Part shown: one piece after another, positions 1-64,000 of the stretch
Layout: every line of letters starts with the position of its first letter
Position numbering within the stretch: position 1 is the first letter of the stretch
NCBI RefSeq assembly: GCF_044324875.1
Contig: NZ_CP172185.1
Source of the DNA: Escherichia coli
Lineage (GTDB): Bacteria > Pseudomonadota > Gammaproteobacteria > Enterobacterales > Enterobacteriaceae
DNA length: 64,000 nt
Direction: 5' to 3' (one strand)
Notes under the pieces: model-generated
What the model was told of the DNA's origin: nothing
The model's database searches: none
What the model saw: the letters and a program-made list of their open reading frames with translations, nothing else
Made by a program: the position numbers and the translations under genes

Positions 1-1
1 C

Positions 2-781
2 GACCGTTTGCTCACTATTATGCAGCGCCTGCGCGACCCGGAAAACGGCTGCCCGTGGGATAAAGAGCAGACATTTGCCACCATTGCGCCTTACACCCTT
101 GAAGAAACCTACGAAGTGCTGGACGCCATCGCCCGTGAAGATTTTGACGATCTTCGCGGTGAACTGGGCGATCTGCTATTCCAGGTGGTGTTTTACGCGC
201 AAATGGCTCAGGAAGAAGGGCGCTTTGACTTTAATGATATTTGCGCTGCTATTAGCGATAAATTAGAGCGTCGCCATCCGCATGTTTTTGCTGACAGTTC
301 TGCCGAAAACAGTAGTGAAGTGCTTACCCGTTGGGAGCAAATCAAAACCGAAGAGCGCGCGCAGAAAGCGCAGCATTCAGCGCTGGACGATATTCCTCGT
401 AGTTTACCGGCTTTAATGCGTGCGCAAAAAATCCAGAAACGTTGCGCCAACGTTGGTTTCGACTGGACGACGCTTGGTCCGGTAGTCGATAAAGTCTACG
501 AAGAGATCGACGAGGTGATGTACGAGGCGCGGCAGGCTGTTATCGACCAGGCTAAACTGGAGGAGGAAATGGGTGACCTGCTGTTTGCCACGGTCAACAT
601 GGCACGCCATTTAGGGACAAAAGCAGAGATTGCACTACAAAAAGCCAATGAAAAATTCGAGCGCCGTTTTCGCGAAGTGGAGCGTATTGTTGCCGCGCGT
701 GGACTGGAAATGACAGGTGTTGACCTCGAAACAATGGAAGAAGTCTGGCAACAGGTAAAACGGCAGGAAATTGATCTCTAA
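2..781 (+). CDS. mazG: Nucleoside triphosphate pyrophosphohydrolase MazG, 5'-truncated by window edge
   Basis: ORF track 8..781; same frame is open back to position 2; product matches the MazG N- and C-terminal EE..E..D halves (LEETYEVLDAIARED, EEIDEVMYEARQ). Confidence 0.9.
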   Translation, partial: DRLLTIMQRLRDPENGCPWDKEQTFATIAPYTLEETYEVLDAIAREDFDDLRGELGDLLFQVVFYAQMAQEEGRFDFNDICAAISDKLERRHPHVFADSSAENSSEVLTRWEQIKTEERAQKAQHSALDDIPRSLPALMRAQKIQKRCANVGFDWTTLGPVVDKVYEEIDEVMYEARQAVIDQAKLEEEMGDLLFATVNMARHLGTKAEIALQKANEKFERRFREVERIVAARGLEMTGVDLETMEEVWQQVKRQEIDL

Positions 782-993
782 GGGAATTACGTGGTCAAGC
801 GCGATTTGTGTCATTTTTTAAATGACAAGCGCTTGATTTGCGTCAAAAACATTTACCCCAAAGGGGCTATTTTCTCACTCCTGATTTCAATAGTGCGCTG
901 GCGAAGAGGAGGGATAATGAAAGTTTGTGGCACAGGTCATGTTCGGGTATACTGCTTTCCCGTCCTGGTTATTCCATCGTCTTTTCAACCTAA

Positions 994-2646
<1,653 letters not shown>

Positions 2647-2666
2647 GTAAAAAAGTTAGAACGGCA

Positions 2667-2694
2667 ACGCGTACCCTGGGTACGCGTTGTTTGT
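2667..2694 (+). terminator. Stem-loop in pyrG-eno spacer (10-bp inverted repeat AACGCGTACC / GGTACGCGTT followed by GTTTGTCTGG); partial terminator or processing site
   Basis: Perfect inverted repeat read directly; U-rich but interrupted tail. Confidence 0.4.
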
Positions 2695-2718
2695 CTGGAG
2701 TTTCAGTTTAACTAGTGA

Positions 2719-4032
<1,314 letters not shown>

Positions 4033-4056
4033 GTCTGACTTTATCTGATTAAAAAA

Positions 4057-4082
4057 TGCCAGCCTTCGGGCTGGCATTTTTT
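4057..4082. terminator. Bidirectional rho-independent terminator between convergent eno and TPM gene
   Basis: TGCCAGCC-TTCG-GGCTGGCA hairpin flanked by A6 upstream and T6 downstream. Confidence 0.75.
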
Positions 4083-4091
4083 ATGGTTGAG

Positions 4092-4985
4092 TTACCAGCG
4101 ACCGGACGCGCCGCCACCGCCAGAAGAACCGCCCCCGCCGCTAAATCCGCCGCCACTTGAGCCGCCACCGGAAGAGGATGAAGAAGAACCTTTTCTTGAA
4201 GCTCTTTCTTTACTGAGTTTTTTGTATTTGGCGCGTAGCTTTTTATTAACGATAAGCCAAAAAATAACCAGTGGTACGATAGCAAAAGGCGTGAGCATAC
4301 CGCAGGCAACGATTAAATTCGTCCATGGTCCTGGCTCGGCAACATAGAGGAATACCATCCCATAAATTCCGCCAGTCAGTGCTATCCAGGGTAAATTCGA
4401 CGGATCGGTAAAAACAATAAAATATGAAAGTACCGCCAGCAATATAATTACAGCAAGCGATAATGGAATAGGGGGATTGATACTGTAATAATCCCCCCTG
4501 TCTTCCGGTAATTCACCATTCAACAGAAGCGCTCCGATATTTTCGCTTGCCAGTGTTAACCCACCCATCAAGTCATCACTTTTGAAGGCTGGGATTAATA
4601 TATTACGGATAATCTTCGCTGCTTGCAGATCGGTAACCACCCCTTCCAGCCCGTAGCCCACTTCTATACGGACAGCATGATCTTCCCAGGCAACCAGCAG
4701 TAAAATACCATCGTTTCGCTGCTTATCTCCCAGTTTCCAGCTATCAAAAACGCGTGTTGCATATTGTTCAATGGTATCGTCTCCGGTGGATGGCACTATT
4801 AATACGGCGACCTGGGCCCGTGTTTTTTGTGTGATATCCTGCAGCTGTTGTGTCAGTGATTGTTGTTCAGACGTGCTTAACGTACCAGTAATATCGGTCA
4901 CCTGTTGGCGCAGCTCCGGCACAGCAATTTGCTGGGCAAGCCCAGGAAGGCACCATAAAGTAAGTAGAAAAAAGATTAAGCGCAT
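4092..4985 (-). CDS. TPM-domain membrane protein (YgcG-like), paralog A
   Basis: 297 aa; signal peptide, TPM-type domain (VAVLIVPSTGDDTIEQYATRVFDSWKLGDK, ILLLVAWEDH), TM helices, Gly/Ser-rich C-terminal tail ending GGGGASGRW. Confidence 0.85.
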   Translation of the reverse strand: MRLIFFLLTLWCLPGLAQQIAVPELRQQVTDITGTLSTSEQQSLTQQLQDITQKTRAQVAVLIVPSTGDDTIEQYATRVFDSWKLGDKQRNDGILLLVAWEDHAVRIEVGYGLEGVVTDLQAAKIIRNILIPAFKSDDLMGGLTLASENIGALLLNGELPEDRGDYYSINPPIPLSLAVIILLAVLSYFIVFTDPSNLPWIALTGGIYGMVFLYVAEPGPWTNLIVACGMLTPFAIVPLVIFWLIVNKKLRAKYKKLSKERASRKGSSSSSSGGGSSGGGFSGGGGSSGGGGASGRW

Positions 4986-4990
4986 AATGA

Positions 4991-6139
4991 TTACCAGCGT
5001 CCGGATGAACCGCCGCCTCCTGAAGAACCACCACCACCGCGGAAAGAATTTCTCGACGAAGAGCGAGAATGAGCATTACGATTCCCCGTTTTCCTGTTGC
5101 TTTTTTCTCCTGACCCCAGTTTAAGATTGCCAGTAAATTTGGCCACAATGATCAGCAGAACTATGCCAGCAATGGTTATTGGGCCGATAAAATGATCAAT
5201 TAGCCCAATAATTGTTGAGATGAATGCAATATCTTTATTACTGGCGAACACCAGGCACCATCCCACAATAATTATCAGCATCACGACAAACAATGAATTT
5301 CGTCCTGATTCACGAACCTGCGGAGTCTTCTTTTGTTTTTTCACTTTAGTGTTTTTATTTTTGGGGGCCAGCATCATAGGAAATGCGCGGCACATATTAA
5401 AAACTACCGCGAGACGCTGCCAGCAGGTTGTTGCTAACAATAAACTAAAACAAACGACCGATACCCGCCGAATGATGACATCGTCCTGAAAGGAGAAAAA
5501 CCAGACCATAGGGGTAATCATCGATATCATCCATATGCCACGCCCTGGGCGGCTGGCAAATCGCCAGAGGACAACGATGGCAACGATCATCAGCAGTGTC
5601 CAGGCAAGACAAGGCAGCGAACGTTGCGGATTAGCAAACAGATGATTGGCTAAAGCATCCAAAGGGCTAAGGTTCGCTTTGATATGGGTAAACTGTGCGA
5701 TGCTTTCAATTCCGCCCGTTAATCCAGCAAAGAGATTGTTTTTTTCGAATTCTGGCTGCATATGGTAACGAACAATTTGCGCAGCTTGTTCCGGCGGCAA
5801 CATCTGTTCCAGTCCATGTCCAATCTTCATTGACGCCAGCCCTTCCGGCCATACGACGAGAATTAAGATACCTTCGCCATATCGCTTCTCTCCAACGGGT
5901 TTCCAGTGATATACCCCGTATCTCTGCGAGGCTGCAAGTTTAATGTTTTTGCCCCCTGTGGTCGGCGTGACCAACACGGCCACCTGGAAGTGGTTTTGCT
6001 GCACGAGAGTCTGTAATTGTTGAGTTAAAGCAGTTTGTTCTTCTGTCGTTAATGTCCCGGTTAAGTCAGTTACTGAAGGCAATTGTTCAGCGAATACCTG
6101 AAAACCGCATAGCATCAGAAGTAAGAGAAAAATACGCAT
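4991..6139 (-). CDS. TPM-domain membrane protein, paralog B with extra internal hydrophobic insertion
   Basis: 382 aa; signal peptide, divergent TPM domain, additional TM segments, C-terminal tail ending GGGGSSGRW. Confidence 0.8.
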   Translation of the reverse strand: MRIFLLLLMLCGFQVFAEQLPSVTDLTGTLTTEEQTALTQQLQTLVQQNHFQVAVLVTPTTGGKNIKLAASQRYGVYHWKPVGEKRYGEGILILVVWPEGLASMKIGHGLEQMLPPEQAAQIVRYHMQPEFEKNNLFAGLTGGIESIAQFTHIKANLSPLDALANHLFANPQRSLPCLAWTLLMIVAIVVLWRFASRPGRGIWMISMITPMVWFFSFQDDVIIRRVSVVCFSLLLATTCWQRLAVVFNMCRAFPMMLAPKNKNTKVKKQKKTPQVRESGRNSLFVVMLIIIVGWCLVFASNKDIAFISTIIGLIDHFIGPITIAGIVLLIIVAKFTGNLKLGSGEKSNRKTGNRNAHSRSSSRNSFRGGGGSSGGGGSSGRW

Positions 6140-6153
6140 ATCAATTCCTTTTG

Positions 6154-7047
6154 TTACCAGCGCCCGGAAGCGCCACCGCCACCAGATGAACCGCCACCAC
6201 CGCTGAAATTGTCATTGTTGAATGAAGAGGATGACGATGATGAATAGTGGGAGGAAGAATTGCTTCTTGTATGGCGTGATGGCTGGTTGGCATCACGCAT
6301 CGAATCCCGAACCTTTTTGCCGAAGGGGGTAAAAGCGATGGCGACAGCCAGGAACGGTGTGGCGAAGCAGAGTAATGTTGCGAGTACTCCCCAGCTTCCG
6401 CTGAAGCCTGCTATAGGTAAAACAAAGGCCAGTACAATAGCTGCGAAGCAAATTACTCCCAGCGTTTTGATATATCCTCTGGCAGAAATAAACGTCAGTA
6501 CTATCGCCCAGACTAACAAAGCCCACCAACCGCTAAAAGGCAAAGGGTGATCGGTCGGTGTTATCGTTGCTAAATTATTCCCCGTCAGACGACTTTCAAT
6601 ATCGCTGATTCCCTTTTGCAAACCACCAGCCAGGTCCCCTTTTTTAAATGCCGGAATAATACTGTTGCGAATAATTTTCCCGGACTGTGCATCCGTAATA
6701 ATACCTTCCAGTCCGTAACCGATTTCAATACGCACGGTATGATCCTGCCAGGCGACTAACAGTAGAACGCCATCATCGTGGTCTTTATCACCCGGTTTCC
6801 AGCTATCGAATACCCGCGTTGCGTACTGCTCGATGGTTTCATCGCCTGTTGTTTCAACCACTAACACGACCAACTGTGCGTTGTTTTTTTGCGTCAGGGC
6901 TTTAATCTGGTTGGTCAGGGTGTTTACTTCACTGTTTGTCAATGTGCCGGTTAAGTCATTCACATACCTGGGTGATTCAGGTACTGGAATTTGTGTGGCA
7001 AACACAGATGAACAGAAGAAAGCCATAAGGAAGATAAAATTTCGCAT
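6154..7047 (-). CDS. TPM-domain membrane protein, paralog C
   Basis: ORF 6154..7077; start moved to internal ATG at 7047 (MRNFIFLMAFF signal peptide, GGGGAAG 4 nt upstream); tail ends GGGGASGRW. Confidence 0.8.
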   Translation of the reverse strand: MRNFIFLMAFFCSSVFATQIPVPESPRYVNDLTGTLTNSEVNTLTNQIKALTQKNNAQLVVLVVETTGDETIEQYATRVFDSWKPGDKDHDDGVLLLVAWQDHTVRIEIGYGLEGIITDAQSGKIIRNSIIPAFKKGDLAGGLQKGISDIESRLTGNNLATITPTDHPLPFSGWWALLVWAIVLTFISARGYIKTLGVICFAAIVLAFVLPIAGFSGSWGVLATLLCFATPFLAVAIAFTPFGKKVRDSMRDANQPSRHTRSNSSSHYSSSSSSSFNNDNFSGGGGSSGGGGASGRW

Positions 7048-7060
7048 ATAACTTCCCCGC

Positions 7061-7663
7061 TTAATGCGCATTAGCATTCTGGCTAAAATCTATTATTGGT
7101 GCTTTACTCACAGCTGCGACGTCATCCGGCAAATAATTTTTCTTCGGTGTGTAATCCATGACCTTTGCGGTTAATACAGCGGGGAATTTGCGGATAGTGA
7201 CATTATATTGTTCAATGGCTTTAATATATCTTCCTCGCGCAACGGCAATTCTATTTTCACTTCCTTCGAGCTGTACCATTAAATTTTGATAGAGTTCCTG
7301 AGCTTTTAAATCAGGGTAACGTTCACTAATTATCGTTAACTGACCGAGAGTGCGAGACACCTGCGCCTGGGCTTGTTGCCAGGCTTGTAATTTTTGCGCA
7401 TCTCCCGGAGCTTGCTGAAGATCGCTACTGGCGCGATTAGCCTGGCTACGTGCCAATGTTACGGCTTCCAGTACCTCTTGTTCATGGCTGGAATAACCTT
7501 TAATACTGGCGACAAGATTAGGAATAAGATCGGCGCGACGTTGATATTGATTCAATACCTCAGACCAGGAGGCGTTAACCTGCTCATCATAGGTTTGAAT
7601 ATCGTTATATCCACAGCCTGATAAATTGGCAATAAATATAATTACGATGAATATCCTGAGCAT
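7061..7663 (-). CDS. LemA-family lipoprotein
   Basis: 200 aa; lipobox LSGC near N-terminus; LemA-like coiled region; first gene of a co-directional lemA-TPM-TPM-TPM run. Confidence 0.8.
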   Translation of the reverse strand: MLRIFIVIIFIANLSGCGYNDIQTYDEQVNASWSEVLNQYQRRADLIPNLVASIKGYSSHEQEVLEAVTLARSQANRASSDLQQAPGDAQKLQAWQQAQAQVSRTLGQLTIISERYPDLKAQELYQNLMVQLEGSENRIAVARGRYIKAIEQYNVTIRKFPAVLTAKVMDYTPKKNYLPDDVAAVSKAPIIDFSQNANAH

Positions 7664-7835
7664 GTCTATGTCCCTTTTAATTAATTCCTTAAAACATAAT
7701 ACGCCGCTTCATTTTATTCTTTATGATCTCATCCACTTTTTGCCTTAAACCTGCCTGTAACAGAATGTTAATAAGACATGATTGTTGTGGCAGGATCTGC
7801 AATAATTAACAATTATCCACTTCACAGAGAATGCT

Positions 7836-8507
7836 ATGCAGTACCCGATTAACGAGATGTTCCAGACCCTGCAAGGTGAGGGTTACTTTACCGGCGTCCC
7901 CGCCATTTTTATTCGTTTACAGGGATGCCCGGTTGGCTGTGCCTGGTGCGACACCAAACACACCTGGGAAAAGCTTGAGGATCGGGAAGTCTCCCTTTTC
8001 AGCATTCTGGCGAAGACCAAAGAGAGTGATAAGTGGGGGGCGGCGAGCAGTGAAGACTTGCTGGCTGTCATTGGTCGCCAGGGATACACCGCGCGGCATG
8101 TGGTGATTACGGGTGGTGAGCCTTGCATTCATGATTTGCTGCCACTGACTGACCTGCTCGAAAAGAACGGTTTTAGCTGCCAGATCGAAACCAGTGGTAC
8201 TCATGAGGTACGCTGCACACCGAATACCTGGGTTACCGTATCGCCAAAGCTGAACATGCGCGGCGGCTATGAAGTGTTGTCACAGGCACTGGAGCGAGCC
8301 AACGAAATCAAGCATCCAGTGGGACGCGTACGTGATATTGAAGCACTGGATGAACTACTGGCAACACTGACCGATGATAAACCGCGAGTCATTGCACTGC
8401 AGCCGATTAGCCAAAAGGATGATGCTACTCGTTTATGTATCGATACGTGCATTGCGCGCAACTGGCGTTTGTCGATGCAAACGCATAAATATTTAAATAT
8501 TGCCTGA
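7836..8507 (+). CDS. queE: 7-carboxy-7-deazaguanine synthase (radical SAM)
   Basis: 223 aa; radical-SAM Cys motif CPVGCAWCDT; position next to CRISPR array as in E. coli ygcF. Confidence 0.92.
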   Translation: MQYPINEMFQTLQGEGYFTGVPAIFIRLQGCPVGCAWCDTKHTWEKLEDREVSLFSILAKTKESDKWGAASSEDLLAVIGRQGYTARHVVITGGEPCIHDLLPLTDLLEKNGFSCQIETSGTHEVRCTPNTWVTVSPKLNMRGGYEVLSQALERANEIKHPVGRVRDIEALDELLATLTDDKPRVIALQPISQKDDATRLCIDTCIARNWRLSMQTHKYLNIA

Positions 8508-8689
8508 TTAAACATTTATAAGCGTTATAAATGGGTGGAACCTGTAAAGACTTCTACTCATTTATATTCTTTGTCGCCTCTGAAAAACCTCCATTTTGCC
8601 CATCCTGAACTAATCATTATCATTCTCTACAAATTTTATGGCGTTAATTTTTCGTTGGAGTGAAAATTATTGCGGTGAAATTTGGTAGA

Positions 8690-8845
8690 TTTTAGTTTGA
8701 ATAGAGTTATTTCAAATATTTATCTTTTTAATCAATGGATTAAATGCTCTTTAACATAATGGATGTGTTGTTTGTGTGATACTGTAAAGTTGGTAGATTG
8801 TGACTGGCTTAAAAAATCATTAATTAATAATAGGTTATGTTTAGA
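8690..8845 (+). promoter_or_regulatory. CRISPR leader (AT-rich) for array at 8846
   Basis: AT-rich tract directly 5' of first repeat; contains motif AGTTGGTAGATTGT 44 bp upstream of repeat 1, also present at the same spacing in the second leader (37409..37422). Confidence 0.65.
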
Positions 8846-9118
8846 GAGTTCCCCGCGCCAGCGGGGATAAACCGCTTCATCTGTCGGGCTAACTGGACAA
8901 AGAAACGAGTTCCCCGCGCCAGCGGGGATAAACCGTCGGTTTGACATCAAAGAAGCCATCAATCAGGGAGTTCCCCGCGCCAGCGGGGATAAACCGGTCT
9001 GGCCATAGGAACAAAGAAATTTGTCTTTGAGTTCCCCACGTCAGCGGGGATAAACCGGACACAGAGCGCCGCTATAGCGCCTATGCCAAGAGTTCCCCGC
9101 GCCAGCGGGGATAAACCA
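8846..9118 (+). CRISPR. Type I-E CRISPR array, 5 repeats / 4 spacers (29-bp repeat GAGTTCCCCGCGCCAGCGGGGATAAACCG, 32-bp spacers)
   Basis: Repeats start at 8846, 8907, 8968, 9029, 9090 (61-bp period); repeat 4 has two substitutions, repeat 5 ends A instead of G. Confidence 0.97.
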
Positions 9119-9571
9119 CCATATAACCCGTTATCTCTTTCTCAAGTTTTTATATTAGCAGTACTTGTAATAAGCAACATATCCACGTAACACCTCATGT
9201 TCAAAATAGTTCTCCATGCCAGAGAAGTTCACAATTATCGATACAAAAAATTAAATTTAATCAAAGTGTTATTTGTATGATTCTTAAATCGTTAAGAAAT
9301 TTTAATATATTATTTTTTTAATATTAATTAATGCCTGTTAATTTTTTCTTTAGAATAACAGTGTATTTTTTAAGCTTATTATTCATTGATTAAGTAATAA
9401 ATCTGGAAATTTGTCTTTGTTTTGAGGCTAATGAGTGATTTTACATAATCGCCTCTATACGCTGTTGATGAATAGTTCTTATGAATAAAGATATCCAGTT
9501 CATACTTTAAGTGAAAATTGATAAAGTGCGATTCGTATTGTCTTTTATTCTAAAGACATCGAGTGTAGTTA

Positions 9572-9709
9572 ATATTCCTTGTAAAAACAGGGATAAACCG
9601 AACTAGTTAAAGTTTTTATTATGTTCCCTGCATCAGCGGGGATAAACCGGACTTGTTATCATTTTTTAAGTTGTCGAACTTATGTTCCCCGCGTCAGCGG
9701 GGATAACCA
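9572..9709 (+). CRISPR. Degenerate CRISPR remnant (2 recognisable repeats at 9621 and 9682 with one 32-bp spacer, plus a partial repeat ending 9600)
   Basis: ATGTTCCCTGCATCAGCGGGGATAAACCG and ATGTTCCCCGCGTCAGCGGGGATAACC read directly; no convincing leader. Confidence 0.65.
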
Positions 9710-9755
9710 TTCAGGTATGTTCAGGCCGGGCAGTTTCCCGCCCGGTCTTCCTCAC

Positions 9756-11234
9756 TTACGCATTCGACCAGCTCTGGATCGAATCTTCATTCCCCAGCTC
9801 ACCATGCATCACTTCATACGATTTTTTCAGGATCACATCAGTGTGTTTGGTTAGGTCTTTGAAAATGCCTTTATTCATCGCGTTGTAGCGTTTGGCGTTG
9901 CTCTCAACAGGCATAAAGATATCTTTCACGCGAACCATTTTGTCGACAGCCGTTGCGTAATCCGGGTATAGCCCCAGACCTACCGCCGTATTAATCGCTG
10001 CCCCCAGGCTTGCACAACCATTAATGGCGTTACGGCGTGCCGGAAGGTTGAACACGTCGGCAAAAATCTGCATAAACAGATCGCTGTTCGAACCGCCGCC
10101 AGTAATGATCACATGCTTTGCAAAGTGATTCATTTCATTACACATATTGTCGTAATTGTTCTTCAGCGTCAGCGCCACGCTTTCCAGTATCGAACGATAT
10201 ATCCATGCGTAATCCATGCTGGAATCAAAGCCAATCATAATCCCGCGTTTGTACGGTTCCCACGGATTGGTCAGCCAGTCCAGCACCGTCATCAGACCAT
10301 TACAGCCTGGCGGCACACAAGAAGCTTTTTTGTTGAGTAAATCTTCCGGTGAAAGATCCTGCGCCCTGGCATCCTGAATTAACGACTCGCCTAGCATGTC
10401 GCGCAGCCAGCTCACCGTCCACATGCCTTTGCGAATACCGTAACCTTCATACAGCAAGGTTTGCGGAATAGAAGACATAATCGGCCAGTACGCTACCGGA
10501 TCTTTCGGCAGTACTTTGCCGTTCATCATCAACGCGATGTAAGTGCCAAGAGAAATTACCGCAGTTTCATCATCCAGTAACCCGGCTCCCAGTGCTTCTA
10601 CCGGTTTATCACTGGTGGTACAAACAACCGGCAGCCCAGCCGGGAAATGTGTCGCCAGCGCGGCTTGAGGAGTGATATGCCCAAGAACAGTGCCCGGCAT
10701 TTGCACATCAAACAGCATATGACGGGGGATATTAAACTTCTCCATGACTGCGGCATCTTCACTCCATGCCCAGGTCTTATAATCCACCGGCCACTGACCA
10801 AAATAGTTGGCGATATTGTCTTTAAACTCGCCGGTTAAGCGATGCGTCAGATAACCCGAAAAAGAGGTGACATATGCCACGTCAGGATTCGTATGTTCGT
10901 AAGGGCGTGTAACGCGTGCATCCTGCCAGCTAATCAACGGCGCAGCTGGCGTGCCATCGGCTTTCAATAACGCACGGCAGCAACGGATGGATCCCAGACC
11001 AATACCGACAATATCTTCTTTATTTCCGGCAAACTGACTCATCAAATCGTGACCGGCAAAGCATAATGATGCCCATAAATCGTCGTCAGGATGTTCTGCG
11101 GTATCGGCATCTGGCGTGTGCATCGGCTGCAATAAGCCTTTGCCTTCGCAAACCACATTACCTTCCAGATCGTACATCACCACTTTTGTGCTCTGACTTC
11201 CACCATCAATCCCTATGATGTATTTTTTCGACAT
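9756..11234 (-). CDS. ygcE: FGGY-family carbohydrate kinase
   Basis: 492 aa; N-terminal IGIDGGSQSTK typical of FGGY kinases. Confidence 0.88.
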   Translation of the reverse strand: MSKKYIIGIDGGSQSTKVVMYDLEGNVVCEGKGLLQPMHTPDADTAEHPDDDLWASLCFAGHDLMSQFAGNKEDIVGIGLGSIRCCRALLKADGTPAAPLISWQDARVTRPYEHTNPDVAYVTSFSGYLTHRLTGEFKDNIANYFGQWPVDYKTWAWSEDAAVMEKFNIPRHMLFDVQMPGTVLGHITPQAALATHFPAGLPVVCTTSDKPVEALGAGLLDDETAVISLGTYIALMMNGKVLPKDPVAYWPIMSSIPQTLLYEGYGIRKGMWTVSWLRDMLGESLIQDARAQDLSPEDLLNKKASCVPPGCNGLMTVLDWLTNPWEPYKRGIMIGFDSSMDYAWIYRSILESVALTLKNNYDNMCNEMNHFAKHVIITGGGSNSDLFMQIFADVFNLPARRNAINGCASLGAAINTAVGLGLYPDYATAVDKMVRVKDIFMPVESNAKRYNAMNKGIFKDLTKHTDVILKKSYEVMHGELGNEDSIQSWSNA

Positions 11235-11260
11235 GATTTTTCTCCTGTAATTTTCTGGAC

Positions 11261-12538
11261 TTACTTGCTGCTAGCCATAGCAGGGGCGCTATCAGCAGTA
11301 CGAATTTTTTGGAACAGCAAAAAGGTAAAGACGATCACCATGGCAAGCGCCGCCATGCCCATCAGCCACATATTGCGGTAGGCTTCTGCAGCGGGCAGGG
11401 TGTCTTGCCAGTAGCCGATAATCGGGTAAACGAAGACATCCGGCAGGAATCCAATCACCGAACAAATACCTACCGTGGTGCCCATAATGTAAGACGGTGT
11501 TCTCGCTTCGCCAGGGCAGGCCCAGTACAGCCCGCGTGAGGCGTAACAGGTGAATCCCAGCAGTAAAATCAGGCCAATCCCCATCGCGACCGATTGCGGG
11601 TTAGAGTTCGTGACGAGCAGGGCAGTTAACGCCAGCAAGCCGAGTACGGAAAGGATTTGGATCACGCGGGTAGGGGATTTCACTTTGCTGTAGGTGGTGA
11701 TAATGCCACCAAGTGGGCCGCACAGTGCGCGGAAGATTTTGTTGATCACAATCCCCATGTAGCTCGCCGCCACCAGCGACATGCCGTACATTTCGGTCAG
11801 ATAGTTGGTGGAGTAACTCAGAATGGCGTAGATGGTGAAGACACCAAAAATCACCATGCTGCAATACCAGGTGGTGCTGATGCGCAAAACAGCCAGGATG
11901 TCGCTAAGCTGGAATGACTGTTTTTCTTCGTTATTGGTATTGCACAGGTTGTTGTTATCGCTAACAAAAAACCAACACAAAATGCCCAGCAGAATGTAAA
12001 CCACACTATAGATAATAATGACCGTTTTCAGGCTGGCGCTGTCATCCGGTGCAAAGCGAGAAAAGACCCACATGGTAAACACCGCCAGCGACATTACACC
12101 GACGCCGCGCAGCCCTTCCATCCAGCCCATAATTTTCCCTTGCTCGCTATGATCGCCCAGCAACGAGGCGGCTTTAATCGACACCGACCACAGCATTAAA
12201 ATAGTGGTTATCGCAAAGGCGACCTGAATACAGAGCATTACCCACAGCGGTGGATATGTTGCCATTAACAGACCCAGTAATCCGGTAATGATCATCGCGG
12301 AAGTAATCATTTTGCGGTGTGAAAATTTATCGGCAATAACGCCGCTGGGGGCATAAAGAATAATAGCCGCAATACCAAAGGTACTCATTATTAAACCTAT
12401 CTCGGTATTGCTGAATCCCATAAATTTCGCCATGGGAATTTGATAAATATAACGTAAATAAGCCAGGTCGAAACTAACGCCGCCGCTAAAACTAATTATC
12501 GCGAGGGTTATCCAACGGCGATATGAGTTGTGTTGCAT
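11261..12538 (-). CDS. yqcE: MFS transporter
   Basis: 425 aa, about 12 predicted TM helices. Confidence 0.85.
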   Translation of the reverse strand: MQHNSYRRWITLAIISFSGGVSFDLAYLRYIYQIPMAKFMGFSNTEIGLIMSTFGIAAIILYAPSGVIADKFSHRKMITSAMIITGLLGLLMATYPPLWVMLCIQVAFAITTILMLWSVSIKAASLLGDHSEQGKIMGWMEGLRGVGVMSLAVFTMWVFSRFAPDDSASLKTVIIIYSVVYILLGILCWFFVSDNNNLCNTNNEEKQSFQLSDILAVLRISTTWYCSMVIFGVFTIYAILSYSTNYLTEMYGMSLVAASYMGIVINKIFRALCGPLGGIITTYSKVKSPTRVIQILSVLGLLALTALLVTNSNPQSVAMGIGLILLLGFTCYASRGLYWACPGEARTPSYIMGTTVGICSVIGFLPDVFVYPIIGYWQDTLPAAEAYRNMWLMGMAALAMVIVFTFLLFQKIRTADSAPAMASSK

Positions 12539-12562
12539 ATCGTATTCCCATTTGTAATAGAC

Positions 12563-12610
12563 AAAAAAAAGAGAAAAGTAAGCCGCCCTTTCAGGTGGAT
12601 TACTTTTCTC
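12563..12610 (-). terminator. Leader hairpin + T8 on minus strand immediately upstream of yqcE start (candidate attenuator)
   Basis: Perfect 11-bp inverted repeat GAGAAAAGTAA / TTACTTTTCTC (12571..12581 and 12600..12610) with A8 at 12563..12570 on + strand, i.e. U8 after the hairpin in the minus-strand transcript; about 22 nt before the yqcE ATG. Confidence 0.55.
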
Positions 12611-12716
12611 AGGTCTCTAGTAATTGCAATAAGAAATAACATGGAAAGCAGTGGTGTTGTGTGAGAGTAATCACGCTTCTGCTTTTTAAAATTATTTGAC
12701 AATTCGAATATCACAC

Positions 12717-12732
12717 TGTGATTACGATCACA
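12717..12732. promoter_or_regulatory. Candidate CRP binding site, TGTGA-N6-TCACA perfect half-sites
   Basis: TGTGATTACGATCACA read directly in the divergent yqcE / ygcW intergenic region. Confidence 0.55.
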
Positions 12733-12788
12733 TTAGCGATTATGCCCTTATGATAAAAATTATCTCCAGTTACCAGAGATAATGAGAA

Positions 12789-12832
12789 AGGTAACTTCCC
12801 TCTCGCGGGGGAAGTTACCTTTCTTTTTTTTT
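12789..12832 (+). terminator. Leader hairpin + T-run on plus strand 25 nt upstream of ygcW start (candidate attenuator)
   Basis: Perfect 12-bp inverted repeat AGGTAACTTCCC / GGGAAGTTACCT with 8-nt loop, followed by TTCTTTTTTTTT. Confidence 0.6.
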
Positions 12833-12856
12833 GCCTTACGGAAATTGGAGCTAACT

Positions 12857-13642
12857 ATGTCAATCGAATCTCTCAATGCGTTCTCAATGGATTTTTTCTC
12901 CCTGAAAGGCAAAACCGCAATTGTTACCGGCGGGAATAGCGGTTTAGGCCAGGCATTTGCCATGGCGCTGGCCAAAGCAGGCGCAAATATCTTTATTCCA
13001 AGCTTCGTTAAAGATAACGGCGAAACAAAGGAAATGATTGAAAAACAGGGTGTTGAGGTGGACTTCATGCAGGTGGATATCACCGCAGAAGGCGCGCCGC
13101 AGAAGATAATCGCCGCCTGTTGCGAACGTTTCGGTACCGTCGATATTCTGATTAACAATGCCGGTATTTGTAAGCTGAATAAGGTGCTGGACTTCGGTCG
13201 TGCCGACTGGGACCCGATGATTGATGTGAACCTGACCGCCGCATTCGAGTTAAGCTATGAAGCTGCAAAAATTATGATCCCGCAGAAAAGCGGTAAAATC
13301 ATTAATATCTGTTCATTATTCTCTTACTTAGGTGGACAATGGTCACCTGCATATTCTGCCACTAAACATGCTCTTGCCGGATTCACCAAAGCTTATTGTG
13401 ATGAACTAGGTCAATATAATATTCAGGTAAATGGTATTGCCCCTGGCTATTATGCAACAGATATTACGCTGGCGACACGCAGTAATCCAGAAACTAATCA
13501 GCGCGTTCTTGATCATATTCCGGCAAACCGTTGGGGCGATACTCAGGATTTAATGGGCGCAGCCGTATTCCTCGCAAGTCCGGCTTCAAATTATGTTAAC
13601 GGGCATTTATTAGTGGTCGATGGCGGTTATTTAGTGCGCTAA
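12857..13642 (+). CDS. ygcW: Short-chain dehydrogenase/reductase
   Basis: ORF 12782..13642; start set at internal ATG 12857 preceded by GGAG; Rossmann TGGNSGLG, catalytic YSATK. Confidence 0.9.
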   Translation: MSIESLNAFSMDFFSLKGKTAIVTGGNSGLGQAFAMALAKAGANIFIPSFVKDNGETKEMIEKQGVEVDFMQVDITAEGAPQKIIAACCERFGTVDILINNAGICKLNKVLDFGRADWDPMIDVNLTAAFELSYEAAKIMIPQKSGKIINICSLFSYLGGQWSPAYSATKHALAGFTKAYCDELGQYNIQVNGIAPGYYATDITLATRSNPETNQRVLDHIPANRWGDTQDLMGAAVFLASPASNYVNGHLLVVDGGYLVR

Positions 13643-13711
13643 TCCATAACGGTGGTTTCTGTTTTCTCTTATTAATGATTATTCCATTTTTATTATCAGG
13701 AAGGAATTACT

Positions 13712-15166
13712 ATGTCTTTATCTCGCGCAGCGATTGTCGACCAGCTAAAGAAAATTGTTGGTGCAGATCGCGTAATTACCGATGAAACAGTATTAAAGAA
13801 GAACAGTATTGACCGTTTTCGCAAATTTCCGGATATTCATGGCATTTATACTTTGCCGATTCCGGCAGCGGTCGTAAAACTCGGTTCCACAGAACAAGTA
13901 TCCCGTGTGCTGAATTTTATGAATGCGCACAAAATTAACGGTGTGCCGCGTACCGGTGCTTCCGCTACCGAAGGTGGGCTGGAAACCGTTGTGGAAAACT
14001 CGGTGGTGCTCGACGGCTCTGCCATGAATCAAATCATTAATATTGATATTGAGAATATGCAGGCCACGGCGCAATGCGGAGTTCCGCTGGAAGTGCTGGA
14101 AAACGCGTTGCGTGAAAAAGGTTACACCACGGGGCATTCTCCGCAGTCAAAGCCGCTGGCGCAGATGGGCGGCCTGGTAGCAACCCGCAGTATCGGGCAG
14201 TTCTCCACACTCTACGGCGCAATCGAAGATATGGTCGTTGGTCTGGAAGCAGTATTGGCTGATGGCACCGTAACACGCATTAAAAACGTACCACGCCGCG
14301 CGGCAGGCCCGGACATTCGTCACATCATCATCGGCAACGAAGGTGCATTGTGCTATATCACTGAAGTAACAGTGAAAATCTTTAAGTTCACCCCGGAAAA
14401 CAACCTCTTCTACGGCTATATCCTGGAAGACATGAAAACCGGCTTCAACATCCTACGTGAAATCATGGTGGAAGGGTATCGTCCGTCGATCGCTCGTTTG
14501 TATGACGCTGAAGATGGCACCCAACACTTCACCCATTTTGCCGACGGAAAATGCGTGCTGATCTTTATGGCTGAAGGTAACCCTCGCATTGCGAAGGCGA
14601 CGGGCGAAGGGATTGCTGAAATCGTGGCACGTTACCCGCAATGCCAGCGAGTGGACAGCAAGCTGATCGAAACCTGGTTTAACAACCTGAACTGGGGACC
14701 GGATAAAGTAGCTGCCGAACGTGTGCAGATCCTCAAAACCGGCAACATGGGCTTTACCACCGAAGTGTCCGGCTGCTGGAGCTGCATTCACGAAATCTAC
14801 GAAAGCGTTATTAACCGTATTCGTACCGAGTTCCCGCACGCCGACGACATCACCATGCTGGGCGGTCACTCCTCTCATAGCTATCAGAACGGCACCAACA
14901 TGTACTTCGTCTACGACTACAACGTCGTTGACTGTAAGCCGGAAGAGGAAATCGACAAGTACCACAATCCGCTCAACAAAATCATCTGCGAAGAAACCAT
15001 TCGCCTCGGTGGTTCGATGGTGCACCACCACGGTATCGGTAAACATCGCGTTCACTGGAGCAAACTGGAACACGGCAGCGCGTGGGCGTTGCTGGAAGGG
15101 CTGAAAAAGCAGTTCGATCCTAACGGCATTATGAATACGGGTACTATCTATCCGATTGAAAAATAA
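13712..15166 (+). CDS. ygcU: FAD-linked oxidase (GlcD / alkyl-DHAP synthase-like)
   Basis: 484 aa; FAD-binding PCMH-type N-terminal domain. Confidence 0.88.
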   Translation: MSLSRAAIVDQLKKIVGADRVITDETVLKKNSIDRFRKFPDIHGIYTLPIPAAVVKLGSTEQVSRVLNFMNAHKINGVPRTGASATEGGLETVVENSVVLDGSAMNQIINIDIENMQATAQCGVPLEVLENALREKGYTTGHSPQSKPLAQMGGLVATRSIGQFSTLYGAIEDMVVGLEAVLADGTVTRIKNVPRRAAGPDIRHIIIGNEGALCYITEVTVKIFKFTPENNLFYGYILEDMKTGFNILREIMVEGYRPSIARLYDAEDGTQHFTHFADGKCVLIFMAEGNPRIAKATGEGIAEIVARYPQCQRVDSKLIETWFNNLNWGPDKVAAERVQILKTGNMGFTTEVSGCWSCIHEIYESVINRIRTEFPHADDITMLGGHSSHSYQNGTNMYFVYDYNVVDCKPEEEIDKYHNPLNKIICEETIRLGGSMVHHHGIGKHRVHWSKLEHGSAWALLEGLKKQFDPNGIMNTGTIYPIEK

Positions 15167-15207
15167 TGTGTCAGGCAGCGTTCCGCGATGACGGAGCGTT
15201 GCCTTTT

Positions 15208-15237
15208 CGGCTTCTCAGGCGAGAAGCCGTTCTTATT
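15208..15237 (+). terminator. GC-rich hairpin (CGGCTTCTC-AGGC-GAGAAGCCG) followed by TTCTTATT between ygcU and ygcS; weak terminator or attenuator
   Basis: 9-bp perfect stem read directly; U-tract interrupted. Confidence 0.35.
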
Positions 15238-15259
15238 ACCGGACAATGAAGGGGTAAAG

Positions 15260-16597
15260 ATGAACACTTCACCGGTGCGAATGGATGATTTACCGCTTAA
15301 CCGTTTTCACTGTCGAATTGCTGCGCTCACTTTCGGCGCACACCTGACCGACGGTTATGTTCTAGGCGTCATTGGTTACGCCATTATTCAGCTTACGCCC
15401 GCCATGCAACTGACGCCGTTTATGGCGGGTATGATCGGCGGCTCGGCGCTCCTTGGTTTGTTTCTTGGCAGCCTGGTTCTTGGGTGGATCTCCGACCATA
15501 TTGGTCGGCAAAAAATCTTCACCTTCAGCTTTTTGCTGATTACGCTCGCTTCGTTCTTGCAATTTTTTGCCACCACGCCAGAGCATCTTATTGGATTGCG
15601 CATTTTGATCGGCATTGGTCTGGGAGGCGATTACTCAGTCGGTCACACCTTGCTGGCTGAATTTTCCCCGCGCCGCCATCGCGGTATTTTGCTGGGCGCA
15701 TTCAGTGTGGTGTGGACCGTAGGCTATGTGCTGGCAAGTATTGCCGGACATCACTTTATTACCGAAAGCCCGGAGGCCTGGCGCTGGCTGCTGGCATCAG
15801 CGGCGTTACCAGCCTTGCTGATTACGCTGCTACGTTGGGGCACGCCGGAATCGCCACGCTGGCTACTGCGCCAGGGGCGTTTTGCTGAAGCTCACGCTAT
15901 CGTGCATCGCTACTTTGGTCCCCATGTTTTACTGGGCGATGAAGTGGCAACGGCGACCCATAAACACATCAAAACATTGTTCTCTTCGCGCTACTGGCGG
16001 CGCACAGCGTTTAACAGCGTCTTCTTTGTCTGCCTCGTAATCCCATGGTTTGTGATTTATACCTGGCTGCCAACTATCGCCCAAACTATTGGTCTGGAAG
16101 ATGCGCTGACAGCCAGCCTGATGCTTAATGCGTTGTTAATTGTGGGCGCGCTGCTGGGATTAGTTCTGACGCACCTGCTGGCACATCGCAAATTTTTGCT
16201 GGGAAGTTTTTTGCTGCTGGCGGCAACGCTGGTCGTGATGGCCTGTTTGCCTTCCGGCAGTTCATTAACGCTGCTGCTTTTTGTTCTCTTCAGCACCACC
16301 ATTTCGGCAGTCAGTAATCTGGTGGGCATTTTGCCTGCGGAAAGTTTTCCTACTGACATTCGCTCGCTGGGCGTCGGTTTTGCCACCGCCATGAGTCGGT
16401 TGGGCGCGGCAGTAAGTACGGGCCTGCTGCCGTGGGTGCTGGCGCAGTGGGGAATGCAAGTCACCTTATTGCTCCTGGCGGCAGTGTTGTTGGTTGGTTT
16501 TGTCGTGACCTGGCTATGGGCACCAGAAACCAAAGCACTCCCGCTGGTGGCGGCGGGAAATGTAGGAGGTGCGAATGAACATTCTGTTAGCGTTTAA
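15260..16597 (+). CDS. ygcS: MFS transporter
   Basis: ORF 15188..16597; start moved to ATG 15260 (MNTSPVRMDD) with GGGG SD-like upstream. Confidence 0.85.
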   Translation: MNTSPVRMDDLPLNRFHCRIAALTFGAHLTDGYVLGVIGYAIIQLTPAMQLTPFMAGMIGGSALLGLFLGSLVLGWISDHIGRQKIFTFSFLLITLASFLQFFATTPEHLIGLRILIGIGLGGDYSVGHTLLAEFSPRRHRGILLGAFSVVWTVGYVLASIAGHHFITESPEAWRWLLASAALPALLITLLRWGTPESPRWLLRQGRFAEAHAIVHRYFGPHVLLGDEVATATHKHIKTLFSSRYWRRTAFNSVFFVCLVIPWFVIYTWLPTIAQTIGLEDALTASLMLNALLIVGALLGLVLTHLLAHRKFLLGSFLLLAATLVVMACLPSGSSLTLLLFVLFSTTISAVSNLVGILPAESFPTDIRSLGVGFATAMSRLGAAVSTGLLPWVLAQWGMQVTLLLLAAVLLVGFVVTWLWAPETKALPLVAAGNVGGANEHSVSV

Positions 16598-17354
16598 AGC
16601 CGAACCGGATGTCGGAATGCTGGCGGAAAAAGAGTGGCAGGCGGCGGCTCAGGGTAATAGCGGACCGGATGTTTCGCTTCTGCGAAGTTTACTCGGTGCT
16701 GATGAACAGGCTGCCGCCGCGCTGCTGTTGGCGCAGAGAAAAAACGGTACGTCGATGTCTTTAACCGCGTTGAGCATGGGGGATGAACGGGCGTTGCACT
16801 GGCTGCGCTATCTCATGGCTCTTGGGTTTGAGGAAGCTGTATTGCTGGAGACGGTGGCAGATCTGCGCTTTGCGCCGGAATTTGTCGCTCGCCATATTGC
16901 CGAATGGCAGCGTCAGAATCCGCTGGATCTGATAATTACCGGCTGCCAAAGCAGCGAAGGGCAGAATGGGCAAACGCCATTTTTGCTGGCGGAAATGCTG
17001 GGCTGGCCCTGCTTCACCCAGGTGGAGCGTTTTACTCTCGACGCGCCGTTTATCACCCTTGAACAGCGTACTGAAAACGGGCTGCGCTGTTGCCGGGTTC
17101 GCTTGCCTGCGGTGATTGCCGTGCGTCAGTGCGGTGAAGTGGCCTTGCCAGTACCGGGAATGCGTCAGCGAATGGCGGCGGGGAAAGCAGCAATTATCCG
17201 TAAAACTGTTGCTGCCGAATTGCCAGCGATGCTGTGTCTGCAACTGGCAAGAGCAGAGCAACAACGCGGAGCGACGCTGATTGATGGGCAAACGGTAGCA
17301 GAAAAAGCGCAAAAGCTATGGCAGGACTATTTACGCCAAAGGATGCAGCCATGA
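16575..17354 (+). CDS. ygcR: Electron transfer flavoprotein beta-subunit-like protein
   Basis: ORF 16569..17354; EtfB/FixA-like; stop overlaps ygcQ start (ATGA). Confidence 0.82.
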   Translation: MNILLAFKAEPDVGMLAEKEWQAAAQGNSGPDVSLLRSLLGADEQAAAALLLAQRKNGTSMSLTALSMGDERALHWLRYLMALGFEEAVLLETVADLRFAPEFVARHIAEWQRQNPLDLIITGCQSSEGQNGQTPFLLAEMLGWPCFTQVERFTLDAPFITLEQRTENGLRCCRVRLPAVIAVRQCGEVALPVPGMRQRMAAGKAAIIRKTVAAELPAMLCLQLARAEQQRGATLIDGQTVAEKAQKLWQDYLRQRMQP

Positions 17355-18211
17355 ATATCGCAATTGTGACAATAAATCAGGAGAATGCCGCAATAGCGAG
17401 CTGGCAGGCGGCGCAGGATTTCAGCGGTTGTACCCTGGCGCACTGGAAGATTGAACCTCAGCCCGCTGTGGCGGAACAGGTGCTGGATGCGCTGGTGGAA
17501 CAGTGGCAGCGAACGCCTGCGGACGTTGTTCTCTTTCCGCCGGGAACGTTTGGCGATGAACTGTCGACCCGGCTGGCCTGGCGTTTACATGGTGCAAGCA
17601 TCTGCCAGGTGACTTCGTTAGATATTCCAACCGTAAGCGTGCGCAAATCCCACTGGGGAAATGCGCTAACGGCGACGCTGCAAACAGAAAAACGCCCGCT
17701 ATGCCTTTCCCTGGCGCGTCAGGCGGGAGCAGCGAAAAACGCCACGTTGCCCTCTGGTATGCAGCAACTGAACATTGTCCCAGGTGCGCTTCCCGACTGG
17801 CTGGTTAGCATAGAGAATCTGAAAAATGTTAGCCGCGACCCATTAGCTGAAGCCAGACGGGTGCTGGTGGTGGGGCAGGGCGGAGAGGCAGATAACCAGG
17901 AAATCGCTATGCTGGCAGAAAAGCTGGGAGCCGAAGTGGGCTACAGTCGGGCACGAGTGATGAACGGTGGCGTTGATGCCGAAAAAGTGATTGGTATTTC
18001 TGGACATCTGCTGGCACCTGAGGTGTGTATTGTTGTTGGCGCTTCCGGCGCAGCAGCGTTAATGGCGGGCGTACGCAATAGCAAGTTTGTGGTGGCGATT
18101 AATCATGACGCCAGCGCGGCGGTATTTTCACAGGCAGATGTTGGCGTGGTTGATGACTGGAAAGCGGTGCTGGAGGCTCTGGTGACAAACATTCACGCAG
18201 ATTGCCAATAA
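17351..18211 (+). CDS. ygcQ: Electron transfer flavoprotein alpha-subunit-like protein
   Basis: ORF 17318..18211; start set at ATG 17351 overlapping ygcR stop; EtfA/FixB-like C-terminal FAD domain. Confidence 0.82.
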   Translation: MNIAIVTINQENAAIASWQAAQDFSGCTLAHWKIEPQPAVAEQVLDALVEQWQRTPADVVLFPPGTFGDELSTRLAWRLHGASICQVTSLDIPTVSVRKSHWGNALTATLQTEKRPLCLSLARQAGAAKNATLPSGMQQLNIVPGALPDWLVSIENLKNVSRDPLAEARRVLVVGQGGEADNQEIAMLAEKLGAEVGYSRARVMNGGVDAEKVIGISGHLLAPEVCIVVGASGAAALMAGVRNSKFVVAINHDASAAVFSQADVGVVDDWKAVLEALVTNIHADCQ

Positions 18212-18217
18212 CGTGCT

Positions 18218-18322
18218 GCCGGATGATCCTGCCTACGGTTCTGGGCTGGGGACTTGTAAGCCTGATAAGACGCGTCAAGCGTCGTATCAGGCGCTGAATG
18301 TCGGATGTGGCGTGCAGCCTAC
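18218..18322. repeat. REP/BIME-type extragenic palindromic repeat cluster
   Basis: GCCTGATAAGACGCGTCAAGCGTCGTATCAGGC palindrome plus flanking GCCGGATG.. and ..GCAGCCTAC units between convergent ygcQ and ygcP. Confidence 0.6.
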
Positions 18323-18357
18323 AAATCACACAAATTCAACTCGTTACGAGTATCCCG

Positions 18358-18933
18358 TCAAAGCAATTTTTTCGCTAACGTCCAGACCCCGGTATTCGTG
18401 GTGGAAAGCGCCACAACACCCGCGTTAATCGCATTACGCGCATCTTCTTCATCGCACACCAGCCCGCCGGCAATCAGCGGTTGGCGGATTTTCTCCGTCA
18501 CCCAGCCTAGCACTTTAGGCATACAGCCTGGCAGGATCTCAATACAATCCGGATTCGATTGCGCAACTTGCTTATCAATGTTGTGAAACGAAATCGAATC
18601 AACAATAAACAGGCGATGAATACAGAAAAAACCTTCCGCTCTTGCCGCTTTTAGCATCGATGCTTTCGTGCTGATAATGCCGTCCGCCTCGGTCACCAGT
18701 TTCAGAAACTGAATCACCACTTCTTTGTTCGATGCGCCTTCCAGCAAATCAACATGAATAAAGGCATATTTTCCGGCGTTTTTAATCTTTTTAACGATAT
18801 TACTGATGGTGCAGATATTGCCGTACAACACGGAAATAAACTGGCATTCAGAGTCGATTGCCAGTTGCAGGCTGGCATTATCTTTAACGGCAGCAATCAC
18901 CGGATTCTGGCGGAGCAGGTGTAAGAGGGGCAT
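18358..18933 (-). CDS. ygcP: GlpP-family putative RNA-binding antiterminator
   Basis: 191 aa; matches glycerol-3-phosphate-responsive antiterminator family as I recognise it. Confidence 0.8.
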   Translation of the reverse strand: MPLLHLLRQNPVIAAVKDNASLQLAIDSECQFISVLYGNICTISNIVKKIKNAGKYAFIHVDLLEGASNKEVVIQFLKLVTEADGIISTKASMLKAARAEGFFCIHRLFIVDSISFHNIDKQVAQSNPDCIEILPGCMPKVLGWVTEKIRQPLIAGGLVCDEEDARNAINAGVVALSTTNTGVWTLAKKLL

Positions 18934-18949
18934 AAATTATCCTTATTAT

Positions 18950-19210
18950 TTATCCAAAGCGGTAGGTGATGCCGAATCCGGAAGGCGGATAGTGCCACTG
19001 TTGTAGCGTTTTTTCATCGCACAGCAAACGGCAGGTGCCGCACTCCAGACAATTACGATAATCAACGTGCAAATCACCCTCCGGTGTGAGCGAAAAAAGA
19101 CCAGCCGGACAAGCGTTAATCAACTGTTGTGCCGTCTGGCGCTCAACGGAGTCTGCCGGAACAATATGTGGCGCATCAGCAGCGCGCCAGAGATTACGGG
19201 CTACAGACAT
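18950..19210 (-). CDS. ygcO: Ferredoxin-like protein (FixX-like)
   Basis: ORF 18950..19246; start set at ATG 19210 overlapping the ygcN stop; 4-Cys motif CLECGTCRLLC. Confidence 0.8.
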   Translation of the reverse strand: MSVARNLWRAADAPHIVPADSVERQTAQQLINACPAGLFSLTPEGDLHVDYRNCLECGTCRLLCDEKTLQQWHYPPSGFGITYRFG

Positions 19211-20502
19211 CGAATACTCCTGACAACATCGCCCGCCAGATGCCACAGGCCATGACGACGTAAATGACGCCAGAATAACTGGCGCAGCGGTGGAACAGGT
19301 TTATCACCCTGATCCCATAAATCACGGGAAATATCCTGCATTAACGCAGGCCACGCCCGATACCAGCCAGGGCGTTGCAAAAGCGCCGGAACATGCTGAT
19401 AACGCTGTAAAACATCCCACAGCAGGCTGCGCTCTACGTTGTGATGATAAAGCGGAAACAGATTTTGCGGCTCGCGGTGCTGGCAGGCGCTTATTAGCGT
19501 TTGTGCCGCCGCCTGCGCGCCAGTTAGCGCCATATCCATGCCGCGCACGGAAATTCCGGTATTGACGCAACTGCGCAACGCATCGCCCACCAGCAGTCAG
19601 CCGTTACCGGCGTATTGCATCGGCATACTGTGTAAGCCACCTTCTGGCACCAGATGCGCACCATACTCCAGTGATTCCGTGTTTTTGATAAGCGGGCGCA
19701 CTGCCGGATGCGTTTTAAAGCGAGCCAGCAGCTCGCTTGCCGGAACACGACTTTGCGTAAGGGAAGAGAGCGGGCAAACAATCCCTAACGAGAGCGTTTG
19801 TTGATTAGTATAAAGAAATGCGCCGCCGGGTAAGTCATCACAGATCCCGCCGCTGAACAGCAACGCTGCGCCTTCGTTATTCTCCAGATGAAAACGTTCT
19901 TCAATAGCGGATGTTTCCAGCGACAGCACTTCTTTGATCCCCAACGCCATCGCTTCGCCAGCAGGACGAGTCACTAACCCGTGACGTTCAGCCAGGACGC
20001 TGTTGGCACCTTCTGCCAGCACCACATAACGGGCGCGGAGAATATCGTCACCACAAATGACACCACACACCCTGCCGTTTTCTTCATACAGCGCATCCAC
20101 CGTCGCACCGGGGATGCATTCGACACCTTCTTTTTCGGCTTCGGCAACCAGCCACGGATCGAACCGTGCACGTAATACACTCCAGGATTCACCGCCGGGC
20201 TGTAAGCTGGAAAACGTCGTTGCGCCATCCGGCGTTAGCAGAGAAAGGCTTTCGTGAGTGATGCGTCGTTCAAGAGGCGCGGTCAGATGAAATTGCGGGA
20301 GGAGTTCCGCGAGCGCATGGGTGTATAAACGCCCGCCGGAAAGATTTTTGCTGCCGGGGATTTCAGCGCGTTCCAGTAACAGAACGGACAAACCTGCCCG
20401 CGCGCAGCGTAAAGCACAAGCGGTACCTGCTATACCCGCACCAATAATAATAATGTCGCAGTTGTCTTCCATGTCATGCCCCAGATATCCAGAACACAAC
20501 AC
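19201..20502 (-). pseudogene. ygcN: FAD-dependent oxidoreductase (FixC / ETF-QO-like) interrupted by in-frame TGA
   Basis: Two track ORFs (19597..20502 and 19201..19590) are in the same frame, separated by TGA at 19597..19599 (..MQYAGNG * LLVGDALRS..); N-terminal FAD fold IIIIGAGIAGTACAL. Confidence 0.6.
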
Positions 20503-20549
20503 CCTAACATGGCGTTACTTAAGGGAAATTGACCGCCGACACACTCTTA

Positions 20550-20915
20550 TCATTCGCCGCGATAGATACAGCCTGCAGTACAGGTTTCTTTTACCATCAC
20601 CGCACTTAACAGCGGCACAACGGGTTTAACCTGATCCCAAATCCATTTTGCTAAAACTTCGCTGGTTGGGTTTTCCAGACCTGGAATATCATTGAGATAA
20701 TGGTGATCGAGGCGCTCATAAGTTGGCTTAAACGCCGCTTTCAGTTCAGCGAAATCGATAATCCAGCCCGTATGCGGATCGACCTCCCCGGTAATTTCCA
20801 GTCGCACCATAAAGGAATGCCCGTGCAGGCGACCACATTTATGCCCTTCCGGGACGTGTGGTAAGCGGTGAGCGGCTTCGAAGGTGAAATCTTTAAATAA
20901 CGTGGTGGACATCAT
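20550..20915 (-). CDS. queD: 6-carboxy-5,6,7,8-tetrahydropterin synthase
   Basis: ORF 20550..20999; start set at [10 protein letters not shown] giving 121 aa; zinc-binding His residues present. Confidence 0.9.
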
Positions 20916-21230
20916 AATTTCTCTACAGGACGATAAAACCGCCGTAGAGTACCGGAAAGGCTGTTTTTTCGCATTATCTAAAACGACTTTGTTGCGCAAA
21001 ATCGCTGATTTATCTTATTGATGGGCAATATTCATTTGTTTTTCATTGGGTTGGTTAATCTATTTTGTTGTTAAAGACTATTGCTAAAACAGGTTAGTCG
21101 ATTTGGTTATTAGTTATCGCTATCCCGTCTTTAATCCACACCGTTCACCCCGTTAACCTTACCTTCTCTTCTGTTTTATGGGCGCTGACAGGGCGCAGAA
21201 ACAGCTTTGCTTACTGGAACATAACGACGC

Positions 21231-23030
21231 ATGACGACACAGGTCCCACCTTCCGCGTTGCTTCCGTTGAACCCGGAGCAACTGGCACGCCTTCAGGCGG
21301 CCACGACCGATTTAACTCCCACCCAGCTTGCCTGGGTTTCTGGCTATTTCTGGGGCGTGCTCAACCAGCAGCCAGCTGCGCTTGCAGCGACGCCAGCGCC
21401 CGCCGCAGAAATGCCGGATATAACTATTATCTCCGCTTCGCAAACCGGCAATGCGCGCCGGGTTGCTGAAGCATTACGCGATGATTTATTGGCGGCAAAA
21501 CTGAACGTTAAGCTGGTGAACGCGGGCGACTATAAATTCAAACAAATCGCCAGCGAAAAACTGCTTATCGTGGTGACGTCAACGCAAGGGGAAGGGGAAC
21601 CGCCGGAAGAAGCCGTCGCGCTGCATAAGTTCCTGTTCTCCAAAAAAGCGCCAAAGCTGGAAAACACTGCATTTGCCGTGTTTAGCCTCGGCGATAGCTC
21701 TTATGAATTTTTCTGCCAGTCCGGGAAAGATTTTGACAGCAAGCTGGCGGAACTGGGCGGTGAACGCCTGCTCGACCGTGTCGATGCCGACGTTGAATAC
21801 CAGGCTGCTGCCATCGAGTGGCGCGCCCGCGTGGTTGATATTCTGAAGTCCCGTGCGCCTGTCGCGGCACCTTCGCAATCCGTCGCTACTGGCGCGGTAA
21901 ATGAAATCCACACCAGCCCGTACAGCAAAGACGCGCCGCTGGTGGCGAGCCTCTCTGTTAACCAGAAAATTACCGGGCGTAACTCTGAAAAAGACGTTCG
22001 CCATATCGAAATTGACTTAGGTGACTCGGGCCTGCGTTACCAGCCGGGTGACGCGCTGGGCGTCTGGTATCAGAACGATCCGGCACTGGTGAAAGAACTT
22101 GTCGAACTGCTGTGGCTGAAAGGCGATGAAACTGTCACCGTTGACGGCAAAACGCTGACCCTGAGCGAAGCGCTCCAGTGGCACTTTGAACTCACCGTCA
22201 ACACCGCGAATATTGTTGAGAACTACGCCACGCTTACCCGCAGCGAAACGCTGCTGCCGCTGGTGGGCGATAAAGCGAAGTTACAGCATTACGCCGCGAC
22301 CACGCCGATTGTTGACATGGTGCGTTTCTCTCCGGCGCAACTGGATGCCGAAGCGCTGATTAACCTGTTGCGCCCGCTGACCCCGCGCCTGTATTCCATC
22401 GCCTCCTCGCAGGCGGAAGTCGAGAACGAAGTGCACGTTACCGTTGGTGTGGTGCGTTACGACGTGGAAGGCCGCGCCCGTGCCGGTGGTGCCTCCAGCT
22501 TCCTCGCGGATCGTGTGGAAGAAGAGGGTGAAGTCCGCGTCTTTATCGAACATAACGACAACTTCCGCCTGCCCGCTAACCCGGAAACCCCGGTGATCAT
22601 GATTGGCCCTGGCACCGGCATCGCGCCGTTCCGTGCCTTTATGCAGCAGCGTGCTGCCGACGAAGCGCCGGGTAAAAACTGGCTATTCTTTGGCAACCCA
22701 CACTTTACGGAAGATTTCCTCTACCAGGTGGAGTGGCAGCGCTACGTGAAAGAAGGCGTATTGAGCCGCATCGATCTTGCCTGGTCGCGCGACCAAAAAG
22801 AAAAAGTTTATGTACAAGACAAACTGCGCGAACAGGGCGCGGAGCTGTGGCGCTGGATCAATGACGGTGCCCACATTTATGTCTGCGGCGACGCTAATCG
22901 CATGGCGAAAGACGTTGAGCAGGCACTTCTGGAAGTGATTGCCGAATTTGGTGGCATGGACACCGAAGCGGCGGATGAATTTTTAAGTGAGCTGCGCGTA
23001 GAGCGCCGTTATCAGCGAGATGTCTACTAA
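21231..23030 (+). CDS. cysJ: Sulfite reductase [NADPH] flavoprotein alpha subunit
   Basis: 599 aa; flavodoxin + FAD/NADPH reductase domains. Confidence 0.96.
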
Positions 23031-24742
23031 TGAGCGAAAAACATCCAGGGCCTTTAGTGGTCGAAGGAAAACTGACAGACGCCGAGCGCATGAAGCTTGA
23101 AAGCAACTACCTGCGCGGCACCATTGCGGAAGATTTAAACGACGGTCTGACCGGTGGTTTTAAGGGCGACAACTTCCTGCTGATCCGCTTCCACGGCATG
23201 TATCAGCAGGATGACCGCGACATCCGCGCTGAACGTGCTGAACAGAAGCTGGAGCCGCGTCATGCGATGCTGCTGCGCTGTCGTCTGCCGGGTGGGGTGA
23301 TTACCACCAAACAGTGGCAGGCGATCGATAAATTTGCCGGTGAAAACACCATTTATGGCAGCATTCGCCTGACCAACCGCCAGACGTTCCAGTTCCATGG
23401 CATTCTGAAAAAGAACGTCAAACCGGTGCACCAGATGCTGCACTCAGTCGGTCTTGATGCGCTGGCGACCGCCAACGACATGAACCGTAACGTACTCTGT
23501 ACCTCGAACCCTTACGAGTCGCAGCTGCACGCGGAATCCTATGAATGGGCGAAGAAAATATCTGAACATCTGCTGCCGCGTACCCGCGCGTATGCGGAGA
23601 TCTGGCTCGATCAGGAAAAAGTCGCCACCACCGATGAAGAACCGATCCTCGGTCAGACTTATTTGCCGCGTAAATTCAAAACCACGGTAGTGATCCCGCC
23701 GCAGAACGATATCGATCTGCACGCCAACGACATGAACTTCGTGGCGATCGCCGAAAACGGCAAGCTGGTGGGCTTTAACCTGCTGGTGGGCGGTGGGCTT
23801 TCCATCGAGCACGGCAACAAGAAAACCTACGCCCGCACGGCGAGTGAGTTTGGTTATCTGCCGCTGGAGCATACGCTGGCGGTGGCAGAAGCCGTCGTGA
23901 CGACTCAGCGCGACTGGGGTAACCGTACCGATCGTAAAAATGCCAAAACCAAATACACGCTGGAGCGCGTGGGGGTTGAGACGTTTAAAGCGGAAGTGGA
24001 GCGTCGCGCGGGGATCAAATTTGAACCGATCCGTCCGTATGAGTTTACCGGACGCGGCGATCGTATTGGTTGGGTTAAGGGCATTGATGATAACTGGCAC
24101 CTGACGCTGTTTATCGAAAATGGTCGCATCCTTGATTATCCGGGGCGTCCGCTGAAAACTGGCCTGCTGGAGATCGCGAAGATCCACAAAGGTGATTTCC
24201 GCATTACGGCGAACCAGAATCTGATCATCGCCGGTGTGCCGGAAAGCGAGAAAGCGAAGATCGAGAAGATCGCCAAAGAGAGCGGGTTAATGAATGCCGT
24301 CACGCCGCAGCGTGAAAACTCAATGGCCTGCGTGTCATTCCCGACTTGCCCGCTGGCGATGGCCGAAGCCGAGCGTTTCCTGCCGTCTTTTATCGACAAC
24401 ATCGATAATTTAATGGCGAAACATGGTGTCAGCGATGAGCATATCGTGATGCGTGTAACAGGCTGCCCGAACGGTTGTGGTCGCGCGATGCTGGCGGAAG
24501 TGGGCCTGGTGGGTAAAGCGCCGGGTCGCTACAACCTGCATCTTGGCGGCAACCGCATTGGGACACGTATCCCACGGATGTATAAAGAAAACATCACCGA
24601 GCCGGAAATCCTGGCGTCGCTTGATGAACTGATAGGGCGCTGGGCGAAAGAGCGCGAAGCGGGTGAAGGCTTCGGCGACTTTACGGTGCGTGCGGGCATC
24701 ATTCGCCCGGTGCTCGATCCGGCGCGCGATTTGTGGGATTAA
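23030..24742 (+). CDS. cysI: Sulfite reductase [NADPH] hemoprotein beta subunit
   Basis: 570 aa; siroheme/4Fe-4S Cys cluster ([20 protein letters not shown]); start overlaps cysJ stop. Confidence 0.96.
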
Positions 24743-24759
24743 CCATCAGCCCGGTCTTG

Positions 24760-24795
24760 TAGGCCTGATAAGACGCGTGAGCGTCGCATCAGGCA
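24760..24795. repeat. REP element (GCCTGATAAGACGCG..CGTCGCATCAGGC) between cysI and cysH
   Basis: Inverted repeat read directly. Confidence 0.6.
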
Positions 24796-24815
24796 AGGCA
24801 AACAGTGAGGAATCT

Positions 24816-25550
24816 ATGTCCAAACTCGATCTAAACGCCCTGAACGAACTGCCGAAGGTAGATCGCATTCTGGCGCTGGCAGAAACTAACGCCGAACTGG
24901 AAAAACTGGATGCTGAAGGCCGCGTTGCCTGGGCGCTGGATAATCTGCCCGGTGAATATGTACTTTCTTCCAGTTTCGGCATTCAGGCGGCGGTGAGCCT
25001 GCATCTGGTGAATCAGATTCACCCGGATATCCCGGTGATCCTGACCGATACGGGTTATCTGTTCCCGGAAACCTACCGCTTTATTGACGAGTTAACGGAC
25101 AAACTCAAGCTCAACCTGAAAGTGTACCGCGCTACCGAAAGCGCCGCCTGGCAGGAAGCGCGCTACGGCAAACTGTGGGAGCAGGGTGTTGAAGGCATTG
25201 AAAAGTACAATGACATCAACAAAGTCGAACCGATGAACCGGGCGCTGAAAGAACTGAATGCGCAAACGTGGTTTGCTGGCCTGCGCCGCGAACAATCCGG
25301 CAGTCGCGCCAATTTACCGGTGCTGGCAATTCAGCGTGGCGTATTTAAAGTGCTGCCGATTATCGACTGGGATAACCGAACGATATATCAGTATCTGCAA
25401 AAACATGGCCTGAAATATCATCCATTATGGGACGAAGGATATTTATCCGTCGGTGATACCCATACAACCCGTAAATGGGAACCCGGCATGGCGGAAGAAG
25501 AAACGCGTTTCTTTGGCTTAAAAAGGGAATGTGGGCTGCACGAAGGGTAA
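24816..25550 (+). CDS. cysH: Phosphoadenosine phosphosulfate (PAPS) reductase
   Basis: ORF 24663..25550; start set at ATG 24816 ([11 protein letters not shown]) after GAGG; 244 aa; C-terminal ECGLH motif. Confidence 0.95.
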
Positions 25551-25815
25551 AATATCGTACCGCTTAATAAACGTCTCTGTCTGAAAAGATGGGGGCGTTT
25601 TTATTTTGCGAGCAGCATTCCTGATTTTAAACGTGAACGCCGCTGGAAGAATTATCAAGTATAGAATGGCGTTGGGTGCTTGAGGCTGTCTGGCGTTAAG
25701 CATTCGCGAGGTTCCAGATGGACAAAAGCCCCAGGCGATATTTCTATCAACCTGAGGCCAGCGTTCGAACCTAAGCAATTCGAATGTTAGTCTCTTCTTT
25801 GCAGGGAGGCAAGAC

Positions 25816-25968
25816 ATGCTGACAAAATATGCCCTTGTGGCAATCATCGTACTGTGTTGTACAGTACTGGGATTCACGCTGATGGTAGGCGACTCGTTGT
25901 GTGAGTTGAGTATCAGAGAACGTGGTATGGAGTTTAAGGCAGTTCTCGCTTACGAATCGAAGAAGTAG
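25816..25968 (+). CDS. Hok/Gef-family type I toxin (50 aa)
   Basis: Not in ORF track (<60 aa). ATG 25816 preceded by GGGAGG; product [50 protein letters not shown] has the Hok architecture (single TM then DSLCEL..); followed by ACGCGGGG-loop-CCCCGCGT hairpin (25974..25995). Confidence 0.75.
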
Positions 25969-26319
25969 CCACCACGCGGGGGTAAAACCCCGCGTATTGA
26001 ATTGTGATGGTTTGGTCTCCTGCACCCTTTTTTAATTTATATTGTTTATGTGAATATTATGCCTATGTTTATTATTCATATATATTACGGATGAAAATTA
26101 TTTGATTATTCATAATGTGCAAAATGGCATCTGAATCGATCGCAGTTTGGCATTCGAATCGATCATGATTTGGCATCCATCTCCGATCACAGTTTGGCAT
26201 CACAATCGATCACGATTTGGCATGCTTCCGATCATTGATTGGCATCCTGCCAGTCACTCCGGGAATTAACTCTTTTCACCACAGTCTCCATTGCCGTGTT
26301 TAAACCAGTGGAGACGTCA

Positions 26320-27885
26320 ATGTCCAGAAAGAGAAAATCCAGGAGCACTATGGAAACCTGTTTTAAGATCCTTCAGCTCAAGTTCGACAAGAAGCTGACT
26401 AACCGTTGTATCGGACTGACGTTACACATCAGCGCCTCAACCGTTTTTGAGGTTCTTGCCCGCTTCAAAGCCTCTTCTCTGTCATGGCCATTACCTGCTG
26501 ATATATCCCATGACACGCTGGAGAAACTCATTTTTCCGCCCAAAGACACCTTTGCATCAGAGCTTGTAATGCCTGACATGTTGTACTTCGATACGGAAAT
26601 GAGAAAACCAGGTGTGACGCGGCAACTGTTGTGGATGGAATACAAGGCACAGGCGGGTAACAAAGCGATGGGATACTCGCACTTCTGCCGTTGCTACCGG
26701 GAGTGGAAAAAAACGCGACGTCTCTCCATGCGCCAGGAGCATCGTGCCGGCGAAAAGCTTTTTATCGACTTCTGTGGTCCTACGGTTCCTGTTATTAATC
26801 CGGACACCGGTGAGATACGCCGCGTGGCAATCTTCGTGGCCGTAATGGGGGCGTCCAACTATACCTACGTTGAAGCGTGCGAAGGTCAGGACATGATGTC
26901 ATGGTTAAATGCCCACAGCCGTTGCCTGACCTTCCTGGGCGGCGTACCGAAGCTGCTCATCCCCGATAACCTCAGAAGCGCAGTGAAAAAGGCCGATCGA
27001 TATGAGCCTGTCATCAACGACAGTTATCAGGCACTGGCTGAGCACTATGGCACGGTTATCATCCCGGCCCGACCACGCAAACCTAAAGATAAACCAAAAG
27101 CAGAAAACGGCGTCCTCATCGTTGAACGATGGCTTCTTGCCCGCATCCGTAATGAAACCTTCCACACGCTCAGGGCGCTGAATGCGCGCCTTAGGGAGTT
27201 ACTGACAGACATGAATAACCGGCCAATGAAGGGGTACGGCAATCAAACCCGTGCAGAACGCTTCCGCATACTGGATGCGCCAGCACTCTCTCCGCTGCCT
27301 CTGGCACCTTATGAATACACGGAATACAAAGCTGTGAAGGTTGGCCCTGACTACCACGTTGAATATGCCCGTCACTGGTACTCCGTTCCACACGAACTGG
27401 TCGGTCAGCGTCTGTCACTGAAGGCGGGGCAGTCGGTGGTACAGCTCTGGCACAAGGGGCAGTGTGTGGCGCAACATCCGCGCAGCACACATGAATATAA
27501 ACACACAACCAATCCGCTTCACATGCCAGAGCGCCACCGGCAGCACGGGACATGGACACCGGAACGCCTGATCGAGCAGGGAAAACGTACGGGCCCGTCC
27601 ACAGGCCGGGTGGTTGAATCCATGCTGAAGGCAAAACCCCATCCGGAACTGGCTTATCGTGCAGTTCTGGGGCTGCTGGCACTTCAGAAAAAATACGGCC
27701 CGGAACGGCTGGAAAAGGCCTGTTACGTTGCCCTGCACTATAACGCCCCTGACAGACGCTTTATCGACAATCTGCTGCGTCACCATCGGGAGAACCTGGA
27801 GCTTCCATTATCCCGCCAGGGCGAACAACATCCGGCATATGCTTCAGAGCATGAAAACCTGCGTGGTCCGGGCTACTACCACTGA
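26320..27885 (+). CDS. istA: IS21-family transposase IstA
   Basis: ORF 26239..27885; start set at ATG 26320 (MSRKRK..); N-terminal HTH region and DDE-type core. Confidence 0.85.
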   Translation: MSRKRKSRSTMETCFKILQLKFDKKLTNRCIGLTLHISASTVFEVLARFKASSLSWPLPADISHDTLEKLIFPPKDTFASELVMPDMLYFDTEMRKPGVTRQLLWMEYKAQAGNKAMGYSHFCRCYREWKKTRRLSMRQEHRAGEKLFIDFCGPTVPVINPDTGEIRRVAIFVAVMGASNYTYVEACEGQDMMSWLNAHSRCLTFLGGVPKLLIPDNLRSAVKKADRYEPVINDSYQALAEHYGTVIIPARPRKPKDKPKAENGVLIVERWLLARIRNETFHTLRALNARLRELLTDMNNRPMKGYGNQTRAERFRILDAPALSPLPLAPYEYTEYKAVKVGPDYHVEYARHWYSVPHELVGQRLSLKAGQSVVQLWHKGQCVAQHPRSTHEYKHTTNPLHMPERHRQHGTWTPERLIEQGKRTGPSTGRVVESMLKAKPHPELAYRAVLGLLALQKKYGPERLEKACYVALHYNAPDRRFIDNLLRHHRENLELPLSRQGEQHPAYASEHENLRGPGYYH

Positions 27886-27901
27886 CAGAAGGAACAACAG
27901 T

Positions 27902-28657
27902 ATGAGTGATAACCTGTTAAACAAACTGACCCAACTGAAACTCCCGGCGATGGCCGGGAGCCTGATACGGCAGCGGGAAACGCCTCAGACCTACGACGAA
28001 CTGTCGTTCGAGGAAAGGCTGACGCTGCTGGTTGATGACGAGCTTCTGAGCAGGGAAAACAGCCGTGTGGCACGGTTGAGAAAAAATGCCGGCCTGAAAT
28101 ACCAGGCAACACCGGAAGGGCTGCGCTATCCGGCCTCAAGAGGTCTGCGGGCTGAACAGATGAGAGAACTGCTGAACGGCCACTACATAACCCACAGGAA
28201 AAACCTGCTGATAACCGGTCCGACAGGATGTGGCAAGAGCTGGATAGCCAATGCGCTGGGCGAACAGGCATGTCGACAGAAACACAGCGTCCGGTACTGT
28301 AGAACCGGGCGATTACTGGAACAACTGGCTCAGGGACGTGTTGATGGCAGCTGGCTGAAATATCTGAAACAGTTGCAAAAAATACAGGTTCTAATCCTGG
28401 ACGATCTGGGGCTGGAACAGTTAAGTAACGCCCAGTGTAATGACCTTCTGGAGCTCATAGAGGATCGTTACGGACAAAGCAGCACGATAGTGGTAAGCCA
28501 GTTCCCGGTAGATAAATGGCATGGTCTGATGGAGAACCCAACAACAGCAGATGCCATCCTGGACAGACTGGTACATAACTCACACCGAGTGGTCCTTCAG
28601 GGAGAGTCACTGAGGAAAAATCCCCCGGTAGTGGAAAGCAGCGAAAAAACGCGTTAA
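27902..28657 (+). CDS. istB: IS21-family ATP-binding helper protein IstB
   Basis: ORF 27659..28657; start set at ATG 27902 (MSDNLLNKLTQL); Walker A GPTGCGKS, Walker B ILDDLG. Confidence 0.88.
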   Translation: MSDNLLNKLTQLKLPAMAGSLIRQRETPQTYDELSFEERLTLLVDDELLSRENSRVARLRKNAGLKYQATPEGLRYPASRGLRAEQMRELLNGHYITHRKNLLITGPTGCGKSWIANALGEQACRQKHSVRYCRTGRLLEQLAQGRVDGSWLKYLKQLQKIQVLILDDLGLEQLSNAQCNDLLELIEDRYGQSSTIVVSQFPVDKWHGLMENPTTADAILDRLVHNSHRVVLQGESLRKNPPVVESSEKTR

Positions 28658-28808
28658 AAAGCGGTAGAAAAAGTTAAGTTCCCGGTTGATCGAATGGATG
28701 CGAATCGCTGATCGGACTTCGATGCCAATCCGTGATCGAATAGAGCGGAATACGCACATAATGTAAATATTTTATTGAACGATATATATCACAGATAATT
28801 TTTAATAT

Positions 28809-31508
28809 ATGCGTAAATATCCTTTAAGTTTACTGAAGGATAAAAATATTGTGACTTTTTTTGATTTCTGGGGAAAAACCCGACGCGGCGAGAAAGACGG
28901 GGGCGACGACTATCACCTTCTTTGCTGGCATTCGCTGGATGTAGCCGCGATGGGCTATTTAATGGTTAAAAGCAATTGCTTCGGGCTGACTGACTATTTT
29001 CGTCAACTAGGTTTCGCTGATACGGAGCAGGCAGCACAATTTTTCGCCTGGCTATTGTGCTGGCACGATACTGGAAAATTTGCCCGCTCTTTTCAGCAAC
29101 TTTACCTGCACCCACAACTCAAGGTTCCGGAAGGCGCAAGAAAGAATTACGAAAAGATCTCTCATTCAACGCTGGGCTACTGGCTGTGGCATCATTATTT
29201 AAGTGAATACGAAGAATTGCTTCCTTCATCTTCACTCTCTCCGCGCAAACTTAAACGGGTGATGGAGATGTGGATGCCCATAACTACCGGGCATCATGGT
29301 CGCCCGCCTGACCGTATTGATGAACTGGATAATTTTCTGCCTGAAGACAAAGCTGCCGCGCGAGATTTTCTTCTTGAAATCAAACCACTGTTTCCGCTCA
29401 TAGAGATCCCCGCATTCTGGGATGATGATGAGGGCATTGAACTTATAAAACACCTTTCCTGGTATATCTCTGCAACCGTCGTGCTCGCAGACTGGACGGG
29501 TTCGTCAACGCGATTTTTTCCACGCGTCGCACACCCAATGGATATTAAAGGTTACTGGCAGAAAACTTTAGTTCAGGCTCAAAACGCCTTAACCGTCTTT
29601 CCTCTAAAAGCAAAAGTCGCGCCTTTCACCGGAATTAATACGCTGTTTCCTTTTATTGAGAATCCGACACCGTTACAGCAAAAGGTGCTGGATCTGGATA
29701 TCAGCCAGCCAGGGCCACAGTTATTTATTCTGGAAGATGTGACTGGCGCAGGTAAAACGGAAGCGGCGCTTATCCTGGCGCACAGGTTGATGGCTGCGGG
29801 TAAAGCGCAGGGTTTGTTTTTTGGCCTGCCAACAATGGCAACGGCCAATGCCATGTACGATCGACTGGTCAAAACCTGGCTTGCTTTCTATTCGCCAGAG
29901 TCCCGCCCCAGCCTGGTGCTGGCACACAGTGCCCGAACATTAATGGACCGCTTTAATGAATCACTCTGGTCCGGTGATTTAGTCGGGTCAGAAGAACCGG
30001 ATGAACAAACGTTCAGTCAGGGATGTGCGGCCTGGTTTGCCGACAGTAACAAGAAGGCGCTACTGGCTGAAATTGGCGTCGGCACGCTGGATCAGGCGAT
30101 GATGGCTGTGATGCCGTTCAAACATAATAATCTGCGGCTTCTGGGACTGAGTAACAAAATCCTGCTGGCTGATGAGATCCATGCCTGTGACGCTTACATG
30201 TCATGCATTCTTGAAGGGCTGATCGAGCGGCAGGCGCGTGGCGGAAACAGCGTCATTTTGCTTTCTGCCACGTTATCTCAACAGCAGTGCGACAAACTCG
30301 TTGCTGCCTTTGCGCGTGGTACAGAGGGCCAGCAAGAAGCTCCGTTCCTGGAAAAGGATGATTACCCCTGGCTGACGCACGTTACGAAATCCGATGTGCA
30401 TTCACACCGGGTAGCGACGCGCAAAGACGTTGAGCGTAGCGTGAGCGTGGGTTGGCTTCATAGCGAACAAGAATGTATTGCGCGTATCGAATCGGCAGTA
30501 AGTCAGGGGAAATGCATCGCCTGGATCCGGAATTCTGTCGATGACGCTATTAAGGTTTATCGTCAGTTGCTTGCCCGCGGCGTCATTCCTGCTTCCAGCC
30601 TTTCTCTGTTTCATAGCCGCTTTGCTTTTAGCGATCGCCAGCGAATTGAAACGGAAACGCTGGCACGCTTCGGTAAAGAAGATAGCTCACAGCGTGCCGG
30701 AAAAGTCCTCATTTGTACTCAGGTCTTAGAGTCGAGCGTTGATTGCGATATGGACGAAATGATTTCCGACCTGGCCCCTGTTGATTTGCTGATCCAGCGA
30801 GCGGGGCGATTACAGCGGCATATCCGCGATATTAATGGTCAGTTAAAGCGTGACGGAAAAGACGAGCGTTCCCCTCCTGAATTGCTGATTCTGGCCCCCG
30901 TCTGGGACGACGCTCCAGGTGACGAATGGTTCGGCAGTGCCATGCGTAACAGTGCATATGTCTATCCCGATCATGGACGAATCTGGCTGACGCAGCGTGT
31001 ACTGCGTGAGCAAGGCGCTATTCAAATGCCACACGCAGCCCGCCTTCTTATTGAATCAGTCTACGGTGAGGACGTGGTAATGCCGGAAGGATTTGCCCGC
31101 AGCGAGCAGGAGCAAGTGGGCAAATATTACTGCGATCGCGCAATGGCTAAAAAGTTTGTGCTGAACTTCAGGCCTGGCTATGCCGCCAATATCAACGATT
31201 ACCTTCCGGAAAAGCTGTCGACACGTCTGGCGGAGGAGTCTGTTTCCCTGTGGCTGGCTACCTGTATTGCCAGTGTGGTGAAGCCTTATGCCAACGGTGC
31301 TCACGCATGGGAAATGAGCGTTGTCAGAGTGCGTCGAAGCTGGTGGAAAAAACATCGGGATGAGTTTTCTTTACTGGAAGGGGAAGCGTTCAGGCAGTGG
31401 TGCATTGAACAGCGGAAAGATCCGGAGATGGCAAACGTGATTTTAGTTACCGATGACGAAAGTTGCGGGTATTCGGCTATGGAAGGATTGACTGGCAAGG
31501 TTGGTTGA
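28809..31508 (+). CDS. cas3: Cas3 nuclease/helicase (type I-E)
   Basis: 899 aa; HD nuclease motifs (LLCWHSLDVAA, WHDTGKF), DEAH-type helicase (GAGKTEAA, LADEIHA); immediately precedes cse1. Confidence 0.93.
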   Translation: MRKYPLSLLKDKNIVTFFDFWGKTRRGEKDGGDDYHLLCWHSLDVAAMGYLMVKSNCFGLTDYFRQLGFADTEQAAQFFAWLLCWHDTGKFARSFQQLYLHPQLKVPEGARKNYEKISHSTLGYWLWHHYLSEYEELLPSSSLSPRKLKRVMEMWMPITTGHHGRPPDRIDELDNFLPEDKAAARDFLLEIKPLFPLIEIPAFWDDDEGIELIKHLSWYISATVVLADWTGSSTRFFPRVAHPMDIKGYWQKTLVQAQNALTVFPLKAKVAPFTGINTLFPFIENPTPLQQKVLDLDISQPGPQLFILEDVTGAGKTEAALILAHRLMAAGKAQGLFFGLPTMATANAMYDRLVKTWLAFYSPESRPSLVLAHSARTLMDRFNESLWSGDLVGSEEPDEQTFSQGCAAWFADSNKKALLAEIGVGTLDQAMMAVMPFKHNNLRLLGLSNKILLADEIHACDAYMSCILEGLIERQARGGNSVILLSATLSQQQCDKLVAAFARGTEGQQEAPFLEKDDYPWLTHVTKSDVHSHRVATRKDVERSVSVGWLHSEQECIARIESAVSQGKCIAWIRNSVDDAIKVYRQLLARGVIPASSLSLFHSRFAFSDRQRIETETLARFGKEDSSQRAGKVLICTQVLESSVDCDMDEMISDLAPVDLLIQRAGRLQRHIRDINGQLKRDGKDERSPPELLILAPVWDDAPGDEWFGSAMRNSAYVYPDHGRIWLTQRVLREQGAIQMPHAARLLIESVYGEDVVMPEGFARSEQEQVGKYYCDRAMAKKFVLNFRPGYAANINDYLPEKLSTRLAEESVSLWLATCIASVVKPYANGAHAWEMSVVRVRRSWWKKHRDEFSLLEGEAFRQWCIEQRKDPEMANVILVTDDESCGYSAMEGLTGKVG

Positions 31509-31605
31509 GATGCCTGCGACAGGGCTCTCTGAATAGTTGATACACCGAAAAGGATGGAATGATGGACAACCGACCTGGGATGGTCTTTTTTACGAGAGGA
31601 TGCGT

Positions 31606-33168
31606 ATGAACTCGTTTTCACTTCTGACAACCCCGTGGTTGCCCGTTCGTTATAAAGACGGAACGACAGGCAAACTGGCGCCTGTCGATCTGGCGGATGA
31701 AAATGTTGTCGATATTGCTGCGCCACGGGCAGATCTCCAGGGAGCGGCATGGCAGTTTTTGCTGGGGCTACTACAAACCAGCTTTGCGCCAAAAGATCAT
31801 CGTCGTTGGGATGATATCTGGGAAGACGGACTGGAATCTGAAAAGCTACGGGAAGCATTGCTGTCCTTAGAACACGCTTTCCAGTTTGGGCCAGATTCCC
31901 CTTCATTTATGCAGGATTTCGAGGCGCTCACAGGAGATAAAGTTCAGGTCGCTTCGCTACTGCCTGAGATTCCCGGCGCTCAAACAACGAAGTTTAATAA
32001 AGACCACTTTATCAAGCGTGGTGTAACGGAATACCTGTGCCCACATTGTTCTGCGTTAGCTCTGTTCTCCCTACAGTTAAATGCGCCGTCAGGTGGTAAA
32101 GGCTACCGCACCGGTTTACGCGGCGGTGGGCCGATGACCACTCTGATTGAATTACAGGAATATCAGGGCAATCAACAAACGCCCTTGTGGCGCAAACTGT
32201 GGCTCAATGTGATGCCGCAGGACGAAGCCGACTTACCGCTACCCAAAAAATTTGACGATCTGGTTTTCCCCTGGCTTGGCCCGACGCGTACCAGCGAACT
32301 GGCCGGTGCGGTGGTAACCGATGATCAGGTTAATAAACTCCAGGCGTACTGGGGAATGCCGCGGCGTATTCGTATTGATTTTAATACCACGACAGTCGGC
32401 AACTGCGATATTTGCGGCGAGCAGAACGACGCGCTCCTGAGCCTGATGACGACCAAAAATTACGGCGCGAATTATGCCATGTGGCAGCATCCCTTAACGC
32501 CTTACCGTGTACCCCTTAAAGAGGGCGGCGAGTTTTACTCGGTCAAACCACAACCAGGCGGTTTAATCTGGCGCGACTGGTTAGGCCTTATCGAAACGGG
32601 TAAATCAGAAAACAATACGGAACTTCCCGCGCTGGTGGTGAAACTCTTTAATGCCAGCAGTCTCAAGCAGGCAAAAGTGGGCCTGTGGGGATTTGGTTAT
32701 GATTTTGACAACATGAAAGCGCGCTGTTGGTACGAACACCATTTTCCGCTGCTGCTCGATAAAAAAGAAGGCCAGATACCGAAGCTGCGGCTGGCTGCGC
32801 AAACGGCTTCACGGATTCTGAGTCTGTTACGGAGTGCATTGAAAGAAGCGTGGTTCTCCGATCCAAAAGGTGCACGGGGTGATTTCAGTTTTGTGGATAT
32901 CGACTTCTGGAACAAAACTCAGCATCGCTTCCTGAGGTTAGTGCGCCACATTGAAGAAGGTCAGGATGCGGATGAATTACTCAGCAAATGGCAAAAGGAA
33001 ATTTGGTTATTCGCGCGTCAGGATTTTGACGAGCGTGTCTTCACCAATCCATATGAGCCCGTTGATTTGAAACGCGTCATGACCGCGCGCAAGAAATATT
33101 TTACAACATCGGCGGAGAAGCAAAATGCTAAAGCCGCCAGGGAGAAAAAGCAGGAGGCTGCTGAATGA
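31606..33168 (+). CDS. casA: Cascade large subunit Cse1/CasA
   Basis: ORF 31537..33168; start set at ATG 31606 (MNSFSLLTTPWLPVR), 6 nt after GAGG; size and position fit Cse1. Confidence 0.85.
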   Translation: MNSFSLLTTPWLPVRYKDGTTGKLAPVDLADENVVDIAAPRADLQGAAWQFLLGLLQTSFAPKDHRRWDDIWEDGLESEKLREALLSLEHAFQFGPDSPSFMQDFEALTGDKVQVASLLPEIPGAQTTKFNKDHFIKRGVTEYLCPHCSALALFSLQLNAPSGGKGYRTGLRGGGPMTTLIELQEYQGNQQTPLWRKLWLNVMPQDEADLPLPKKFDDLVFPWLGPTRTSELAGAVVTDDQVNKLQAYWGMPRRIRIDFNTTTVGNCDICGEQNDALLSLMTTKNYGANYAMWQHPLTPYRVPLKEGGEFYSVKPQPGGLIWRDWLGLIETGKSENNTELPALVVKLFNASSLKQAKVGLWGFGYDFDNMKARCWYEHHFPLLLDKKEGQIPKLRLAAQTASRILSLLRSALKEAWFSDPKGARGDFSFVDIDFWNKTQHRFLRLVRHIEEGQDADELLSKWQKEIWLFARQDFDERVFTNPYEPVDLKRVMTARKKYFTTSAEKQNAKAAREKKQEAAE

Positions 33169-33701
33169 GTATTGTAAAAGAGGAGCACAAAGCCACGCTG
33201 CGTAAATGGCACGAAGAGTTGCAGGAAAAACGCGGCAATCGTGCCAGTCTGCGGCGTAGCACAACGGTTAATGATGTTTGTCTGTCAGAAGGGTTTCGTT
33301 CTCTGCTGATGCAGACCCACACTTTGTGGAAAATTGAAGCACAAGAGTGGCGTTTTACCGCACTGGCGCTGGTCGCCGCAGTTAGCGCCAATGTTAAAGC
33401 TATTGATGAACGGCAGCCTTTTGCCGCGCAGCTGGCGGCGGTAATGTCGGAGGGGCGTTTTACTCGCCTGTCGGCAGTAAAAACGCCTGATGATTTACTG
33501 CGTCAGTTACGTCGCGCGGTCAAATTATTAAATGGTTCCGTCAATCTTATCTCTTTGGCAGAAGATATTTTCCGCTGGTGCCAGGAGAGCGACGACCTGC
33601 TCAATCATCACCGCCGCCAGCAGCGGCCAACAGAATTTATCCGTATCCGCTGGGCGCTGGAATATTACCAGGCTGGCGACGCCGATAACGAACAAAATTA
33701 A
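33165..33701 (+). CDS. casB: Cascade small subunit Cse2/CasB
   Basis: 178 aa; start overlaps casA stop (ATGA). Confidence 0.85.
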   Translation: MSIVKEEHKATLRKWHEELQEKRGNRASLRRSTTVNDVCLSEGFRSLLMQTHTLWKIEAQEWRFTALALVAAVSANVKAIDERQPFAAQLAAVMSEGRFTRLSAVKTPDDLLRQLRRAVKLLNGSVNLISLAEDIFRWCQESDDLLNHHRRQQRPTEFIRIRWALEYYQAGDADNEQN

Positions 33702-33715
33702 TAAAGGACTATCTC

Positions 33716-34771
33716 ATGACGACATTTATTCAGCTTCATTTGTTAACCGCTTACCCTGCTGCCAACCTTAACCGTGATGACACCGGTGCGCCAAAAACTG
33801 TGGTACTGGGTGGAGCAACGCGTCTGCGCGTTTCCTCACAAAGTCTGAAACGTGCGTGGCGCACTTCTGCACTTTTTGAACAGGCACTGGCGGGCCATAT
33901 TGGTATTCGCAGTGGGCGTATTGCGCGTGAGGCGGCAACTATCCTGATTGAGAAAGGCATCGAAGAGAAAAAAGCCATCGAATGGGCGGCAAAAATTGCG
34001 GATTATCTTGGGAAAGCTAAAAACGACAAAAAACCAAAAGATCCGCTCACTAACGCCGAAACTGAACAGCTAGTCCATATCAGCCCGGCAGAATTTGACG
34101 CCGTAAAAGCGCTGGCCCATCAACTGGCCGAAGAAAAGCGCGCGCCAAAAGAGGAAGATCTCGCTTTGTTACGTAAAGATCGCATGGCGGTAGATATCGC
34201 TATGTTTGGTCGTATGCTGGCGAATAAACCCGAATTTAATGTTGAAGCCGCCTGCCAGGTCGCGCATGCATTTGGTGTCAGTGAAACGATTGTCGAAGAT
34301 GATTTTTTCACCGCCGTTGATGATTTGCGCCAGGCTTCTGAAGATGCCGGTGCCGGGCATCTTGGTGAAACCGGATTCGGTTCTGCGCTGTTCTACACCT
34401 ATATCTGCATCGATAAAGATCTGCTGGTCGAAAACCTCGGCGGTGACGAAGCGTTAGCTAATCAGACCTTGCGCGCCTTTACGGAAGCCGCACTTAAAGT
34501 CTCCCCAACCGGCAAACAGAACAGCTTTGCCAGCCGTGCCTACGCCTCCTGGGCGCTGGCAGAAAAAGGCACTGAACAACCACGCTCTCTGGCGGCGGCT
34601 TTCTATGAACCCATTAATGGCACCCGGCAGTTAGATGTGGCGGTGCAGCGTATTACAACGCTTCGCGAAAATATGAATACGGTCTATGAACAGAAGACCG
34701 AATGCGCAAGCTTTGACGTGATGAACAAACAGGGAAGCATGAAGGACGTGCTGGACTTTATCTGCGCGTAA
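33716..34771 (+). CDS. casC: Cascade backbone Cas7e/CasC
   Basis: 351 aa; position and size in the type I-E operon. Confidence 0.88.
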   Translation: MTTFIQLHLLTAYPAANLNRDDTGAPKTVVLGGATRLRVSSQSLKRAWRTSALFEQALAGHIGIRSGRIAREAATILIEKGIEEKKAIEWAAKIADYLGKAKNDKKPKDPLTNAETEQLVHISPAEFDAVKALAHQLAEEKRAPKEEDLALLRKDRMAVDIAMFGRMLANKPEFNVEAACQVAHAFGVSETIVEDDFFTAVDDLRQASEDAGAGHLGETGFGSALFYTYICIDKDLLVENLGGDEALANQTLRAFTEAALKVSPTGKQNSFASRAYASWALAEKGTEQPRSLAAAFYEPINGTRQLDVAVQRITTLRENMNTVYEQKTECASFDVMNKQGSMKDVLDFICA

Positions 34772-34781
34772 GGGGCGGCTA

Positions 34782-35528
34782 ATGAGCCAATATTTGATTT
34801 TTCAGCTTCATGGGCCAATGGCATCCTGGGGCGTCGATGCCCCCGGCGAAGTGCGTCATACCCATGAACTGCCTTCGCGCTCAGCATTGCTGGGGCTGCT
34901 GGCTGCCGGGGTAGGGATTCGGCGTGATGATACCGAACGATTAAACGCGTTTAACCGCCACTATTCACTGGTGGTTTGCGCCAGCCGTAACCCGCGCTGG
35001 GCACGGGATTATCACACGGTCCAGATGCCAAAAGAGGTGCGTAAAGCGCGTTATTTCAGCCGTCGCGAAGAGTTGAGCGCCCCTGATCTTCTGAGCGCGA
35101 TTATCTCCCGGCGCGACTACTACACCGATGCCTGGTGGATGGTGGCGGTGGCAACAACCCCCGATGCGCCTTACAGGCTTGAACAGTTGCAGGACGGTTT
35201 ACGTCATCCGGTTTTTCCGCTTTATCTGGGGCGAAAAAGTCATCCGCTGGCGTTACCACTTGCGCCGTTACTGCTCGAAGGCAACGCGTCTGATGTCTTA
35301 CGTAACGCATACCAACAGTATCAGGATAGTTTCCGCGAACTGAAAGTCTCACTCCCGAAACTTCAGGATGAATGCTGGTGGGAAGGGGAACACGACGGCC
35401 TGGTCGCGAGCAAAATATTACGTCGCCGGGATGTTCCTTTAAATCGTCAGCAGTGGCTGTTTGGGGAACGCACCATCAATCAGGGGCCGTGGCTCAGCAA
35501 GGAGGAACCATGTACCTCTCAAGAATAA
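34782..35528 (+). CDS. casD: Cascade Cas5e/CasD
   Basis: 248 aa; position and size in the type I-E operon. Confidence 0.85.
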   Translation: MSQYLIFQLHGPMASWGVDAPGEVRHTHELPSRSALLGLLAAGVGIRRDDTERLNAFNRHYSLVVCASRNPRWARDYHTVQMPKEVRKARYFSRREELSAPDLLSAIISRRDYYTDAWWMVAVATTPDAPYRLEQLQDGLRHPVFPLYLGRKSHPLALPLAPLLLEGNASDVLRNAYQQYQDSFRELKVSLPKLQDECWWEGEHDGLVASKILRRRDVPLNRQQWLFGERTINQGPWLSKEEPCTSQE

Positions 35529-36156
35529 CCTTACATACCGGCCAGCTTTTGCCTGCGCAGTTGCTGCATTTGGTGGATCGCGGTGAATATGTAATGCATC
35601 AGTGGCTGTGGGATCTTTTTCCTGGCGGCAAAGAAAGGCAATTTCTTTATCGTCGGGAAGAACTCCAGGGGGCGTTTCGCTTTTTTGTCCTGTCGCAGGA
35701 ACGCCCGGCGGAAAGTGATATTTTCACCATCGAATGCCGACCATTTGCGCCAGAGTTGCGTACCGGACAATCCCTTTGTTTCAACCTGCGGGCGAATCCA
35801 ACAATTTGTAAAGCGGGCAAACGCCACGACTTGCTGATGGAGGCGAAACGGCAGGTGAGGGGGCAGGTGGAAGGAAGTGATGTCTGGTTGCATCAACAAC
35901 AGGCGGCGCTGGACTGGCTGGCAGCGCAGGGGGAAAGAAGCGGTTTTACACTACTGGATACCTCGGTCGATGCCTACCGACAACAGCAACTGCGGCGGGA
36001 AAACTCCCGGCAACTGATCCAGTTCAGTAGCGTGGATTATACGGGGATGCTTACGGTCACCGATCCTGGGTTATTTCTGCAACGTCTCAGTCAGGGGTAT
36101 GGCAAAAGCCGGGCGTTCGGTTGTGGTCTGATGCTGATCAAACCCGGAGCAGAGGC

Positions 36157-36160
<4 letters not shown>
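35510..36160 (+). CDS. casE: Cas6e/CasE pre-crRNA endoribonuclease
   Basis: ORF 35372..36160; start set at ATG 35510 (MYLSRITL) after AGGAGG; overlaps casD end. Confidence 0.88.
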
Positions 36161-37370
<1,210 letters not shown>

Positions 37371-37466
37371 GTTAGACGTTCTTTAAAAATAAGGAAATGT
37401 TTGAATTTAGTTGGTAGATTGTTGATGTGGAATAAATTTGTTTAAAAACAGATATGTATGCTTAGT
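37371..37466 (+). promoter_or_regulatory. CRISPR leader for cas-adjacent array
   Basis: AT-rich 96 bp between cas2 stop and first repeat; contains AGTTGGTAGATTGT at 37409..37422. Confidence 0.75.
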
Positions 37467-37983
37467 GTGTTCCCCGCGCCAGCGGGGATAAACCGCTTTT
37501 GTTTCTGATTTCTACGCCTGTGGGTAAGTGTTCCCCGCGCCAGCGGGGATAAACCGGAGCAACTACTCGCAGCACAACAGGCAGGTAGGTGTTCCCCGCG
37601 CCAGCGGGGATAAACCGTTTTCTCTAATTACAGTGATTTTTCAAAATCCGTGTTCCCCGCGCCAGCGGGGATAAACCGCGATTCAAAAATAAAATGACGA
37701 CGGAGGAGGCGTGTTCCCCGCGCCAGCGGGGATAAACCGCCGTCGAAGTGACCATGCTCTTTCATTGTGATGTGTTCCCCGCGCCAGCGGGGATAAACCG
37801 AACACAGCGTAAAACCGTCGCAGCCATGCCGAGAGTTCCCCGCGCCAGTGGGGATAAACCGATTGGTCGGTTATGCATCCTGCTAACCAGATTGTGTTCC
37901 CCGCACCAGCGGGGATAAACCGTAATATTAGACTAATGTTTTTTTGTTGAGTTCGTGTTCCCCCGCCACTGCGGTAGAACTCC
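37467..37983 (+). CRISPR. Type I-E CRISPR array, 9 repeats / 8 spacers (repeat GTGTTCCCCGCGCCAGCGGGGATAAACCG; terminal repeat degenerate)
   Basis: Repeats start at 37467, 37528, 37589, 37650, 37711, 37772, 37833, 37894, 37955 (61-bp period); repeats 7 and 8 carry point changes; repeat 9 is GTGTTCCCCCGCCACTGCGGTAGAACTCC. Confidence 0.97.
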
Positions 37984-38004
37984 CAGCTCCCATTTTCATA
38001 CCCA

Positions 38005-39042
38005 TCAAGACGCCTTCGCCAGCTCCTTCACCAGCGGTAGCATTATCCGCATAACATCACGGCAGCGACGTTCTATTCTTCCTGGAAGTGCCTTATCAAT
38101 ATGTTGTTGATTATCCAGTCTTACGTCATGCCAGCTATTTCCCGCAGGGAATGCAGCTGTTTTTGCGCGTTGCTGATAACCATCCTTATTCCCAAGATTC
38201 CAATTTGTTGCTTCTACCGAAAGTACGGCAATACCGGCTTTGTCGAAAACTTCGGCGTCATTACAACAGCCAGTACCCTTCGGATAATTTTTATTCAAAC
38301 CCGGATTGGTCGTTGCGGCAATTCCATGACTACGCGCAATTGCCAGTGCCCTGTCGCGCGTTAATTTCCTTACTGCTTCAGGGGTTTTTACACCACTGTT
38401 GAAATACAATTTATCGCCAACAATTAAGTTATCGAGATTAATCACCAGCAGCGTATTTTTCTTTTCGGTGTCACTCATCCGCTTGAGTAAATTCTCAGCT
38501 CCTAATTTCCCTTCCTCTTCACCACTGGTCGCCACAAATCGAATACCATACTCGGTAGGCGTATTTTTCAGGCGTTCTGCCAGTTCCAGCATGACACCTA
38601 AACCTGCGGCGTTATCATCCATTCCTTGTAACGTCAGTCCGCCGAGATTGGCATCGGCGTCAGCATCGCTCAGCGGGGCGTAAGTATCCAGATGCGCCAT
38701 AATGATGATCTGCTGCGGCGCTTTGCCTTCATGAGCGGCAATCACCGTACTTCCCGTCACGTTATGCCAGCTCTTGCGATTATCGCGGGCGGTATAAATA
38801 TACCGACTATTAAATGTCCGAATATCACTGCGATAACCCATTTGCTGAAACTGTTGGCGAATATAATCGGCAGATAACATTTCTGCAGGAGTTCCGGTCA
38901 TGCGTCCCGGAAAGAAAGTAGCAATATGTCGTGCCTGGGTATTAGCAAAATCGCCAGGTTTAGGTGACGAGGCGTGTACGGGGAGAATAAAGCATACGCC
39001 GAGCGCCAGGGCAGCGGTACGGTGGCGCAATGCGGAAAACAT
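38005..39042 (-). CDS. iap: Alkaline phosphatase isozyme conversion aminopeptidase (M28 family)
   Basis: 345 aa with signal peptide; position flanking the CRISPR array. Confidence 0.92.
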   Translation of the reverse strand: MFSALRHRTAALALGVCFILPVHASSPKPGDFANTQARHIATFFPGRMTGTPAEMLSADYIRQQFQQMGYRSDIRTFNSRYIYTARDNRKSWHNVTGSTVIAAHEGKAPQQIIIMAHLDTYAPLSDADADANLGGLTLQGMDDNAAGLGVMLELAERLKNTPTEYGIRFVATSGEEEGKLGAENLLKRMSDTEKKNTLLVINLDNLIVGDKLYFNSGVKTPEAVRKLTRDRALAIARSHGIAATTNPGLNKNYPKGTGCCNDAEVFDKAGIAVLSVEATNWNLGNKDGYQQRAKTAAFPAGNSWHDVRLDNQQHIDKALPGRIERRCRDVMRIMLPLVKELAKAS

Positions 39043-39293
39043 AGTGAGTCCTTAAATACCATGCAAATTTTTTTACCGCCATAGTATGAAACTGCCGCTG
39101 CGCTAAAACAATTTCAAATCTTCCTAAACGCCCGAAATCCGGTGGCTTAAGCACTTTTTGATATTAGCTTTGCCAAATCGTTATTCCGTTAAGGAACTAC
39201 TCATTCTAATTGGTAATTTCATTCGTTCTCTTACGCTCCCTATAGTCGAAACATCTGATGGCAAGAAAATAGCGGTATTGCAAAGGAACGGTT

Positions 39294-40202
39294 ATGGATC
39301 AAAAACGACTTACTCACCTGCGGCAACTGGAGGCGGAAAGCATCCACATTATTCGCGAGGTGGCGGCAGAATTCTCAAATCCGGTGATGCTCTACTCTAT
39401 CGGTAAAGATTCCAGCGTCATGCTGCATCTGGCGCGCAAGGCGTTTTATCCAGGTACGCTGCCTTTCCCGTTGCTGCATGTCGATACCGGCTGGAAATTC
39501 CGCGAGATGTATGAGTTCCGCGATCGTACGGCGAAAGCCTACGGCTGCGAGCTGCTGGTGCATAAAAACCCGGAAGGCGTGGCGATGGGGATTAATCCAT
39601 TCGTGCACGGCAGCGCGAAACATACCGATATTATGAAAACTGAAGGCCTGAAACAGGCGCTGAACAAATACGGTTTTGATGCCGCCTTCGGTGGTGCGCG
39701 CCGTGACGAAGAGAAATCCCGCGCTAAAGAGCGAATCTACTCTTTCCGTGACCGCTTCCATCGCTGGGATCCGAAAAATCAGCGCCCGGAGCTGTGGCAC
39801 AACTACAACGGGCAAATTAACAAAGGCGAAAGCATCCGCGTCTTCCCGCTCTCTAACTGGACCGAGCAGGATATCTGGCAATACATCTGGCTGGAAAATA
39901 TTGACATTGTTCCACTGTATCTCGCTGCGGAACGACCGGTTCTGGAACGCGACGGTATGTTGATGATGATTGATGACAACCGTATCGACCTGCAACCGGG
40001 AGAAGTGATTAAAAAACGGATGGTGCGTTTCCGTACGCTGGGCTGCTGGCCGCTGACCGGTGCGGTGGAGTCAAATGCACAAACACTGCCGGAAATCATC
40101 GAAGAGATGCTGGTTTCCACCACCAGTGAACGCCAGGGTCGCGTGATTGACCGCGACCAGGCGGGGTCTATGGAGCTGAAAAAACGTCAGGGGTATTTTT
40201 AA
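39294..40202 (+). CDS. cysD: Sulfate adenylyltransferase subunit 2
   Basis: 302 aa; PAPS-reductase-like fold ([12 protein letters not shown]). Confidence 0.96.
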
Positions 40203-40203
40203 G

Positions 40204-41631
40204 ATGAACACCGCACTTGCACAACAAATCGCCAATGAAGGCGGCGTCGAAGCCTGGATGATTGCGCAACAACATAAAAGCCTGCTGCGTTTTCTGACCT
40301 GTGGTAGCGTCGATGACGGCAAAAGTACCCTGATTGGTCGCCTGCTGCACGATACCCGCCAAATCTACGAAGATCAGCTCTCATCGCTGCATAACGACAG
40401 TAAACGTCACGGCACCCAGGGCGAAAAACTGGATCTGGCACTGCTGGTGGACGGCCTGCAAGCTGAGCGCGAACAGGGCATCACCATTGACGTGGCTTAC
40501 CGTTATTTCTCTACCGAGAAGCGTAAATTTATTATCGCCGATACCCCAGGGCACGAGCAGTACACTCGCAATATGGCGACTGGCGCATCGACATGTGAAC
40601 TGGCGATCTTACTGATCGATGCCCGTAAAGGCGTGCTCGATCAAACCCGTCGTCACAGTTTTATCTCCACACTGTTGGGGATCAAACATCTGGTCGTGGC
40701 GATCAACAAAATGGATCTGGTGGGTTACAGTGAAGAGACGTTCACCCGTATTCGCGAAGATTATCTGACGTTTGCCGGGCAGCTGCCGGGTAATCTGGAT
40801 ATCCGCTTTGTGCCGCTCTCTGCACTGGAAGGCGACAACGTGGCTTCGCAAAGTGAAAGTATGCCGTGGTACAGCGGTCCGACACTGCTCGAAGTGCTGG
40901 AAACCGTGGAGATCCAGCGAGTGGTGGATGCCCAGCCAATGCGCTTCCCGGTGCAGTACGTTAATCGCCCGAATCTCGATTTTCGTGGCTACGCCGGAAC
41001 GCTTGCCTCCGGTCGCGTGGAAGTCGGGCAACGTGTCAAAGTGCTGCCCTCTGGTGTGGAATCAAACGTCGCGCGGATCGTGACTTTTGATGGCGATCGC
41101 GAAGAAGCCTTTGCCGGAGAAGCGATCACCCTGGTGCTGACGGATGAGATCGACATCAGCCGTGGCGATCTGCTGCTGGCGGCAGACGAAGCGTTACCGG
41201 CTGTGCAGAGCGCGTCGGTGGATGTGGTATGGATGGCGGAACAGCCGCTTTCCCCAGGCCAGAGTTACGACATCAAAATTGCCGGTAAGAAGACGCGTGC
41301 TCGTGTTGATGGCATTCGTTATCAGGTTGATATTAATAACCTTACCCAACGCGAAGTTGAAAACCTGCCGCTGAACGGCATCGGCCTGGTGGATCTCACT
41401 TTTGACGAGCCACTGGTGTTAGATCGTTATCAGCAAAACCCGGTTACCGGTGGGCTGATTTTTATCGATCGCCTGAGCAATGTGACCGTGGGTGCCGGTA
41501 TGGTGCACGAGCCAGTTAGCCAGGCAACTACTGCGCCATCTGAATTCAGTGCATTCGAACTGGAATTGAATGCCCTGGTTCGCCGCCACTTTCCACACTG
41601 GGGCGCGCGCGATTTGCTGGGGGATAAATAA
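40204..41631 (+). CDS. cysN: Sulfate adenylyltransferase subunit 1 (GTPase)
   Basis: 475 aa; GTP-binding motifs [18 protein letters not shown]. Confidence 0.96.
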
Positions 41632-42236
41632 TGGCGCTGCATGACGAAAACGTCGTCTGGCATAGCCATCCGGTCACTGTGCAACAACGCGAGCTACACC
41701 ACGGTCATCGTGGTGTAGTGCTGTGGTTTACCGGCCTCTCCGGGTCCGGTAAATCAACGGTCGCCGGGGCGCTGGAGGAGGCGTTACATAAACTCGGCGT
41801 CAGTACGTATCTGCTGGATGGCGACAATGTTCGCCATGGATTATGCAGCGATCTCGGTTTTAGCGATGCCGATCGTAAAGAGAATATCCGTCGCGTCGGT
41901 GAAGTGGCGAATTTGATGGTTGAAGCCGGACTGGTGGTGCTGACCGCATTCATCTCGCCACACCGCGCCGAACGCCAGATGGTTCGCGAACGCGTAGGAG
42001 AAGGGCGCTTTATCGAAGTGTTTGTCGATACACCGCTGGCGATTTGCGAAGCCCGCGATCCAAAAGGCTTATATAAGAAAGCGCGTGCCGGTGAACTGCG
42101 TAACTTTACGGGAATAGATTCCGTTTACGAAGCGCCTGAATCGGCAGAAATTCATCTCAATGGTGAACAATTAGTAACAAATTTGGTACAGCAATTATTA
42201 GATCTGTTGAGACAGAACGATATTATCAGATCCTGA
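41631..42236 (+). CDS. cysC: Adenylylsulfate (APS) kinase
   Basis: 201 aa; P-loop GLSGSGKST. Confidence 0.96.
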
Positions 42237-42285
42237 GACACCACCGGGTTTCCATGCCCGGTTCGTCAAAGTAACAGGATCAAAT

Positions 42286-42609
42286 ATGCGTAATAGCCAT
42301 AACATTACACTAACAAATAACGACAGCCTTACTGAGGATGAAGAAACCACATGGTCACTGCCTGGTGCCGTGGTCGGTTTTATCTCCTGGTTATTTGCGC
42401 TGGCGATGCCGATGTTGATTTATGGCTCTAACACGCTGTTCTTCTTTATCTACACCTGGCCTTTCTTTTTGGCACTGATGCCTGTCGCGGTAGTGGTGGG
42501 GATTGCGCTGCATTCATTGATGGACGGAAAGCTACGCTACAGTATTGTTTTCACCCTGATGACAGTAGGCATTATGTTTAGCGCACTGTTTATGTGGCTA
42601 CTGGGCTAA
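42286..42609 (+). CDS. ygbE: Small inner-membrane protein
   Basis: 107 aa, hydrophobic; position between cysC and ftsB. Confidence 0.75.
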   Translation: MRNSHNITLTNNDSLTEDEETTWSLPGAVVGFISWLFALAMPMLIYGSNTLFFFIYTWPFFLALMPVAVVVGIALHSLMDGKLRYSIVFTLMTVGIMFSALFMWLLG

Positions 42610-42802
42610 TTTGTACTTTCTTGTCTCCTCTGTTCATAATTCAAACCGTAACTAATAATGAGATTATGTTCTGCACGCCCTGGGTATACGTAACAATGGA
42701 CAAATGTGGTACATTTGCCCGCGTTGTCGCGGTATCCCCAACAGAGGATGTAGAGTCATCTTCGGATGCATGGGATGATGATGCCGTTTTTCAGGGGGCA
42801 GG

Positions 42803-43114
42803 ATGGGTAAACTAACGCTGCTGTTGCTGGCTATTCTGGTCTGGCTACAGTATTCGCTGTGGTTCGGTAAGAACGGTATACATGACTATACCCGCGTCAA
42901 TGATGATGTGGCGGCACAGCAAGCTACAAACGCGAAACTTAAAGCGCGAAACGATCAACTTTTTGCCGAAATTGACGATCTCAATGGCGGCCAGGAGGCG
43001 CTCGAAGAGCGTGCGCGTAATGAACTCAGCATGACCAGGCCGGGCGAAACTTTTTATCGTCTGGTGCCTGACGCGTCGAAGCGCGCACAGTCTGCGGGGC
43101 AAAACAATCGATAA
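42803..43114 (+). CDS. ftsB: Cell division protein FtsB
   Basis: 103 aa; N-terminal TM + coiled coil. Confidence 0.92.
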
Positions 43115-43132
43115 ATCAGCCCAGGAATTAAC

Positions 43133-43843
43133 ATGGCAACCACTCATTTGGATGTTTGCGCCGTGGTTCCGGCGGCCGGATTTGGCCGTCGAATGCAAAC
43201 GGAATGTCCTAAGCAATATCTCTCAATCGGTAATCAAACCATTCTTGAACACTCGGTGCATGCGCTGCTGGCGCATCCCCGGGTGACACGTGTCGTCATT
43301 GCCATAAGTCCTGGCGATAGCCGTTTTGCACAACTTCCTCTGGCGAATCATCCGCAAATCACCGTTGTAGATGGCGGTGATGAGCGTGCCGATTCCGTGC
43401 TGGCAGGTCTGAAAGCCGCTGGCGACGCGCAGTGGGTATTGGTGCATGACGCCGCTCGTCCTTGTCTGCATCAGGATGACCTCGCGCGATTGTTGGCGTT
43501 GAGCGAAACCAGCCGCACGGGGGGGATCCTCGCCGCACCAGTGCGCGATACGATGAAACGTGCCGAACCGGGCAAAAATGCCATTGCTCATACCGTTGAT
43601 CGCAACGGCTTATGGCACGCGCTGACGCCGCAATTTTTCCCTCGTGAGCTGTTACATGACTGCCTGACGCGCGCTCTAAATGAAGGCGCTACCATTACCG
43701 ACGAAGCCTCGGCGCTGGAATATTGCGGATTTCATCCGCAGTTGGTCGAAGGCCGCGCGGATAACATTAAAGTCACGCGCCCGGAAGATTTGGCACTGGC
43801 CGAGTTTTACCTCACCCGAACCATCCATCAGGAGAATACATAA
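43133..43843 (+). CDS. ispD: 2-C-methyl-D-erythritol 4-phosphate cytidylyltransferase
   Basis: 236 aa; [10 protein letters not shown] nucleotide-binding motif. Confidence 0.95.
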
Positions 43844-44322
43844 TGCGAATTGGACACGGTTTTGACGTACACGCCTTTGGCGGTGAAGGCCCAATTATCA
43901 TTGGTGGCGTACGCATTCCTTACGAAAAAGGATTGCTGGCGCATTCTGATGGCGACGTGGCGCTCCATGCGTTGACCGATGCATTGCTTGGCGCGGCGGC
44001 GCTGGGGGATATCGGCAAACTGTTCCCGGATACCGATCCGGCATTTAAAGGTGCCGACAGCCGCGAGCTGCTACGCGAAGCCTGGCGTCGTATTCAGGCG
44101 AAGGGTTATACCCTGGGCAACGTCGATGTCACTATCATCGCTCAGGCACCGAAGATGTTGCCGCACATTCCACAAATGCGCGTGTTTATTGCCGAAGATC
44201 TCGGCTGCCATATGGATGATGTTAACGTGAAAGCCACTACTACGGAAAAACTTGGATTTACCGGACGTGGGGAAGGGATTGCCTGTGAAGCGGTGGCGCT
44301 ACTCATTAAGGCAACAAAATGA
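43843..44322 (+). CDS. ispF: 2-C-methyl-D-erythritol 2,4-cyclodiphosphate synthase
   Basis: 159 aa; IGHGFDVH zinc-site motif. Confidence 0.95.
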
Positions 44323-45348
44323 TTGAGTTTGATAATCTCACTTACCTCCACGGTAAACCGCAAGGCACCGGGCTGCTGAAAGCCAATCCGGAAGACTTTG
44401 TGGTGGTGGAAGATTTGGGCTTTGAGCCTGATGGTGAAGGTGAGCATATTCTGGTTAGAATCCTCAAAAACGGCTGCAATACCCGTTTTGTGGCGGATGC
44501 ACTGGCGAAATTCCTGAAAATTCATGCCCGTGAAGTCAGCTTCGCTGGGCAAAAAGACAAACATGCTGTTACGGAACAGTGGTTATGCGCTCGCGTGCCG
44601 GGCAAGGAAATGCCCGATCTGAGCGCCTTTCAACTGGAAGGCTGCCAGGTGCTGGAGTATGCGCGGCACAAGCGCAAGCTGCGTTTAGGCGCGCTGAAAG
44701 GTAACGCCTTTACCCTGGTTCTGCGCGAAGTGAGCAATCGCGATGACGTTGAACAACGTCTGATCGATATTTGCGTAAAAGGCGTGCCTAACTATTTTGG
44801 TGCCCAACGTTTTGGGATTGGCGGTAGCAACTTGCAGGGCGCGCTGCGCTGGGCGCAAACCAATACTCCGGTGCGCGATCGCAATAAACGGAGTTTTTGG
44901 TTGTCGGCAGCCCGCAGTGCGTTGTTTAATCAGATTGTTGCTGAGCGCCTCAAAAAAGCAGACGTTAATCAAGTTGTTGACGGCGATGCGCTACAATTAG
45001 CCGGACGTGGTAGCTGGTTTGTCGCAACCACCGAAGAACTGGCGGAATTACAGCGTCGCGTCAACGATAAAGAGCTGATGATAACCGCCGCATTGCCGGG
45101 CAGTGGCGAATGGGGAACTCAGCGTGAAGCGTTGGCATTCGAACAAGCAGCTGTCGCCGCAGAAACTGAATTACAAGCCTTACTGGTGCGCGAAAAAGTT
45201 GAAGCCGCGCGCAGAGCGATGCTGCTGTATCCGCAACAATTAAGCTGGAACTGGTGGGATGACGTCACCGTAGAAATCCGTTTCTGGCTTCCGGCGGGTA
45301 GTTTTGCAACCAGCGTTGTCAGGGAACTTATCAACACAACAGGTGATT

Positions 45349-45368
<20 letters not shown>
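44319..45368 (+). CDS. truD: tRNA pseudouridine(13) synthase
   Basis: 349 aa; start overlaps ispF stop. Confidence 0.93.
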
Positions 45369-46730
<1,362 letters not shown>

Positions 46731-46869
46731 AACGTGAGGAAATACCTGGATTTTTCCTGGTTATTTTGCCGCAGGTCAGCGTATCGTGAACATCTTTTCC
46801 AGTGTTCAGTATGGTGCCTTGCACGGTAATTATGTCACTGGTTATTAACCAATTTTTCCTGGGGGATAA

Positions 46870-48009
46870 ATGAGCGCGGGAAGCCCAAAATTCACCGTTC
46901 GCCGCATTGCGGCTTTGTCACTGGTTTCGCTATGGCTGGCAGGCTGTTCTGACACTTCAAATCCACCGGCACCGGTCAGCTCCGTTAATGGCAATGCGCC
47001 TGCAAATACCAATTCTGGTATGTTGATTACGCCGCCGCCGAAAATGGGAACGACGTCTACAGCGCAGCAACCGCAAATTCAGCCGGTACAGCAGCCACAA
47101 ATTCAGGCTACTCAACAACCGCAAATCCAGCCAGTACAGCCAGTAGCTCAGCAGCCGGTACAGATGGAAAACGGACGCATCGTCTATAACCGTCAGTATG
47201 GGAACATTCCGAAAGGCAGTTATAGCGGCAGTACCTATACCGTGAAAAAAGGCGACACACTTTTCTATATCGCCTGGATTACTGGCAACGATTTCCGTGA
47301 CCTTGCTCAGCGCAACAATATTCAGGCACCATACGCGCTGAACGTCGGTCAGACCTTACAGGTGGGTAATGCTTCCGGTACGCCAATCACTGGCGGAAAT
47401 GCCATTACCCAGGCCGACGCAGCAGAGCAAGGAGTTGTGATCAAGCCTGCACAAAATTCCACCGTTGCTGTTGCGTCGCAACCGACAATTACGTATTCTG
47501 AGTCTTCGGGTGAACAGAGTGCTAACAAAATGTTGCCGAACAACAAGCCAACTGCGACCACGGTCACAGCGCCTGTAACGGTACCAACAGCAAGCACAAC
47601 CGAGCCGACTGTCAGCAGTACATCAACCAGTACGCCTATCTCCACCTGGCGCTGGCCGACTGAGGGCAAAGTGATCGAAACCTTTGGCGCTTCTGAGGGG
47701 GGCAACAAGGGGATTGATATCGCAGGCAGCAAAGGACAGGCAATTATCGCGACCGCAGATGGCCGCGTTGTTTATGCCGGTAACGCGCTGCGCGGCTACG
47801 GTAATCTGATTATCATCAAACATAATGATGATTACCTGAGTGCCTACGCCCATAACGACACAATGCTGGTCCGGGAACAACAAGAAGTGAAGGCGGGGCA
47901 AAAAATAGCAACCATGGGTAGCACCGGAACCAGTTCAACACGCTTGCATTTTGAAATTCGTTACAAGGGGAAATCCGTAAACCCGCTGCGTTATTTACCG
48001 CAGCGATAA
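46870..48009 (+). CDS. nlpD: Murein hydrolase activator lipoprotein NlpD (LysM + degenerate M23)
   Basis: 379 aa; lipobox LAGCS; Gln/Pro-rich repeats; C-terminal M23-like domain; the rpoS promoter is known to lie within this gene (established knowledge, not resolved here). Confidence 0.95.
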
Positions 48010-48071
48010 TTCGGCGGAACCAGGCTTTTGCTTGCTAGTTCCGTCAAGGGATCACGGGTAGGAGCCACCTT

Positions 48072-49064
48072 ATGAGTCAGAATACGCTGAAAGTTCATGA
48101 TTTAAATGAAGACGCGGAATTTGATGAGAACGGAGTTGAGGTTTTTGACGAGAAAGCCTTAGTTGAAGAGGAACCCAGTGATAACGATTTGGCTGAAGAG
48201 GAGCTGTTATCGCAAGGGGCCACACAGCGTGTGTTGGACGCGACTCAGCTTTACCTTGGTGAGATTGGTTATTCGCCACTGTTAACGGCCGAAGAAGAAG
48301 TTTATTTCGCGCGTCGCGCACTGCGTGGAGATGTCGCTTCACGTCGCCGGATGATTGAAAGTAACCTGCGTCTGGTCGTGAAGATTGCCCGCCGTTATGG
48401 CAATCGTGGTCTGGCGCTGTTGGACCTGATCGAAGAGGGCAACCTGGGGCTGATCCGCGCGGTAGAGAAGTTTGACCCGGAACGTGGTTTCCGCTTCTCA
48501 ACATACGCAACCTGGTGGATCCGCCAGACGATCGAACGGGCGATTATGAACCAAACCCGTACTATTCGTTTGCCGATTCACATCGTAAAGGAGCTGAACG
48601 TTTACCTGCGAACCGCACGCGAGTTGTCCCATAAACTGGACCACGAACCAAGTGCGGAAGAGATCGCAGAGCAACTGGATAAGCCAGTTGATGACGTCAG
48701 CCGTATGCTTCGTCTTAACGAGCGCATTACCTCGGTAGACACCCCGCTGGGTGGTGATTCCGAAAAAGCGTTGCTGGACATCCTGGCCGATGAAAAAGAG
48801 AACGGTCCGGAAGATACCACGCAAGATGACGATATGAAGCAGAGCATCGTCAAATGGCTGTTCGAGCTGAACGCCAAACAGCGTGAAGTGCTGGCACGTC
48901 GATTCGGTTTGCTGGGGTACGAAGCGGCAACACTGGAAGATGTAGGTCGTGAAATTGGCCTCACCCGTGAACGTGTTCGCCAGATTCAGGTTGAAGGCCT
49001 GCGCCGTTTGCGCGAAATCCTGCAAACGCAGGGGCTGAATATCGAAGCGCTGTTCCGCGAGTAA
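48072..49064 (+). CDS. rpoS: RNA polymerase sigma factor RpoS
   Basis: 330 aa; sigma-70 family regions 2-4. Confidence 0.97.
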
Positions 49065-49080
49065 GTAAGCATCTGTCAGA

Positions 49081-49116
49081 AAGGCCAGTCTCAAGCGAGG
49101 CTGGCCTTTTTCTTTT
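49081..49116. terminator. Rho-independent terminator after rpoS (AAGGCCAG..CTGGCCTT hairpin + TTTTTCTTTT)
   Basis: Inverted repeat and T-run read directly; lies between convergent rpoS and the MarR-like gene. Confidence 0.75.
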
Positions 49117-49184
49117 GTTTGGGAAGTCGGTGTGTTTTGTCGCCTGGATAAGACTCGTCAGCGTCCTACCCGGCAATCAGCATC

Positions 49185-49592
49185 CTATTTGCTCATCATC
49201 TTGCGCACCAGCTGCATAAACAGCTCCTGCTCTTCTCCACTCAAACGCCCCAAAAATTCCGCATCCACACTGTCACCAATCGGTATCGCCGCAGCAAGTA
49301 CCTTTTCTCCTTCGGCAGTCAGCCAGACAAAGCGTCGCCGCTTGTCAGCGGCGTCATGTTCACGTCTGACTAAGCCACGATTTTCCATTCTTGCCAACAT
49401 TTCTGCCAGCGTTGCTTTGGTGCTGACTGCTGCTTCTATCAGTGCCGCCTGTTCGATACTAGGCTTATCAGCAATGGCGCGCATCACCGCGTACTGTGGT
49501 TTGGTGAGGTCAGGTAACTCGTGCTGCCAGCGAGCCGTGTGCTGCTGAAAAAGCTGTCGTAACTGATGGAACGCTTTATTTCGTAACGCCAT
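49185..49592 (-). CDS. MarR/SlyA-family transcriptional regulator
   Basis: ORF 49185..49625; probable start ATG 49592 (MALRNKAFHQL, GGAG 8 nt upstream), alternative 49625; winged-HTH core. Confidence 0.8.
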   Translation of the reverse strand: MALRNKAFHQLRQLFQQHTARWQHELPDLTKPQYAVMRAIADKPSIEQAALIEAAVSTKATLAEMLARMENRGLVRREHDAADKRRRFVWLTAEGEKVLAAAIPIGDSVDAEFLGRLSGEEQELFMQLVRKMMSK

Positions 49593-49707
49593 GTAAACTC
49601 CGGGCAAACTATCTGCCGCTATCATAGCGGTTTTTCAGTGACGAAGAAGATGTTGTTACTTTTCAGTGCTTGCCGCGATGAAAACAGAGGCGTATTTTAA
49701 TAATAAC

Positions 49708-49721
49708 GTTCGTATACGAAC
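49708..49721. promoter_or_regulatory. Perfect 14-bp palindrome GTTCGTATACGAAC, candidate operator of the MarR-like regulator
   Basis: Read directly 18 bp upstream of the UbiX-like gene start, in the divergent intergenic region. Confidence 0.45.
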
Positions 49722-49738
49722 AATTAAGAGAATAAACA

Positions 49739-50332
49739 ATGAGACTGATCGTCGGGATGACAGGGGCTACCGGTGCGCCTCTTGGGGTGGCATTACTGCA
49801 AGCGCTGCGGGAGATGCCGAATGTCGAGACTCATCTGGTGATGTCGAAGTGGGCGAAAACCACCATTGAACTGGAAACGCCTTACAGCGCTCGCGATGTT
49901 GCTGCCCTCGCAGACTTCAGTCATAACCCGGCGGATCAGGCGGCGACCATCTCCTCAGGTTCCTTTCGTACCGACGGCATGATCGTTATTCCGTGCAGTA
50001 TGAAAACGCTCGCCGGTATCCGTGCCGGTTACGCCGATGGCCTGGTAGGGCGCGCGGCGGACGTCGTGCTCAAAGAAGGCCGCAAACTAGTGCTGGTGCC
50101 GCGTGAAATGCCGCTTAGCACCATCCATCTCGAAAATATGCTCGCACTTTCACGCATGGGCGTGGCGATGGTGCCGCCGATGCCTGCCTTTTATAACCAT
50201 CCCGAAACGGTAGATGACATTGTCCACCACGTGGTAGCCCGCGTGCTGGATCAATTTGGCCTCGAACATCCTCACGCCAGGCGCTGGCAAGGATTGCCGC
50301 AGGCCCGGAATTTTTCTCAGGAGAATGAATAA
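49739..50332 (+). CDS. UbiX/Pad1-family flavin prenyltransferase (decarboxylase B subunit)
   Basis: 197 aa; MRLIVGMTGATGAP flavoprotein N-terminus. Confidence 0.88.
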   Translation: MRLIVGMTGATGAPLGVALLQALREMPNVETHLVMSKWAKTTIELETPYSARDVAALADFSHNPADQAATISSGSFRTDGMIVIPCSMKTLAGIRAGYADGLVGRAADVVLKEGRKLVLVPREMPLSTIHLENMLALSRMGVAMVPPMPAFYNHPETVDDIVHHVVARVLDQFGLEHPHARRWQGLPQARNFSQENE

Positions 50333-51759
50333 TGGCATTTGATGATTTACGCAGCTTTTTACAGGCGCTTGATGACCACGGCCAGTTACTGAAAATCAGC
50401 GAAGAGGTGAACGCGGAACCGGATCTGGCAGCCGCTGCCAACGCCACCGGACGTATCGGCGATGGTGCACCGGCGCTGTGGTTTGACAATATTCGCGGCT
50501 TTATCGATGCCCGCGTTGCAATGAACACCATCGGTTCCTGGCAGAACCACGCGATTTCCCTCGGCCTGCCGCCAAACACCCCGGTTAAAAAACAGATTGA
50601 TGAGTTTATCCGCCGCTGGGATAACTTCCCCATTGCCCCGGAGCGCCGCGCCAATCCAGCCTGGGCGCAGAACACCGTCGATGGCGACGAGATCAATTTG
50701 TTCGATATCCTGCCACTGTTTCGTTTAAACGACGGTGATGGCGGTTTCTATCTCGACAAAGCCTGCGTAGTTTCCCGCGATCCGCTCGACCCGGATAACT
50801 TCGGCAAGCAGAACGTCGGCATCTACCGCATGGAAGTGAAGGGCAAGCGTAAGCTCGGCCTGCAACCGGTGCCGATGCACGATATCGCTCTGCATCTGCA
50901 TAAAGCGGAAGAACGCGGTGAAGATCTGCCGATTGCGATCACACTCGGTAACGATCCGATCATCACCCTGATGGGGGCCACGCCGCTGAAATACGATCAG
51001 TCTGAGTACGAAATGGCGGGCGCGCTGCGCGAAAGCCCGTACCCGATCGCCACCGCCCCGCTGACCGGTTTTGATGTGCCGTGGGGTTCAGAAGTGATCC
51101 TCGAAGGGGTCATCGAAAGCCGTAAACGCGAAATCGAAGGGCCGTTCGGTGAGTTTACCGGCCACTACTCCGGCGGGCGTAACATGACCGTGGTGCGTAT
51201 CGATAAAGTCTCTTACCGTACCAAACCGATTTTCGAATCGCTCTATCTTGGTATGCCGTGGACCGAAATCGACTACCTGATGGGGCCTGCCACCTGCGTG
51301 CCGCTGTATCAGCAACTGAAAGCCGAGTTCCCGGAAGTGCAGGCGGTAAACGCCATGTACACCCACGGCCTGTTGGCGATTATCTCCACCAAAAAACGCT
51401 ACGGTGGCTTTGCCCGCGCGGTGGGCCTGCGTGCGATGACCACGCCGCACGGTCTGGGCTACGTGAAGATGGTGATTATGGTCGATGAAGACGTTGATCC
51501 GTTCAACCTGCCGCAGGTGATGTGGGCGCTCTCTTCGAAAGTGAACCCGGCAGGGGATTTGGTGCAGTTGCCGAATATGTCCGTGCTGGAACTCGACCCC
51601 GGCTCAAGCCCGGCCGGTATCACCGACAAGCTGATTATCGACGCTACCACGCCTGTCGCCCCGGACAACCGTGGTCACTACAGCCAGCCGGTGGTGGATT
51701 TACCGGAAACCAAAGCCTGGGCTGAAAAACTGACCGCTATGCTGGCCGCACGTCAATAA
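50332..51759 (+). CDS. UbiD-family (de)carboxylase (C subunit)
   Basis: 475 aa; start overlaps upstream stop (TAATG). Confidence 0.88.
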   Translation: MAFDDLRSFLQALDDHGQLLKISEEVNAEPDLAAAANATGRIGDGAPALWFDNIRGFIDARVAMNTIGSWQNHAISLGLPPNTPVKKQIDEFIRRWDNFPIAPERRANPAWAQNTVDGDEINLFDILPLFRLNDGDGGFYLDKACVVSRDPLDPDNFGKQNVGIYRMEVKGKRKLGLQPVPMHDIALHLHKAEERGEDLPIAITLGNDPIITLMGATPLKYDQSEYEMAGALRESPYPIATAPLTGFDVPWGSEVILEGVIESRKREIEGPFGEFTGHYSGGRNMTVVRIDKVSYRTKPIFESLYLGMPWTEIDYLMGPATCVPLYQQLKAEFPEVQAVNAMYTHGLLAIISTKKRYGGFARAVGLRAMTTPHGLGYVKMVIMVDEDVDPFNLPQVMWALSSKVNPAGDLVQLPNMSVLELDPGSSPAGITDKLIIDATTPVAPDNRGHYSQPVVDLPETKAWAEKLTAMLAARQ

Positions 51760-51769
51760 GGAGAACAAG

Positions 51770-52006
51770 ATGATTTGTCCACGTTGTGCTGATGAACAGA
51801 TTGAAGTGATGGCGAAATCGCCGGTAAAAGATGTCTGGACGGTCTACCAGTGCCAGCATTGCCTCTATACCTAGCGCGATACCGAACCGCTACGTCGCAC
51901 CAGCCGCGAACATTATCCCGAAGCGTTCCGCATGACGCAGAAAGATATTGATGACGCGCCGATGGTGCCGAGCATCCCGCCGCTGCTGGCGGCAGATAAG
52001 CGTTAA
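51770..52006 (+). pseudogene. Decarboxylase small (D) subunit-like ORF interrupted by in-frame amber codon
   Basis: ATG 51770 (SD GGAGAA upstream) opens a 78-codon frame MICPRCADEQ..CLYT * RDTEPLRRTSREHYPEAF..LLAADKR with TAG at 51872..51874; Cys-x2-Cys..Cys-x2-Cys zinc-ribbon pattern. Confidence 0.55.
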
Positions 52007-52015
52007 ATAAAAAAT

Positions 52016-52043
52016 GCCGGGTAGAGGCTTTGCTTTACCCGGC
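52016..52043. terminator. Bidirectional terminator hairpin (GCCGGGTA..TACCCGGC) between decarboxylase module and pphB
   Basis: Inverted repeat with A6 upstream (U-run for the minus-strand transcript) and T-rich downstream. Confidence 0.6.
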
Positions 52044-52047
52044 CTCA

Positions 52048-52704
52048 TTACTTTATTTTATAAAATGACAGCCGCCCGCTTTTCGGCGATCCGGTATCAA
52101 TATAAACCTGATTGGCAAATGTCTGGATATTTGTAAACATCATATGCCCGAAGATAAAACAGTCGGCACCGTTTATTTCTTTTAACTCGCCTTTGAGTGA
52201 TTTCTGCACGCGATCAACAGGCCAGAGTACCTCTCTTTCCGCTACTTCCTTGCCAAACTGATATTCATCACCCGGATAATCTGCATGTGCGATAACATAT
52301 TTTATAATATCGTTGGTGATTTCTATAATATGCGGAAGATGATGAAAGCGAAGCAACAGGTCTATTGCTTCTTTTTGTTCTGAATCATTTAACTCAAAGA
52401 ACCAGTCACCGCCACTGGCAAGCCACATATTGCCATCGCCAGTCGCGAAGGCATCAAGCGCCATTGCCTCGTGGTTGCCTTTAACCGATGTAAACCAGGG
52501 CTGGTTTAACAGGCGTAGCACGTTAAGACTATCCGGCCCACGATCAATATTATCGCCTACGGAAATAAGTAAGTCAGTTTCGGGGCAAAAAGAGAGTTGG
52601 TGTAAGCGGGATTGTAATAATTGATAATCGCCATGAATATCACCAACGGCCCATATATGGCGATAATTAAATGATTCTATTTTGTGATAGCGAATAGATG
52701 GCAT
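52048..52704 (-). CDS. pphB: Serine/threonine protein phosphatase 2
   Basis: ORF 52048..52716; start set at MPSIRYHK; metallophosphatase motifs GDIHG, GDNIDRG, GNHE. Confidence 0.88.
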   Translation of the reverse strand: MPSIRYHKIESFNYRHIWAVGDIHGDYQLLQSRLHQLSFCPETDLLISVGDNIDRGPDSLNVLRLLNQPWFTSVKGNHEAMALDAFATGDGNMWLASGGDWFFELNDSEQKEAIDLLLRFHHLPHIIEITNDIIKYVIAHADYPGDEYQFGKEVAEREVLWPVDRVQKSLKGELKEINGADCFIFGHMMFTNIQTFANQVYIDTGSPKSGRLSFYKIK

Positions 52705-52728
52705 TAATTTGAGCATTTTGGTTTGGAG

Positions 52729-53592
52729 TTAGTCTATTTTTTTTGAAATAATGGCGTTGATCTGTTTATCAGTAAATTGACCTTGGGCTTTGGCTTTATT
52801 TAACCAGAGCAACGCTTCTTCTTTATTTATGCCATTTCCATCAAGCCCCCAGGCATAAATTTGTCCTAAAGTAATTTGTGCAATAGGTAAGTTTTGAGTA
52901 GCAGCTTTCTCAAACCAGTATTTAGCCTGTCGTATATCTTTGGGAACGCCCTGACCATTAAAAAAAAGTGTCCCATAATTATATTGGCCGAGTCGCTGAC
53001 CCTTTTCTGCCGCTATTTTTAAGTGAGGGATAGCTTCAGCATACTTATTCTCTTGAATTCCGATAATCCCTAAGTTTGCATGTGCAATAGGATTGTCCTT
53101 CTGTACTGCTTTCTGAAGCCAATACTTGGCTTTGTTAATGTTTTGGAATTCCTGTGGGCCAAATTGATAAATATTCGCACAGTTTATTTGAGCTTGTTCA
53201 TTCCCTTTTTCTGCCGCTTTCTCATACCAGTATATCGCAATACGATAGTTAGGCCCCGTATTATCATATCCGTAATGATAAATCTGTCCTAAGTAAAATT
53301 CAGCTTCATCATAATTTTGCTTTGCTGCAAGGTTGAGCCAATAAAATGCTTTGTTTATATCCTTCACTGAAGGACTTTCAGATAGACCATTCAGGTATAT
53401 GAGTCCCATCACCGTTTGTGAGGCTTTATCGCCATGTTGAGCCTTGGCAATGATATCCTGCAGTTTATTTCGTGATTCCTTCGTAATATTATTTAATACT
53501 TGCTCGGGAATATCAAAATGTGAAGGGGTATCTTCGGCGCCTATTGCAGTGGCGCTAATTATTAAAATTATTGATGCAATCGTTATTCTCAT
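52729..53592 (-). CDS. Sel1-repeat (TPR-like) secreted protein
   Basis: 287 aa; signal peptide; repeated Sel1-like units (LGxxYxxG..A..WYxKAA); gene is visibly AT-rich. Confidence 0.75.
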   Translation of the reverse strand: MRITIASIILIISATAIGAEDTPSHFDIPEQVLNNITKESRNKLQDIIAKAQHGDKASQTVMGLIYLNGLSESPSVKDINKAFYWLNLAAKQNYDEAEFYLGQIYHYGYDNTGPNYRIAIYWYEKAAEKGNEQAQINCANIYQFGPQEFQNINKAKYWLQKAVQKDNPIAHANLGIIGIQENKYAEAIPHLKIAAEKGQRLGQYNYGTLFFNGQGVPKDIRQAKYWFEKAATQNLPIAQITLGQIYAWGLDGNGINKEEALLWLNKAKAQGQFTDKQINAIISKKID

Positions 53593-53696
53593 TTTTTTCT
53601 TGAATGTTTTGTTCTTAATAGTGTTTATTTTACTCCTTTTTTATCTATCGGATAAGAGATATATGAGCCCCGAAGTTTAATCGGGGCTCATTAATA

Positions 53697-56258
53697 TTAT
53701 ACCAGACTCTTCAACCGATAAATCCACTCCAGCGCCTGGCGCGGAGTGAGTGAATCCGGGTCGAGATTTTCCAGCGCTTCCACCGCGGGCGAGGTTTCTT
53801 CCGGCACTGAAAGCAGCGACATCTGCGTGCCATCGACCTGTGTCGCGGCGGCATTCGGCGAAATGCTCTCCAGCTCGCGCAGTTTTTGCCGCGCACGCTT
53901 GATCACCTCTTTCGGCACACCTGCCAGTGCAGCAACCGCCAGGCCGTAGCTTTTGCTCGCCGCGCCATCCTGCACGCTGTGCATAAAGGCAATGGTGTCG
54001 CCGTGCTCCAGTGCATCGAGATGCACGTTGGCGACGCCTTCCATTTTCTCCGGTAACTGGGTCAGCTCGAAATAGTGGGTAGCAAACAACGTCAACGCTT
54101 TAATCTTATTCGCCAGATTTTCCGCGCACGCCCACGCCAGCGACAGACCATCGTAAGTGGACGTCCCGCGCCCAATCTCATCCATCAGCACCAGACTGTA
54201 CTCGGTGGCGTTATGCAGAATATTGGCGGTTTCGGTCATCTCCACCATAAAGGTTGAACGCCCGGATGCCAGATCATCCGCTGCTCCTACGCGCGTGAAG
54301 ATACGGTCGATCGGCCCAATCTCGACTTTTTGCGCCGGTACGTAGCTGCCGATATACGCCATCAGCGCAATCAACGCGGTCTGGCGCATATAGGTACTTT
54401 TACCGCCCATATTCGGACCGGTAATGATCAACATGCGACGCTGCGGCGACAGGTTCAGCGGGTTGGCGATAAATGGCTCGTTCAGTACCTGTTCAACCAC
54501 CGGATGGCGGCCTTCGGTGATGCGAATACCCGGTTTATCAATGAAGGTCGGGCAGGTGTAGTTCAGGGTATAGGCCCGTTCCGCCAGGTTCACCAGCACG
54601 TCGAGTTCCGCTAGCGCGCTCGCGCTCTGTTGCAACGCTTCCAGATGCGGCAACAGCAGGTCGAACAACTCTTCATAAAGCTGTTTTTCCAGTGCCAGTG
54701 CTTTGCCTTTTGAAGTGAGAACTTTGTCTTCGTACTCTTTTAGCTCTGGAATAATGTAGCGCTCGGCGTTTTTCAGCGTCTGGCGACGCATGTAATTGAT
54801 GGGTGCCAGATGGCTTTGTCCACGGCTGATCTGAATGTAATAACCATGAACCGCGTTAAAGCCGACTTTCAGCGTGTCCAGGCCAGTACGTTCACGCTCG
54901 CGGACTTCCAGACGCTCCAGATAATCGGTCGCGCCGTCAGCCAGCGCGCGCCACTCATCCAGCTCTTCGTTATAGCCCGATGCGATAACACCACCGTCGC
55001 GTACCAGCACTGGCGGTGTTTCGATGATTGCCCGCTCCAGCAGATCGCGCAGCTCGGCAAACTCGCCCATTTTTTCACGCAGCGCCTGTACCGGAGCGCT
55101 ATCGACATTTTCTAATTGCGCACGCAGCTCCGGCAATTGCTGGAAAGCGTGACGCATACGGGCCAGATCGCGCGGGCGAGCAGTTCGTAAAGCCAGACGC
55201 GCCAGAATACGTTCCAGGTCTCCGACCTGACGCAGCACCGGCTGTAGCCCGGCGGTGAAATCCTGCAATGCGCCAATAGTTTGCTGGCGCTCAAGTAACA
55301 CGCGGGTATCGCGCACTGGCATATGCAGCCAGCGTTTCAGCATACGACTACCCATCGGCGTTACAGTGCAGTCGAGCACTGAAGCCAGCGTATTTTCCGC
55401 ACCGCCCGCCAGGTTCTGGGTAATTTCCAGGTTACGACGCGTCGCGGAATCCATAATGATGCTGTCCTGCTCACGTTCCATAGTGATAGAACGAATATGC
55501 GGCAGAGTCGTACGTTGGGTATCTTTCGCATACTGCAACAGACAACCGGCAGCACAAAGTCCGCGCGGCGCGTTCTCGACGCCAAAACCGACCAGATCGC
55601 GGGTGCCAAATTGCAGATTCAACTGCTGGCGCGCGGTGTCGATTTCAAACTCCCACAGCGGACGACGGCGCAGACCGCGACGACCTTCAATCAGCGACAT
55701 CTCAGCAAAATCTTCTGCATATAGCAGTTCCGCCGGATTAGTGCGTTGCAGTTCTGCCGCCATCGTTTCCCGGTCAGCCGGTTCGCTCAGGCGAAAACGA
55801 CCGGAACTGATATCCAGCGTCGCGTAGCCGAAACCTTTACTGTCCTGCCAGATAGCCGCCAGCAGATTGTCCTGGCGCTCTTGTAACAGGGCTTCATCGC
55901 TGATGGTGCCTGGCGTAACGATACGCACAACTTTGCGCTCAACTGGACCTTTGCTGGTCGCCGGATCGCCAATTTGTTCGCAGATGGCAACGGACTCGCC
56001 CTGATTCACCAGTTTGGCGAGGTAGTTTTCCACCGCATGGTAGGGGATCCCCGCCATCGGGATCGGCTCTCCCGCCGAAGCACCGCGTTTGGTCAGTGAA
56101 ATATCCAGCAGTTGCGACGCGCGTTTTGCGTCGTCATAAAACAGTTCATAAAAATCACCCATCCGGTAAAACAGCAGGATCTCGGGATGCTGGGCTTTCA
56201 GCTTGAGATATTGCTGCATCATGGGCGTATGGGCATCGAAATTTTCTATTGCACTCAT
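53697..56258 (-). CDS. mutS: DNA mismatch repair protein MutS
   Basis: 853 aa; Walker [10 protein letters not shown]. Confidence 0.97.
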
Positions 56259-56504
56259 GGGGTTATGTCCGGTTCCCTGATATTAAATGGGGTGTGATGG
56301 TTTTTATTTTCGTTGTAATCACATAAGGCGCACATGATACCGGAGTTAATCATTTCAGGGGAAGAAGCGAACGGCGAGTTCTTGATGGTGATTCCGGGAA
56401 AGATGCTGTTTTGCAGCTTTTGCGTGATGCTTATGAAGCAAGTACGCAAAATTGTATCGGTTGGCTAACCCTTCTTCTTTAGAGTCATAGTGCCCTTTAA
56501 GATT

Positions 56505-56527
56505 AAGTTGTAATATAAATGCATCTT
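56505..56527. promoter_or_regulatory. Candidate NsrR operator (AAGTTGTAATA-T-AAATGCATCTT) upstream of ygbA
   Basis: Right half matches the NsrR half-site AAATGCATCTT exactly, left half 8/11; 18 bp upstream of the ygbA ATG. Confidence 0.5.
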
Positions 56528-56544
56528 AATGAGATGGAGGCAGC

Positions 56545-56889
56545 ATGTCCGGCAAGCGTATCTCTCGTGAAAAACTGACGATTAAAAAAATGATCGATCT
56601 TTATCAAGCGAAATGCCCGCAGGCGTCAGCGGAGCCGGAGCATTATGAGGCGTTGTTTACTTACGCGCAAAAGCGGCTGGATAAATGTGTGTTCGGCGAA
56701 GAGAAACCAGCCTGTAAGCAGTGTCCGGTGCACTGTTACCAGCCTGCAAAGCGTGAAGAGATGAAACAGATTATGCGTTGGGCTGGGCCGCGAATGCTGT
56801 GGCGTCATCCGATCTTAACCGTGCGTCATCTCATCGATGACAAGCGTCCGGTGCCGGAGTTGCCAGAAAAATATCGTCCAAAGAAATAA
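56545..56889 (+). CDS. ygbA: Nitrosative-stress-induced protein YgbA
   Basis: 114 aa, Cys-rich; RBS GGAGG; position next to mutS. Confidence 0.85.
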   Translation: MSGKRISREKLTIKKMIDLYQAKCPQASAEPEHYEALFTYAQKRLDKCVFGEEKPACKQCPVHCYQPAKREEMKQIMRWAGPRMLWRHPILTVRHLIDDKRPVPELPEKYRPKK

Positions 56890-56927
56890 ATCTGCCGGAG
56901 AGCCATACTCTCCGGCAAATAAGGCGC

Positions 56928-57356
56928 TTACGCTTTGGTGGCAATCAGGATGGCTGATGCTTTGATCAATGCAATAACGCGCGAGCCAGTGGTGAGTTTC
57001 ATTTCATCCTGACTTTCATTTGTTACCACTGCCACAATTTCAAAACCCGCATCCGTTTTGATATGGACAGTGGCGTTCACTGCTCCTTCGGTGATTGTCG
57101 ACACGCTGCCAGCAAACTGGTTGCGAGCAGAGAATTTCAGTCCACAGTCTTCCGTTGCCAGCGTTACCCACGGGGCTTTAATCAGGGCAATCGCTTCTTT
57201 CCCTTTCGCCAGACCCAGCGCTTGCTGGCTGCTGTGAGTCACAATTGCCACCAGCTTTGCACCACCTGCCAGCGTCAGTTCTACTTCATCATTCACAGCG
57301 CCCATTGCTACTGCGCTAACTGTTCCGGTTAATTGATTTCTTGCTGAAACTGCCAT
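56928..57356 (-). CDS. Molybdate-binding Mop protein (tandem TOBE domains)
   Basis: ORF 56928..57395; start set at ATG 57356 (MAVSARNQLTGTVS) after AAGGAGG; two repeated TOBE units (ARNQL/F.G.V..I..GAVN..V). Confidence 0.8.
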   Translation of the reverse strand: MAVSARNQLTGTVSAVAMGAVNDEVELTLAGGAKLVAIVTHSSQQALGLAKGKEAIALIKAPWVTLATEDCGLKFSARNQFAGSVSTITEGAVNATVHIKTDAGFEIVAVVTNESQDEMKLTTGSRVIALIKASAILIATKA

Positions 57357-57400
57357 ACTGCCTCCTTTCATTGAATGTTGATCGAGTATAACCACATCTG

Positions 57401-59479
57401 TTAAATCAATGCCGATTTATCAATTCCCAGTCGCTTCATCCGTGACAGCAGAGTCGTGCGTTTCAGCCCCAGACGTTGCGCAGCGCCTTTAGGCCCGGCA
57501 ACCACGCCGTTGGTTTCTTTCAGCACGCGAACAATCAACTGATATTCATCTTCGCCCTCCTGGGCGACAACCGTTGCGGCAGGCGGCGTTTCAGGCTCCG
57601 GTAAAGCAATATCAGGCAATGACAGCTGCAGCACGTTGCCGCGTGTTAGCAATACCGCGCGCTCAATGACGTTTTCCAGTTCGCGTACGTTACCCGGCCA
57701 CTCCATGTTGCTCAAGGTGCGCAGCGTCTCGGCAGGAATGCTGTCGATATTGCGCCCCAGACGACGGGCAATTTTGAAGGTAAAGGCTTTCGCCAGCAGC
57801 GGAATATCTTCCGGACGCTCGCGTAGTGGCGGCAGGTGAATCGGGAATACGTTCAGGCGGTAATAGAGATCGCTACGGAACTCACGGTCGGCGACCATTT
57901 TTTTCAGATCGCGGTTAGTTGCGGCGATTAGACGCACGTCCGTCTGAATGATTTTGTTGCTGCCGAGACGTTCAAACTCCTGTTCCTGTAATACACGCAG
58001 CAACTTCGGCTGTAACTCCAGTGGCATATCGCCCACTTCGTCGAGGAACAGGGAGCTTTTATCCGCCAGTTCAAAACGACCGATACGCTGGGCGCTGGCA
58101 CCGGTAAAAGCCCCACGCTCATGACCAAACAGATCGCTCTCCAGCAATCCGGCAGGCATCGCCGCGCAGTTCATTTTGACCATGCGGCGATTATTACGCC
58201 CACTGAGATTATGGATAGCACGGGCAATCAGCTCTTTACCCGTGCCAGTTTCACCGAGGATCAGCACGGTACTGTCACTTTGCGCCACCATTTCAACTTG
58301 TTTAAGCACGCTGTACATGGCTTCGCTGCGGCCAATAATCTCGCCAAATTCACTATCAACATTGTTGAGCTGCTCGGTCAGGGCGAGGTTTTCATCAACC
58401 AGCCGTTCTTTCAGACGATGGATTTCCTGATAGGCGAGGGCGTTATCGACAGCGATTGCCACACGTTCGGCAATCTGGCGCAGTAAATTCAGATTGGTAG
58501 TGGTAAACACTTTCTCTTCGCATTGCGCCAGTTTCAGCACGCCCAGCATGGTGTCGCCAGACATCAGCGGTAACAGGCACAAGGTTTGAATCTGGTTGCC
58601 CCAGGTGTCGAACAACATGCGTTCATAGGGGGCTAAATCGTCCCGCTCGTGGAGATTAATCAGCAGCATCTCTTTGCTTTTGAACACGCGTTCGGTGAGG
58701 GTTCCGGCTTCATCGACTTCGCTCTGTTCGTGGGCGGGATGCTGTTTATCAAGATAGTGAGTGGAGTAGATGTTGAGTTTGTTTTTACGGTGGCTGCGTA
58801 AGACGATGCTGATATCGTCAATGTCGAAGTAGTAATGGATTTCTTTGGCGACTTCGCTGACCAGTTCGTCCATATCCAGGCGGGAAAGCACCGCGTTGGT
58901 AATGGCAACCAGGATGCGGAAGTTATCGCGCTCCCGGCATAACAACTCATAGTCGACATTATTGACGACGCGGCTCTGGATTTGTTCGGTGACGACAGAA
59001 ACGATCTGCGTAAATGTTTGCAGACGATTGAACTCTTTTTCGCTCCAGGGGCGATCGTCATAACGAATAAATTCACAGCCACCAAAAATATGCCCTTCCG
59101 CCGCCAGTGGCATCAGGCAATAGTGACCAAATTTGGGGTATAGCCCACCTGCGGCCAGCTGCGGCCAGGTTTCACAAAATTCTTCGTAACTGCAATGCAG
59201 CGTATCAGGGCGCGACAAAATGCTGCGTACCGGACCGTGTGCCAGAACAGTTTCGTCTTCATATTTAATGGGGGTGTCTTTTTCACGCGATGCGTAATAA
59301 GACGCACGTTGAGTCTGCGCTTGCCACAACACAATAGCCGCGTTGTCGGCGAGCGCAGAACGCTTTACCAGTTGCGAAAGAGCCTCACACAGCGAGGCCA
59401 GATCGGGCTGCTGCAATAGTGTCCGAGTGATGTCGAACAACCCTTGTTGTCCGAGATCACTCATCGGTGTATATGACAT
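57401..59479 (-). CDS. fhlA: Formate hydrogenlyase transcriptional activator FhlA (sigma54-dependent)
   Basis: ORF 57401..59515; start set at MSYTPMSDL (692 aa); GAF domains, AAA+ sigma54-interaction domain (GETGTGKE, GAFTGA), C-terminal HTH. Confidence 0.95.
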   Translation of the reverse strand: MSYTPMSDLGQQGLFDITRTLLQQPDLASLCEALSQLVKRSALADNAAIVLWQAQTQRASYYASREKDTPIKYEDETVLAHGPVRSILSRPDTLHCSYEEFCETWPQLAAGGLYPKFGHYCLMPLAAEGHIFGGCEFIRYDDRPWSEKEFNRLQTFTQIVSVVTEQIQSRVVNNVDYELLCRERDNFRILVAITNAVLSRLDMDELVSEVAKEIHYYFDIDDISIVLRSHRKNKLNIYSTHYLDKQHPAHEQSEVDEAGTLTERVFKSKEMLLINLHERDDLAPYERMLFDTWGNQIQTLCLLPLMSGDTMLGVLKLAQCEEKVFTTTNLNLLRQIAERVAIAVDNALAYQEIHRLKERLVDENLALTEQLNNVDSEFGEIIGRSEAMYSVLKQVEMVAQSDSTVLILGETGTGKELIARAIHNLSGRNNRRMVKMNCAAMPAGLLESDLFGHERGAFTGASAQRIGRFELADKSSLFLDEVGDMPLELQPKLLRVLQEQEFERLGSNKIIQTDVRLIAATNRDLKKMVADREFRSDLYYRLNVFPIHLPPLRERPEDIPLLAKAFTFKIARRLGRNIDSIPAETLRTLSNMEWPGNVRELENVIERAVLLTRGNVLQLSLPDIALPEPETPPAATVVAQEGEDEYQLIVRVLKETNGVVAGPKGAAQRLGLKRTTLLSRMKRLGIDKSALI

Positions 59480-59552
59480 TTTGTTCTTCCAGGAAAGCAC
59501 CGCAAAGCGGTGCAAAAGGTCATTGACTAACTATAGGAGATTTAGAATTTTA

Positions 59553-60563
59553 TTAGCATATACGCGGAAGCGGTTCGGCGTGCGGTAGATCGAGGGTTCG
59601 TTTCACGCCATACAGACCGGCAAGACGAACACCTTTACGTTCCACCACTTCACCAATCAGCGCCGCGTCTTTTCCCAGTGGATGGGAATGTAACGCTGCC
59701 AGCACTTGCTCTGCCGCGTTGCGTTCAACGGCGATCACCAGTTTGCCTTCGTTGGCAAAGTTAAGGGCGTCCAGTCCCAGCAGTTCGCAAACGCCGCGCA
59801 CAGCAGGTTTAACCGGCAGTGCCGCTTCTGAAATTTCAATACCGCAACCGCAGGCTGCCGCGAACTCATGAACTACCGCGTTCACACCACCACGGGTGGC
59901 ATCACGCAGCGCTTTCACGCCGGGAATGTCACGCAGCGTCTGAATAAGCGGCGTTAGTACCGCACAGTCGCTGACCAGTTCGCCATCCAGCCCCAGCTGC
60001 TCACGCAGGTTAAGGATAGTCGCCCCGTGGTCGCCGAGTGTACCGCTAACCAGCAATACATCGCCTGCGGTTAGCGTCTGTGCGCCCCAGTGAATATTCG
60101 CCGGAATTGCGCCCATGCCAGCGGTGTTGATAAACAGTTTATCTGCCGCGCCGCGCTGCACCACTTTAGTATCGCCAGTGACGATGGCAATGCCTGCCGC
60201 GCGCGCGGTTTCTGCCATGCTGGTCACTACGGCTTTCAGTGTCTCCATCGGCAATCCTTCTTCGAGGATAAAGCCACAGGAGAGATAGCGCGGAATAGCG
60301 CCACTGACCGCAACGTCATTCGCGGTGCCGCAAATCGCCAGCTTGCCGATATTACCGCCAGGAAAGAACAGCGGGTCAATGACGTAACTGTCGGTGGAGA
60401 ACGCCAGACGGTCGCCTTCCGCTACCAGCTGCGCCAGATCAAGACGGGCCTGATCTTCCTGCTCTGCCAGCCACGGGTTGGCAAAGGCTTCCATAAACAG
60501 GCTGTTGATTAATTGCTGCATCGCCTGGCCGCCGCTGCCGTGGGCGAGTTGGATATTATTCAC
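59553..60563 (-). CDS. hypE: Hydrogenase maturation protein HypE
   Basis: 336 aa; C-terminal PRIC. Confidence 0.95.
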   Translation of the reverse strand: MNNIQLAHGSGGQAMQQLINSLFMEAFANPWLAEQEDQARLDLAQLVAEGDRLAFSTDSYVIDPLFFPGGNIGKLAICGTANDVAVSGAIPRYLSCGFILEEGLPMETLKAVVTSMAETARAAGIAIVTGDTKVVQRGAADKLFINTAGMGAIPANIHWGAQTLTAGDVLLVSGTLGDHGATILNLREQLGLDGELVSDCAVLTPLIQTLRDIPGVKALRDATRGGVNAVVHEFAAACGCGIEISEAALPVKPAVRGVCELLGLDALNFANEGKLVIAVERNAAEQVLAALHSHPLGKDAALIGEVVERKGVRLAGLYGVKRTLDLPHAEPLPRIC

Positions 60564-61681
60564 GCTTCACTCTCCTGCTGACGATACTGATACCACGCGG
60601 CGCACGCTCCTTCGGAGGAGACCATCAGTGCACCAAACGCGGTTTGAGGATTACAGGTGTTACCAAACAGCGGGCATTGATGCGGCTTACATTTGCCCGT
60701 TAATACTTCGCCACAACGCGCACGCGGGTCATCGCAGACCTGCTGCGGTGCCGGGCGGAAATGCGCTTCGGCATCGAATCGTTGATAATCCGGCGTCAGG
60801 TGTACACCAGAAGATTCAATCACGCCTAAGCCGCGCCATTCGCTGTCGCCGTTGACACAGAACACATCGGCAATCGCCTGTTGCGCCAGCAGGTTACCGG
60901 CATCCGGCACCACCCGACGATACTGATTCTCCACCTTGCTGTGGGCCGCTATTTTCTGCTCCACCAGCATGACCACGCCTTGCAGTAGATCAAGCGGTTC
61001 GAAACCAGCCACCACCAGCGGACGATGAAAATCGCTGGCGATAAAATTATAGGCATCAGTGCCGATCACCATACTGACGTGGCCGGGCGCGAGGAACGCG
61101 TCGATACCGTTATCCGGCTGTTCCAGCAAACTGCGCAGTGTTGGGATGAGCGTAATATGCTGGCAGAAGAAGTAAAAATTCTGCACATCGCGGGCTTTTG
61201 CCTGTTGCAGCGTGATGGCGGTGGTCGGCATGGTGGTTTCAAACCCTAAGCCGAAGAACACCACTTTGCGGGTTGGATTCTCCTGAGCCAGTTTTAACGC
61301 ATCCATTGGCGAGTAAACGATGCGCACATCGGCACCGCGTGCCTTTGCCTGTAACAGCGAACCCTGTTTCCCTGGTACGCGCATGGCGTCGCCAAAGGTA
61401 CAGAAGATGACTTCCGGATGGCTGGCAATCTCCACGCAGGTGTCGATTCTACCCATCGGCAGTACACACACCGGGCAACCGGGACCGTGGATAAACTCAA
61501 CGTTTTCCGGTAGCAACTGGTCGAGGCCGAATTTAAAAATGGCGTGGGTATGACCGCCACACACTTCCATAATCCGCAGAGGGCGTTCGGCGGTGTAAGA
61601 GAGATGTGAAGCACGTTCGCGCAGATGCTCAATTAACTGCATCACCTGTTCCAGCGCGCGATATTCATCAACAAAACGCAT
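60560..61681 (-). CDS. hypD: Hydrogenase maturation protein HypD
   Basis: 373 aa; CGGHTHA and CPVCV motifs. Confidence 0.95.
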   Translation of the reverse strand: MRFVDEYRALEQVMQLIEHLRERASHLSYTAERPLRIMEVCGGHTHAIFKFGLDQLLPENVEFIHGPGCPVCVLPMGRIDTCVEIASHPEVIFCTFGDAMRVPGKQGSLLQAKARGADVRIVYSPMDALKLAQENPTRKVVFFGLGFETTMPTTAITLQQAKARDVQNFYFFCQHITLIPTLRSLLEQPDNGIDAFLAPGHVSMVIGTDAYNFIASDFHRPLVVAGFEPLDLLQGVVMLVEQKIAAHSKVENQYRRVVPDAGNLLAQQAIADVFCVNGDSEWRGLGVIESSGVHLTPDYQRFDAEAHFRPAPQQVCDDPRARCGEVLTGKCKPHQCPLFGNTCNPQTAFGALMVSSEGACAAWYQYRQQESEA

Positions 61682-61953
61682 TATTTTTCCTCGCCATACA
61701 ACAGCGCACCGACATCCGGCTCAACGTCAAACATATTTTGTAAGGCGTCGAGAGTGTCGCGCGCTTCGGCTTCATTAATTACGCTCATGGCAAAGCCAAC
61801 GTGAACCAGTACCCACTGGCCTACGCGTGGCTGACCGTTTTCATCGCAGCTGCCGACTAACGTTAAATCGACATCGCGCTGAATGCCGCAGACGTCGACT
61901 TTCGCCTGGTTGCCGTCAATGGTGCGGATTTGGCCGGGAACGCCTATGCACAT
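61681..61953 (-). CDS. hypC: Hydrogenase maturation chaperone HypC
   Basis: ORF 61681..61980; start set at MCIGVPGQI (90 aa). Confidence 0.92.
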
Positions 61954-62816
61954 CGCTGTGTCTCCAGCCAGTTCAGCCACTGGTCCATCCCTTCGCCGCT
62001 GGTGGCGGAAATAAGGATGATTTCAATTTCTGGATTGACTTCGCGGGCGCAGGCGATGCACTTCTCAACGTCAAAGTTGAGATACGGCAGCAGGTCAACT
62101 TTGTTGAGCAGCATCAGCGAGGCGGCGGCAAACATATGGGGATATTTCAGCGGTTTGTCTTCACCTTCGGTAACGGAAAGCACCGCCACTTTGTGTTTTT
62201 CACCGAGATCGAAGCTCGCCGGGCAAACGAGATTGCCGACGTTTTCGATAAACAAAATACCGTTATCGTCCAGTGGCAGGCGCGGTGCGGCGTCGGCAAT
62301 CATCTGTGCGTCAAGATGGCAGCCTTTACCGGTGTTCACCTGAATCGCTGGTGTGCCGGTAGCGCGAATGCGTGCGGCATCGTTCACGGTTTGCTGGTCG
62401 CCTTCAATAACTGCGCACGGAACGCTGTCTTTCAGGCGCATTAAAGTTTCCGTCAGCAGGGTGGTTTTACCGGAACCAGGGCTGGAAACCAGGTTGAGCA
62501 CCAGTTGCTTGCGGGCAGCAAAGCGCGCGCGGTTGCGTTCAGCCAGACGGTTATTTTTGTCCAGCACGTCAATTTCGACTTCCAGCATCCGACGCTGGCT
62601 CATGCCCGGCGAGTGAGTGCCCGCTTCGCCATGACCGTAATGCAGGTCGCCTTCTTCAGTCTGGCTGGGGGTAAATTCAGGCGCTTTAATGCCGGTGATT
62701 TTCATCTTCGGGCGTGCCGCCGGGGCAAATGGCGCGCTACGAAACGCGGAATGAGGGTTATGTTCATCACCCTCGATATACAGGTTGCCTTCACCGCAAC
62801 CGCATGTTGTACACAT
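61944..62816 (-). CDS. hypB: Hydrogenase nickel-incorporation GTPase HypB
   Basis: 290 aa; N-terminal Cys/His metal site, G-domain GSGKTT. Confidence 0.95.
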
Positions 62817-62819
62817 CGC

Positions 62820-63170
62820 TCACTCCTGGTCTATTTCTATCCGCCGAATCTGTAAACCGTCGTCTGCCACAATCTGTAGCATGTCACCATGACACTGTGG
62901 ACAGCGGCGGACGCGTTGGGTCAGTAGCGTCACATACTGTTGGCATGTTTCACACCAGCATTCGGCCTCTTGTTCTTCGAGGTGCAGTTTACAACCTTCC
63001 GCCACGCTGCCGCGGCAAACCAGATCAAAACAAAAGGCAAGAGAGCTGGTTTCGACACAAGAAAATGCGCCAATTTTGAGCCAGACCCCAGTTACGCGTT
63101 TTGCGCCGTGTTTTGCGGCCTGCTGTTCGATCAATTCCAGTGCCCGTTGGCAGAGGGTTATTTCGTGCAT
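62820..63170 (-). CDS. hypA: Hydrogenase nickel-incorporation protein HypA
   Basis: ORF 62820..63182; start set at MHEITLCQ (116 aa); CxxC..CxxC zinc site. Confidence 0.92.
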   Translation of the reverse strand: MHEITLCQRALELIEQQAAKHGAKRVTGVWLKIGAFSCVETSSLAFCFDLVCRGSVAEGCKLHLEEQEAECWCETCQQYVTLLTQRVRRCPQCHGDMLQIVADDGLQIRRIEIDQE

Positions 63171-63200
63171 ATCGCCTCCCATTAACTATTGCCAGCTACA

Positions 63201-63216
63201 AGCAATAATTGTGCCA
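63201..63216 (-). promoter_or_regulatory. sigma54 promoter (TGGCAC-N5-TTGCT on minus strand) upstream of hypA
   Basis: Reverse complement of AGCAATAATTGTGCCA reads TGGCACAATTATTGCT, a perfect -24/-12 consensus. Confidence 0.65.
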
Positions 63217-63329
63217 GTGTTGATTATCCCTGCGGTGAATAATGTCGATGATGTCGAAATGACACGTCGACACGGCGACGAAATTCATCTTTAGCTTAAA
63301 AATCGCTTTAATAACAACAAATTAAAAGT

Positions 63330-63345
63330 TGGCACAGAAAATGCT
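63330..63345 (+). promoter_or_regulatory. sigma54-type promoter (TGGCAC-N5-ATGCT) upstream of hycA
   Basis: TGGCACAGAAAATGCT read directly about 37 bp upstream of the hycA ATG. Confidence 0.55.
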
Positions 63346-63381
63346 TAAAGCTGGCATCTCTGTTAAACGGGTAACCTGACA

Positions 63382-63843
63382 ATGACTATTTGGGAAATAA
63401 GCGAGAAAGCCGATTACATCGCACAGCGGCATCGTCGCCTACAGGACCAGTGGCACATCTACTGCAATTCGCTGGTTCAGGGGATCACGTTATCGAAAGC
63501 GCGCCTGCATCACGCCATGAGCTGCGCGCCGGACAAAGAACTCTGTTTCGTCCTTTTTGAACATTTTCGTATTTACGTCACCCTGGCGGATGGCTTTAAC
63601 AGCCACACCATCGAGTATTACGTCGAAACAAAAGATGGTGAAGACAAACAGCGGATTGCGCAGGCGCAACTGAGCATTGACGGCATGATTGATGGCAAGG
63701 TCAACATCCGCGATCGCGAACAGGTTCTGGAACACTATCTCGAAAAAATCGCTGGCGTTTACGACAGCTTATACACCGCCATTGAAAACAATGTGCCGGT
63801 GAATTTAAGCCAACTGGTAAAGGGACAAAGCCCGGCAGCATGA
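63382..63843 (+). CDS. hycA: Formate hydrogenlyase regulatory protein HycA
   Basis: 153 aa; divergent from hypA. Confidence 0.93.
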   Translation: MTIWEISEKADYIAQRHRRLQDQWHIYCNSLVQGITLSKARLHHAMSCAPDKELCFVLFEHFRIYVTLADGFNSHTIEYYVETKDGEDKQRIAQAQLSIDGMIDGKVNIRDREQVLEHYLEKIAGVYDSLYTAIENNVPVNLSQLVKGQSPAA

Positions 63844-63967
63844 GCTGAGGCTTTGCCCGTTTTGCAGGCGTTACGCCTGTTTGGGGATGGGCGTGTCGAT
63901 GAGTGTCGAAAATGACATTTCATCGGCATGTTTTCGTCAAAAATGACAATCACCTGAGGAATGCCTG

Positions 63968-64000
63968 GTGAATCGTTTTGTAATTGCTGACTCCACGCTC
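63968..64000 (+). CDS. hycB: Formate hydrogenlyase subunit HycB, 3'-truncated by window edge (GTG start)
   Basis: GTG 63968 seven nt after AGGA; translation VNRFVIADSTL.. matches the HycB N-terminus as I recall it. Confidence 0.55.
   Translation, partial: MNRFVIADSTL

Follow-up and report, generated by a model that had tools for sequence, protein, structure and literature searches.

The ygc island reads best as a catabolic block for a small diol- or polyol-type compound, which would be CRP-dependent and inducer-controlled; taken as a whole, we give this explanation about an even chance of being right. Its two divergent operons are both headed by a previously undescribed RNA, predicted from folding and from covariation across three phyla to be a terminator/antiterminator switch. 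The ETF and FixC/FixX-like genes (ETF/FixCX), which the original prediction had placed at the centre of the system, are optional accessories in related loci and not its heart. The observation behind that prediction was confirmed, and its interpretation was partly supported.

Gene content and annotation

The following genes were found in the window (the whole stretch of 64,000 nt that was analysed):

9756–11234, minus strand: ygcE, FGGY-family kinase, 492 aa (ORF and NCBIfam)
11261–12538, minus strand: yqcE, MFS transporter, 425 aa (ORF and NCBIfam)
12857–13642, plus strand: ygcW, SDR oxidoreductase, KduD/gluconate-5-dehydrogenase-like, 261 aa (NCBIfam)
13712–15166, plus strand: ygcU, VAO/PCMH-type FAD enzyme, AGPS-like, 484 aa (PF01565 and PF02913)
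15188–16597, plus strand: ygcS, MFS transporter, 469 aa in the RefSeq annotation (ORF and NCBIfam)
16575–17354, plus strand: ygcR, divergent ETF beta-like subunit, 259 aa (PF01012, 4.5e-16)
17351–18211, plus strand: ygcQ, divergent ETF alpha-like subunit, 286 aa (PF00766, 2.3e-17, and weak PF01012)
18358–18933, minus strand: ygcP, GlpP-family (G3P_antiterm) putative RNA antiterminator, 191 aa (PF04309, full length, 1.6e-62)
18950–19210, minus strand: ygcO, FixX-like ferredoxin, 86 aa (NF011993 FixX, 77 bits, cut-off 166)
19201–20472, minus strand: ygcN, FixC/ETF-quinone-oxidoreductase-like gene, interrupted (in-frame TGA at 19597–19599)

All ten ORFs were confirmed with the coordinates and order predicted for them, and all ten family assignments hold at domain level (Pfam, NCBIfam). 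In the profile search, none of ygcU (PF01565/PF02913), ygcQ/R (PF00766/PF01012) and ygcN/O (FixC- and FixX-like) fell into an unrelated family. The predicted end at 20502 corresponds to a GTG, and the annotated start of ygcN is the ATG downstream of it, at 20472. A 286-aa 'ygcW' ORF from 12782 reads through the leader RNA, and the annotated ygcW start is 12857. The gene order was collinear with the RefSeq order of E. coli genomes (ygcE-yqcE / ygcW-ygcU-ygcS-ygcR-ygcQ / ygcP-ygcO-ygcN). No functional study of the island and no reported phenotype were found in the literature.

The best NCBIfam matches of YgcE were XylB (142 bits) and LsrK (138 bits), all under their cut-offs. The closest solved structure was LsrK 5ya0 (5e-29), followed by glycerol kinases. 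YgcW reached 350 bits against KduD NF005390 (cut-off 369). YgcS matched the aromatic-acid/H+ symporter and sugar-porter subfamilies of NCBIfam under their cut-offs, and its gene was restricted to Enterobacterales loci. yqcE was present in 44 of 45 Enterobacterales loci, and YqcE shares 58% identity with the MFS protein of a Photobacterium cluster.

Leader RNAs and CRP-like sites

The region between the divergent operons holds four further features:

12563–12643, minus strand: leader RNA copy 2, yqcE-ygcE (covariance model R1, 59.7 bits, E 1e-8)
12660–12675, no strand assigned: CRP-like site TGTGAgagtaaTCACG (read from sequence)
12717–12732, no strand assigned: CRP-like site TGTGAttacgaTCACA (read from sequence)
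12749–12832, plus strand: leader RNA copy 1, ygcW operon (covariance model R1, 95.4 bits)

At the sequence level, each divergent operon shows a CRP-type promoter and a leader predicted to fold by default into a strong intrinsic terminator. In copy 1, the antiterminator arms lie at 12768–12774 (AGUUACC) and 12790–12796 (GGUAACU), and the terminator stem (12784–12825, 19 pairs) is followed by a U-run to 12832. The terminator folded at -34.2 kcal/mol (z -6.6) and the antiterminator alone at -6.7. Copy 2 has its antiterminator arms at 12624–12619 and 12604–12599, its terminator at 12610–12571 and its U-run at 12570–12563 (MFE fold -22.3 kcal/mol, z -4.0). This second copy was found upstream of a yqcE-type gene in 32 loci.

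Covariation was assessed in 36 leader sequences from three phyla, with 500 shuffles as control. Pairing reached 98% in the antiterminator, where 5 of its 7 pairs had changed on both sides, and 93% in the terminator, where 12 of 17 had done so. None of the 500 shuffles equalled this covariation. The leader had no match in Rfam.

Leader copy 2 begins 41.5 nt from the centre of TGTGAgagtaaTCACG. The site is conserved upstream in Klebsiella, Citrobacter and Pluralibacter and may be a class II CRP site. TGTGAttacgaTCACA precedes the start of leader copy 1 by about 41.5 nt, and a promoter-like -10 TATGAT ends at 12754. It is conserved in related enterics and is likewise a candidate CRP site. yqcE-ygcE has been listed as Crp-activated (PMC8085971). 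The common leader RNA and the CRP-like sites support the predicted co-expression of ygcWUSRQ and yqcE-ygcE; this support does not extend to ygcNOP.

The GlpP-type regulator of the original prediction was recovered as YgcP, a full-length PF04309 protein like B. subtilis GlpP. ygcP tracks the leader RNA: both were present in 58 loci and neither in 21. GlpP is the paradigm of antitermination in response to glycerol-3-phosphate (PMC9604022). Like its targets (the glpD, glpFK and glpTQ leaders), the ygc operons have a 5' UTR terminator and a competing upstream hairpin. As the pathway starts with a glycerol-kinase-family enzyme, a phosphorylated inducer is plausible here as well. By analogy, YgcP with a bound phosphorylated pathway intermediate would stabilise the weak antiterminator hairpin. 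Unlike the B. subtilis system, the ygc-type system spans Gram-negative enterics, Bacillota and Actinomycetota, its regulon comprises SDR/YgcU/kinase and MFS, BCCT or MttB genes, its RNA motif is absent from Rfam, and ligand and RNA binding of YgcP are putative.

YgcU resembles AGPS

By sequence and predicted fold, YgcU resembles alkyl-DHAP synthase (AGPS) more than GlcD or LctD. Its closest solved relative was AGPS 4bby (3e-40; AGPS/ADPS structures: PDB 4bby, 2uuu), whereas LctD reached only 1e-21. The top 26 Foldseek matches of a predicted YgcU model of moderate confidence (pLDDT 75) were all AGPS (E 1e-29, TM 0.75–0.79). YgcU residues R262, Y398 and H438–440 align with the catalytic AGPS residues R419, Y578 and H615–617 and were invariant across 16 orthologs, down to 71% identity. 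In addition, YgcE and YgcW would plausibly supply the DHAP-type moiety that AGPS uses.

There are also differences from AGPS. YgcU (484 aa) is shorter than AGPS (658 aa) and lacks its first ~190 residues. It is encoded in a catabolic, CRP-controlled operon with transporters, and there is no sign of lipid substrates for the YgcU system. Moreover, YgcU is often translationally coupled to ETF; in anaerobes, ygcU and the ETF genes overlap or abut (e.g. loci L005 and L007). AGPS needs oxidised FAD, with zero net redox change (PMC3509576). As AGPS itself is redox-neutral and requires no acceptor, an AGPS-like active site alone does not demand one, which counts against our explanation.

YgcU had been described as GlcD-like and the system as resembling an ETF-dependent lactate dehydrogenase. 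YgcU does match the glcD model (143 bits), but a D-2-hydroxyacid dehydrogenase found no support: the alignment showed neither the metal ligands nor the Glu-His pair of LctD (GHxxxxxxH ... GEHG; His377, His384 and Glu422-His423, PMC9232219), with the AGPS Tyr and HHH loop in their place and the catalytic Arg kept. E. coli has no counterpart of 'FADox2', an LctD-like gene of the anaerobe clusters that does carry the LctD residues missing from YgcU.

The ETF pair and YgcN/YgcO

YgcR and YgcQ form a divergent ETF clade without the DGDTAQVGP bifurcation motif. Their NCBIfam ETF matches (44 and 79 bits) were all far under cut-off, e.g. 44 bits for YgcR against ETF-beta with a cut-off of 350. YgcR was weakly and about equally similar to all solved ETF-beta chains. 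Its diagnostic stretch is QSSEGQNGQTP. The nucleotide-site part (EGQNGQTP) falls between AMP and b-FAD types and does not reveal the cofactor content. YgcQ matched solved relatives at around 1e-22. It carries the clade signature G(A/V)SGA(A/P)A(L/F) in place of GISGAIQH and retains the Ser-Arg and Ser/Thr positions of the ET-FAD site.

YgcN and YgcO complete the four-protein pattern (ETF beta/alpha, FixC, FixX) of E. coli FixABCX (carnitine), YdiQRST and T. maritima EtfABCX (7koe). Along its entire length, YgcN resembles ETF-QO and the quinone-reducing FixC of T. maritima EtfABCX (7koe_C, 3e-57). Models of the FixC/YdiS type gave 360–380 bits, with 380 bits for an intact YgcN ortholog against the subfamily. 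In contrast, YgcR and YgcQ reached just 35–74 bits against FixA/FixB and YdiQ/YdiR-type models, and the partner in the ygc island is a VAO-type flavoenzyme and not an acyl-CoA dehydrogenase.

An ETF pair and a FixC/FixX-like pair thus lie beside a VAO-type flavoenzyme, as predicted. From this, a GlcD/LctD-type hydroxy-acid dehydrogenase in a lactate-dehydrogenase-like complex with bifurcating EtfAB could be proposed, with FixCX making it a FixABCX-type bifurcating module. The glcD and LctD matches of YgcU fit this, as do the adjacency of the ETF and FixC/FixX homologs and the relation of YgcN to the FixC of a bifurcating complex. The gene arrangement also recalls Ldh-EtfAB (LctBCD) of Acetobacterium woodii and other bifurcating oxidoreductase-EtfAB complexes, in which a VAO-type flavoenzyme gene adjoins EtfB-EtfA. 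In strict-anaerobe ygc clusters, the LctD-like gene follows EtfA in lctBCD order, and some of these clusters add a second ETF pair with a DGDT.Q core (4 of 4) and a ferredoxin domain. However, the DGDT.Q core was found in 0 of 64 YgcR-type subunits, the RxFxG motif was likewise missing, YgcQ has neither a ferredoxin domain nor the SPT motif, and the island contains no gene for NADH or ferredoxin coupling. Together with the active site and the far better AGPS match of YgcU, and with the low NCBIfam ETF scores, this makes the bifurcating module highly unlikely.

Core and accessory genes

The invariant core of 85 related loci consisted of SDR, YgcU and FGGY kinase, usually with a GlpP-like protein. 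The kinase was present in essentially every locus, and YgcW adjoined YgcU in every locus (YgcW identity 64–96%). In Proteobacteria, Bacillota and Actinomycetota alike, the three core proteins are found together, with identities of 64–96%; over the same span, those of the ETF subunits drop to 26–45%. Between E. coli and Klebsiella, identity was 93–96% for YgcU, YgcW and YgcP and 58–72% for YgcQ and YgcR. Constraint is strong on the core genes and on the two leaders.

The ETF pair was limited to facultative or strict anaerobes. It was present in 13 of 13 anaerobic Bacillota, 8 of 8 Desulfobacterota and 35 of 43 Enterobacterales loci, and in none of the six aerobic Bacilli, two Saccharopolyspora and one SAR324 loci. 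FixC and FixX were limited to Enterobacterales, where ygcO adjoins ygcN; FixC never occurred without ETF. The smallest operons (Halobacillus, Thalassobacillus) consisted of GlpP and SDR-kinase-YgcU-transporter. The ETF-less enterics carry aldo-keto reductase, aldehyde dehydrogenase and Fae-like genes.

These patterns bear on a possible, though unlikely, reading in which YgcU is a redox-neutral AGPS-type enzyme in the catabolic direction. Water would replace the C1 leaving group of a substituted DHAP (an ether oxygen, phosphoester or trimethylammonium), and DHAP would be released. ETF/FixCX would not be a catabolic electron route; its role would be maintenance, holding the flavin of YgcU in the oxidised, active state when conditions are anoxic and reducing. 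The conserved AGPS residues agree with this, as do complete aerobe operons of transporter, kinase, SDR and YgcU, the confinement of ETF to anaerobes and facultative anaerobes, the weak constraint on ETF/FixCX (lost or truncated while the core stays) and a glycerol-3-phosphate-type sensor, which fits a substituted glycerol phosphate intermediate. However, we know of no precedent for ETF as a flavin-reoxidising maintenance system. The LctD-like flavoenzyme and occasional DGDT-type ETF of strict anaerobes look like real electron flow, the additional genes of ETF-less enterics hint at reactive aldehyde products and so would imply an oxidation, and the first ~190 AGPS residues are missing from YgcU.

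Substrate and proposed pathway

The predicted substrate was phosphorylated or a hydroxy acid. A phosphorylated intermediate is likely, as the catabolic block includes a kinase; the hydroxy-acid part found no support. Outside enterics, the same leader lies upstream of BCCT transporter genes and, in one case, of an MttB gene, which points to a quaternary-ammonium diol.

In the catabolic pathway that we favour, the compound would be taken up by YqcE and/or YgcS. YgcE would phosphorylate a terminal hydroxyl and YgcW would oxidise the neighbouring secondary alcohol with NAD(P)+, in either order, to give a dihydroxyacetone-phosphate-like ketol phosphate. YgcU would then work on the carbon beside the ketone by the carbanion/flavin-N5 chemistry of the AGPS family. 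YgcR/YgcQ, as a non-canonical ETF probably with a single FAD, and YgcN/YgcO would pass electrons from the flavin of YgcU to the quinone pool, independently of oxygen. This branch would be required only when O2 cannot reoxidise the flavin.

Interruption of ygcN

ygcN is truncated in this window: the TGA (minus strand) replaces a Trp TGG found elsewhere in E. coli, and 291 of 423 codons remain. The exact 33-mer spanning the TGA was absent from all 5426 complete E. coli genomes, and the version with TGG and identical flanks occurred in 4395. A public entry exists for the shortened protein (SRB26725.1, 118 contigs), so the allele is real and does not stem from a read error. Here, the ETF-to-quinone step is probably lost, with the core intact. 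One 90% cluster contained 65 truncated YgcN variants (268–373 aa) from E. coli and E. albertii. Given such repeated truncation in natural Escherichia and the fast evolution of ETF/FixCX, this branch may be under relaxed selection and not functional.

The nonsense codon, the truncated variants, the low YgcQ/YgcR identity and the lack of a reported phenotype would also fit a decaying or cryptic remnant in Escherichia, with genes inherited but not used together and ETF/FixCX especially drifting. This is quite improbable for the island as a whole. The block was nearly complete (at least 80% query coverage) in 5060 of the 5426 genomes, chromosomal in every case, and 4395 of the 5426 kept the Trp codon of ygcN. 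The other nine ORFs of the island are full length here, constraint on its core and on the two leaders is strong, and transcription is Crp-responsive (PMC8085971).

Composition and occurrence of the ygc island

The island comprises ten ORFs in three transcription units, all within window 9756-20502:

ygcE and yqcE, minus strand: one unit
ygcW, ygcU, ygcS, ygcR and ygcQ, plus strand: one unit, with ygcS/ygcR and ygcR/ygcQ overlapping
ygcP, ygcO and ygcN, minus strand: one unit

Nine of the ten ORFs are full length, the exception being ygcN. The gene order equals the RefSeq annotation of E. coli chromosomes, with the queE-CRISPR region and queD-cysJ as flanks; the island itself is thus already annotated. 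Of 5426 complete E. coli genomes, 5060 contain at least 80% of the block. The window is 98.4% identical to its best match among complete E. coli genomes and ~96.5% identical to K-12-like strains. As the best match reaches only 98.4%, the lineage of the window lies outside that genome set.

The ygc genes are among the remaining uncharacterised blocks of the best-studied bacterium. Full-text literature searches found no functional study of the cluster. YgcRQ has been termed 'of unknown function' (PMC9329746), and deletion of ygcU left D-serine responses unaffected (PMC13012123).

The original prediction had described this gene block and assigned a family to each protein. The block was found as described, and domain-level searches bore out all of the families. 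None of the island proteins reached a named NCBIfam equivalog cut-off. The SDR YgcW scored 350.1 bits against KduD NF005390 (cut-off 369) and 275.5 bits against TIGR01832 (cut-off 338.85). Because these scores are below the curated equivalog cut-offs, YgcW is classed from its sequence as a close paralog of KduD (2-dehydro-3-deoxy-D-gluconate 5-dehydrogenase) and not as KduD. The best NCBIfam scores of the FGGY kinase YgcE were to XylB (142 bits, cut-off 380) and LsrK (138 bits, cut-off 528), and no curated NCBIfam equivalog cut-off was passed for XylB, LsrK, GlpK, GntK, AraB, FucK or RhaB. YgcP is a full-length G3P_antiterm protein (PF04309, 1.6e-62).

YgcU resembles alkyl-DHAP synthase

When YgcU was compared by sequence with all solved structures, mammalian and Dictyostelium alkyl-DHAP synthase (AGPS) ranked on top (3e-40 and 3e-38), followed by glycolate oxidase/D-LDH (4e-26) and LctD (1e-21). 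In Foldseek, the top 26 matches of the YgcU AlphaFold model (pLDDT 75) were all AGPS chains (E 1e-29, TM 0.75-0.79), and D-lactate dehydrogenases followed at ~6e-27. As this fold margin is small, the choice between AGPS and D-LDH was decided by residues.

YgcU R262, Y398 and H438-H440 aligned to AGPS R419, Y578 (Dictyostelium Y508) and H615-617, and all 16 orthologs compared, the most distant at 71% identity, have them unchanged. In LctD, His377, His384 and Glu422 are metal ligands and His423 is the catalytic base (PMC9232219). A C-terminal alignment showed GHxxxxxxH and GEHG to be common to LctD, glycolate oxidase 9qgz and FADox2, the LctD-like second flavoenzyme of anaerobe clusters; in the same alignment, YgcU carried neither motif. 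Its score against the glcD model was 143 bits (cut-off 568). With the AGPS residues kept and the LctD metal and catalytic motifs absent, the proposal that YgcU is an LctD-like hydroxy-acid dehydrogenase was abandoned.

AGPS is marked by an N-terminal region, a gating domain with a hydrophobic tunnel for the C16 chain, and acyl/alkyl exchange activity. YgcU differs in being 484 aa long and lacking the first ~190 AGPS residues, the alignment beginning near AGPS residue 190-215. Because this part is missing, we term YgcU AGPS-like and do not file it as AGPS. The redox-neutral mechanism of AGPS begins with deprotonation of acyl-DHAP at C1 by a Tyr; the resulting carbanion attacks flavin N5, and an alcohol then takes the place of the departing acyl group (PMC3509576).

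A conserved core and accessory electron-transfer genes

The comparison took in YgcU orthologs (65-99% identity) with their flanks, drawn from 80 species genomes plus five additional contigs, and neighbouring genes were labelled via BLASTP to reference proteins of known Pfam content. SDR, YgcU and FGGY kinase occurred together in every locus; the SDR is 64-96% and the kinase 43-91% identical. This core ranges over Enterobacterales, Photobacterium, SAR324, Desulfobacterota, Clostridia, Negativicutes, halophilic Bacilli and Saccharopolyspora. Two loci were left out of the taxonomic range as they look like contamination or mis-binning: one in a Planctomycetota MAG (L008), with a ygcU region 100% identical to E. 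coli, and one in 'Chryseobacterium sp. 18061' (L032), with an enteric-type cluster (88%).

The electron-transfer genes were distributed differently from the core. An ETF pair followed YgcU in 13/13 loci of anaerobic Bacillota, 8/8 of Desulfobacterota and 35/43 of Enterobacterales, often with overlapping stop and start codons. The loci with no ETF pair were those of six aerobic Bacilli, two Saccharopolyspora, SAR324 and eight Enterobacterales. FixC/FixX was found in Enterobacterales only, always alongside the ETF. In place of FixC/FixX, strict anaerobes have another VAO-type gene that follows EtfA. Among solved structures, LctD is the closest to its product, which keeps GHxxxxxxH/EHG. A few strict anaerobes have an extra ETF pair with the DGDT.Q core, and a ferredoxin-type cysteine motif was seen in two of the three EtfA of these extra pairs. 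Comparison of E. coli with Klebsiella gave 93-96% identity for YgcU, YgcW and YgcP, against 72% for YgcR, 58% for YgcQ, 77% for YgcN and 68% for YgcO. From this distribution and the lower identity, the electron-transfer genes are an add-on tied to anoxic life and far less constrained than the core.

The FGGY kinases (loci L003-L087) fell into two clades, ~47% identical to each other. The kinases of Escherichia, Klebsiella, Pluralibacter and Cedecea make up the first clade, which is nearer to those of Bacillota (56-57%). Those of Serratia, Rahnella, Erwinia, Photobacterium, Desulfobacterota and SAR324 make up the second, with 61-78% identity among themselves. YgcU and the SDR did not mirror this split, which suggests that the kinase, or whole clusters, were exchanged horizontally.

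The ETF pair is not of the bifurcating type

YgcR matched PF01012 (4.5e-16), and YgcQ matched PF00766 (2.3e-17) and PF01012 (1.4e-6). Against NCBIfam ETF models, YgcR scored 44 bits and YgcQ 79 bits (cut-offs 240-600), and no solved ETF-beta was markedly closer to YgcR than the others (29-48 bits throughout).

Motifs for bifurcating EtfAB (group 2, to which LctBC, CarDE, Bcd-Etf and FixAB belong) were drawn from PMC9232219 and PMC10734219. The EtfB stretch DGDTAQVGP serves b-FAD recognition and is missing in non-bifurcating ETFs; further motifs are RxFxG of EtfB (NAD+ site) and SPT of EtfA (PMC9232219). At the aligned b-FAD position, the window YgcR reads SSEGQNGQTPF, and the consensus of YgcR-type proteins is S-x-E-G-(D/Q)-N-G-x-T-(P/G). 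DGDT.Q was found in 0/64 YgcR-type proteins and in 4/4 of the control, the second-pair EtfB of anaerobe clusters. RxFxG was found in 0/65 YgcR-type and SPT in 2/63 YgcQ-type proteins, neither in the window proteins; this is a weaker test, as the second-pair controls matched poorly too (1/4 and 0/3). RPxFGG, RxGV and GxxSPTxV (PMC10734219) were discarded as tests, since they did not match even in the DGDT-type second ETF pair.

Judged by these motifs, YgcRQ is not of the bifurcating type. The original prediction had likened the genes to ETF-dependent lactate/hydroxy-acid dehydrogenase complexes and to bifurcating FixABCX modules, and had proposed a check of the second FAD site in EtfA/EtfB; when this was run, the bifurcating DGDTAQVGP was not found in YgcR, and the absence of DGDT.Q from the whole YgcR type argues against such a module. 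The YgcR stretch lies between the b-FAD and AMP types, as it has 'QT' in common with the AMP-binding IDDDCNQTGQ of human and Paracoccus; being intermediate, it does not allow the cofactor content of YgcRQ to be read from sequence. YgcQ-type subunits retain the Ser-Arg and Ser/Thr positions of the ET-FAD site. Their GISGAIQH is replaced by G(A/V)SGA(A/P)A(L/F) in 53/63 members, with GASGAAAL in YgcQ, and this replacement defines a separate clade.

A truncated ygcN allele

An orthologous YgcN scored 380 bits as FixC-type (cut-off 466) and matched T. maritima FixC 7koe_C at 3e-57 over residues 3-419, which makes it a clear FixC relative. YgcO scored 77 bits to FixX (cut-off 166). In the window, ygcN has an in-frame TGA at 19597-19599 ('...YAGNG*LLVGDA'), and YgcN ends after residue 291 (allele W292*). 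The 33-mer around this TGA was found in 0 complete E. coli genomes, and the TGG version in 4395.

A sequencing error was considered and rejected, as 118 public contigs carry the exact truncated protein (291 aa), which is recorded for E. coli. Selenocysteine was rejected as well, since other E. coli have TGG (Trp) with identical flanks. The 90% cluster of the 291-aa product holds 65 other truncated forms from E. coli and E. albertii. Given these and the 118 public contigs, the allele is genuine, and truncation of YgcN recurs in nature. The anaerobic electron outlet is probably genetically broken in this strain.

Leader RNA and control of the island

In three phyla, the SDR gene is preceded by an element of ~80 nt with the consensus cAGUUACyAGAGAnnAUGAGAAArGUrACUUCCC-loop-GGGAAGUurCyUUUCUc-U8. 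The elements of the window are as follows:

12768-12774, plus strand: leader copy 1 (before ygcW), antiterminator arm, pairing alternatively with 12790-12796 (5' arm of the terminator)
12784-12825 and U-run, plus strand: leader copy 1, 19-bp intrinsic terminator (-34.2 kcal/mol, z -6.6)
about 12564-12643, minus strand: leader copy 2, leader of yqcE-ygcE (59.7 bits, covariance model)
12660-12675, between the leaders: near-consensus CRP-like site TGTGAgagtaaTCACG, from sequence
12717-12732, between the leaders: near-consensus CRP-like site TGTGAttacgaTCACA, from sequence

The antiterminator hairpin is weak (-6.7 kcal/mol) and has a conserved AGAGA...GAGAAA loop. Over 36 distinct sequences, the antiterminator was 98% paired with both sides changed in 5/7 pairs, and the terminator was 93% paired with both sides changed in 12/17 pairs. 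None of 500 shuffles reached the real values, and slid controls were 19-66% paired. Three-way covariation links columns 35, 53 and 89, the pattern that mutually exclusive helices should give.

Matching second copies were found by the covariance model in other Enterobacterales. In other phyla, extra leaders precede BCCT transporter genes, YgcU, a YqcE-type MFS gene and one MttB gene. The ygcNOP operon lacks a leader, in line with its coding for the regulator. Leader and GlpP-like gene were both present in 58 loci and both absent in 21, and the seven exceptions are cut contigs or divergent copies. A leader regex gave 0 matches in 0.8 Mb of shuffled sequence. An Rfam scan of 8000-22000 (E <= 1) gave chance-level matches alone, none over the leaders.

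In B. subtilis, G3P is the ligand of GlpP, and GlpP targets combine a promoter with a GlpP site and an inherent terminator in the 5' UTR (PMC9604022). The ygc leaders have the same architecture, and the island combines a PF04309 protein with two leaders whose mutually exclusive helices are backed by covariation. By analogy, we infer that YgcP binds the leader RNA in a ligand-responsive manner. The leader RNA would take GlpP-type antitermination into Gram-negative bacteria and Actinomycetota. It may also serve as a screening tool: a ygcW-leader reporter in a ygcP+ strain should respond to the true inducer.

Both CRP-like sites are centred ~41.5 nt from the first base of their respective leader and are conserved in related genera. 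This spacing would fit class II CRP promoters, and yqcE-ygcE is listed as Crp-activated in a transcriptome study (PMC8085971).

Substrate clues and a candidate pathway

In non-enteric loci, the transporter gene, often under the ygc-type leader, is of BCCT type; the proteins scored ~316-321 bits against BCCT/glycine-betaine models, below the cut-off, and lower against choline and carnitine models, also below the cut-off. Other non-enteric loci have an OpuAC-type binding protein as transporter gene. Non-pyrrolysine MttB-family methyltransferases and corrinoid/pterin-binding proteins adjoin the clusters in Desulfobacterota, some Bacillota and an actinomycete MAG. The smallest operons, seen in Halobacillus and Thalassobacillus, consist of GlpP and SDR-kinase-YgcU-BCCT. 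In one Alkalihalobacillus cluster, genes for an aspartase-like lyase, an aldehyde dehydrogenase and a Zn-alcohol dehydrogenase are also present. Taken together, the transporters, MttB, the smallest operons and the added enzymes suggest that the non-enteric substrate is a quaternary-ammonium compound with a glycerol-like handle. The BCCT and MttB genes linked to the clusters of other phyla reduce the candidates to quaternary-ammonium diols. As YgcU is 65-73% identical and its active-site residues are invariant, E. coli probably runs this chemistry or a close variant of it, with uptake through MFS carriers. YqcE is 58% identical to the MFS protein of the Photobacterium cluster, which also holds a BCCT gene.

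In enterics that lack the ETF, the clusters also encode an aldo-keto reductase (YghZ/YdjG-like), an aldehyde dehydrogenase and a homolog of the formaldehyde-activating enzyme (Fae). The last was found in two clusters with no ETF/FixCX (135 bits, curated cut-off 118):

L037, 2386-2889, minus strand: Fae homolog
L048, 2298-2801, minus strand: Fae homolog

In both, it adjoins the aldo-keto reductase, the aldehyde dehydrogenase and a GcvA/choline-sulfate-regulator-like LysR gene. Some Clostridia clusters (L067 14670-15437, L087 9450-10337) have a SurE-like nucleotidase or a DUF89-type 'damage-control phosphatase', which may hint at a phosphorylated side-product needing clearance. These accessory genes of ETF-less enterics and Clostridia do not decide the pathway chemistry.

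Of the original interpretation, an ETF/FixCX-linked flavoenzyme system with a phosphorylated intermediate was retained, and the LctD-like hydroxy-acid dehydrogenase with a bifurcating FixABCX module was not. We see about an even chance that the island encodes a kinase/SDR/AGPS-like pathway with an optional anaerobic electron outlet, controlled by CRP and YgcP-dependent antitermination. The search target thereby shifts from a hydroxy acid with a bifurcating complex to a compound for kinase, SDR and AGPS-like flavoenzyme. New here are the view of YgcU as AGPS-like, the division of the genes into a core and accessories, the ETF clade of non-bifurcating type, the leader RNA and the link to quaternary-amine transport.

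A more specific proposal, which we regard as unlikely, is that the core (FGGY kinase, SDR, YgcU, GlpP-like sensor and leader) forms an undescribed 'glp-like' pathway for 1-substituted glycerols. Context in its support is that BCCT genes and one MttB gene share the leader and several clusters have OpuAC. Phosphorylation and C2 oxidation would give a substituted DHAP, from which YgcU, in reverse AGPS chemistry, would remove the substituent by hydrolysis or oxidation. This substituent would be a quaternary-ammonium head group in marine, halophilic and anaerobic bacteria; E. coli would use identical chemistry with MFS uptake. One candidate substrate would be glyceryl-trimethylhomoserine from deacylated betaine lipids (DGTS), and naming a glyceryl ether such as deacylated DGTS is speculation. 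The alcohol and aldehyde dehydrogenases and the aspartase-like lyase of Alkalihalobacillus could convert trimethylhomoserine to fumarate and trimethylamine.

To our knowledge, AGPS-type flavin chemistry is otherwise recorded in ether-lipid synthesis alone. If an AGPS-like enzyme does cleave the substituent of a DHAP derivative, this would be a new catabolic use of that chemistry, and it could explain the breakdown of betaine-lipid head groups or similar osmolytes.

Further features of the interval

The annotated and conserved start of ygcW is 12857. A mechanically called 'ygcW' ORF of 286 aa starts at an ATG inside the leader RNA (12782-12856 stretch) and reads across the terminator, so ORF callers may over-extend this gene.

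The convergent ygcQ/ygcP gap (18259-18341, minus strand) gave a sub-threshold Rfam naRNA4 match of 29.5 bits (gathering score 59.5), which is taken to be a putative REP-type repeat.

A CRISPR array lies between queE and ygcE (window 8834-9121 and 9609-9713). It has five type I-E-like repeats at 61-nt spacing, GAGTTCCCCGCGCCAGCGGGGATAAACCG, and two degenerate repeats ~500 nt beyond. The interval is AT-rich (GC 0.36-0.38), and RefSeq annotates a CRISPR at the matching place in other E. coli.

Follow-up and report, generated by a model that had tools for sequence, protein, structure and literature searches.

GlpP of Bacillus subtilis is the closest described counterpart of the system considered here. 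It acts on the glpD, glpFK, and glpTQ leaders in a glycerol-3-phosphate-dependent manner, each with a terminator between the promoter and the first gene, and antitermination is combined with catabolite control through CcpA. The 5' UTR of B. subtilis glpD contains GGUC[CUGAGAUGAGGAGA]GACC followed by the terminator; the 14-nt loop of this hairpin holds two GAGA boxes, its 3' strand starts the 5' arm of the terminator, and induction of glpD needs GlpP. The same logic, a weak hairpin that overlaps the 5' arm of a terminator and is stabilized by a protein, underlies the BglG/SacY/LicT family and its RAT targets (E. coli bgl; B. subtilis sac and lic), in which a sugar-responsive RNA-binding protein permits read-through into a catabolic operon. 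These proteins differ from GlpP-family members in having a CAT RNA-binding domain and PRD domains, a fold unrelated to that of YgcP, and an activity set by PTS phosphorylation rather than by a small ligand, and RAT is unrelated in sequence and structure to a GAGA loop. To our knowledge, no catabolic system of the protein-antitermination type other than BglG has yet been established in E. coli. HutP (hut operon) and TRAP (trp operon) of B. subtilis are likewise ligand-activated oligomers that decide between terminator and antiterminator in a leader, and they read short purine-rich triplet repeats (NAG and GAG/UAG, respectively). Their folds differ from that of YgcP, they use 6 to 11 repeats rather than two GAGA boxes in a hairpin loop, and TRAP promotes rather than prevents termination. 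HutP has been described as a ligand-activated antiterminator on leader RNA (PMC2425495).

E. coli YgcP is annotated just as a "putative anti-terminator regulatory protein," and a search of the literature on ygcP, the remaining ygc genes, PF04309, and the "GlpP family" turned up no functional study. An initial annotation of a 64-kb stretch of E. coli DNA (64,000 nucleotides; hereafter the window) placed YgcP in the GlpP family and read the yqcE/ygcW spacer as controlled by YgcP-dependent antitermination plus CRP. The family assignment holds, with residues 12 to 184 matching PF04309 (G3P_antiterm, E value 1.6e-62) and homology to PDB 3KTS (E value 1e-27) and 1VKF; no NCBIfam model matched. The regulatory reading is supported by the sequence comparisons given below.

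Layout of the spacer and its two CRP sites

The 318-bp spacer (positions 12539 to 12856) separates the divergent operons that begin with yqcE on the minus strand and ygcW on the plus strand, and every element that had been described there was recovered at its given position (Table 1). YqcE shows weak matches to MFS transporter families in NCBIfam. Of 5426 complete E. coli genomes, 5033 contain the spacer at ≥95% identity, and none of the 7 differences between this copy and that of K-12 touches a CRP site, P1 hairpin, loop, or terminator.

The initial annotation recognized a single CRP site in the center of the spacer. That site is real, but it is one of two class II sites, each belonging to its own promoter. 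Site 1 lies 27 nt from the ygcW extended -10, and the center of site 2 lies 27 nt from the center of the TG in the yqcE extended -10, which corresponds to about -41.5. Both thus place a TGTGA-N6-TCACA-type sequence near -41.5, with transcription start sites (TSSs) taken from RNA-seq ends and with site 2 being a prediction. Both sites are conserved; site 2 is kept throughout the Enterobacterales and Vibrionaceae loci and, where the spacer is longer, remains beside its own promoter. We therefore rejected one central site serving both promoters, which would stand near -100 for yqcE while a conserved second site occupies the class II position. Site 1 was predicted in 2007, is bound in ETEC ChIP, and has a Kd of 1.7 nM by Footprint-seq; yqcE-ygcE is listed as Crp-activated. 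The second CRP-like site and a sequence common to both leaders had gone unnoticed in the initial annotation.

Table 1. Features of the yqcE/ygcW spacer, the flanking genes, and ygcP (window coordinates)
Feature	Position	Strand	Detail	Evidence
yqcE, MFS transporter, gene 1 of yqcE-ygcE operon	11261..12538	-	length identical to K-12 b2775	ORF list
U8 tract of yqcE leader terminator	12563..12570	-	3' end of the 63-nt RNA ecr2775 maps here	sequence
yqcE leader terminator hairpin	12571..12610	-	GAGAAAAGTAA...TTACTTTTCTC at 12610..12571, then U8 (12570..12563); lower stem GAGAAAAGUAA / UUACUUUUCUC; upper stem CC.CC/GG.GG; ATG 24 nt on	fold; Term-seq
yqcE antiterminator hairpin P1	12599..12624	-	5' strand AUUACU (12624-12619); loop AGAGACCUGAGAAA (12618-12605); 3' strand AGUAAU (12604-12599)	two-leader alignment; covariance model; pair counts; fold
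yqcE promoter, extended -10	12625..12641	-	TG 12641-12640; hexamer TATTTC 12638-12633; TSS ~12625/12626	conserved TGnTAnnnn block; ecr2775 5' end maps to 12625
CRP site 2, predicted	12660..12675	.	TGTGAGAGTAATCACG	sequence; conservation
CRP site 1	12717..12732	.	TGTGATTACGATCACA	sequence; conservation; binding in literature
ygcW promoter, extended -10	12751..12766	+	TG 12751-12752; hexamer TAAAAA 12754-12759; TSS ~12764-12766	conserved block; 5' end of the 73-nt RNA ecr2774 maps to ~12764
ygcW antiterminator hairpin P1	12768..12796	+	5' strand AGUUACC (12768-12774); loop AGAGAUAAUGAGAAA (12775-12789); 3' strand GGUAACU (12790-12796)	two-leader alignment; covariance model; pair counts; fold
ygcW leader terminator	12784..12832	+	19-bp hairpin 12784-12825, then T9 12824-12832; ATG 24 nt on	fold; Term-seq
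ygcW, SDR oxidoreductase, gene 1 of ygcW-ygcU-ygcS-ygcR-ygcQ	12857..13642	+		ORF list
ygcP, GlpP-family (PF04309) putative RNA-binding antiterminator, proposed trans factor	18358..18933	-		Pfam; PDB; element linkage

Terminated leader RNAs in K-12

An outward terminator-like hairpin had been proposed ahead of the first gene of each operon; both hairpins are present, and both coincide with Rho-independent 3' ends in K-12. The structure prediction suggested for the two leaders gave folds more stable than all 200 dinucleotide shuffles in each case (0 of 200 as stable; z = -5.5 for ygcW and -3.1 for yqcE). Term-seq places the 3' end of the ygcW leader at K-12 position 2900311, which is window position 12819, 38 nt before ygcW, with 40640 reads, a Rho score of 0.50 ("No"), and an intrinsic terminator score of 15.8; the end of the yqcE leader is at 2900556 (window 12574), 36 nt before yqcE, with a Rho score of 0.61 ("No") and an intrinsic terminator score of 11.4 (Adams et al. 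2021).

Discrete RNAs from the same region were catalogued as sRNAs from RNA-seq of K-12 in LB, namely ecr2774(u+) of 73 nt and ecr2775(u+) of 63 nt (Romero et al. 2014). The RNA on the yqcE side, ecr2775, was confirmed by northern blot. Once the 2014 coordinates are shifted by +1978 from U00096.2 to U00096.3, an offset that we take to be correct and whose sole support is the resulting fit to the TSSs and U tracts, the two RNAs span the two leaders from TSS to U tract. In both leaders the Term-seq ends stop 11 to 13 nt short of where the U tract finishes, at the stem junction, whereas the RNA-seq ends fall within the U tracts.

Public K-12 data thus already supply the prematurely terminated leader RNAs that the initial annotation had called for, both as premature 3' ends and as short RNAs, and they show that the default state of both leaders is termination, yielding a dead-end RNA of 63 to 73 nt. 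The orphan sRNAs and the orphan 5' UTR 3' ends are the same molecules as the two ygc leaders, published as unannotated sRNAs and uncharacterized ends with no tie to YgcP, an antiterminator, or a conserved family. The arrangement had been put forward as undescribed; the CRP site had in fact been published before, as had the leader 3' ends and, under the name of "sRNAs," the leader transcripts themselves, while the link to antitermination is not among these reports. Taken together, conservation, shuffles, prevalence of the spacer, and Term-seq indicate that the features of both leaders are not due to chance.

A conserved helix that competes with the terminators

Alignment of the two leaders revealed that they are paralogous copies of one element, with conserved sequence upstream of each terminator. 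The element consists of a 6- to 7-bp helix, P1 (RUUACY/RGUAAY), closing a loop of 14 to 15 nt in which a GAGA box occurs twice (AGAGA-N3-4-GAGAAA). In both the yqcE and the ygcW leader, the 3' strand of P1 sits within the 5' arm of the terminator and, together with the second GAGA box, doubles as that arm. This overlap is an antiterminator/terminator design. On its own, the terminator is the more stable structure by 21 to 28 kcal/mol, with -22.3 kcal/mol against -0.8 for P1 in the yqcE leader and -34.2 against -6.4 in the ygcW leader; the yqcE P1, at the extreme 5' end of its transcript, is very weak alone.

Across the aligned elements, the P1 helix is 94.5% paired, while control helices slid along the alignment pair in just 15 to 54% of cells. 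Pair 10/41 is G-C in 65 elements, A-U in 28, and another combination in 1, and its 3' nucleotide, position 41, is unpaired in the terminator in 59 of 94; pair 15/36 is U-A in 66 and C-G in 22. Within the terminator, 11 of 17 pairs show double changes. These counts come from an alignment based on the covariance model, since MAFFT misaligned leaders with an insert after P1. Such comparative data point to selection on the alternative pairing of P1 and terminator, and a covarying alternative helix overlapping each hairpin fits a regulated rather than a constitutive terminator. The insert itself, 3 to 4 nt long, is found in some leaders only.

The P1/GAGA element is absent from Rfam: in Rfam 15, positions 11000 to 21500 of the window gave nothing relevant at E ≤ 1, with two chance-level matches elsewhere, and five related loci gave no match at the gathering score.

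Association with YgcP homologues and GlpP-type loci

A covariance model of the element (R1) was searched against sequence around YgcP homologues and detected 98 elements at E ≤ 1e-5 in 81 sources (1.5 Mb), a count subject to ascertainment bias because the loci were gathered via YgcP. Its only matches in the window are the two leaders, at 82 bits for yqcE and 76 bits for ygcW. Carriers belong to the Enterobacterales, Vibrionaceae, Bacillaceae, Clostridia, and Negativicutes, with copies in Vibrio, Photobacterium, Halobacillus, Virgibacillus, Thalassobacillus, Clostridia, Syntrophomonadaceae, and Sporomusa. Loss of the hairpins from orthologous loci would have counted against the initial annotation; both are kept wherever an orthologous locus extends into the spacer, and all such Enterobacterales loci have two divergent copies.

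Wherever the downstream gene could be assigned, it is a homologue of ygcW, ygcU, yqcE, or ygcE or encodes a transporter; the genes linked to the element encode the SDR YgcW, the GlcD-like FAD oxidase YgcU, the FGGY kinase YgcE, ETF, and MFS or BCCT transporters. Amino acid identity between Firmicutes and E. coli is 65 to 79% for YgcW and YgcU and 51 to 60% for YgcE. In Clostridia the element also occurs inside the operon, ahead of ygcU, and in Firmicutes the genes linked to it include transporters of the BCCT and choline types. Among regulator-like genes, that for the PF04309 protein alone shows consistent linkage to the element. An unbiased metagenome scan that started from the motif, of low power with 5 contigs only, found a YgcP homologue on 4 of them, the fifth ending before the expected position. 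Two YgcP homologues (L035 and L041) have neither the element nor ygc genes nearby. Overall, the element appears from these loci to travel with YgcP homologues across phyla. The initial annotation spoke of both ygc operons, which is right for yqcE-ygcE and ygcW-U-S-R-Q; the ygcN-O-P operon does not carry the element. E. coli ygcP itself, at a distance of 5.5 kb, belongs to another operon that lacks the element, and a third target upstream of ygcN-O-P was rejected after R1 found no further element in the 64-kb window.

These distributions bear on whether the two RNAs are independent trans-acting sRNA genes, or their hairpins constitutive attenuators or insulators, with leaky read-through driving the operons. 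Long U tails such as theirs could serve Hfq binding, and in LB each of the two leader RNAs builds up as a distinct species that was catalogued as an sRNA, one of them with northern confirmation. We nevertheless regard this account as quite unlikely, because the element always lies directly upstream of the same operons in sense orientation, and in Clostridia within an operon, because the 24 nt between terminator and start codon leave no room for another promoter, and because a selected helix that competes with the terminator would serve no purpose in an ordinary sRNA or in a stop signal that is always active.

More distant glpP loci show the same design in a different sequence. In 16 of 24, a P1 of other sequence (CGCA/UGCG, CGCU/AGCG, GCUAU/AUAGC, UCGUUU/AAACGA, and others) encloses the same two-GAGA loop directly downstream of glpP, and in all five of the 16 that were checked the first gene is a G3P oxidase or GlpQ-like gene. 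The ygc leaders have in common with GlpP-type leaders a PF04309 regulator, a 5' UTR terminator, an overlapping two-GAGA hairpin, and linkage of regulator and targets. They differ in that P1 is fixed as UUAC/GUAA in the YgcP clade, the CRP class II sites take the place of CcpA, the host is a proteobacterium with ygcP in a separate operon, and the ygc system is known here from sequence and public RNA data.

Could the element instead bind a metabolite directly, as a riboswitch, with YgcP linked only through the shared pathway? The element does resemble a riboswitch expression platform, being conserved and covarying in a 5' UTR and overlapping a terminator, and in these data linkage to ygcP is inseparable from linkage to ygcW, ygcE, and ygcU. 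The conserved part, though, is a single hairpin of 6 to 7 bp whose loop, of about 14 nt, is rich in purines, and most known aptamers are larger and more complex; repeated GAGA boxes in loops are typical of protein sites, as with the repeats of TRAP and HutP. Moreover, the B. subtilis glpD leader is of the same design and requires GlpP for induction, and glycerol-type and ygc-type loci share the loop while their pathways differ, which points to a shared protein family and not a shared ligand. We consider a riboswitch very improbable. The conserved P1/GAGA hairpin is, on this comparative evidence, very probably the docking site of YgcP.

Antitermination might also be due to another factor, such as ribosome stalling on a leader peptide, an RNA-binding protein other than YgcP, or a processive antiterminator, with YgcP being an enzyme or an mRNA-stability factor. 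PF04309 proteins such as 3KTS and 1VKF adopt an enzyme-like fold of the TIM-barrel type, and the antiterminator role of YgcP is putative. In addition, GlpP reportedly influences glpD mRNA stability in B. subtilis as well (Glatz et al. 1996). Against this stand the lack of a conserved uORF (the ATG at 12782 reads AAGAGAAA or GAGAGAAA in other taxa), a transcript that starts at P1 and so leaves no space for a leader peptide, and the consistent linkage of the element to no regulator-like gene but the one for the PF04309 protein; control by such a factor is thus very unlikely. The in-frame ATG at 12782 was also rejected as an alternative ygcW start or leader peptide, being not conserved, inside the loop, and without room for a ribosome-binding site.

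We hold with considerable confidence that both operons are under CRP-driven initiation and YgcP-dependent read-through at the P1/GAGA leaders. Two back-to-back class II, extended -10 promoters face outward from the spacer, each leader RNA starting at P1 or at most 4 nt before it. By default, as the public data show, the terminator prevails over P1 and the RNA of 63 to 73 nt is released. With inducer present, YgcP would bind the GAGA loop and P1 and hold P1 closed, blocking the terminator so that RNA polymerase could read into yqcE-ygcE and ygcW-ygcU-ygcS-ygcR-ygcQ. Since initiation would need cAMP-CRP and read-through ligand-bound YgcP, expression in this proposal requires both. Several observations weigh against it: the loci were gathered via YgcP, E. 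coli ygcP sits apart from its presumed targets, the yqcE P1 is very weak alone, the Term-seq ends fall short of the U-tract ends, and L035 and L041 lack a neighboring element.

As judged from its genes, the ygc system, which would work in the manner of GlpP, is not the glycerol regulon. Its SDR, FGGY kinase, GlcD-like FAD oxidase, ETF, and MFS/BCCT transporters replace the glycerol genes, no glpF/K/D/T/Q-type target lies downstream of the ygc leaders, and YgcE scores below every NCBIfam cutoff, GlpK included. The effector is therefore probably not G3P; by analogy with glycerol-3-phosphate made by GlpK, the inducer would most likely be a phosphorylated intermediate produced by YgcE. A broader reading, which we raise tentatively as somewhat short of an even prospect, is that the P1/two-GAGA hairpin is the general RNA element of all PF04309 proteins, that regulator, leaders, and ygcW/ygcE/ygcU of the YgcP clade were transferred together, as one entire cassette, between Firmicutes and Proteobacteria, and that this clade responds to a new phosphorylated metabolite which YgcE produces.

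The proposal gives YgcP two concrete candidate RNA targets and a testable mechanism, and it recasts as attenuated leaders a pair of E. coli "sRNAs" that had been orphans and a pair of Term-seq 3' ends that had lacked an explanation. If true, it would add what we believe to be the second family of RNA-binding catabolic antiterminators in E. coli, after BglG. The compact GlpP-family element, a hairpin of variable sequence with a two-GAGA loop and terminator overlap, could be used to annotate PF04309 regulons, and it offers a handle on a catabolic pathway conserved from enterobacteria to clostridia: a leader reporter would allow screening for the inducer, and knowing the ligand would reveal what the ygc island as a whole does. 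The ygc "sRNAs" may additionally act in trans.

Promoters and terminated leaders in the yqcE/ygcW spacer

The intergenic spacer of the ygc island contains every feature that the initial annotation placed there, including a palindrome and a strong terminator in each outward leader, with a GlpP-family gene nearby (see table). Each terminator ends 24 nt before the ATG of its first gene (25 nt for ygcW and about 22 nt for yqcE in the initial annotation). Structure prediction, proposed at that time as a check, found both leaders much more stable than 200 dinucleotide shuffles (z = -5.5 and -3.1; equally stable shuffles, 0/200). Over a 601-bp query, the window, an E. coli chromosome segment, shows 99.8% identity to strain 06-00048, and its spacer matches K-12 at 311 of 318 positions; none of the seven differences falls in CRP sites, antiterminator (P1) hairpins, loops or terminators, and two are in -10 regions.

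The palindrome, CRP site 1, was predicted in 2007 (PMC1794230), is CRP-bound in ETEC ChIP (PMC4287617) and has a Kd of 1.7 nM by Footprint-seq (PMC12871828). The spacer is also selected by RpoD holoenzyme in genomic SELEX, and yqcE-ygcE is listed as Crp-activated (PMC8085971). A spacer alignment covering 38 loci from Enterobacterales and Vibrionaceae confirmed the central perfect site as conserved but revealed a second conserved site that the initial annotation had missed; this CRP-like site 2 is absent from the Footprint-seq table of novel high-affinity sites (PMC12871828). A distance of 27 nt, measured between the centres of site and TG, separates each site from a conserved extended -10 (TGnTAnnnn), itself 8-9 nt upstream of its P1; both sites occupy the class II position, ~-41.5. 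A single site serving both promoters was rejected, as site 1 would be near -100 for yqcE. In long spacers (200-315 nt; Serratia, Limnobaculum, Budvicia), each CRP site keeps with its own promoter.

Term-seq of K-12 in LB (PMC7815308, supplementary file 3) recorded a 3' end in each leader, neither Rho-dependent and both classed as "orphan" without a regulatory element noted, so that the predicted premature termination is already visible in public data. Romero et al. (2014; PMC4681348) described two "previously undetected sRNAs" in the spacer, ecr2774(u+) of 73 nt and ecr2775(u+) of 63 nt, the latter confirmed by northern blot. Independent sRNAs, or constitutive attenuators, would account for such short RNAs, a reading to which we give very little weight. 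With their coordinates shifted by +1978, the offset between genome versions, checked solely by the resulting fit of the RNA ends, ecr2775 begins at the first A of AAUUACU (12625) and stops at the base following U8, and ecr2774 extends from ~12764 to 5 nt beyond T9. These ends and the Term-seq data together indicate that both leaders are transcribed and efficiently terminated without inducer. Two promoters with CRP sites and short leaders terminated in vivo at Rho-independent 3' ends can be regarded as established.

The Term-seq ends are 11-13 nt upstream of the U-tract ends, where the GC-rich upper stem gives way to the U-rich lower 3' arm, unlike the 2014 RNA-seq ends at the U-tract ends; the offset could reflect trimming by an exonuclease or termination inside that arm.

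Features of the ygc control region and of homologous loci (window positions unless a locus, i.e., a region around a YgcP homologue, is named)
Feature	Position	Strand	Details
Spacer	12539-12856		between yqcE (minus) and ygcW (plus)
CRP site 1	12717-12732		palindrome TGTGATTACGATCACA
ygcW promoter	CRP site 1; TG 12751-12752; TSS ~12764-12766	plus	
yqcE promoter	CRP-like site 2 12660-12675; TG 12641-12640; TSS ~12625	minus	site 2 TGTGAGAGTAATCACG
ygcW P1	12768-12774 with 12790-12796	plus	15-nt loop
yqcE P1	12624-12619 with 12604-12599	minus	14-nt loop
ygcW terminator	12784-12825; T9 12824-12832	plus	19-bp hairpin
yqcE terminator	12610..12571; U8 12570..12563	minus	GAGAAAAGTAA...TTACTTTTCTC
Element copy	12561-12633	minus	82 bits
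Element copy	12760-12835	plus	76 bits
Term-seq 3' end	12819 (K-12 2900311, -)		38 nt before ygcW; 40640 reads; Rho score 0.50; intrinsic score 15.8
Term-seq 3' end	12574 (K-12 2900556, +)		36 nt before yqcE; 1557 reads; Rho score 0.61; intrinsic score 11.4
ygcP	18358-18933	minus	PF04309, E 1.6e-62
REP-type palindrome	18259-18341		GCCTGATAAGACGCG...CGTCGTATCAGGC
ygcN W292*	19597-19599	minus	codon 292, TGG to TGA
Element before 514-519-aa gene or L054 ABC system	L046 11812-11879; L045 8055-8129; L053 9790-9861; L054 9735-9810	+; +; -; -	
Intra-operon element copies	L040 7159-7228; L045 5192-5284; L046 16486-16578	-; -; +	
Leader pairs with identical terminator upper stems and loops	L027 16255-16332, 16576-16653; L033 16310-16387, 16590-16667	-, +; -, +	
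Orphan YgcP homologues	L035 7431-7988; L041 10001-10537		70%; 63% identity
T-box leader (RF00230)	L067 15325-15556	+	105.7 bits

The P1 element, its covariation and its distribution

The two leaders align to a common CA-R-TTAC-Y-AGAGA-N3-4-TGAGAAA-R-GTAA and are copies of one element. RTTACY, the upstream segment, can pair with RGTAAY in the terminator 5' arm, and the Y/R differences between leaders are compensatory (C..G in ygcW, U..A in yqcE), which defines a hairpin, P1, mutually exclusive with the terminator. Predicted fold energies of P1 alone and the terminator are -6.4 versus -34.2 kcal/mol (ygcW) and -0.8 versus -22.3 kcal/mol (yqcE). A weak P1 against a strong terminator is usual for antiterminators held by a protein; a protein-free riboswitch, in which the RNA alone would choose between the two folds, is very unlikely.

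Pair counts on a covariance-model-based alignment (A5; 98 rows, 94 distinct) gave 94.5% of P1 cells paired, versus only 15-54% with the partner slid by 1-3 columns. Pair 10/41 is G-C in 65 rows, A-U in 28 and other in 1; pair 15/36 is U-A in 66, C-G in 22 and other in 6; pair 13/38 shows one A-U to G-C change. In the terminator, column 41 has no partner in most rows (59/94), so the 10/41 covariation is not a terminator by-product. A-U at this pair is found in the yqcE leaders of Enterobacteriaceae and, as a separate occurrence, in Clostridia, Syntrophomonadaceae and Sporomusa, and G-C in Yersiniaceae and Budviciaceae yqcE leaders, so that double changes must have arisen independently at least two or three times. 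Of the terminator cells, 90% are paired, and double changes are seen at 11 of 17 pairs, including the lower-stem variants GAGGAAAG/CUUUCCUC and GAGGAUAG/CUGUCCUC. This covariation in both alternative structures shows that each is under selection.

The comparison set comprised 80 loci centred on YgcP homologues, with no more than one genome per species and 10 kb on either side; in ~50 of them, across phyla, the 11-mer GAGAAARGTAA, taken from the element, occurs beside the ygcP homologue. A covariance model from 69 element instances yielded 98 matches at E <= 1e-5 in 1.5 Mb, exactly two of them in the 64-kb window, where the remainder is an antisense echo of these palindromes. Two divergent matches occur in every Enterobacterales locus reaching the spacer, so both hairpins noted in the initial annotation are conserved; the contigs of four loci without a match (L010, L014, L020, L025) end short of it. 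The element is also found in Vibrio, Photobacterium, Halobacillus, Thalassobacillus, Virgibacillus, Salibacterium, Geosporobacter, Clostridia and Syntrophomonadaceae MAGs, and Sporomusa. It precedes ygcW-ygcU(-ygcS-ygcRQ) or yqcE-ygcE, and in Firmicutes ygcW-ygcE-ygcU(-RQ), with 65-79% (YgcW/YgcU) and 51-60% (YgcE) amino-acid identity to E. coli, or a 514-519-aa gene, which in L046, the one scanned, encodes a BCCT-family (betaine/carnitine/choline type) transporter. At L054 it precedes a choline/betaine-type ABC permease/system instead; these transporters may hint at the substrate of the ygc pathway. In some Clostridia, a further copy lies between ygcE and ygcU, giving one operon two successive antitermination checkpoints.

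A motif-first metagenome scan returned only five contigs, four with a YgcP homologue and the fifth ending at the expected ygcP position. Orphan ygcP genes in L035 and L041, the other loci without a match, have neither ygc genes nor the element within flanks of 7-10 kb each side, and their targets, if any, lie elsewhere in those genomes. Antitermination by a factor other than YgcP is very unlikely.

In Vibrio, Budvicia aquatica and Photobacterium (L042, L044, L048), one operon comprises the element, ygcE, an MFS gene and ygcP; lying downstream of the element, ygcP would be autoregulated there, unlike in E. coli, whose ygcN-O-P operon has no covariance-model match in the 64-kb window. In Limnobaculum and Budvicia (L027, L033), terminator upper stems and loops are identical in both divergent leaders of one genome, which suggests gene conversion or recent duplication between leaders.

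Kinship with GlpP targets and the proposed role of YgcP

The Bacillus subtilis glpD 5' UTR, ...ACGGUC[CUGAGAUGAGGAGA]GACCACAGC...GCUGUUGUGGUCUCUUUUU (PMC9604022, Table S4), has a 4-bp P1, a 14-nt GAGA-box loop and a 3' strand that opens the terminator 5' arm. According to that study, the 5' UTRs of the three GlpP-regulated promoters contain both a terminator and a binding site for GlpP, and glpP deletion abolishes induction (PMC9604022). Similar repeats, and terminators seen by Term-seq, are present in the leaders of glpF and glpT. The ygc leaders share with glpD the P1, the two-GAGA loop and the overlap with the terminator 5' arm. The ygc regulon, however, is not the glycerol regulon, so its effector is probably not G3P.

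Among 24 more distant loci (46-51% identity to YgcP; Blautia, Lachnospiraceae, Oscillospiraceae), 16 have the P1/GAGA design directly downstream of glpP, with P1 sequences CGCA/UGCG, CGCU/AGCG, CGCU/GGCG, GCUAU/AUAGC, UCGUUU/AAACGA and UUUGC/GCAAA and loops GGAGAAUGGAGACA or UUAGAGAGUGAGAGA. The first downstream gene, identified in five, encodes a G3P oxidase (L063, L070, L073) or a GlpQ-like protein (L067, L078). A generic scan found 116 P1/GAGA-type elements versus 12 in reversed-sequence controls, and Rfam 15 covers none of these elements. This shared design marks the ygc leaders as the form that a family-wide element takes in the YgcP clade. There, P1 is kept as UUAC/GUAA across phyla while the terminator upper stem drifts freely, suggesting protein contacts with both P1 and the loop. 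An unrelated T-box leader lies 5 kb from the glpP homologue of Frisingicoccus (L067).

YgcP, which matches PF04309 over its full length and has long carried the annotation of a putative antiterminator, is homologous to 3KTS and 1VKF, two "glycerol uptake operon antiterminator" proteins of solved structure. Ligand-bound YgcP would bind the GAGA loop and P1 and prevent terminator formation; the ligand would be a product of the YgcE kinase, and expression would require both CRP and YgcP. As a whole explanation, CRP plus YgcP-dependent antitermination at both leaders is in our judgment highly probable. The two covarying, mutually exclusive structures, the PF04309 linkage and the design common with a GlpP-dependent leader are likewise established. 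Mechanistically the system is of the GlpP kind, not a new one. New here are two candidate YgcP targets, the arrangement with a class II CRP site at each promoter, the reading of ecr2774, ecr2775 and the orphan 3' ends as leaders, and a family-wide RNA element absent from Rfam. The initial annotation knew of no earlier description, and our literature search turned up no paper on YgcP function, but the CRP site, 3' ends and leader RNAs were already public.

The REP-type palindrome between the convergent ygcQ and ygcP has a sub-threshold match to Rfam naRNA4 (29.5 bits, E 0.046). Relative to K-12, ygcN of this strain carries a nonsense change that, with ygcN-ygcO-ygcP forming one operon, may have a polar effect on ygcP.

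Follow-up and report, generated by a model that had tools for sequence, protein, structure and literature searches.

In our study, the ygcN gene of Escherichia coli was found to be interrupted by an in-frame TGA at codon 292, and the gene is very probably an ordinary, evolutionarily recent, lineage-specific pseudogene that arose from one nonsense point mutation. The window, that is, the whole stretch of 64,000 nucleotides that was analysed, contained ygcN as a single 1272-nt minus-strand frame (window 20472..19201) of 423 codons and a stop. The translation of this frame reads ...HSMPMQYAGNG*LLVGDALRS..., where codon 292 is the sole internal stop, and a normal TAG was present at the end. The sequence-only reading had described a TGA within 19594-19602 that splits ygcN into two minus-strand ORFs of one frame, 19597..20502 and 19201..19590. 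The stop was located at 19599-19597 on the minus strand, and the ORF finder listed exactly the same pair. The pair is not a chance juxtaposition, because the frame aligns without gaps to the full-length ygcN of E. coli 042. The features of the locus are as follows.

19201..20472, minus strand: ygcN pseudogene, FixC/ETF-quinone-oxidoreductase-like flavoprotein (gap-free alignment to the annotated 042 ygcN)
19600..20472, minus strand: translated 5' fragment, codons 1-291, retaining the GxGxxG motif and the ETFQO_UQ-bd region
19599..19597, minus strand: premature TGA, ygcN codon 292, followed by C (UGA-C context)
19204..19596, minus strand: untranslated 3' remnant, codons 293-423, containing the GDA motif
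18950..19210, minus strand: ygcO, FixX-like ferredoxin, intact (NF011993 FixX, E=1e-21)
18358..18933, minus strand: ygcP, glycerol-3-phosphate-responsive antiterminator family, intact, downstream of ygcN/ygcO
17351..18211, plus strand: ygcQ, intact, annotated as electron transfer flavoprotein alpha / FixB-like
16575..17354, plus strand: ygcR, intact, annotated as electron transfer flavoprotein beta / FixA-like

The ancestral codon and the identity of ygcN

The mutated base is window position 19597, where a T is present on the plus strand and an A on the coding strand (coding nucleotide 876). A single transition took place at this position, G>A on the coding strand and C>T on the plus strand. 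Codon 292 was TGG (Trp) in the ygcN of E. coli 042, VCSW5, and MEW. In five public E. coli assemblies (L011-L015), ygcN was found to differ from the window allele at 1 of 1272 bases, and this sole difference was coding nucleotide 876, with a G there and an A in the window. The 'repaired' YgcN of 423 aa, which is the window sequence with W292, was identical to P0106, a protein found on 36 contigs in public data. The single transition from TGG to TGA, which the sequence-only reading had put forward, is thus borne out by the TGG of the orthologues and by the one-base difference from the L011-L015 alleles; a single G>A change on the coding strand has turned the codon for Trp292 into the stop. A deamination hotspot at a Dcm site was considered for the lesion and rejected, as no CCWGG was found on inspection of the local sequence (GGCTGGCTG / CAGCCAGCC).

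A hydrophobic or aromatic residue had also been expected at position 292. The hydrophobic character of the position was retained among the homologues, but Trp was not strictly conserved: the equivalent residue is Trp in the E. coli alleles, Val in the FixC of T. maritima, and Leu in the pig ETF-QO. Compared with 042, the window ygcN contained 14 synonymous changes and 4 other amino-acid changes, and its differences to relatives were mostly synonymous. The carriers of the TGA showed no differences from one another within ygcN. The mutation is evolutionarily recent, since ygcN is without other lesions, the carriers are identical, and all the ygc neighbours are of full length.

The window region matched 5424 of the 5426 complete RefSeq E. 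coli genomes, in which the gene is annotated as ygcN, 'FAD-dependent oxidoreductase'. The YgcN of E. coli (NF007450 / PRK10015, a FixC paralogue) shares with the window gene the locus, the neighbours, and a nucleotide identity of 98.5-99.9% over 1272 nt. The E. coli relatives contain TGG at codon 292, whereas the predicted window product, with 291 of the 423 residues, stays under the cut-off of the family. The closest solved relative of the full-length YgcN orthologue was the FixC of T. maritima EtfABCX (7koe_C, E=2e-56, residues 4-418), followed by the pig ETF-ubiquinone oxidoreductase (PDB 2GMH). The N-terminal GxGxxG dinucleotide-binding motif was present as GAGIAG at residues 11-16 (window 20425-20442), and the Pfam matches to DAO, FAD_binding_3, and NAD_binding_8 begin at residues 5-9 in the 042 YgcN. 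The ETFQO_UQ-bd domain (PF21162) was found at residues 176-273 of the 042 YgcN (E=1.3e-6); the corresponding region of ygcN lies upstream of the stop and carries few substitutions in the window relative to 042. FixC (7KOE chain C) and ETF-QO (2GMH) have in common with the window gene the GDA after a hydrophobic strand, the match to the ubiquinone-binding domain, and the adjacent FixX/Etf-like partner genes. They translate the GDA motif, whereas the window ygcN leaves the GDA and all that follows untranslated.

The gene ygcN is situated between queD and ygcO, and ygcP, ygcQ/ygcR, ygcS, ygcU, and ygcW are found further on. The genes ygcQ and ygcR carry PF00766/PF01012. The match to FixC 7koe_C, the FixX-like ygcO, and the nearby Etf genes ygcQ and ygcR agree with the label 'FixC-like partner of Etf proteins' that the gene had been given. 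The ATG of ygcO lies within the end of ygcN, with an overlap of 10 nt between the two genes, and is preceded by its own AGGAG 7 nt upstream, so that translation of ygcO probably persists. No clear C-rich, G-poor tract was found downstream of the stop by simple C/G content. The approximately 390 untranslated nt located 3' of the stop may cause Rho-dependent polarity on ygcO and ygcP.

Occurrence of the TGA allele and its genomic background

The TGA allele of ygcN is already in public databases, where it is split into two ORFs or left uncalled. The YgcN product of 291 aa is on record exactly (P0001 / SRB26725.1, E. coli; about 118 contigs), and the 112-aa ORF downstream of the stop (19539..19201) is public as SRB26724.1. 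The same TGA was found in three Logan sequencing runs (L003, L004, and L010) and in one NCBI assembly (L009, GCA_029450875.1), all of which were 99.99-100% identical to the window. In the NCBI assembly, ygcN was covered by no recorded CDS, in keeping with its treatment as a pseudogene by the NCBI pipeline.

The sequence-only reading had allowed for an assembly error, the real codon being TGG. A single-base departure from intact alleles looks as an error of sequencing or assembly would, and the source lineage is without a complete RefSeq genome in the collection, but an error is hardly credible: the TGA recurs in at least four separately assembled records (the three Logan runs and the NCBI assembly), the truncated product is present on the contigs counted above, and the site of codon 292 is not a homopolymer. 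As the identical TGA occurs in independent assemblies, an assembly error confined to the source genome is excluded at the level of the assemblies, which were compared in place of raw reads.

The allele was found to be rare. Of the complete RefSeq E. coli genomes, 4958 were matched by a probe of 81 nt that spans the stop, but none of them showed 100% identity and the best had one mismatch; an exact 39-nt pattern across the TGA had 0 matches in species-representative genomes. Among the complete RefSeq E. coli genomes (n=5426), none exceeded about 98.4-98.8% identity to the window in stretches of 16-24 kb. The lineage of the window is unrepresented among these genomes. A survey of the literature returned no functional study of YgcN and no report of the W292* allele. 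The intact version of the window ygcN allele in L011-L015 was found in other backgrounds, where the flanks were only 98.5-99.8% identical to the window, which suggests recombinational mosaicism at the ygcN locus.

Several other features were observed in the window. An IS21-family element of 2638 bp was present at 26119-28756 on the plus strand, containing istA/istB, being ISSso4-like, and showing 99.5-100% identity to copies in many E. coli. It was inserted between a hok/gef-family gene and cas3 with a flanking direct duplication (CATAATGT), which may be 5-8 bp, the end of the element being ambiguous. The insertion is younger than the ygcN mutation, since it is absent from the otherwise identical L003 and from L011-L015. 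The type I-E CRISPR arrays contained 29-nt repeats of the form GTGTTCCCCGCGCCAGCGGGGATAAACCG with a spacing of 61 nt. One array (37466-37922) with at least 8 repeats was located downstream of the cas operon, before a 345-aa ORF (38005..39042), and two short, partly degenerate arrays (8846-9119 and 9621-9710) were located between queE and ygcE; we take these positions to be the usual CRISPR loci of E. coli. Four consecutive ORFs were found on the minus strand between eno and queE (4092-7663). One of them encodes a 200-aa LemA/MamQ-like protein, and the products of 307 and 297 aa match the Psb32 (photosystem II repair) family weakly. The 382-aa protein from the same region matched no NCBIfam family. 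No tRNA gene was found in the 64,000 nt of the window.

The predicted product and the reading of the UGA

Ribosomes should stop at codon 292 and release a fragment of 291 residues. The GDA motif occupies codons 296-298 (window 19579-19587), four codons past the stop, and aligns with the GDA of FixC 7koe_C. It is presumably part of the flavin site, contacting the flavin as in other members of this flavoprotein superfamily. The predicted product ends before the GDA motif and is 131 residues short at the C-terminus. The 291-aa YgcN scored 294 bits against the NCBIfam family NF007450, whose cut-off is 466, and covered profile positions 3-291 of 429. Judged from its sequence, ygcN is a member of the family by descent, and its predicted product is not a complete member. 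From the missing GDA and C-terminus we infer a loss of YgcN function, in support of the earlier proposal that a stop just before LLVGDA inactivates the gene. With such a fragment, the ygcQ/R-ygcN/O module would lose all or nearly all of its ETF-to-quinone oxidoreductase step.

The only plausible bypass of the stop would be an unprogrammed misreading of the UGA by Trp-tRNA(Trp), which should yield YgcN in a small fraction of translations; such YgcN would be wild-type, because the ancestral residue is Trp. A UGA that is followed by a C is reportedly the weakest termination context in E. coli. The RF2 of K-12 is unusually weak, and natural isolates terminate at UGA better. As the RF2 of natural isolates is more active than that of K-12, read-through in the carriers is probably below the value obtained with a K-12 reporter. 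In E. coli, Trp-tRNA(Trp) competes with RF2 for the UGA and decodes it at a low rate; in that reporter, read-through amounted to about 2% (37 C) and 4% (25 C) (PMC10570021). The residual wild-type YgcN from the UGA-C stop could exceed a negligible level, and the TGA allele is possibly a leaky null and not a programmed event. It is a further step to regard ygcN as a leaky yet functional gene, which is down-regulated and not dead because read-through gives enough wild-type enzyme, and we consider this step unlikely. The insertion of the ancestral Trp, the reporter values of about 2-4%, and the intactness of the remaining ORF and of the entire ygc cluster speak for it. The intactness, however, is equally explained by a very recent mutation, the carriers being identical across ygcN, and the better termination at UGA in natural isolates than in K-12 would lower the yield. 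Moreover, the stop is without a structure or a conserved context that promotes read-through, and no orthologue retains a stop at 292 except for one independent TAG allele.

A programmed recoding of the UGA, as selenocysteine or as a conserved read-through site, is exceedingly improbable. UGA is the Sec codon, YgcN is a redox protein, and E. coli possesses the Sec machinery; the selenoprotein genes fdhF, fdnG, and fdoG of E. coli have in common with the window ygcN an in-frame UGA in the gene of a redox enzyme. These genes, however, contain a SECIS with the UGA, whereas the window ygcN is without a SECIS, its homologues show no Cys or Sec at the equivalent position, and its stop is unconserved. 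A stretch of 76 nt that starts just before the UGA folded at -26.4 kcal/mol, the mean of the shuffles being -25.45 kcal/mol (z=-0.34), which gives no SECIS-like hairpin, and Rfam returned no SECIS-type match, the sole match at E<=10 being a chance snoRNA on the opposite strand. The sequence-only reading had seen no obvious hairpin of this kind by eye, and both the fold and Rfam concur. The homologues contain Trp, Val, or Leu at position 292, never Cys or Sec, and the alignment with FixC points to a beta-strand position before the GDA, not a catalytic one. The stop is absent from the 4958 matched complete genomes and is one step from TGG. For programmed read-through, neither a conserved stop (0 of these 4958 genomes being identical across it) nor a structured element downstream was found. 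Orthologues that share a recoded TGA, which the earlier reading had also envisaged, were not encountered; the orthologues carry TGG, with no recoding signal. An alternative genetic code was rejected as well, because TGA ends 7 of the 28 large ORFs in the window.

It is also very unlikely that the two ORFs encode a split enzyme, in which re-initiation at the GTG of codon 295 or the ATG of codon 312 would give two polypeptides that reassemble. The GTG lies 6 nt past the stop (ORF 19201..19590), and the downstream ORF of 112 aa is predicted by gene callers. However, no Shine-Dalgarno sequence was seen before the GTG or the ATG when the sequence was read by eye, the break falls inside the flavin-binding core formed by the strand and the GDA, and the fragment started at the ATG is wholly without the GDA motif. 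We know of no natural two-piece member of the family that is split at YgcN position 292. The nonsense pseudogene remains the preferred reading of the locus.

Other lesions of ygcN and the meaning of the allele

The gene ygcN is dispensable in E. coli. No match to ygcN was found in 299 of the 5426 complete genomes (5.5%), and the protein cluster of the truncated YgcN also includes frameshifted E. coli forms (P0002, P0005, P0011, and P0014). In the E. albertii proteins P0003, P0004, and P0007 of the same cluster, YgcN residues 1-291 run in frame into the last ~70-80 residues of the FGGY sugar kinase YgcE, which implies that everything from ygcO to yqcE has been deleted in some E. albertii strains. 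The records L007 and L008, from a second E. coli lineage, contained a TAG at ygcN codon 292 (6874-6876 in each), and their ygcN differed from that of the window at 58 of 1272 positions (4.6%); the TAG is an event separate from the TGA of the window. The TAG allele of L007/L008 was absent from the complete RefSeq genomes. The clustering puts products of like length together, and for this reason the coincidence at codon 292 is not to be over-read. In all, 103 codons of ygcN are one step from a stop.

The loss of ygcN may even be selected, with the UGA-C stop here acting as a condition-dependent dimmer that leaves a trickle of wild-type enzyme, but this is improbable. The TGA and the TAG at codon 292, the frameshifts, the ygcN-ygcE fusion of E. 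albertii, and the absence of the gene from 5.5% of the genomes may be cited in its favour; the same facts are explained by the bias of cluster membership together with plain neutral decay. The lineage-specific nonsense pseudogenes of E. coli and Shigella likewise show a single step from sense to stop, an ancestral allele that still circulates, a dispensable gene, and independent disruptions. Compared with these, the only twist of the window ygcN is that tRNA(Trp), on misreading the UGA, would put the original residue back.

The two ORFs should be annotated together, as a single ygcN pseudogene that contains an internal stop, whereas SRB26725.1 and SRB26724.1 are now listed as two 'putative FAD-dependent oxidoreductase' genes. 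With its single-base difference, the W292* allele provides a clean marker of one E. coli lineage. If the substrate of the ygc cluster is found, the natural W292* strains and their relatives with TGG, which differ by one base in ygcN, would provide an isogenic-like pair. The allele adds further evidence that the ygcQR-ygcNO electron-transfer module is dispensable.

Follow-up and report, generated by a model that had tools for sequence, protein, structure and literature searches.

An intact hokX/sokX-type toxin–antitoxin locus between cysH and cas3 in an Escherichia coli strain with an IS21-family insertion downstream

The region from 25662 to 26033 of the window (i.e., the whole 64,000-nucleotide stretch of DNA that was analysed, from Escherichia coli contig NZ_CP172185.1) is very probably the chromosomal hokX/sokX type I toxin–antitoxin locus of E. 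coli, whose toxin is also called HokG, in a copy that is intact in this strain. The locus has already been described, and there is nothing new in the finding. It carries little weight as a discovery, since thousands of genomes have it annotated and papers already give it a name; what is of practical use is a worked map of the window, which places the hokX promoter, tac, SokX, the target hairpin, the Shine–Dalgarno (SD) sequence, the coding sequence, the 3' hairpin, and fbi (Table 1). The intact state of hokX sets this strain apart from K-12, where the toxin gene has been lost, and from strains whose 3' hairpin carries an IS186/IS421-type element.

Table 1. Features mapped in and around the hokX/sokX locus, with positions in the window and the basis of each placement
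Feature	Position	Strand	Basis and remarks
Predicted hokX promoter, −10 box TAGAAT	25662..25667	+	Read from sequence, putative; 6 nt upstream of the predicted +1
Predicted full-length hokX mRNA, ~360 nt	25674..26033	+	5' end at Rfam model position 1; 3' end predicted from fbi and T6
tac element GGGUGCUUGAGGCU	25674..25687	+	mRNA 5' end; pairs with 26014..26027
sokX antisense RNA, 59 nt	25718..25776	-	57 of 59 bases identical to K-12 ncRNA sokX (b4701)
Sok-target stem-loop of the hok leader	25754..25794	+	Fold of 3'-truncated mRNA and Rfam consensus structure
Predicted sokX promoter	25784..25812	-	−35 TTGCCT (25812..25807), 17-nt spacer, −10 TAACAT (25789..25784); by eye, putative
Candidate mini-mok, 12-codon reading frame	25784..25822	+	Enumeration of reading frames; out of frame; function putative
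hokX Shine–Dalgarno sequence GGGAGG	25804..25809	+	Read from sequence; 6 nt 5' of the ATG
hokX (HokG) toxin coding sequence, 50 codons/50 aa	25816..25968	+	Pfam PF01848 match; RefSeq annotation
Conserved 3' stem-loop, 8 bp, GGGG-N6-CCCC core	25974..25995	+	Both RNA folds; ACGCGGGG-GUAAAA-CCCCGCGU
fbi element GGUCUCCUGCACCC, then T6	26014..26027, then 26028..26033	+	Folds and duplex comparison
ISSso4-type IS21-family element, 2639 bp	26118..28756	+	Comparison with the empty site of AF40; context, outside the hok/sok locus
istA (inside the IS)	26320..27885		NCBIfam IS21 transposase
istB (inside the IS)	27902..28657		NCBIfam IstB helper ATPase
Complete type I-E CRISPR-Cas locus (cas3, casA–E, cas1, presumably cas2) and array	28809..37983
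cas3 reading frame	28809..31508
CRISPR array, 9 repeats, period 61	37466..~37983
iap	38005..39042	-

Identity of the toxin gene and distribution of the locus

A 50-codon reading frame with a GGGAGG SD sequence had been proposed in a preliminary description of this DNA, and both were recovered where they had been placed, the frame opening with the ATG at 25816 and closing with the TAG at 25966..25968 (from reading of the sequence and from the list of open reading frames). The resemblance of its product to Hok/Gef peptides, which had been proposed as well, was borne out by a profile search, in which the Pfam model PF01848 (HOK_GEF) matched peptide residues 5–46 over model positions 1–42 of 42 with an E-value of 6.3e-10 (38.9 bits). 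On alignment with HokA, HokB, HokC, HokE, and the Hok peptide of plasmid R1, the invariant columns C14, T16, L28, E30, E39, and A45 were found to be kept, and residues 5–24 form a hydrophobic N-terminal stretch. Peptide identity amounted to 78% with HokE of K-12, 48% with HokA, and 33–37% with HokC, HokB, and R1 Hok (34% for R1 Hok). The peptide scored under the NCBIfam cut-offs for both the HokA equivalog NF007290 (53 vs. 89 bits) and the Hok subfamily NF007279 (39.5 vs. 73 bits), and it is therefore regarded not as a HokA orthologue but as a separate paralogue (hokX/HokG). The sequence evidence thus supports the assignment of the small reading frame as a Hok-family toxin gene, with the mRNA 3' architecture of hok genes and a Sok-type antisense RNA upstream. 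A chance reading frame unrelated to Hok is practically out of the question: its small size is the sole point that would speak for such an origin, which is countered by the RefSeq annotation, synteny, and the match to K-12 sokX (see below), and refuted by the Pfam and Rfam matches.

The gene had been taken to be unannotated, which was found to be mistaken. The identical 153-nt reading frame is named “Hok/Gef family protein” (WP_000956458.1) in RefSeq for other E. coli genomes, the product is HokG in UniProt, and papers refer to the locus as hokX/sokX. In an exact-sequence look-up, the peptide was retrieved on at least 1000 public contigs, under names that include “Hok/Gef family protein,” “protein HokE,” and, in UniProt, “Putative protein HokG” (HOKG_ECO57). 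The 560-bp region was matched in 5425 of the 5426 complete E. coli genomes searched, with the matched reading frame annotated as “Hok/Gef family protein,” and the reading frame together with its 3' UTR (25816..26033) was present at no less than 95% identity, and always on the chromosome, in 4220 of the 5426.

Upstream of hokX lie cysJIH; the insertion element, cas3, casABCDE, cas1, the CRISPR array, and iap follow downstream. The gene order in strain AF40 is cysJ, cysI, cysH, Hok/Gef family protein (WP_000956458.1), cas3, and casA, and the hokX locus of the window is 99.8% identical to the AF40 sequence, which is free of the IS. Strain 98222 likewise has cysH, the gene for the Hok/Gef family protein, and cas3 in this order. 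In K-12 MG1655, the ncRNA sokX (b4701) is annotated between cysH and cas3; the K-12 sequence matches the window from cysH as far as the hok ATG and diverges beyond it, so that in K-12 everything past this ATG, and with it the toxin gene, has been lost and sokX alone kept. The position between cysH and the cas3/iap region, in an order common to AF40, 98222, and K-12, fits the hokX/sokX orthologue group. This agrees with published accounts, which locate hokX in the cysH–iap region and trace its first observation to E. coli B (PMC7232551), report hok and sokX beside cysH in 90% of UPEC strains and sokX only, like K-12, in the remainder (PMC12736100), and list a hok sok system as a component of CRISPR-I locus arrangements (PMC3903273). 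A bioRxiv survey of Hok diversity (10.1101/2025.08.07.668861) mentions neither cysH nor cas3 nor hokX.

Messenger RNA, antisense RNA, and leader of hokX

A consensus scan for promoters and terminators did not return the promoter of hok or that of sok, and gave no terminator downstream of hok; the terminator of cysH (25569..25600), a gene that ends at 25550, was all that it detected. Because both promoters were missed by the scan, they were placed by alignment with the K-12 loci and by eye. The predicted −10 box of hokX aligns with the −10 boxes of hokC, hokB, hokE, and the hok gene of the R1-type plasmid. No good −35 box was found for this promoter, and the −10 box scored under the threshold of the consensus scan. 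In the alignment with K-12 hokC, hokB, hokE, and the R1-type plasmid hok, the predicted start of the mRNA (GGGTGCTTGAGGC at 25674) is identical in hokC.

The Rfam model RF01794 (“sok”) matched the plus strand at full length (25674..25831, model positions 1–157 of 157) with 111.7 bits and an E-value of 2e-26, its gathering score being 59, and was the sole Rfam match in the 64-kb window. Since the match lies on the hok-sense strand and extends through the hok SD, what the model describes is the hok leader, with the complement of Sok inside it, rather than Sok as a short RNA. If the 157-nt match were copied into an annotation, Sok would be given the wrong strand as well as the wrong length, K-12 sokX being 59 nt long and located on the opposite strand. 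Two further resemblances to Rfam models were dismissed as chance, i.e., ctRNA_p42d at 25567..25609, which corresponds to the cysH terminator hairpin (26.4 bits vs. a gathering score of 50), and snR67 inside the terminal repeats of the IS, which scored far under its gathering score.

Folding of the predicted full-length transcript (25674..26033) yielded, in the MFE as well as the centroid structure (z −3.6), a predicted pairing of its 5' end (GGGUGC..GAGGCU) with GGUCUC..GCACCC at 26014..26027, in line with the tac/fbi pairing for which the preliminary description had suggested fold prediction. The tac/fbi duplex has a calculated energy of −21.8 kcal/mol, which was equalled by 9 out of 1000 shuffles of the 3' UTR. 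The same layout of stop codon, GC hairpin, spacer, fbi, and T-rich run is present in hokB and in the R1-type plasmid hok, with compensating base differences in tac/fbi relative to hokX (GGGUGC/GCACCC vs. GGCGC/GCGCC). When the last 35 nt were removed, the 5' end was freed into a local hairpin in the predicted fold, and the target stem-loop (25754..25794) formed; the local 5' hairpin is at odds with the tac stem in the Rfam consensus structure. As modelled, the 5'–3' pairing and the refolding on truncation match the tac/fbi processing scheme of R1 (PMC9841398).

The 3' fold-back had been equated with the GC hairpin that follows the stop codon. According to the folds, however, fbi is a separate stretch (26014..26027) that would pair with the mRNA 5' end. 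The hairpin is nevertheless present as described, with homologues downstream of hokB, hokC, hokE, and the R1-type plasmid hok. The T-rich tail that had been assigned to it does not adjoin it: the T-run (26028..26033) was located 32 nt past the hairpin, directly after fbi. Owing to this separation, hairpin and T-tail do not make up an intrinsic terminator of the simple kind, and none was reported there by the scan. The 3' hairpins of hok genes look like recurrent IS186 targets. In K-12, IS186 is inserted 18 to 19 bp after the stops of hokC and hokE (18 bp for hokE), inside the 3' hairpin, and IS150 within the hokA leader; in strain 98222 (NZ_CP173480.1), an IS421/IS186-type element is located inside the 3' hairpin of hokX, at a position equivalent to ~25990 of the window.

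A Sok-type antisense RNA had been expected upstream of the toxin gene, and it was placed on the minus strand through its near-identity to K-12 sokX (Table 1). The predicted fold of SokX (−22.7 kcal/mol, z −3.57) has an unpaired 5' tail and a terminator hairpin that leads into UUUUGU. Its putative promoter, the −35 box of which overlaps the hok SD, would place +1 at 25776, with the right spacing for the 5' end of K-12 sokX. This promoter has only 8 of 12 consensus matches and therefore went unreported by the scan. The loop of the Sok-target stem-loop (CCUAAGCAA, 25770..25778), in which CUAA forms a motif of the YUNR type, is complementary to the 5' end of SokX.

Of the overlapping mok frame that had also been expected, the canonical start is absent, and what was found is an out-of-frame reading frame of 12 codons (25784..25822). 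The alignment revealed no start codon (ATG, GTG, or TTG) in hokX where mok starts in hokC, hokB, and the R1-type plasmid hok. Enumeration of reading frames gave no start that lies upstream of hok and in its frame. A mok of the canonical kind, whether in frame as in mokC or with a 5'-arm start like mokB and the mok of the R1-type plasmid, was therefore rejected for the hokX leader. The mok ATG of hokC, hokB, and the R1-type plasmid locus sits in the 5' arm of the target hairpin, whereas hokX and hokE are without a start codon there; the ATG that both carry is in the 3' arm, at 25784 of the window for hokX. The 3'-arm ATG of hokE is in frame with hok and leads to a 12-codon N-terminal extension; a 5-nt difference shifts the frame in hokX. 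The resulting mini-mok candidate crosses the hok SD before it stops at the hok start, where its UGA (25820..25822) and the hok AUG share bases (AUGCUGA). A clear SD is missing from this candidate, and its start codon lies within a stem. In R1, hok is translated only if ribosomes translate mok up to the hok SD, and they need go no further (PMC9841398). The 12-codon reading frame, which extends that far, could therefore, by analogy, act as mok. Direct initiation at the strong hok SD is an equally possible alternative.

The state of the leader also bears on whether the locus is a decayed relic, in which hok is never translated for lack of a working mok start or because of inactivating point changes, as reported for hokB and hokD of K-12. 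Such decay is considered somewhat unlikely. It would fit the lack of a start where mokC, mokB, and the R1-type plasmid mok begin, the lack of one in frame upstream of hok, and the dependence of R1 hok on mok translation up to its SD (PMC9841398). It would also fit the statement, in the passage of PMC7232551 that cites Pedersen and Gerdes (1999), that all five chromosomal hok loci of K-12 are non-functional; given that report, the intact sequence of hokX is no proof of activity. Against decay, the reading frame, SD, 3' hairpin, and fbi are kept across the 4220 genomes counted above, the exact peptide recurs on the contigs retrieved in the look-up, and hokX has a strong SD of its own. Moreover, the same shifted ATG is found in the closest paralogue, hokE, which points to an arrangement specific to this subgroup rather than to decay. 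An intact hokX/sokX locus is the preferred reading.

Insertion element and CRISPR-Cas surroundings

An IS21-family element downstream of hok had been described and is present. It starts at 26118, i.e., 150 bp past the hok stop, 122 nt past the hairpin, and 84 nt past the fbi/T-run, which marks the predicted 3' end of the mRNA. The element is flanked by a target duplication of 7 bp (CATAATG) at 26111..26117 and 28757..28763, and full-length copies that are 100% identical occur elsewhere in E. coli, where they are annotated as ISSso4 family. Its left end (26137..26247) contains five to six direct repeats of ~23 nt (CGATCAnnnTTTGGCAT), inverted copies of which are located at the right end (28687..28751); these terminal repeats are the multiple transposase-binding repeats typical of IS21-family elements. 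None of the 5426 complete E. coli genomes searched has the junction between hokX and the IS, and the insertion is therefore regarded as strain-specific.

Disruption of the locus by the IS had been hinted at in the preliminary description. It is judged very unlikely that the locus has been put out of action or deregulated by the IS21-family element, as happened with IS186 and IS150 at hokC, hokE, and hokA of K-12. IS elements do cut hok loci, as is evident from IS186 in the hairpins of hokC and hokE, IS150 in the leader of hokA, and the IS421/IS186-type element in the hokX hairpin of strain 98222; in addition, no GC-rich terminator is present between fbi/T6 and the insertion, and transcripts passing 26033 would end inside the IS. 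The element in the window, however, begins only beyond the fbi/T-run, unlike the K-12 insertions, and at this distance none of the mapped hok/sok elements is interrupted. All of them are intact, and the locus is nearly identical to its IS-free counterpart in AF40 (see above). The hokX/sokX locus is accordingly treated as uncut in this strain.

The cas3 gene beyond the IS encodes the 899-aa variant that is also seen in AF40, which scored under the cut-off of the NCBIfam Cas3 equivalog NF007248/PRK09694 (420.7 vs. 569 bits). The IS lies 52 bp upstream of the cas3 reading frame (28809) and separates cas3 from its native AT-rich upstream region. It could silence cas3 or re-drive it. In the sequence reconstructed without the IS (26034..26117 joined to 28764..28808), no GC-rich terminator hairpin was found from the hok fbi/T-run to the start of cas3; in IS-free strains, transcripts of hokX could therefore continue into the type I-E cas3. 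If this is true, read-through from hokX would link a toxin–antitoxin locus to CRISPR-Cas expression, and the IS would break the link in this strain. The proposal that a hokX/hokE subgroup has mok replaced by a 12-codon upstream reading frame, with coupling by termination and re-initiation in hokX, or else that hokX reads through into cas3, is considered distinctly unlikely.

Proposed mechanism and comparison with known systems

Toxicity, control by SokX, and mRNA processing are ascribed to hokX by analogy, from homology and predicted structure. By analogy to R1, a weak promoter would give rise to a stable mRNA of ~360 nt, in which the 5' tac (25674..25687) would be locked to the 3' fbi (26014..26027), so that the mRNA would be neither translated nor bound by Sok. 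Slow trimming from the 3' end to the stem-loop at 25974..25995 would then remove fbi, upon which the leader would refold and expose the target hairpin (25754..25794). The unstable 59-nt SokX, transcribed from the promoter that overlaps the hok SD, would pair by its 5' tail with the loop of the target hairpin, and the duplex would be destroyed. Once SokX is lost, ribosomes would translate the leader and subsequently hok, and the peptide would depolarise the inner membrane. In hokX, mok may be reduced to the 12-codon reading frame that ends on the hok start; the coupling would in that case be by termination and re-initiation. Alternatively, the strong SD of hok may serve for its direct translation.

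Among the known systems, hok/sok (parB) of R1 provides the mechanism, which is borrowed here from PMC9841398. The two loci have in common a Hok/Gef peptide, the order tac, Sok target, hok SD, hok, 3' hairpin, and fbi, and the 5'–3' pairing with compensating base differences. Peptide identity, in contrast, is only 34%. R1 mok, of 70 codons, has its start in the 5' arm of the target hairpin, and hokX does not have this start. Past fbi, the R1-type plasmid locus carries a further hairpin as a separate terminator, where hokX has only the T-run. Since hokX is chromosomal and R1 hok/sok plasmid-borne, post-segregational killing is no obvious role for hokX.

The closest paralogue is hokE/sokE of K-12, with 78% peptide identity and the same 3' hairpin. 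In both, the Sok 5' end lies 40–44 nt upstream of the hok ATG, and the sole ATG of the leader is located in the 3' arm of the target hairpin. hokE differs in its chromosomal site, beside ybdK, and in that its leader ATG is in frame with hok, whereas the counterpart in hokX is out of frame and its reading frame stops on the hok start. Furthermore, hokE of K-12 is cut by IS186 18 bp after the stop, and hokX is uncut here.

hokX/sokX of E. coli is the same locus as the one in the window: it has the same position between cysH and cas3/iap, the identical peptide (WP_000956458.1), and a sokX in which 57 of 59 bases are identical to K-12. The only difference from hokX/sokX elsewhere is the strain-specific ISSso4-type insertion 150 bp downstream.

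What the first reader, a model, noticed from the sequence alone, without database searches (positions are those of the whole stretch)
26111..28808. IS21-family element inserted about 50 bp upstream of cas3
A ~2.65-kb element with istA (521 aa from ATG 26320) and istB, multiple subterminal direct repeats at the left end and inverted copies at the right end, lies between the hok locus and cas3. Its right end (~28758..28763) is only about 50 bp from the cas3 ATG (28809), so the native cas3 promoter region is displaced; cas3 expression may depend on an IS-borne outward promoter or be reduced. No clean target-site duplication is visible, so the ends are approximate. From memory K-12 lacks this insertion.
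Basis: partly seen in the sequence, partly recalled or inferred. Interest (0 to 1): 0.65.

Follow-up and report, generated by a model that had tools for sequence, protein, structure and literature searches.

The report
Known IS21-family element inserted before cas3
An intact copy of a common, plasmid-spread jumping gene (IS21 family, "ISSso4-type") sits 52 bases in front of the CRISPR nuclease gene cas3 of this E. coli; it is an ordinary strain-specific insertion, and its effect on cas3 expression is plausible but untested.

Summary
The element is 2,639 bp (window 26118-28756, TGCAAAATGG...GGAATACGCA). It encodes intact istA and istB in the same direction as cas3.

It does have a clean 7-bp target-site duplication, CATAATG (26111-26117 and 28757-28763). 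Removing the element and one repeat copy recreates a sequence found uninterrupted, at 99.9% identity, in many E. coli genomes.

Neither junction is present in any of 5,426 complete E. coli genomes, so the insertion is private to this strain. The element is identical to copies on many chromosomes and conjugative plasmids, so it is recent and probably active.

The right end lies 52 nt from the annotated cas3 ATG (28809). About 140 bp of AT-rich native upstream DNA is pushed 2.6 kb away.

Whether that removes the cas3 promoter cannot be decided. K-12 is the wrong reference: its Cas3 is only 29% identical and its upstream DNA is unrelated. Promoter scans are no better than chance, and the IS end shows no convincing outward -35 box. 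No terminator separates istB from cas3, so read-through is possible.

This is a known element and a known kind of event, of low interest.

The parts
25674..25831 (+). sok antitoxin RNA / hok leader (context, upstream neighbour)
   Evidence: Rfam RF01794, 111.7 bits against a gathering score of 59
25816..25968 (+). Intact hok/gef toxin gene, 50 aa (context)
   Evidence: ORF. The same position is annotated as a Hok/Gef family protein in strain 7/2. Its 3' hairpin lies at about 25975-25995.
26111..26117 (.). Left copy of the 7-bp target-site duplication CATAATG
   Evidence: Direct reading. The empty site in relatives holds a single copy.
26118..28756 (+). Complete IS21-family element (ISSso4-type), 2,639 bp, ends 5'-TG...CA-3'
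   Evidence: The ends are constant in 13 copies from different sites. The copy is 100% identical over its full length to plasmid copies and to several chromosomal copies.
26118..26246 (+). Left end: terminal repeat plus five direct 18-nt subterminal repeats about 23 bp apart (presumed IstA binding sites)
   Evidence: A 23-bp spacing of direct repeats is described for IS21 ends in PMC10122671.
26320..27885 (+). istA transposase: 521 aa from ATG 26320, or 511 aa from ATG 26350 (the PGAP start)
   Evidence: NF033546 at 284.6 bits, cutoff 160. Pfam rve and Mu-transpos_C_2 on the identical protein. The exact sequence occurs on 917 contigs.
27902..28657 (+). istB AAA+ helper ATPase, 251 aa
   Evidence: NF038214 at 257.8 bits, cutoff 200. 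Pfam PF01695. The exact sequence occurs on at least 1000 contigs and is named 'IS21-like element ISSso4 family helper ATPase IstB'.
28697..28756 (-). Right end: two inverted copies of the subterminal repeat plus the terminal repeat ending ...ACGCA
28757..28763 (.). Right copy of the 7-bp target-site duplication CATAATG
28764..28808 (+). Remnant of native cas3 upstream DNA left next to the gene. With the right repeat copy it makes 52 nt in all. It is very AT-rich and holds the weak promoter-like pair TTTATT-17-GATAAT (28771-28799).
   Evidence: There is no Shine-Dalgarno sequence before ATG 28809.
28809..31508 (+). cas3 (899 aa), intact
   Evidence: ORF. PGAP uses the same start in strain 7/2. 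The exact protein is indexed in 5,756 blocks of the assembly collection.
31606..37370 (+). casA, casB, cas7e, cas5e, cas6e, cas1e and cas2e, all open (context)
   Evidence: ORFs. The region is collinear at 99.5% with strain 7/2. The casA start is taken by collinearity with the PGAP annotation of strain 7/2.
37466..37922 (+). Type I-E CRISPR array, at least 8 repeats at 61-bp spacing (context)

Best explanation
**Shown.** A recent, simple transposition placed one intact copy of a widespread, plasmid-borne IS21-family element (the type NCBI names 'ISSso4 family') into the AT-rich spacer between the hok/sok locus and cas3. This strain carries the non-K-12 type I-E cas allele.
- The element is 2,639 bp.
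- It made a 7-bp target duplication (CATAATG).
- It lies in the same orientation as cas3, and its right end is 52 nt from the annotated cas3 ATG.
- cas3, the Cascade genes, cas1, cas2 and the CRISPR array are all intact.

**Inferred.**
- The insertion moves about 140 bp of native upstream DNA 2.6 kb away. Any cas3 promoter or upstream silencing site located more than 52 nt before the ATG is uncoupled from the gene.
- cas3 can then be transcribed only from a weak promoter inside the remaining 52 nt, or by read-through from istAB, because no terminator lies between istB and cas3.
- My best guess, at modest confidence, is changed but not abolished cas3 transcription and little phenotypic effect. 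This relies on type I-E Cascade operons being H-NS-silenced in E. coli, which is established for K-12.

The event is a neutral or nearly neutral strain-specific IS hop, not a conserved regulatory arrangement.
For: **Family membership**
- IstA and IstB pass the curated NCBIfam cut-offs for IS21 transposase and helper.

**Ends and duplication**
- Ends are fixed by 13 independent copies, with target duplications of 5-7 bp.
- The window has CATAATG on both sides.

**True insertion**
- The in-silico excised site matches 1,055 contiguous bp at 99.9% in many genomes.
- It is collinear with strain 7/2 on both sides.

**Rarity**
- 0 of 5,426 complete E. coli genomes hold either junction.
- None of the 35 contigs read that encode the identical Cas3 has it.
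- The junction is absent from the 100,044 species-representative genomes.

**Recent and probably active**
- The element is 100% identical over 2,639 bp to plasmid copies and to chromosomal copies.
- Its proteins exactly match sequences seen on more than 900 contigs.

**Read-through is possible**
- No terminator-like site on the + strand.
- No excess RNA structure in 28640-28815, z = 0.77.

**The CRISPR-Cas locus is otherwise intact**.
Against: - Nothing contradicts the structural account.
- The functional part is untested. The native cas3 promoter of this allele is unmapped, and promoter-like matches in the native spacer are no better than in shuffled sequence.
- No consensus promoter was found anywhere in 25900-29000.
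- The IS right end has no good outward -35 box.
- The true cas3 start might be the in-frame GTG at 28851, which is preceded by AAGGA. That would leave 94 nt rather than 52 nt of native DNA for a promoter.
- Only one genome is available, so selection for or against the insertion cannot be judged.
Confidence: 0.85

Rival explanations
1. The insertion activates cas3. It does so either by read-through or hybrid-promoter transcription from the IS, or by separating cas3 from an upstream AT-rich H-NS nucleation region. IS1 and IS5 insertions upstream of bgl or flhDC relieve silencing in this way.
For: - The IS lies in the same orientation as cas3, with no terminator between istB and cas3.
- The displaced spacer is 18% G+C, typical of H-NS-bound DNA. 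That link is general knowledge, not tested here.
- IS21 proper carries a -35 box in its right end (PMC10122671).
Against: - This element's right end has only poor -35-like hexamers (TCGAAT, TAGAGC; score about 5 against 10.5 for lac).
- H-NS binding to this allele's upstream region has not been shown.
- The insertion is private to one genome, so there is no sign of selection.
Confidence: 0.2
2. The insertion silences cas3 by cutting off its only promoter. The result is a strain with Cascade and the spacer-acquisition genes but no interference nuclease, which is a functional loss of CRISPR immunity.
For: - One of the better native candidates (TTGATT at 26102, 17-nt spacer, TTTATT at 28771) spans the insertion point and is destroyed.
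- Another (TTAATT-17-TATTAT at 26032-26060) is moved 2.6 kb away.
- IS insertions in or near cas genes are a reported route of CRISPR-Cas modulation in Shigella (Chen et al. 2019, cited in PMC8616872).
Against: - These candidates score no better than chance.
- A comparable candidate remains downstream of the IS (28771-28799).
- Read-through from istAB is not blocked.
Confidence: 0.25
3. The element is resident sequence or an assembly artefact rather than a true transposition.
For: None found.
Against: - A perfect 7-bp duplication flanks exact IS ends.
- The empty site exists in thousands of genomes.
- The element is identical to mobile copies elsewhere.
Confidence: 0.01

Closest known systems
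IS21 family insertion sequences (IS21, IS5376; here the type NCBI labels 'ISSso4 family')
   Same: - Two genes: istA (a DDE transposase) followed by istB (an AAA+ helper).
- 5'-TG...CA-3' ends.
- Several subterminal repeats about 23 bp apart, direct at the left end and inverted at the right.
- A short target duplication.
- Two in-frame istA starts 10 codons apart, reminiscent of the IS21 transposase/cointegrase pair (PMC10122671).
   Different: - Nothing essential differs.
- The target duplication is 5-7 bp and variable (7 bp here), against the uniform 5 bp reported for the IS21-family element studied in PMC10122671.
- There are more left-end repeats (five plus the terminal one) than the 'usually at least two' cited there.
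- There is no convincing outward -35 box in the right end.
- Identity to the ISfinder ISSso4 reference sequence was not checked. Only the NCBI name is available.
IS insertions in or beside type I-E cas genes of E. coli and Shigella
   Same: A mobile element interrupts or abuts an otherwise intact cas locus. Other strains with the same Cas3 carry IS1A or an IS186-like element in the same hok-cas3 spacer.
   Different: Those IS1 and IS186 insertions sit in the hok 3' hairpin, about 170 bp from cas3, and leave the whole cas3 upstream region attached. This one is 52 nt from the ATG and uses a different IS family.
IS-mediated promoter rewiring of H-NS-silenced operons (bgl, flhDC with IS1/IS5). From established knowledge, not tested here.
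   Same: An IS lands in an AT-rich upstream region of a poorly expressed gene.
   Different: No expression data exist for this locus, and H-NS binding is known only for the K-12 cas allele, whose upstream DNA is unrelated.

Membership tests
IS21 family | istA encodes a DDE transposase of the IS21 type | tested here: met
   NF033546 (equivalog) at 284.6 bits against a cutoff of 160. Pfam rve and Mu-transpos_C_2 are recorded for the identical protein.
IS21 family | istB, immediately downstream, encodes the AAA+ helper ATPase | tested here: met
   NF038214 at 257.8 bits against a cutoff of 200. Pfam PF01695 IstB_IS21. Walker A (GPTGCGKS) and Walker B (LILDD) motifs are readable in the translation. 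istB starts 17 nt after the istA stop.
IS21 family | Terminal inverted repeats ending 5'-TG...CA-3', with multiple subterminal repeats | tested here: met
   Ends TGCAAAATGG...GGAATACGCA are constant in 13 copies. There are five direct repeats at the left end and two inverted at the right, 22-24 bp apart, and none elsewhere in the window.
IS21 family | Short target-site duplication on insertion | tested here: met
   7 bp (CATAATG) here. It is 5-7 bp in 10 further copies with their own duplications. Two more copies have swapped flanks that pair up as 6-bp duplications.
IS21 family | Mobility: the same element at unrelated sites | tested here: met
   Identical or over 99% identical copies lie at many chromosomal and plasmid sites, up to 23 places per genome. 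Transposition activity of this particular copy cannot be tested.
ISSso4 (named ISfinder element) | Near-identity to the ISfinder reference sequence | not testable with these tools
   Only the NCBI/PGAP label 'IS21-like element ISSso4 family helper ATPase IstB' is available. The reference sequence is not held.
IS-driven expression of a neighbouring gene (outward or hybrid promoter) | An outward-facing -35 (or complete promoter) in the IS end, at functional spacing from a -10 box in the flank | tested here: inconclusive
   The best pairing across the junction is TCGAAT-17-TAATGT, score 5.4. lac scores 10.5 and lacUV5 14.2 on the same rough scale. No consensus promoter was found. Sequence scans cannot exclude weak promoters.
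IS-driven expression of a neighbouring gene (read-through) | Same orientation and no terminator between the IS genes and the neighbour | tested here: met
   istAB and cas3 are both on the + strand. There is no + strand terminator-like site and no excess structure in 28640-28815. An actual transcript was not tested.

The most novel reading that the evidence does not exclude
The insertion uncouples cas3 from its native AT-rich silencing region and couples it to istAB read-through. This natural isolate would then express Cas3 constitutively, or in step with transposase expression. That would be a natural example of an IS rewiring the rate-limiting nuclease of an otherwise silent type I-E system.
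Probability: 0.12. Interest if true: 0.45.

Novelty: already known. Interest (0 to 1): 0.17.

Why it matters
- If cas3 expression is changed, this strain would be a natural test of how cas3 supply limits type I-E interference. It would also test whether IS hops modulate CRISPR immunity in commensal or clinical E. coli.
- As it stands, it is one private insertion of a well-known, plasmid-spread IS.
- Its main use is as a strain marker.
- It is also a reminder that K-12 cannot serve as reference for the cas3 upstream region of the other E. coli cas allele.

Tried and rejected
1. **First model of the ends.** I first took the IS to start at TGTGC (26116), giving 2,641 bp and a 5-bp duplication CATAA. 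This was rejected after comparing 13 copies. The conserved end is TGCAAAATGG (26118), and the 'TG' before it belongs to the 7-bp duplication.
2. **K-12 as empty-site and promoter reference.** Rejected. Homology stops at the hok ATG, and K-12 Cas3 is 29% identical. The CRP site and promoter of PMC7019758 are therefore irrelevant here.
3. **Consensus promoter scan of 25900-29000.** It found 0 sites.
4. **My own rough weight-matrix scan of empty and occupied sites.** It gave only weak candidates, no better than shuffles of the same DNA.
5. **Modelled IRR-IRL tandem junctions with 0-7 nt spacers, to locate an IS21-like -35 box in the right end.** The best score was 5.2, which is unconvincing.
6. 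**Search for the source genome or a second instance of the junction.**
   - 0 in 5,426 complete E. coli genomes.
   - 0 in the species-representative genome collection.
   - None among the 35 contigs read that carry the identical Cas3.
7. **Literature searches.** Searches on the cas3 promoter and on IS insertions near cas genes found no promoter mapping for the non-K-12 allele. The papers naming ISSso4 mention it only in passing, in the one read.
Full report
**Context**

The window is an E. coli chromosome segment running pyrG-eno ... cysJIH, hok/sok, then cas3 and the rest of a type I-E cas operon, a CRISPR array, iap, cysDNC ... rpoS ... mutS. Around the finding, the order is as follows.

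| Feature | Window coordinates |
|---|---|
| cysH | ends at 25550 |
| sok RNA (Rfam RF01794, 111.7 bits) | 25674-25831 |
| intact 50-aa hok gene | 25816-25968 |
| the element under study | 26118-28756 |
| cas3 (899 aa) | 28809-31508 |

Yes. Two consecutive + strand genes fill the element.
- istA is an ORF ending at 27885.
- istB (27902-28657, 251 aa) starts 17 nt after the istA stop.
- IstA scores 284.6 bits on the curated IS21 transposase model NF033546 (cutoff 160). IstB scores 257.8 bits on the IS21 helper ATPase model NF038214 (cutoff 200).
- Both proteins are exact matches to sequences recorded on more than 900 contigs. IstB carries the NCBI name 'IS21-like element ISSso4 family helper ATPase IstB'.

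- An 18-nt motif occurs five times in direct orientation at 26137-26246, spaced 22-24 bp apart.
- It occurs twice in inverted orientation at 28697-28738.
- At up to 4 mismatches it occurs nowhere else in the 64-kb window.
- A 23-bp phasing of such repeats is described for IS21 ends (PMC10122671).

**Exact ends and the target duplication**

My first reading was that the IS started at TGTGC (26116) with a 5-bp repeat CATAA. That was wrong too.

I compared 13 copies: the window, two copies from complete genomes, and ten from one assembly. All share the ends TGCAAAATGG...GGAATACGCA and are exactly 2,639 bp long.
- Ten of the twelve other copies have their own 5-7 bp direct repeat; 6 bp is the commonest length.
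- Two copies in one genome have swapped flanks that pair up as two 6-bp duplications. This indicates an inversion between IS copies.

In the window the IS is therefore 26118-28756. It is flanked by a perfect 7-bp duplication, CATAATG, at 26111-26117 and 28757-28763.

**Is it an insertion?**

Yes.
- Joining 25600-26115 to 28762-29300, which leaves one copy of the repeat, gives a 1,055-nt sequence. That sequence is present as one uninterrupted 1,055-bp stretch at 99.9% identity in many E. coli genomes.
- 2,213 of 5,426 complete genomes cover at least 80% of it.
- Strain 7/2 is collinear with the window on both sides. The two alignments overlap by exactly the duplicated bases.

The insertion is also rare.
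- Neither the left junction (25900-26400) nor the right junction (28500-29000) is covered at 80% or more in any of the 5,426 complete genomes.
- None of the 35 contigs read that encode the identical Cas3 has it.
- The left junction is absent from 100,044 species-representative genomes.

The insertion is thus private to this strain, as far as these collections show.

**What the element is**

- It is 100% identical over all 2,639 bp to copies on many plasmids of E. coli and E. fergusonii.
- In all, 506 plasmid records match, most of them predicted conjugative. They include Salmonella, Shigella and Klebsiella plasmids.
- It is 99.5-100% identical to chromosomal copies. 225 of 5,426 complete genomes hold a near-full copy, with up to 23 places per genome.

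It is therefore a known, currently spreading IS, and this copy is recent and presumably active. I could not compare it with the ISfinder ISSso4 reference, so 'ISSso4-type' rests on the NCBI label only.

**Relation to cas3**

- The right IS end (28756) lies 52 nt from the ATG (28809) that PGAP also uses in relatives.
- In empty-site strains the hok stop and the cas3 ATG are 194 bp apart.
- After the hok 3' hairpin, this spacer is only 18% G+C.
- The insertion leaves 52 nt next to cas3 and moves about 140 bp to the far side of the IS.
- cas3 itself is intact, and its exact protein is very widespread.
- casA-E, cas1 and cas2 are open, and the array has at least 8 repeats.

**Can the effect on expression be judged?**

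Not from sequence.

- *K-12 is not a usable reference.* K-12 and this strain align from cysH through sok and the hok leader, and diverge at the hok ATG. K-12 Cas3 is only 29% identical. The K-12 cas3 promoter region and CRP site (PMC7019758) therefore have no counterpart here. I found no promoter mapping for this allele.
- *The consensus scan is empty.* It finds no sigma-70-like site in 25900-29000, against 3.3 expected in shuffles.
- *My own rough matrix scan gives only weak candidates.*

| Candidate | Position | Score | Fate after insertion |
|---|---|---|---|
| TTAATT-17-TATTAT | 26032-26060 | 9.7 | moved 2.6 kb away |
| TTGATT-17-TTTATT | 26102 / 28771 | 8.3 | split by the IS |
| TTTATT-17-GATAAT | 28771-28799 | 8.0 | retained downstream of the IS |

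The best of these is no better than shuffles of the same spacer. Shuffles average 10.6, and 68% of them reach 9.7. On the same scale lac scores 10.5 and lacUV5 14.2.

- *No convincing outward promoter.* IS21 proper has a -35 box in its right end that forms a strong promoter only in tandem arrays (PMC10122671). In this element the best -35-like hexamers in the right end (TCGAAT, TAGAGC) give scores of about 5, both in modelled tandem junctions and against the cas3 flank.
- *Read-through is possible.* No terminator-like site lies on the + strand between istB and cas3. The RNA of 28640-28815 is no more structured than shuffles, z = 0.77.
- *The cas3 start is uncertain.* ATG 28809 has no Shine-Dalgarno sequence. 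An in-frame GTG at 28851 is preceded by AAGGA. If that is the true start, 94 nt of native DNA remain. Alternatively, the retained candidate at 28771-28799 would give a nearly leaderless mRNA.

**Verdict**

The structural claim is confirmed and sharpened: exact ends, a 7-bp duplication, an empty site, and an insertion private to this strain. The functional claim is a reasonable but untested hypothesis.
- Displacement of upstream DNA is a fact.
- Displacement of the promoter is not established.
- An IS-borne outward promoter has no support.
- Read-through is possible.

IS insertions in and around type I-E cas loci are a known phenomenon. Examples are Shigella (Chen et al. 2019, cited in PMC8616872) and the IS1A and IS186-like insertions in the same spacer of other strains. 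This is a known element doing a known thing, of low interest unless expression data show a real rewiring of cas3.

Noticed in passing
window 25674-25968, compared with L001 (K-12) 11150-11700: K-12 and this strain are homologous from cysH through sok and the hok leader, and diverge exactly at the hok ATG. K-12 keeps only sokX and a hok stub, followed by an unrelated cas3 upstream region and a Cas3 only 29% identical. This strain has an intact 50-aa hok. The boundary between the two E. coli type I-E cas alleles thus lies at the hok start codon.
   Followed up: partly
L003 (NZ_CP180393) and L004/L007; equivalent to window 25979-25994: Other strains with the identical Cas3 carry IS1A (9-bp duplication AACCCCGCG) or an IS186-like element (12-bp duplication GGGGTAAAACCC) inside the hok 3' hairpin GGGGGTAAAACCCC. 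This is a recurrent IS target about 170 bp upstream of cas3. Draft contigs L009 and L010 break at the same hairpin.
   Followed up: partly
L015 and L018 (GCA_027278235.1): Two copies of the same IS have swapped flanks. CACAGG is left of one copy and right of the other, and GTCATT the reverse. This implies an inversion of about 0.4 Mb by recombination between the two copies. The same assembly holds at least 10 copies of the IS.
   Followed up: no
window 28809 versus 28851: The annotated cas3 ATG has no Shine-Dalgarno sequence (TTTTTAATAT precedes it). An in-frame GTG 14 codons downstream is preceded by AAGGA at 10 nt. It would give an N-terminus closer in length to K-12 Cas3 relative to the conserved WGK motif. 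The true start is uncertain.
   Followed up: no
window 26320 and 26350: istA has two in-frame ATGs 10 codons apart, each with its own Shine-Dalgarno-like sequence (GGAG, AGGAG). This recalls the full-length transposase and shorter 'cointegrase' isoforms described for IS21 IstA (PMC10122671).
   Followed up: no
L011 (GCA_012465485.1), start of contig: A draft contig encoding the identical Cas3 begins only 5 nt upstream of the cas3 ATG. This may mark another repeat or IS insertion immediately before cas3 in that strain.
   Followed up: no
window 18275-18278 versus L002 3277-4625: Strain 7/2 carries an IS1397 (IS3 family) between ygcQ and ygcP that is absent from the window. The cysJIH side of the window is only 97.8% identical to strain 7/2, while the cas side is 99.5% identical. 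This suggests a recombination boundary near the hok-cas3 region.
   Followed up: no
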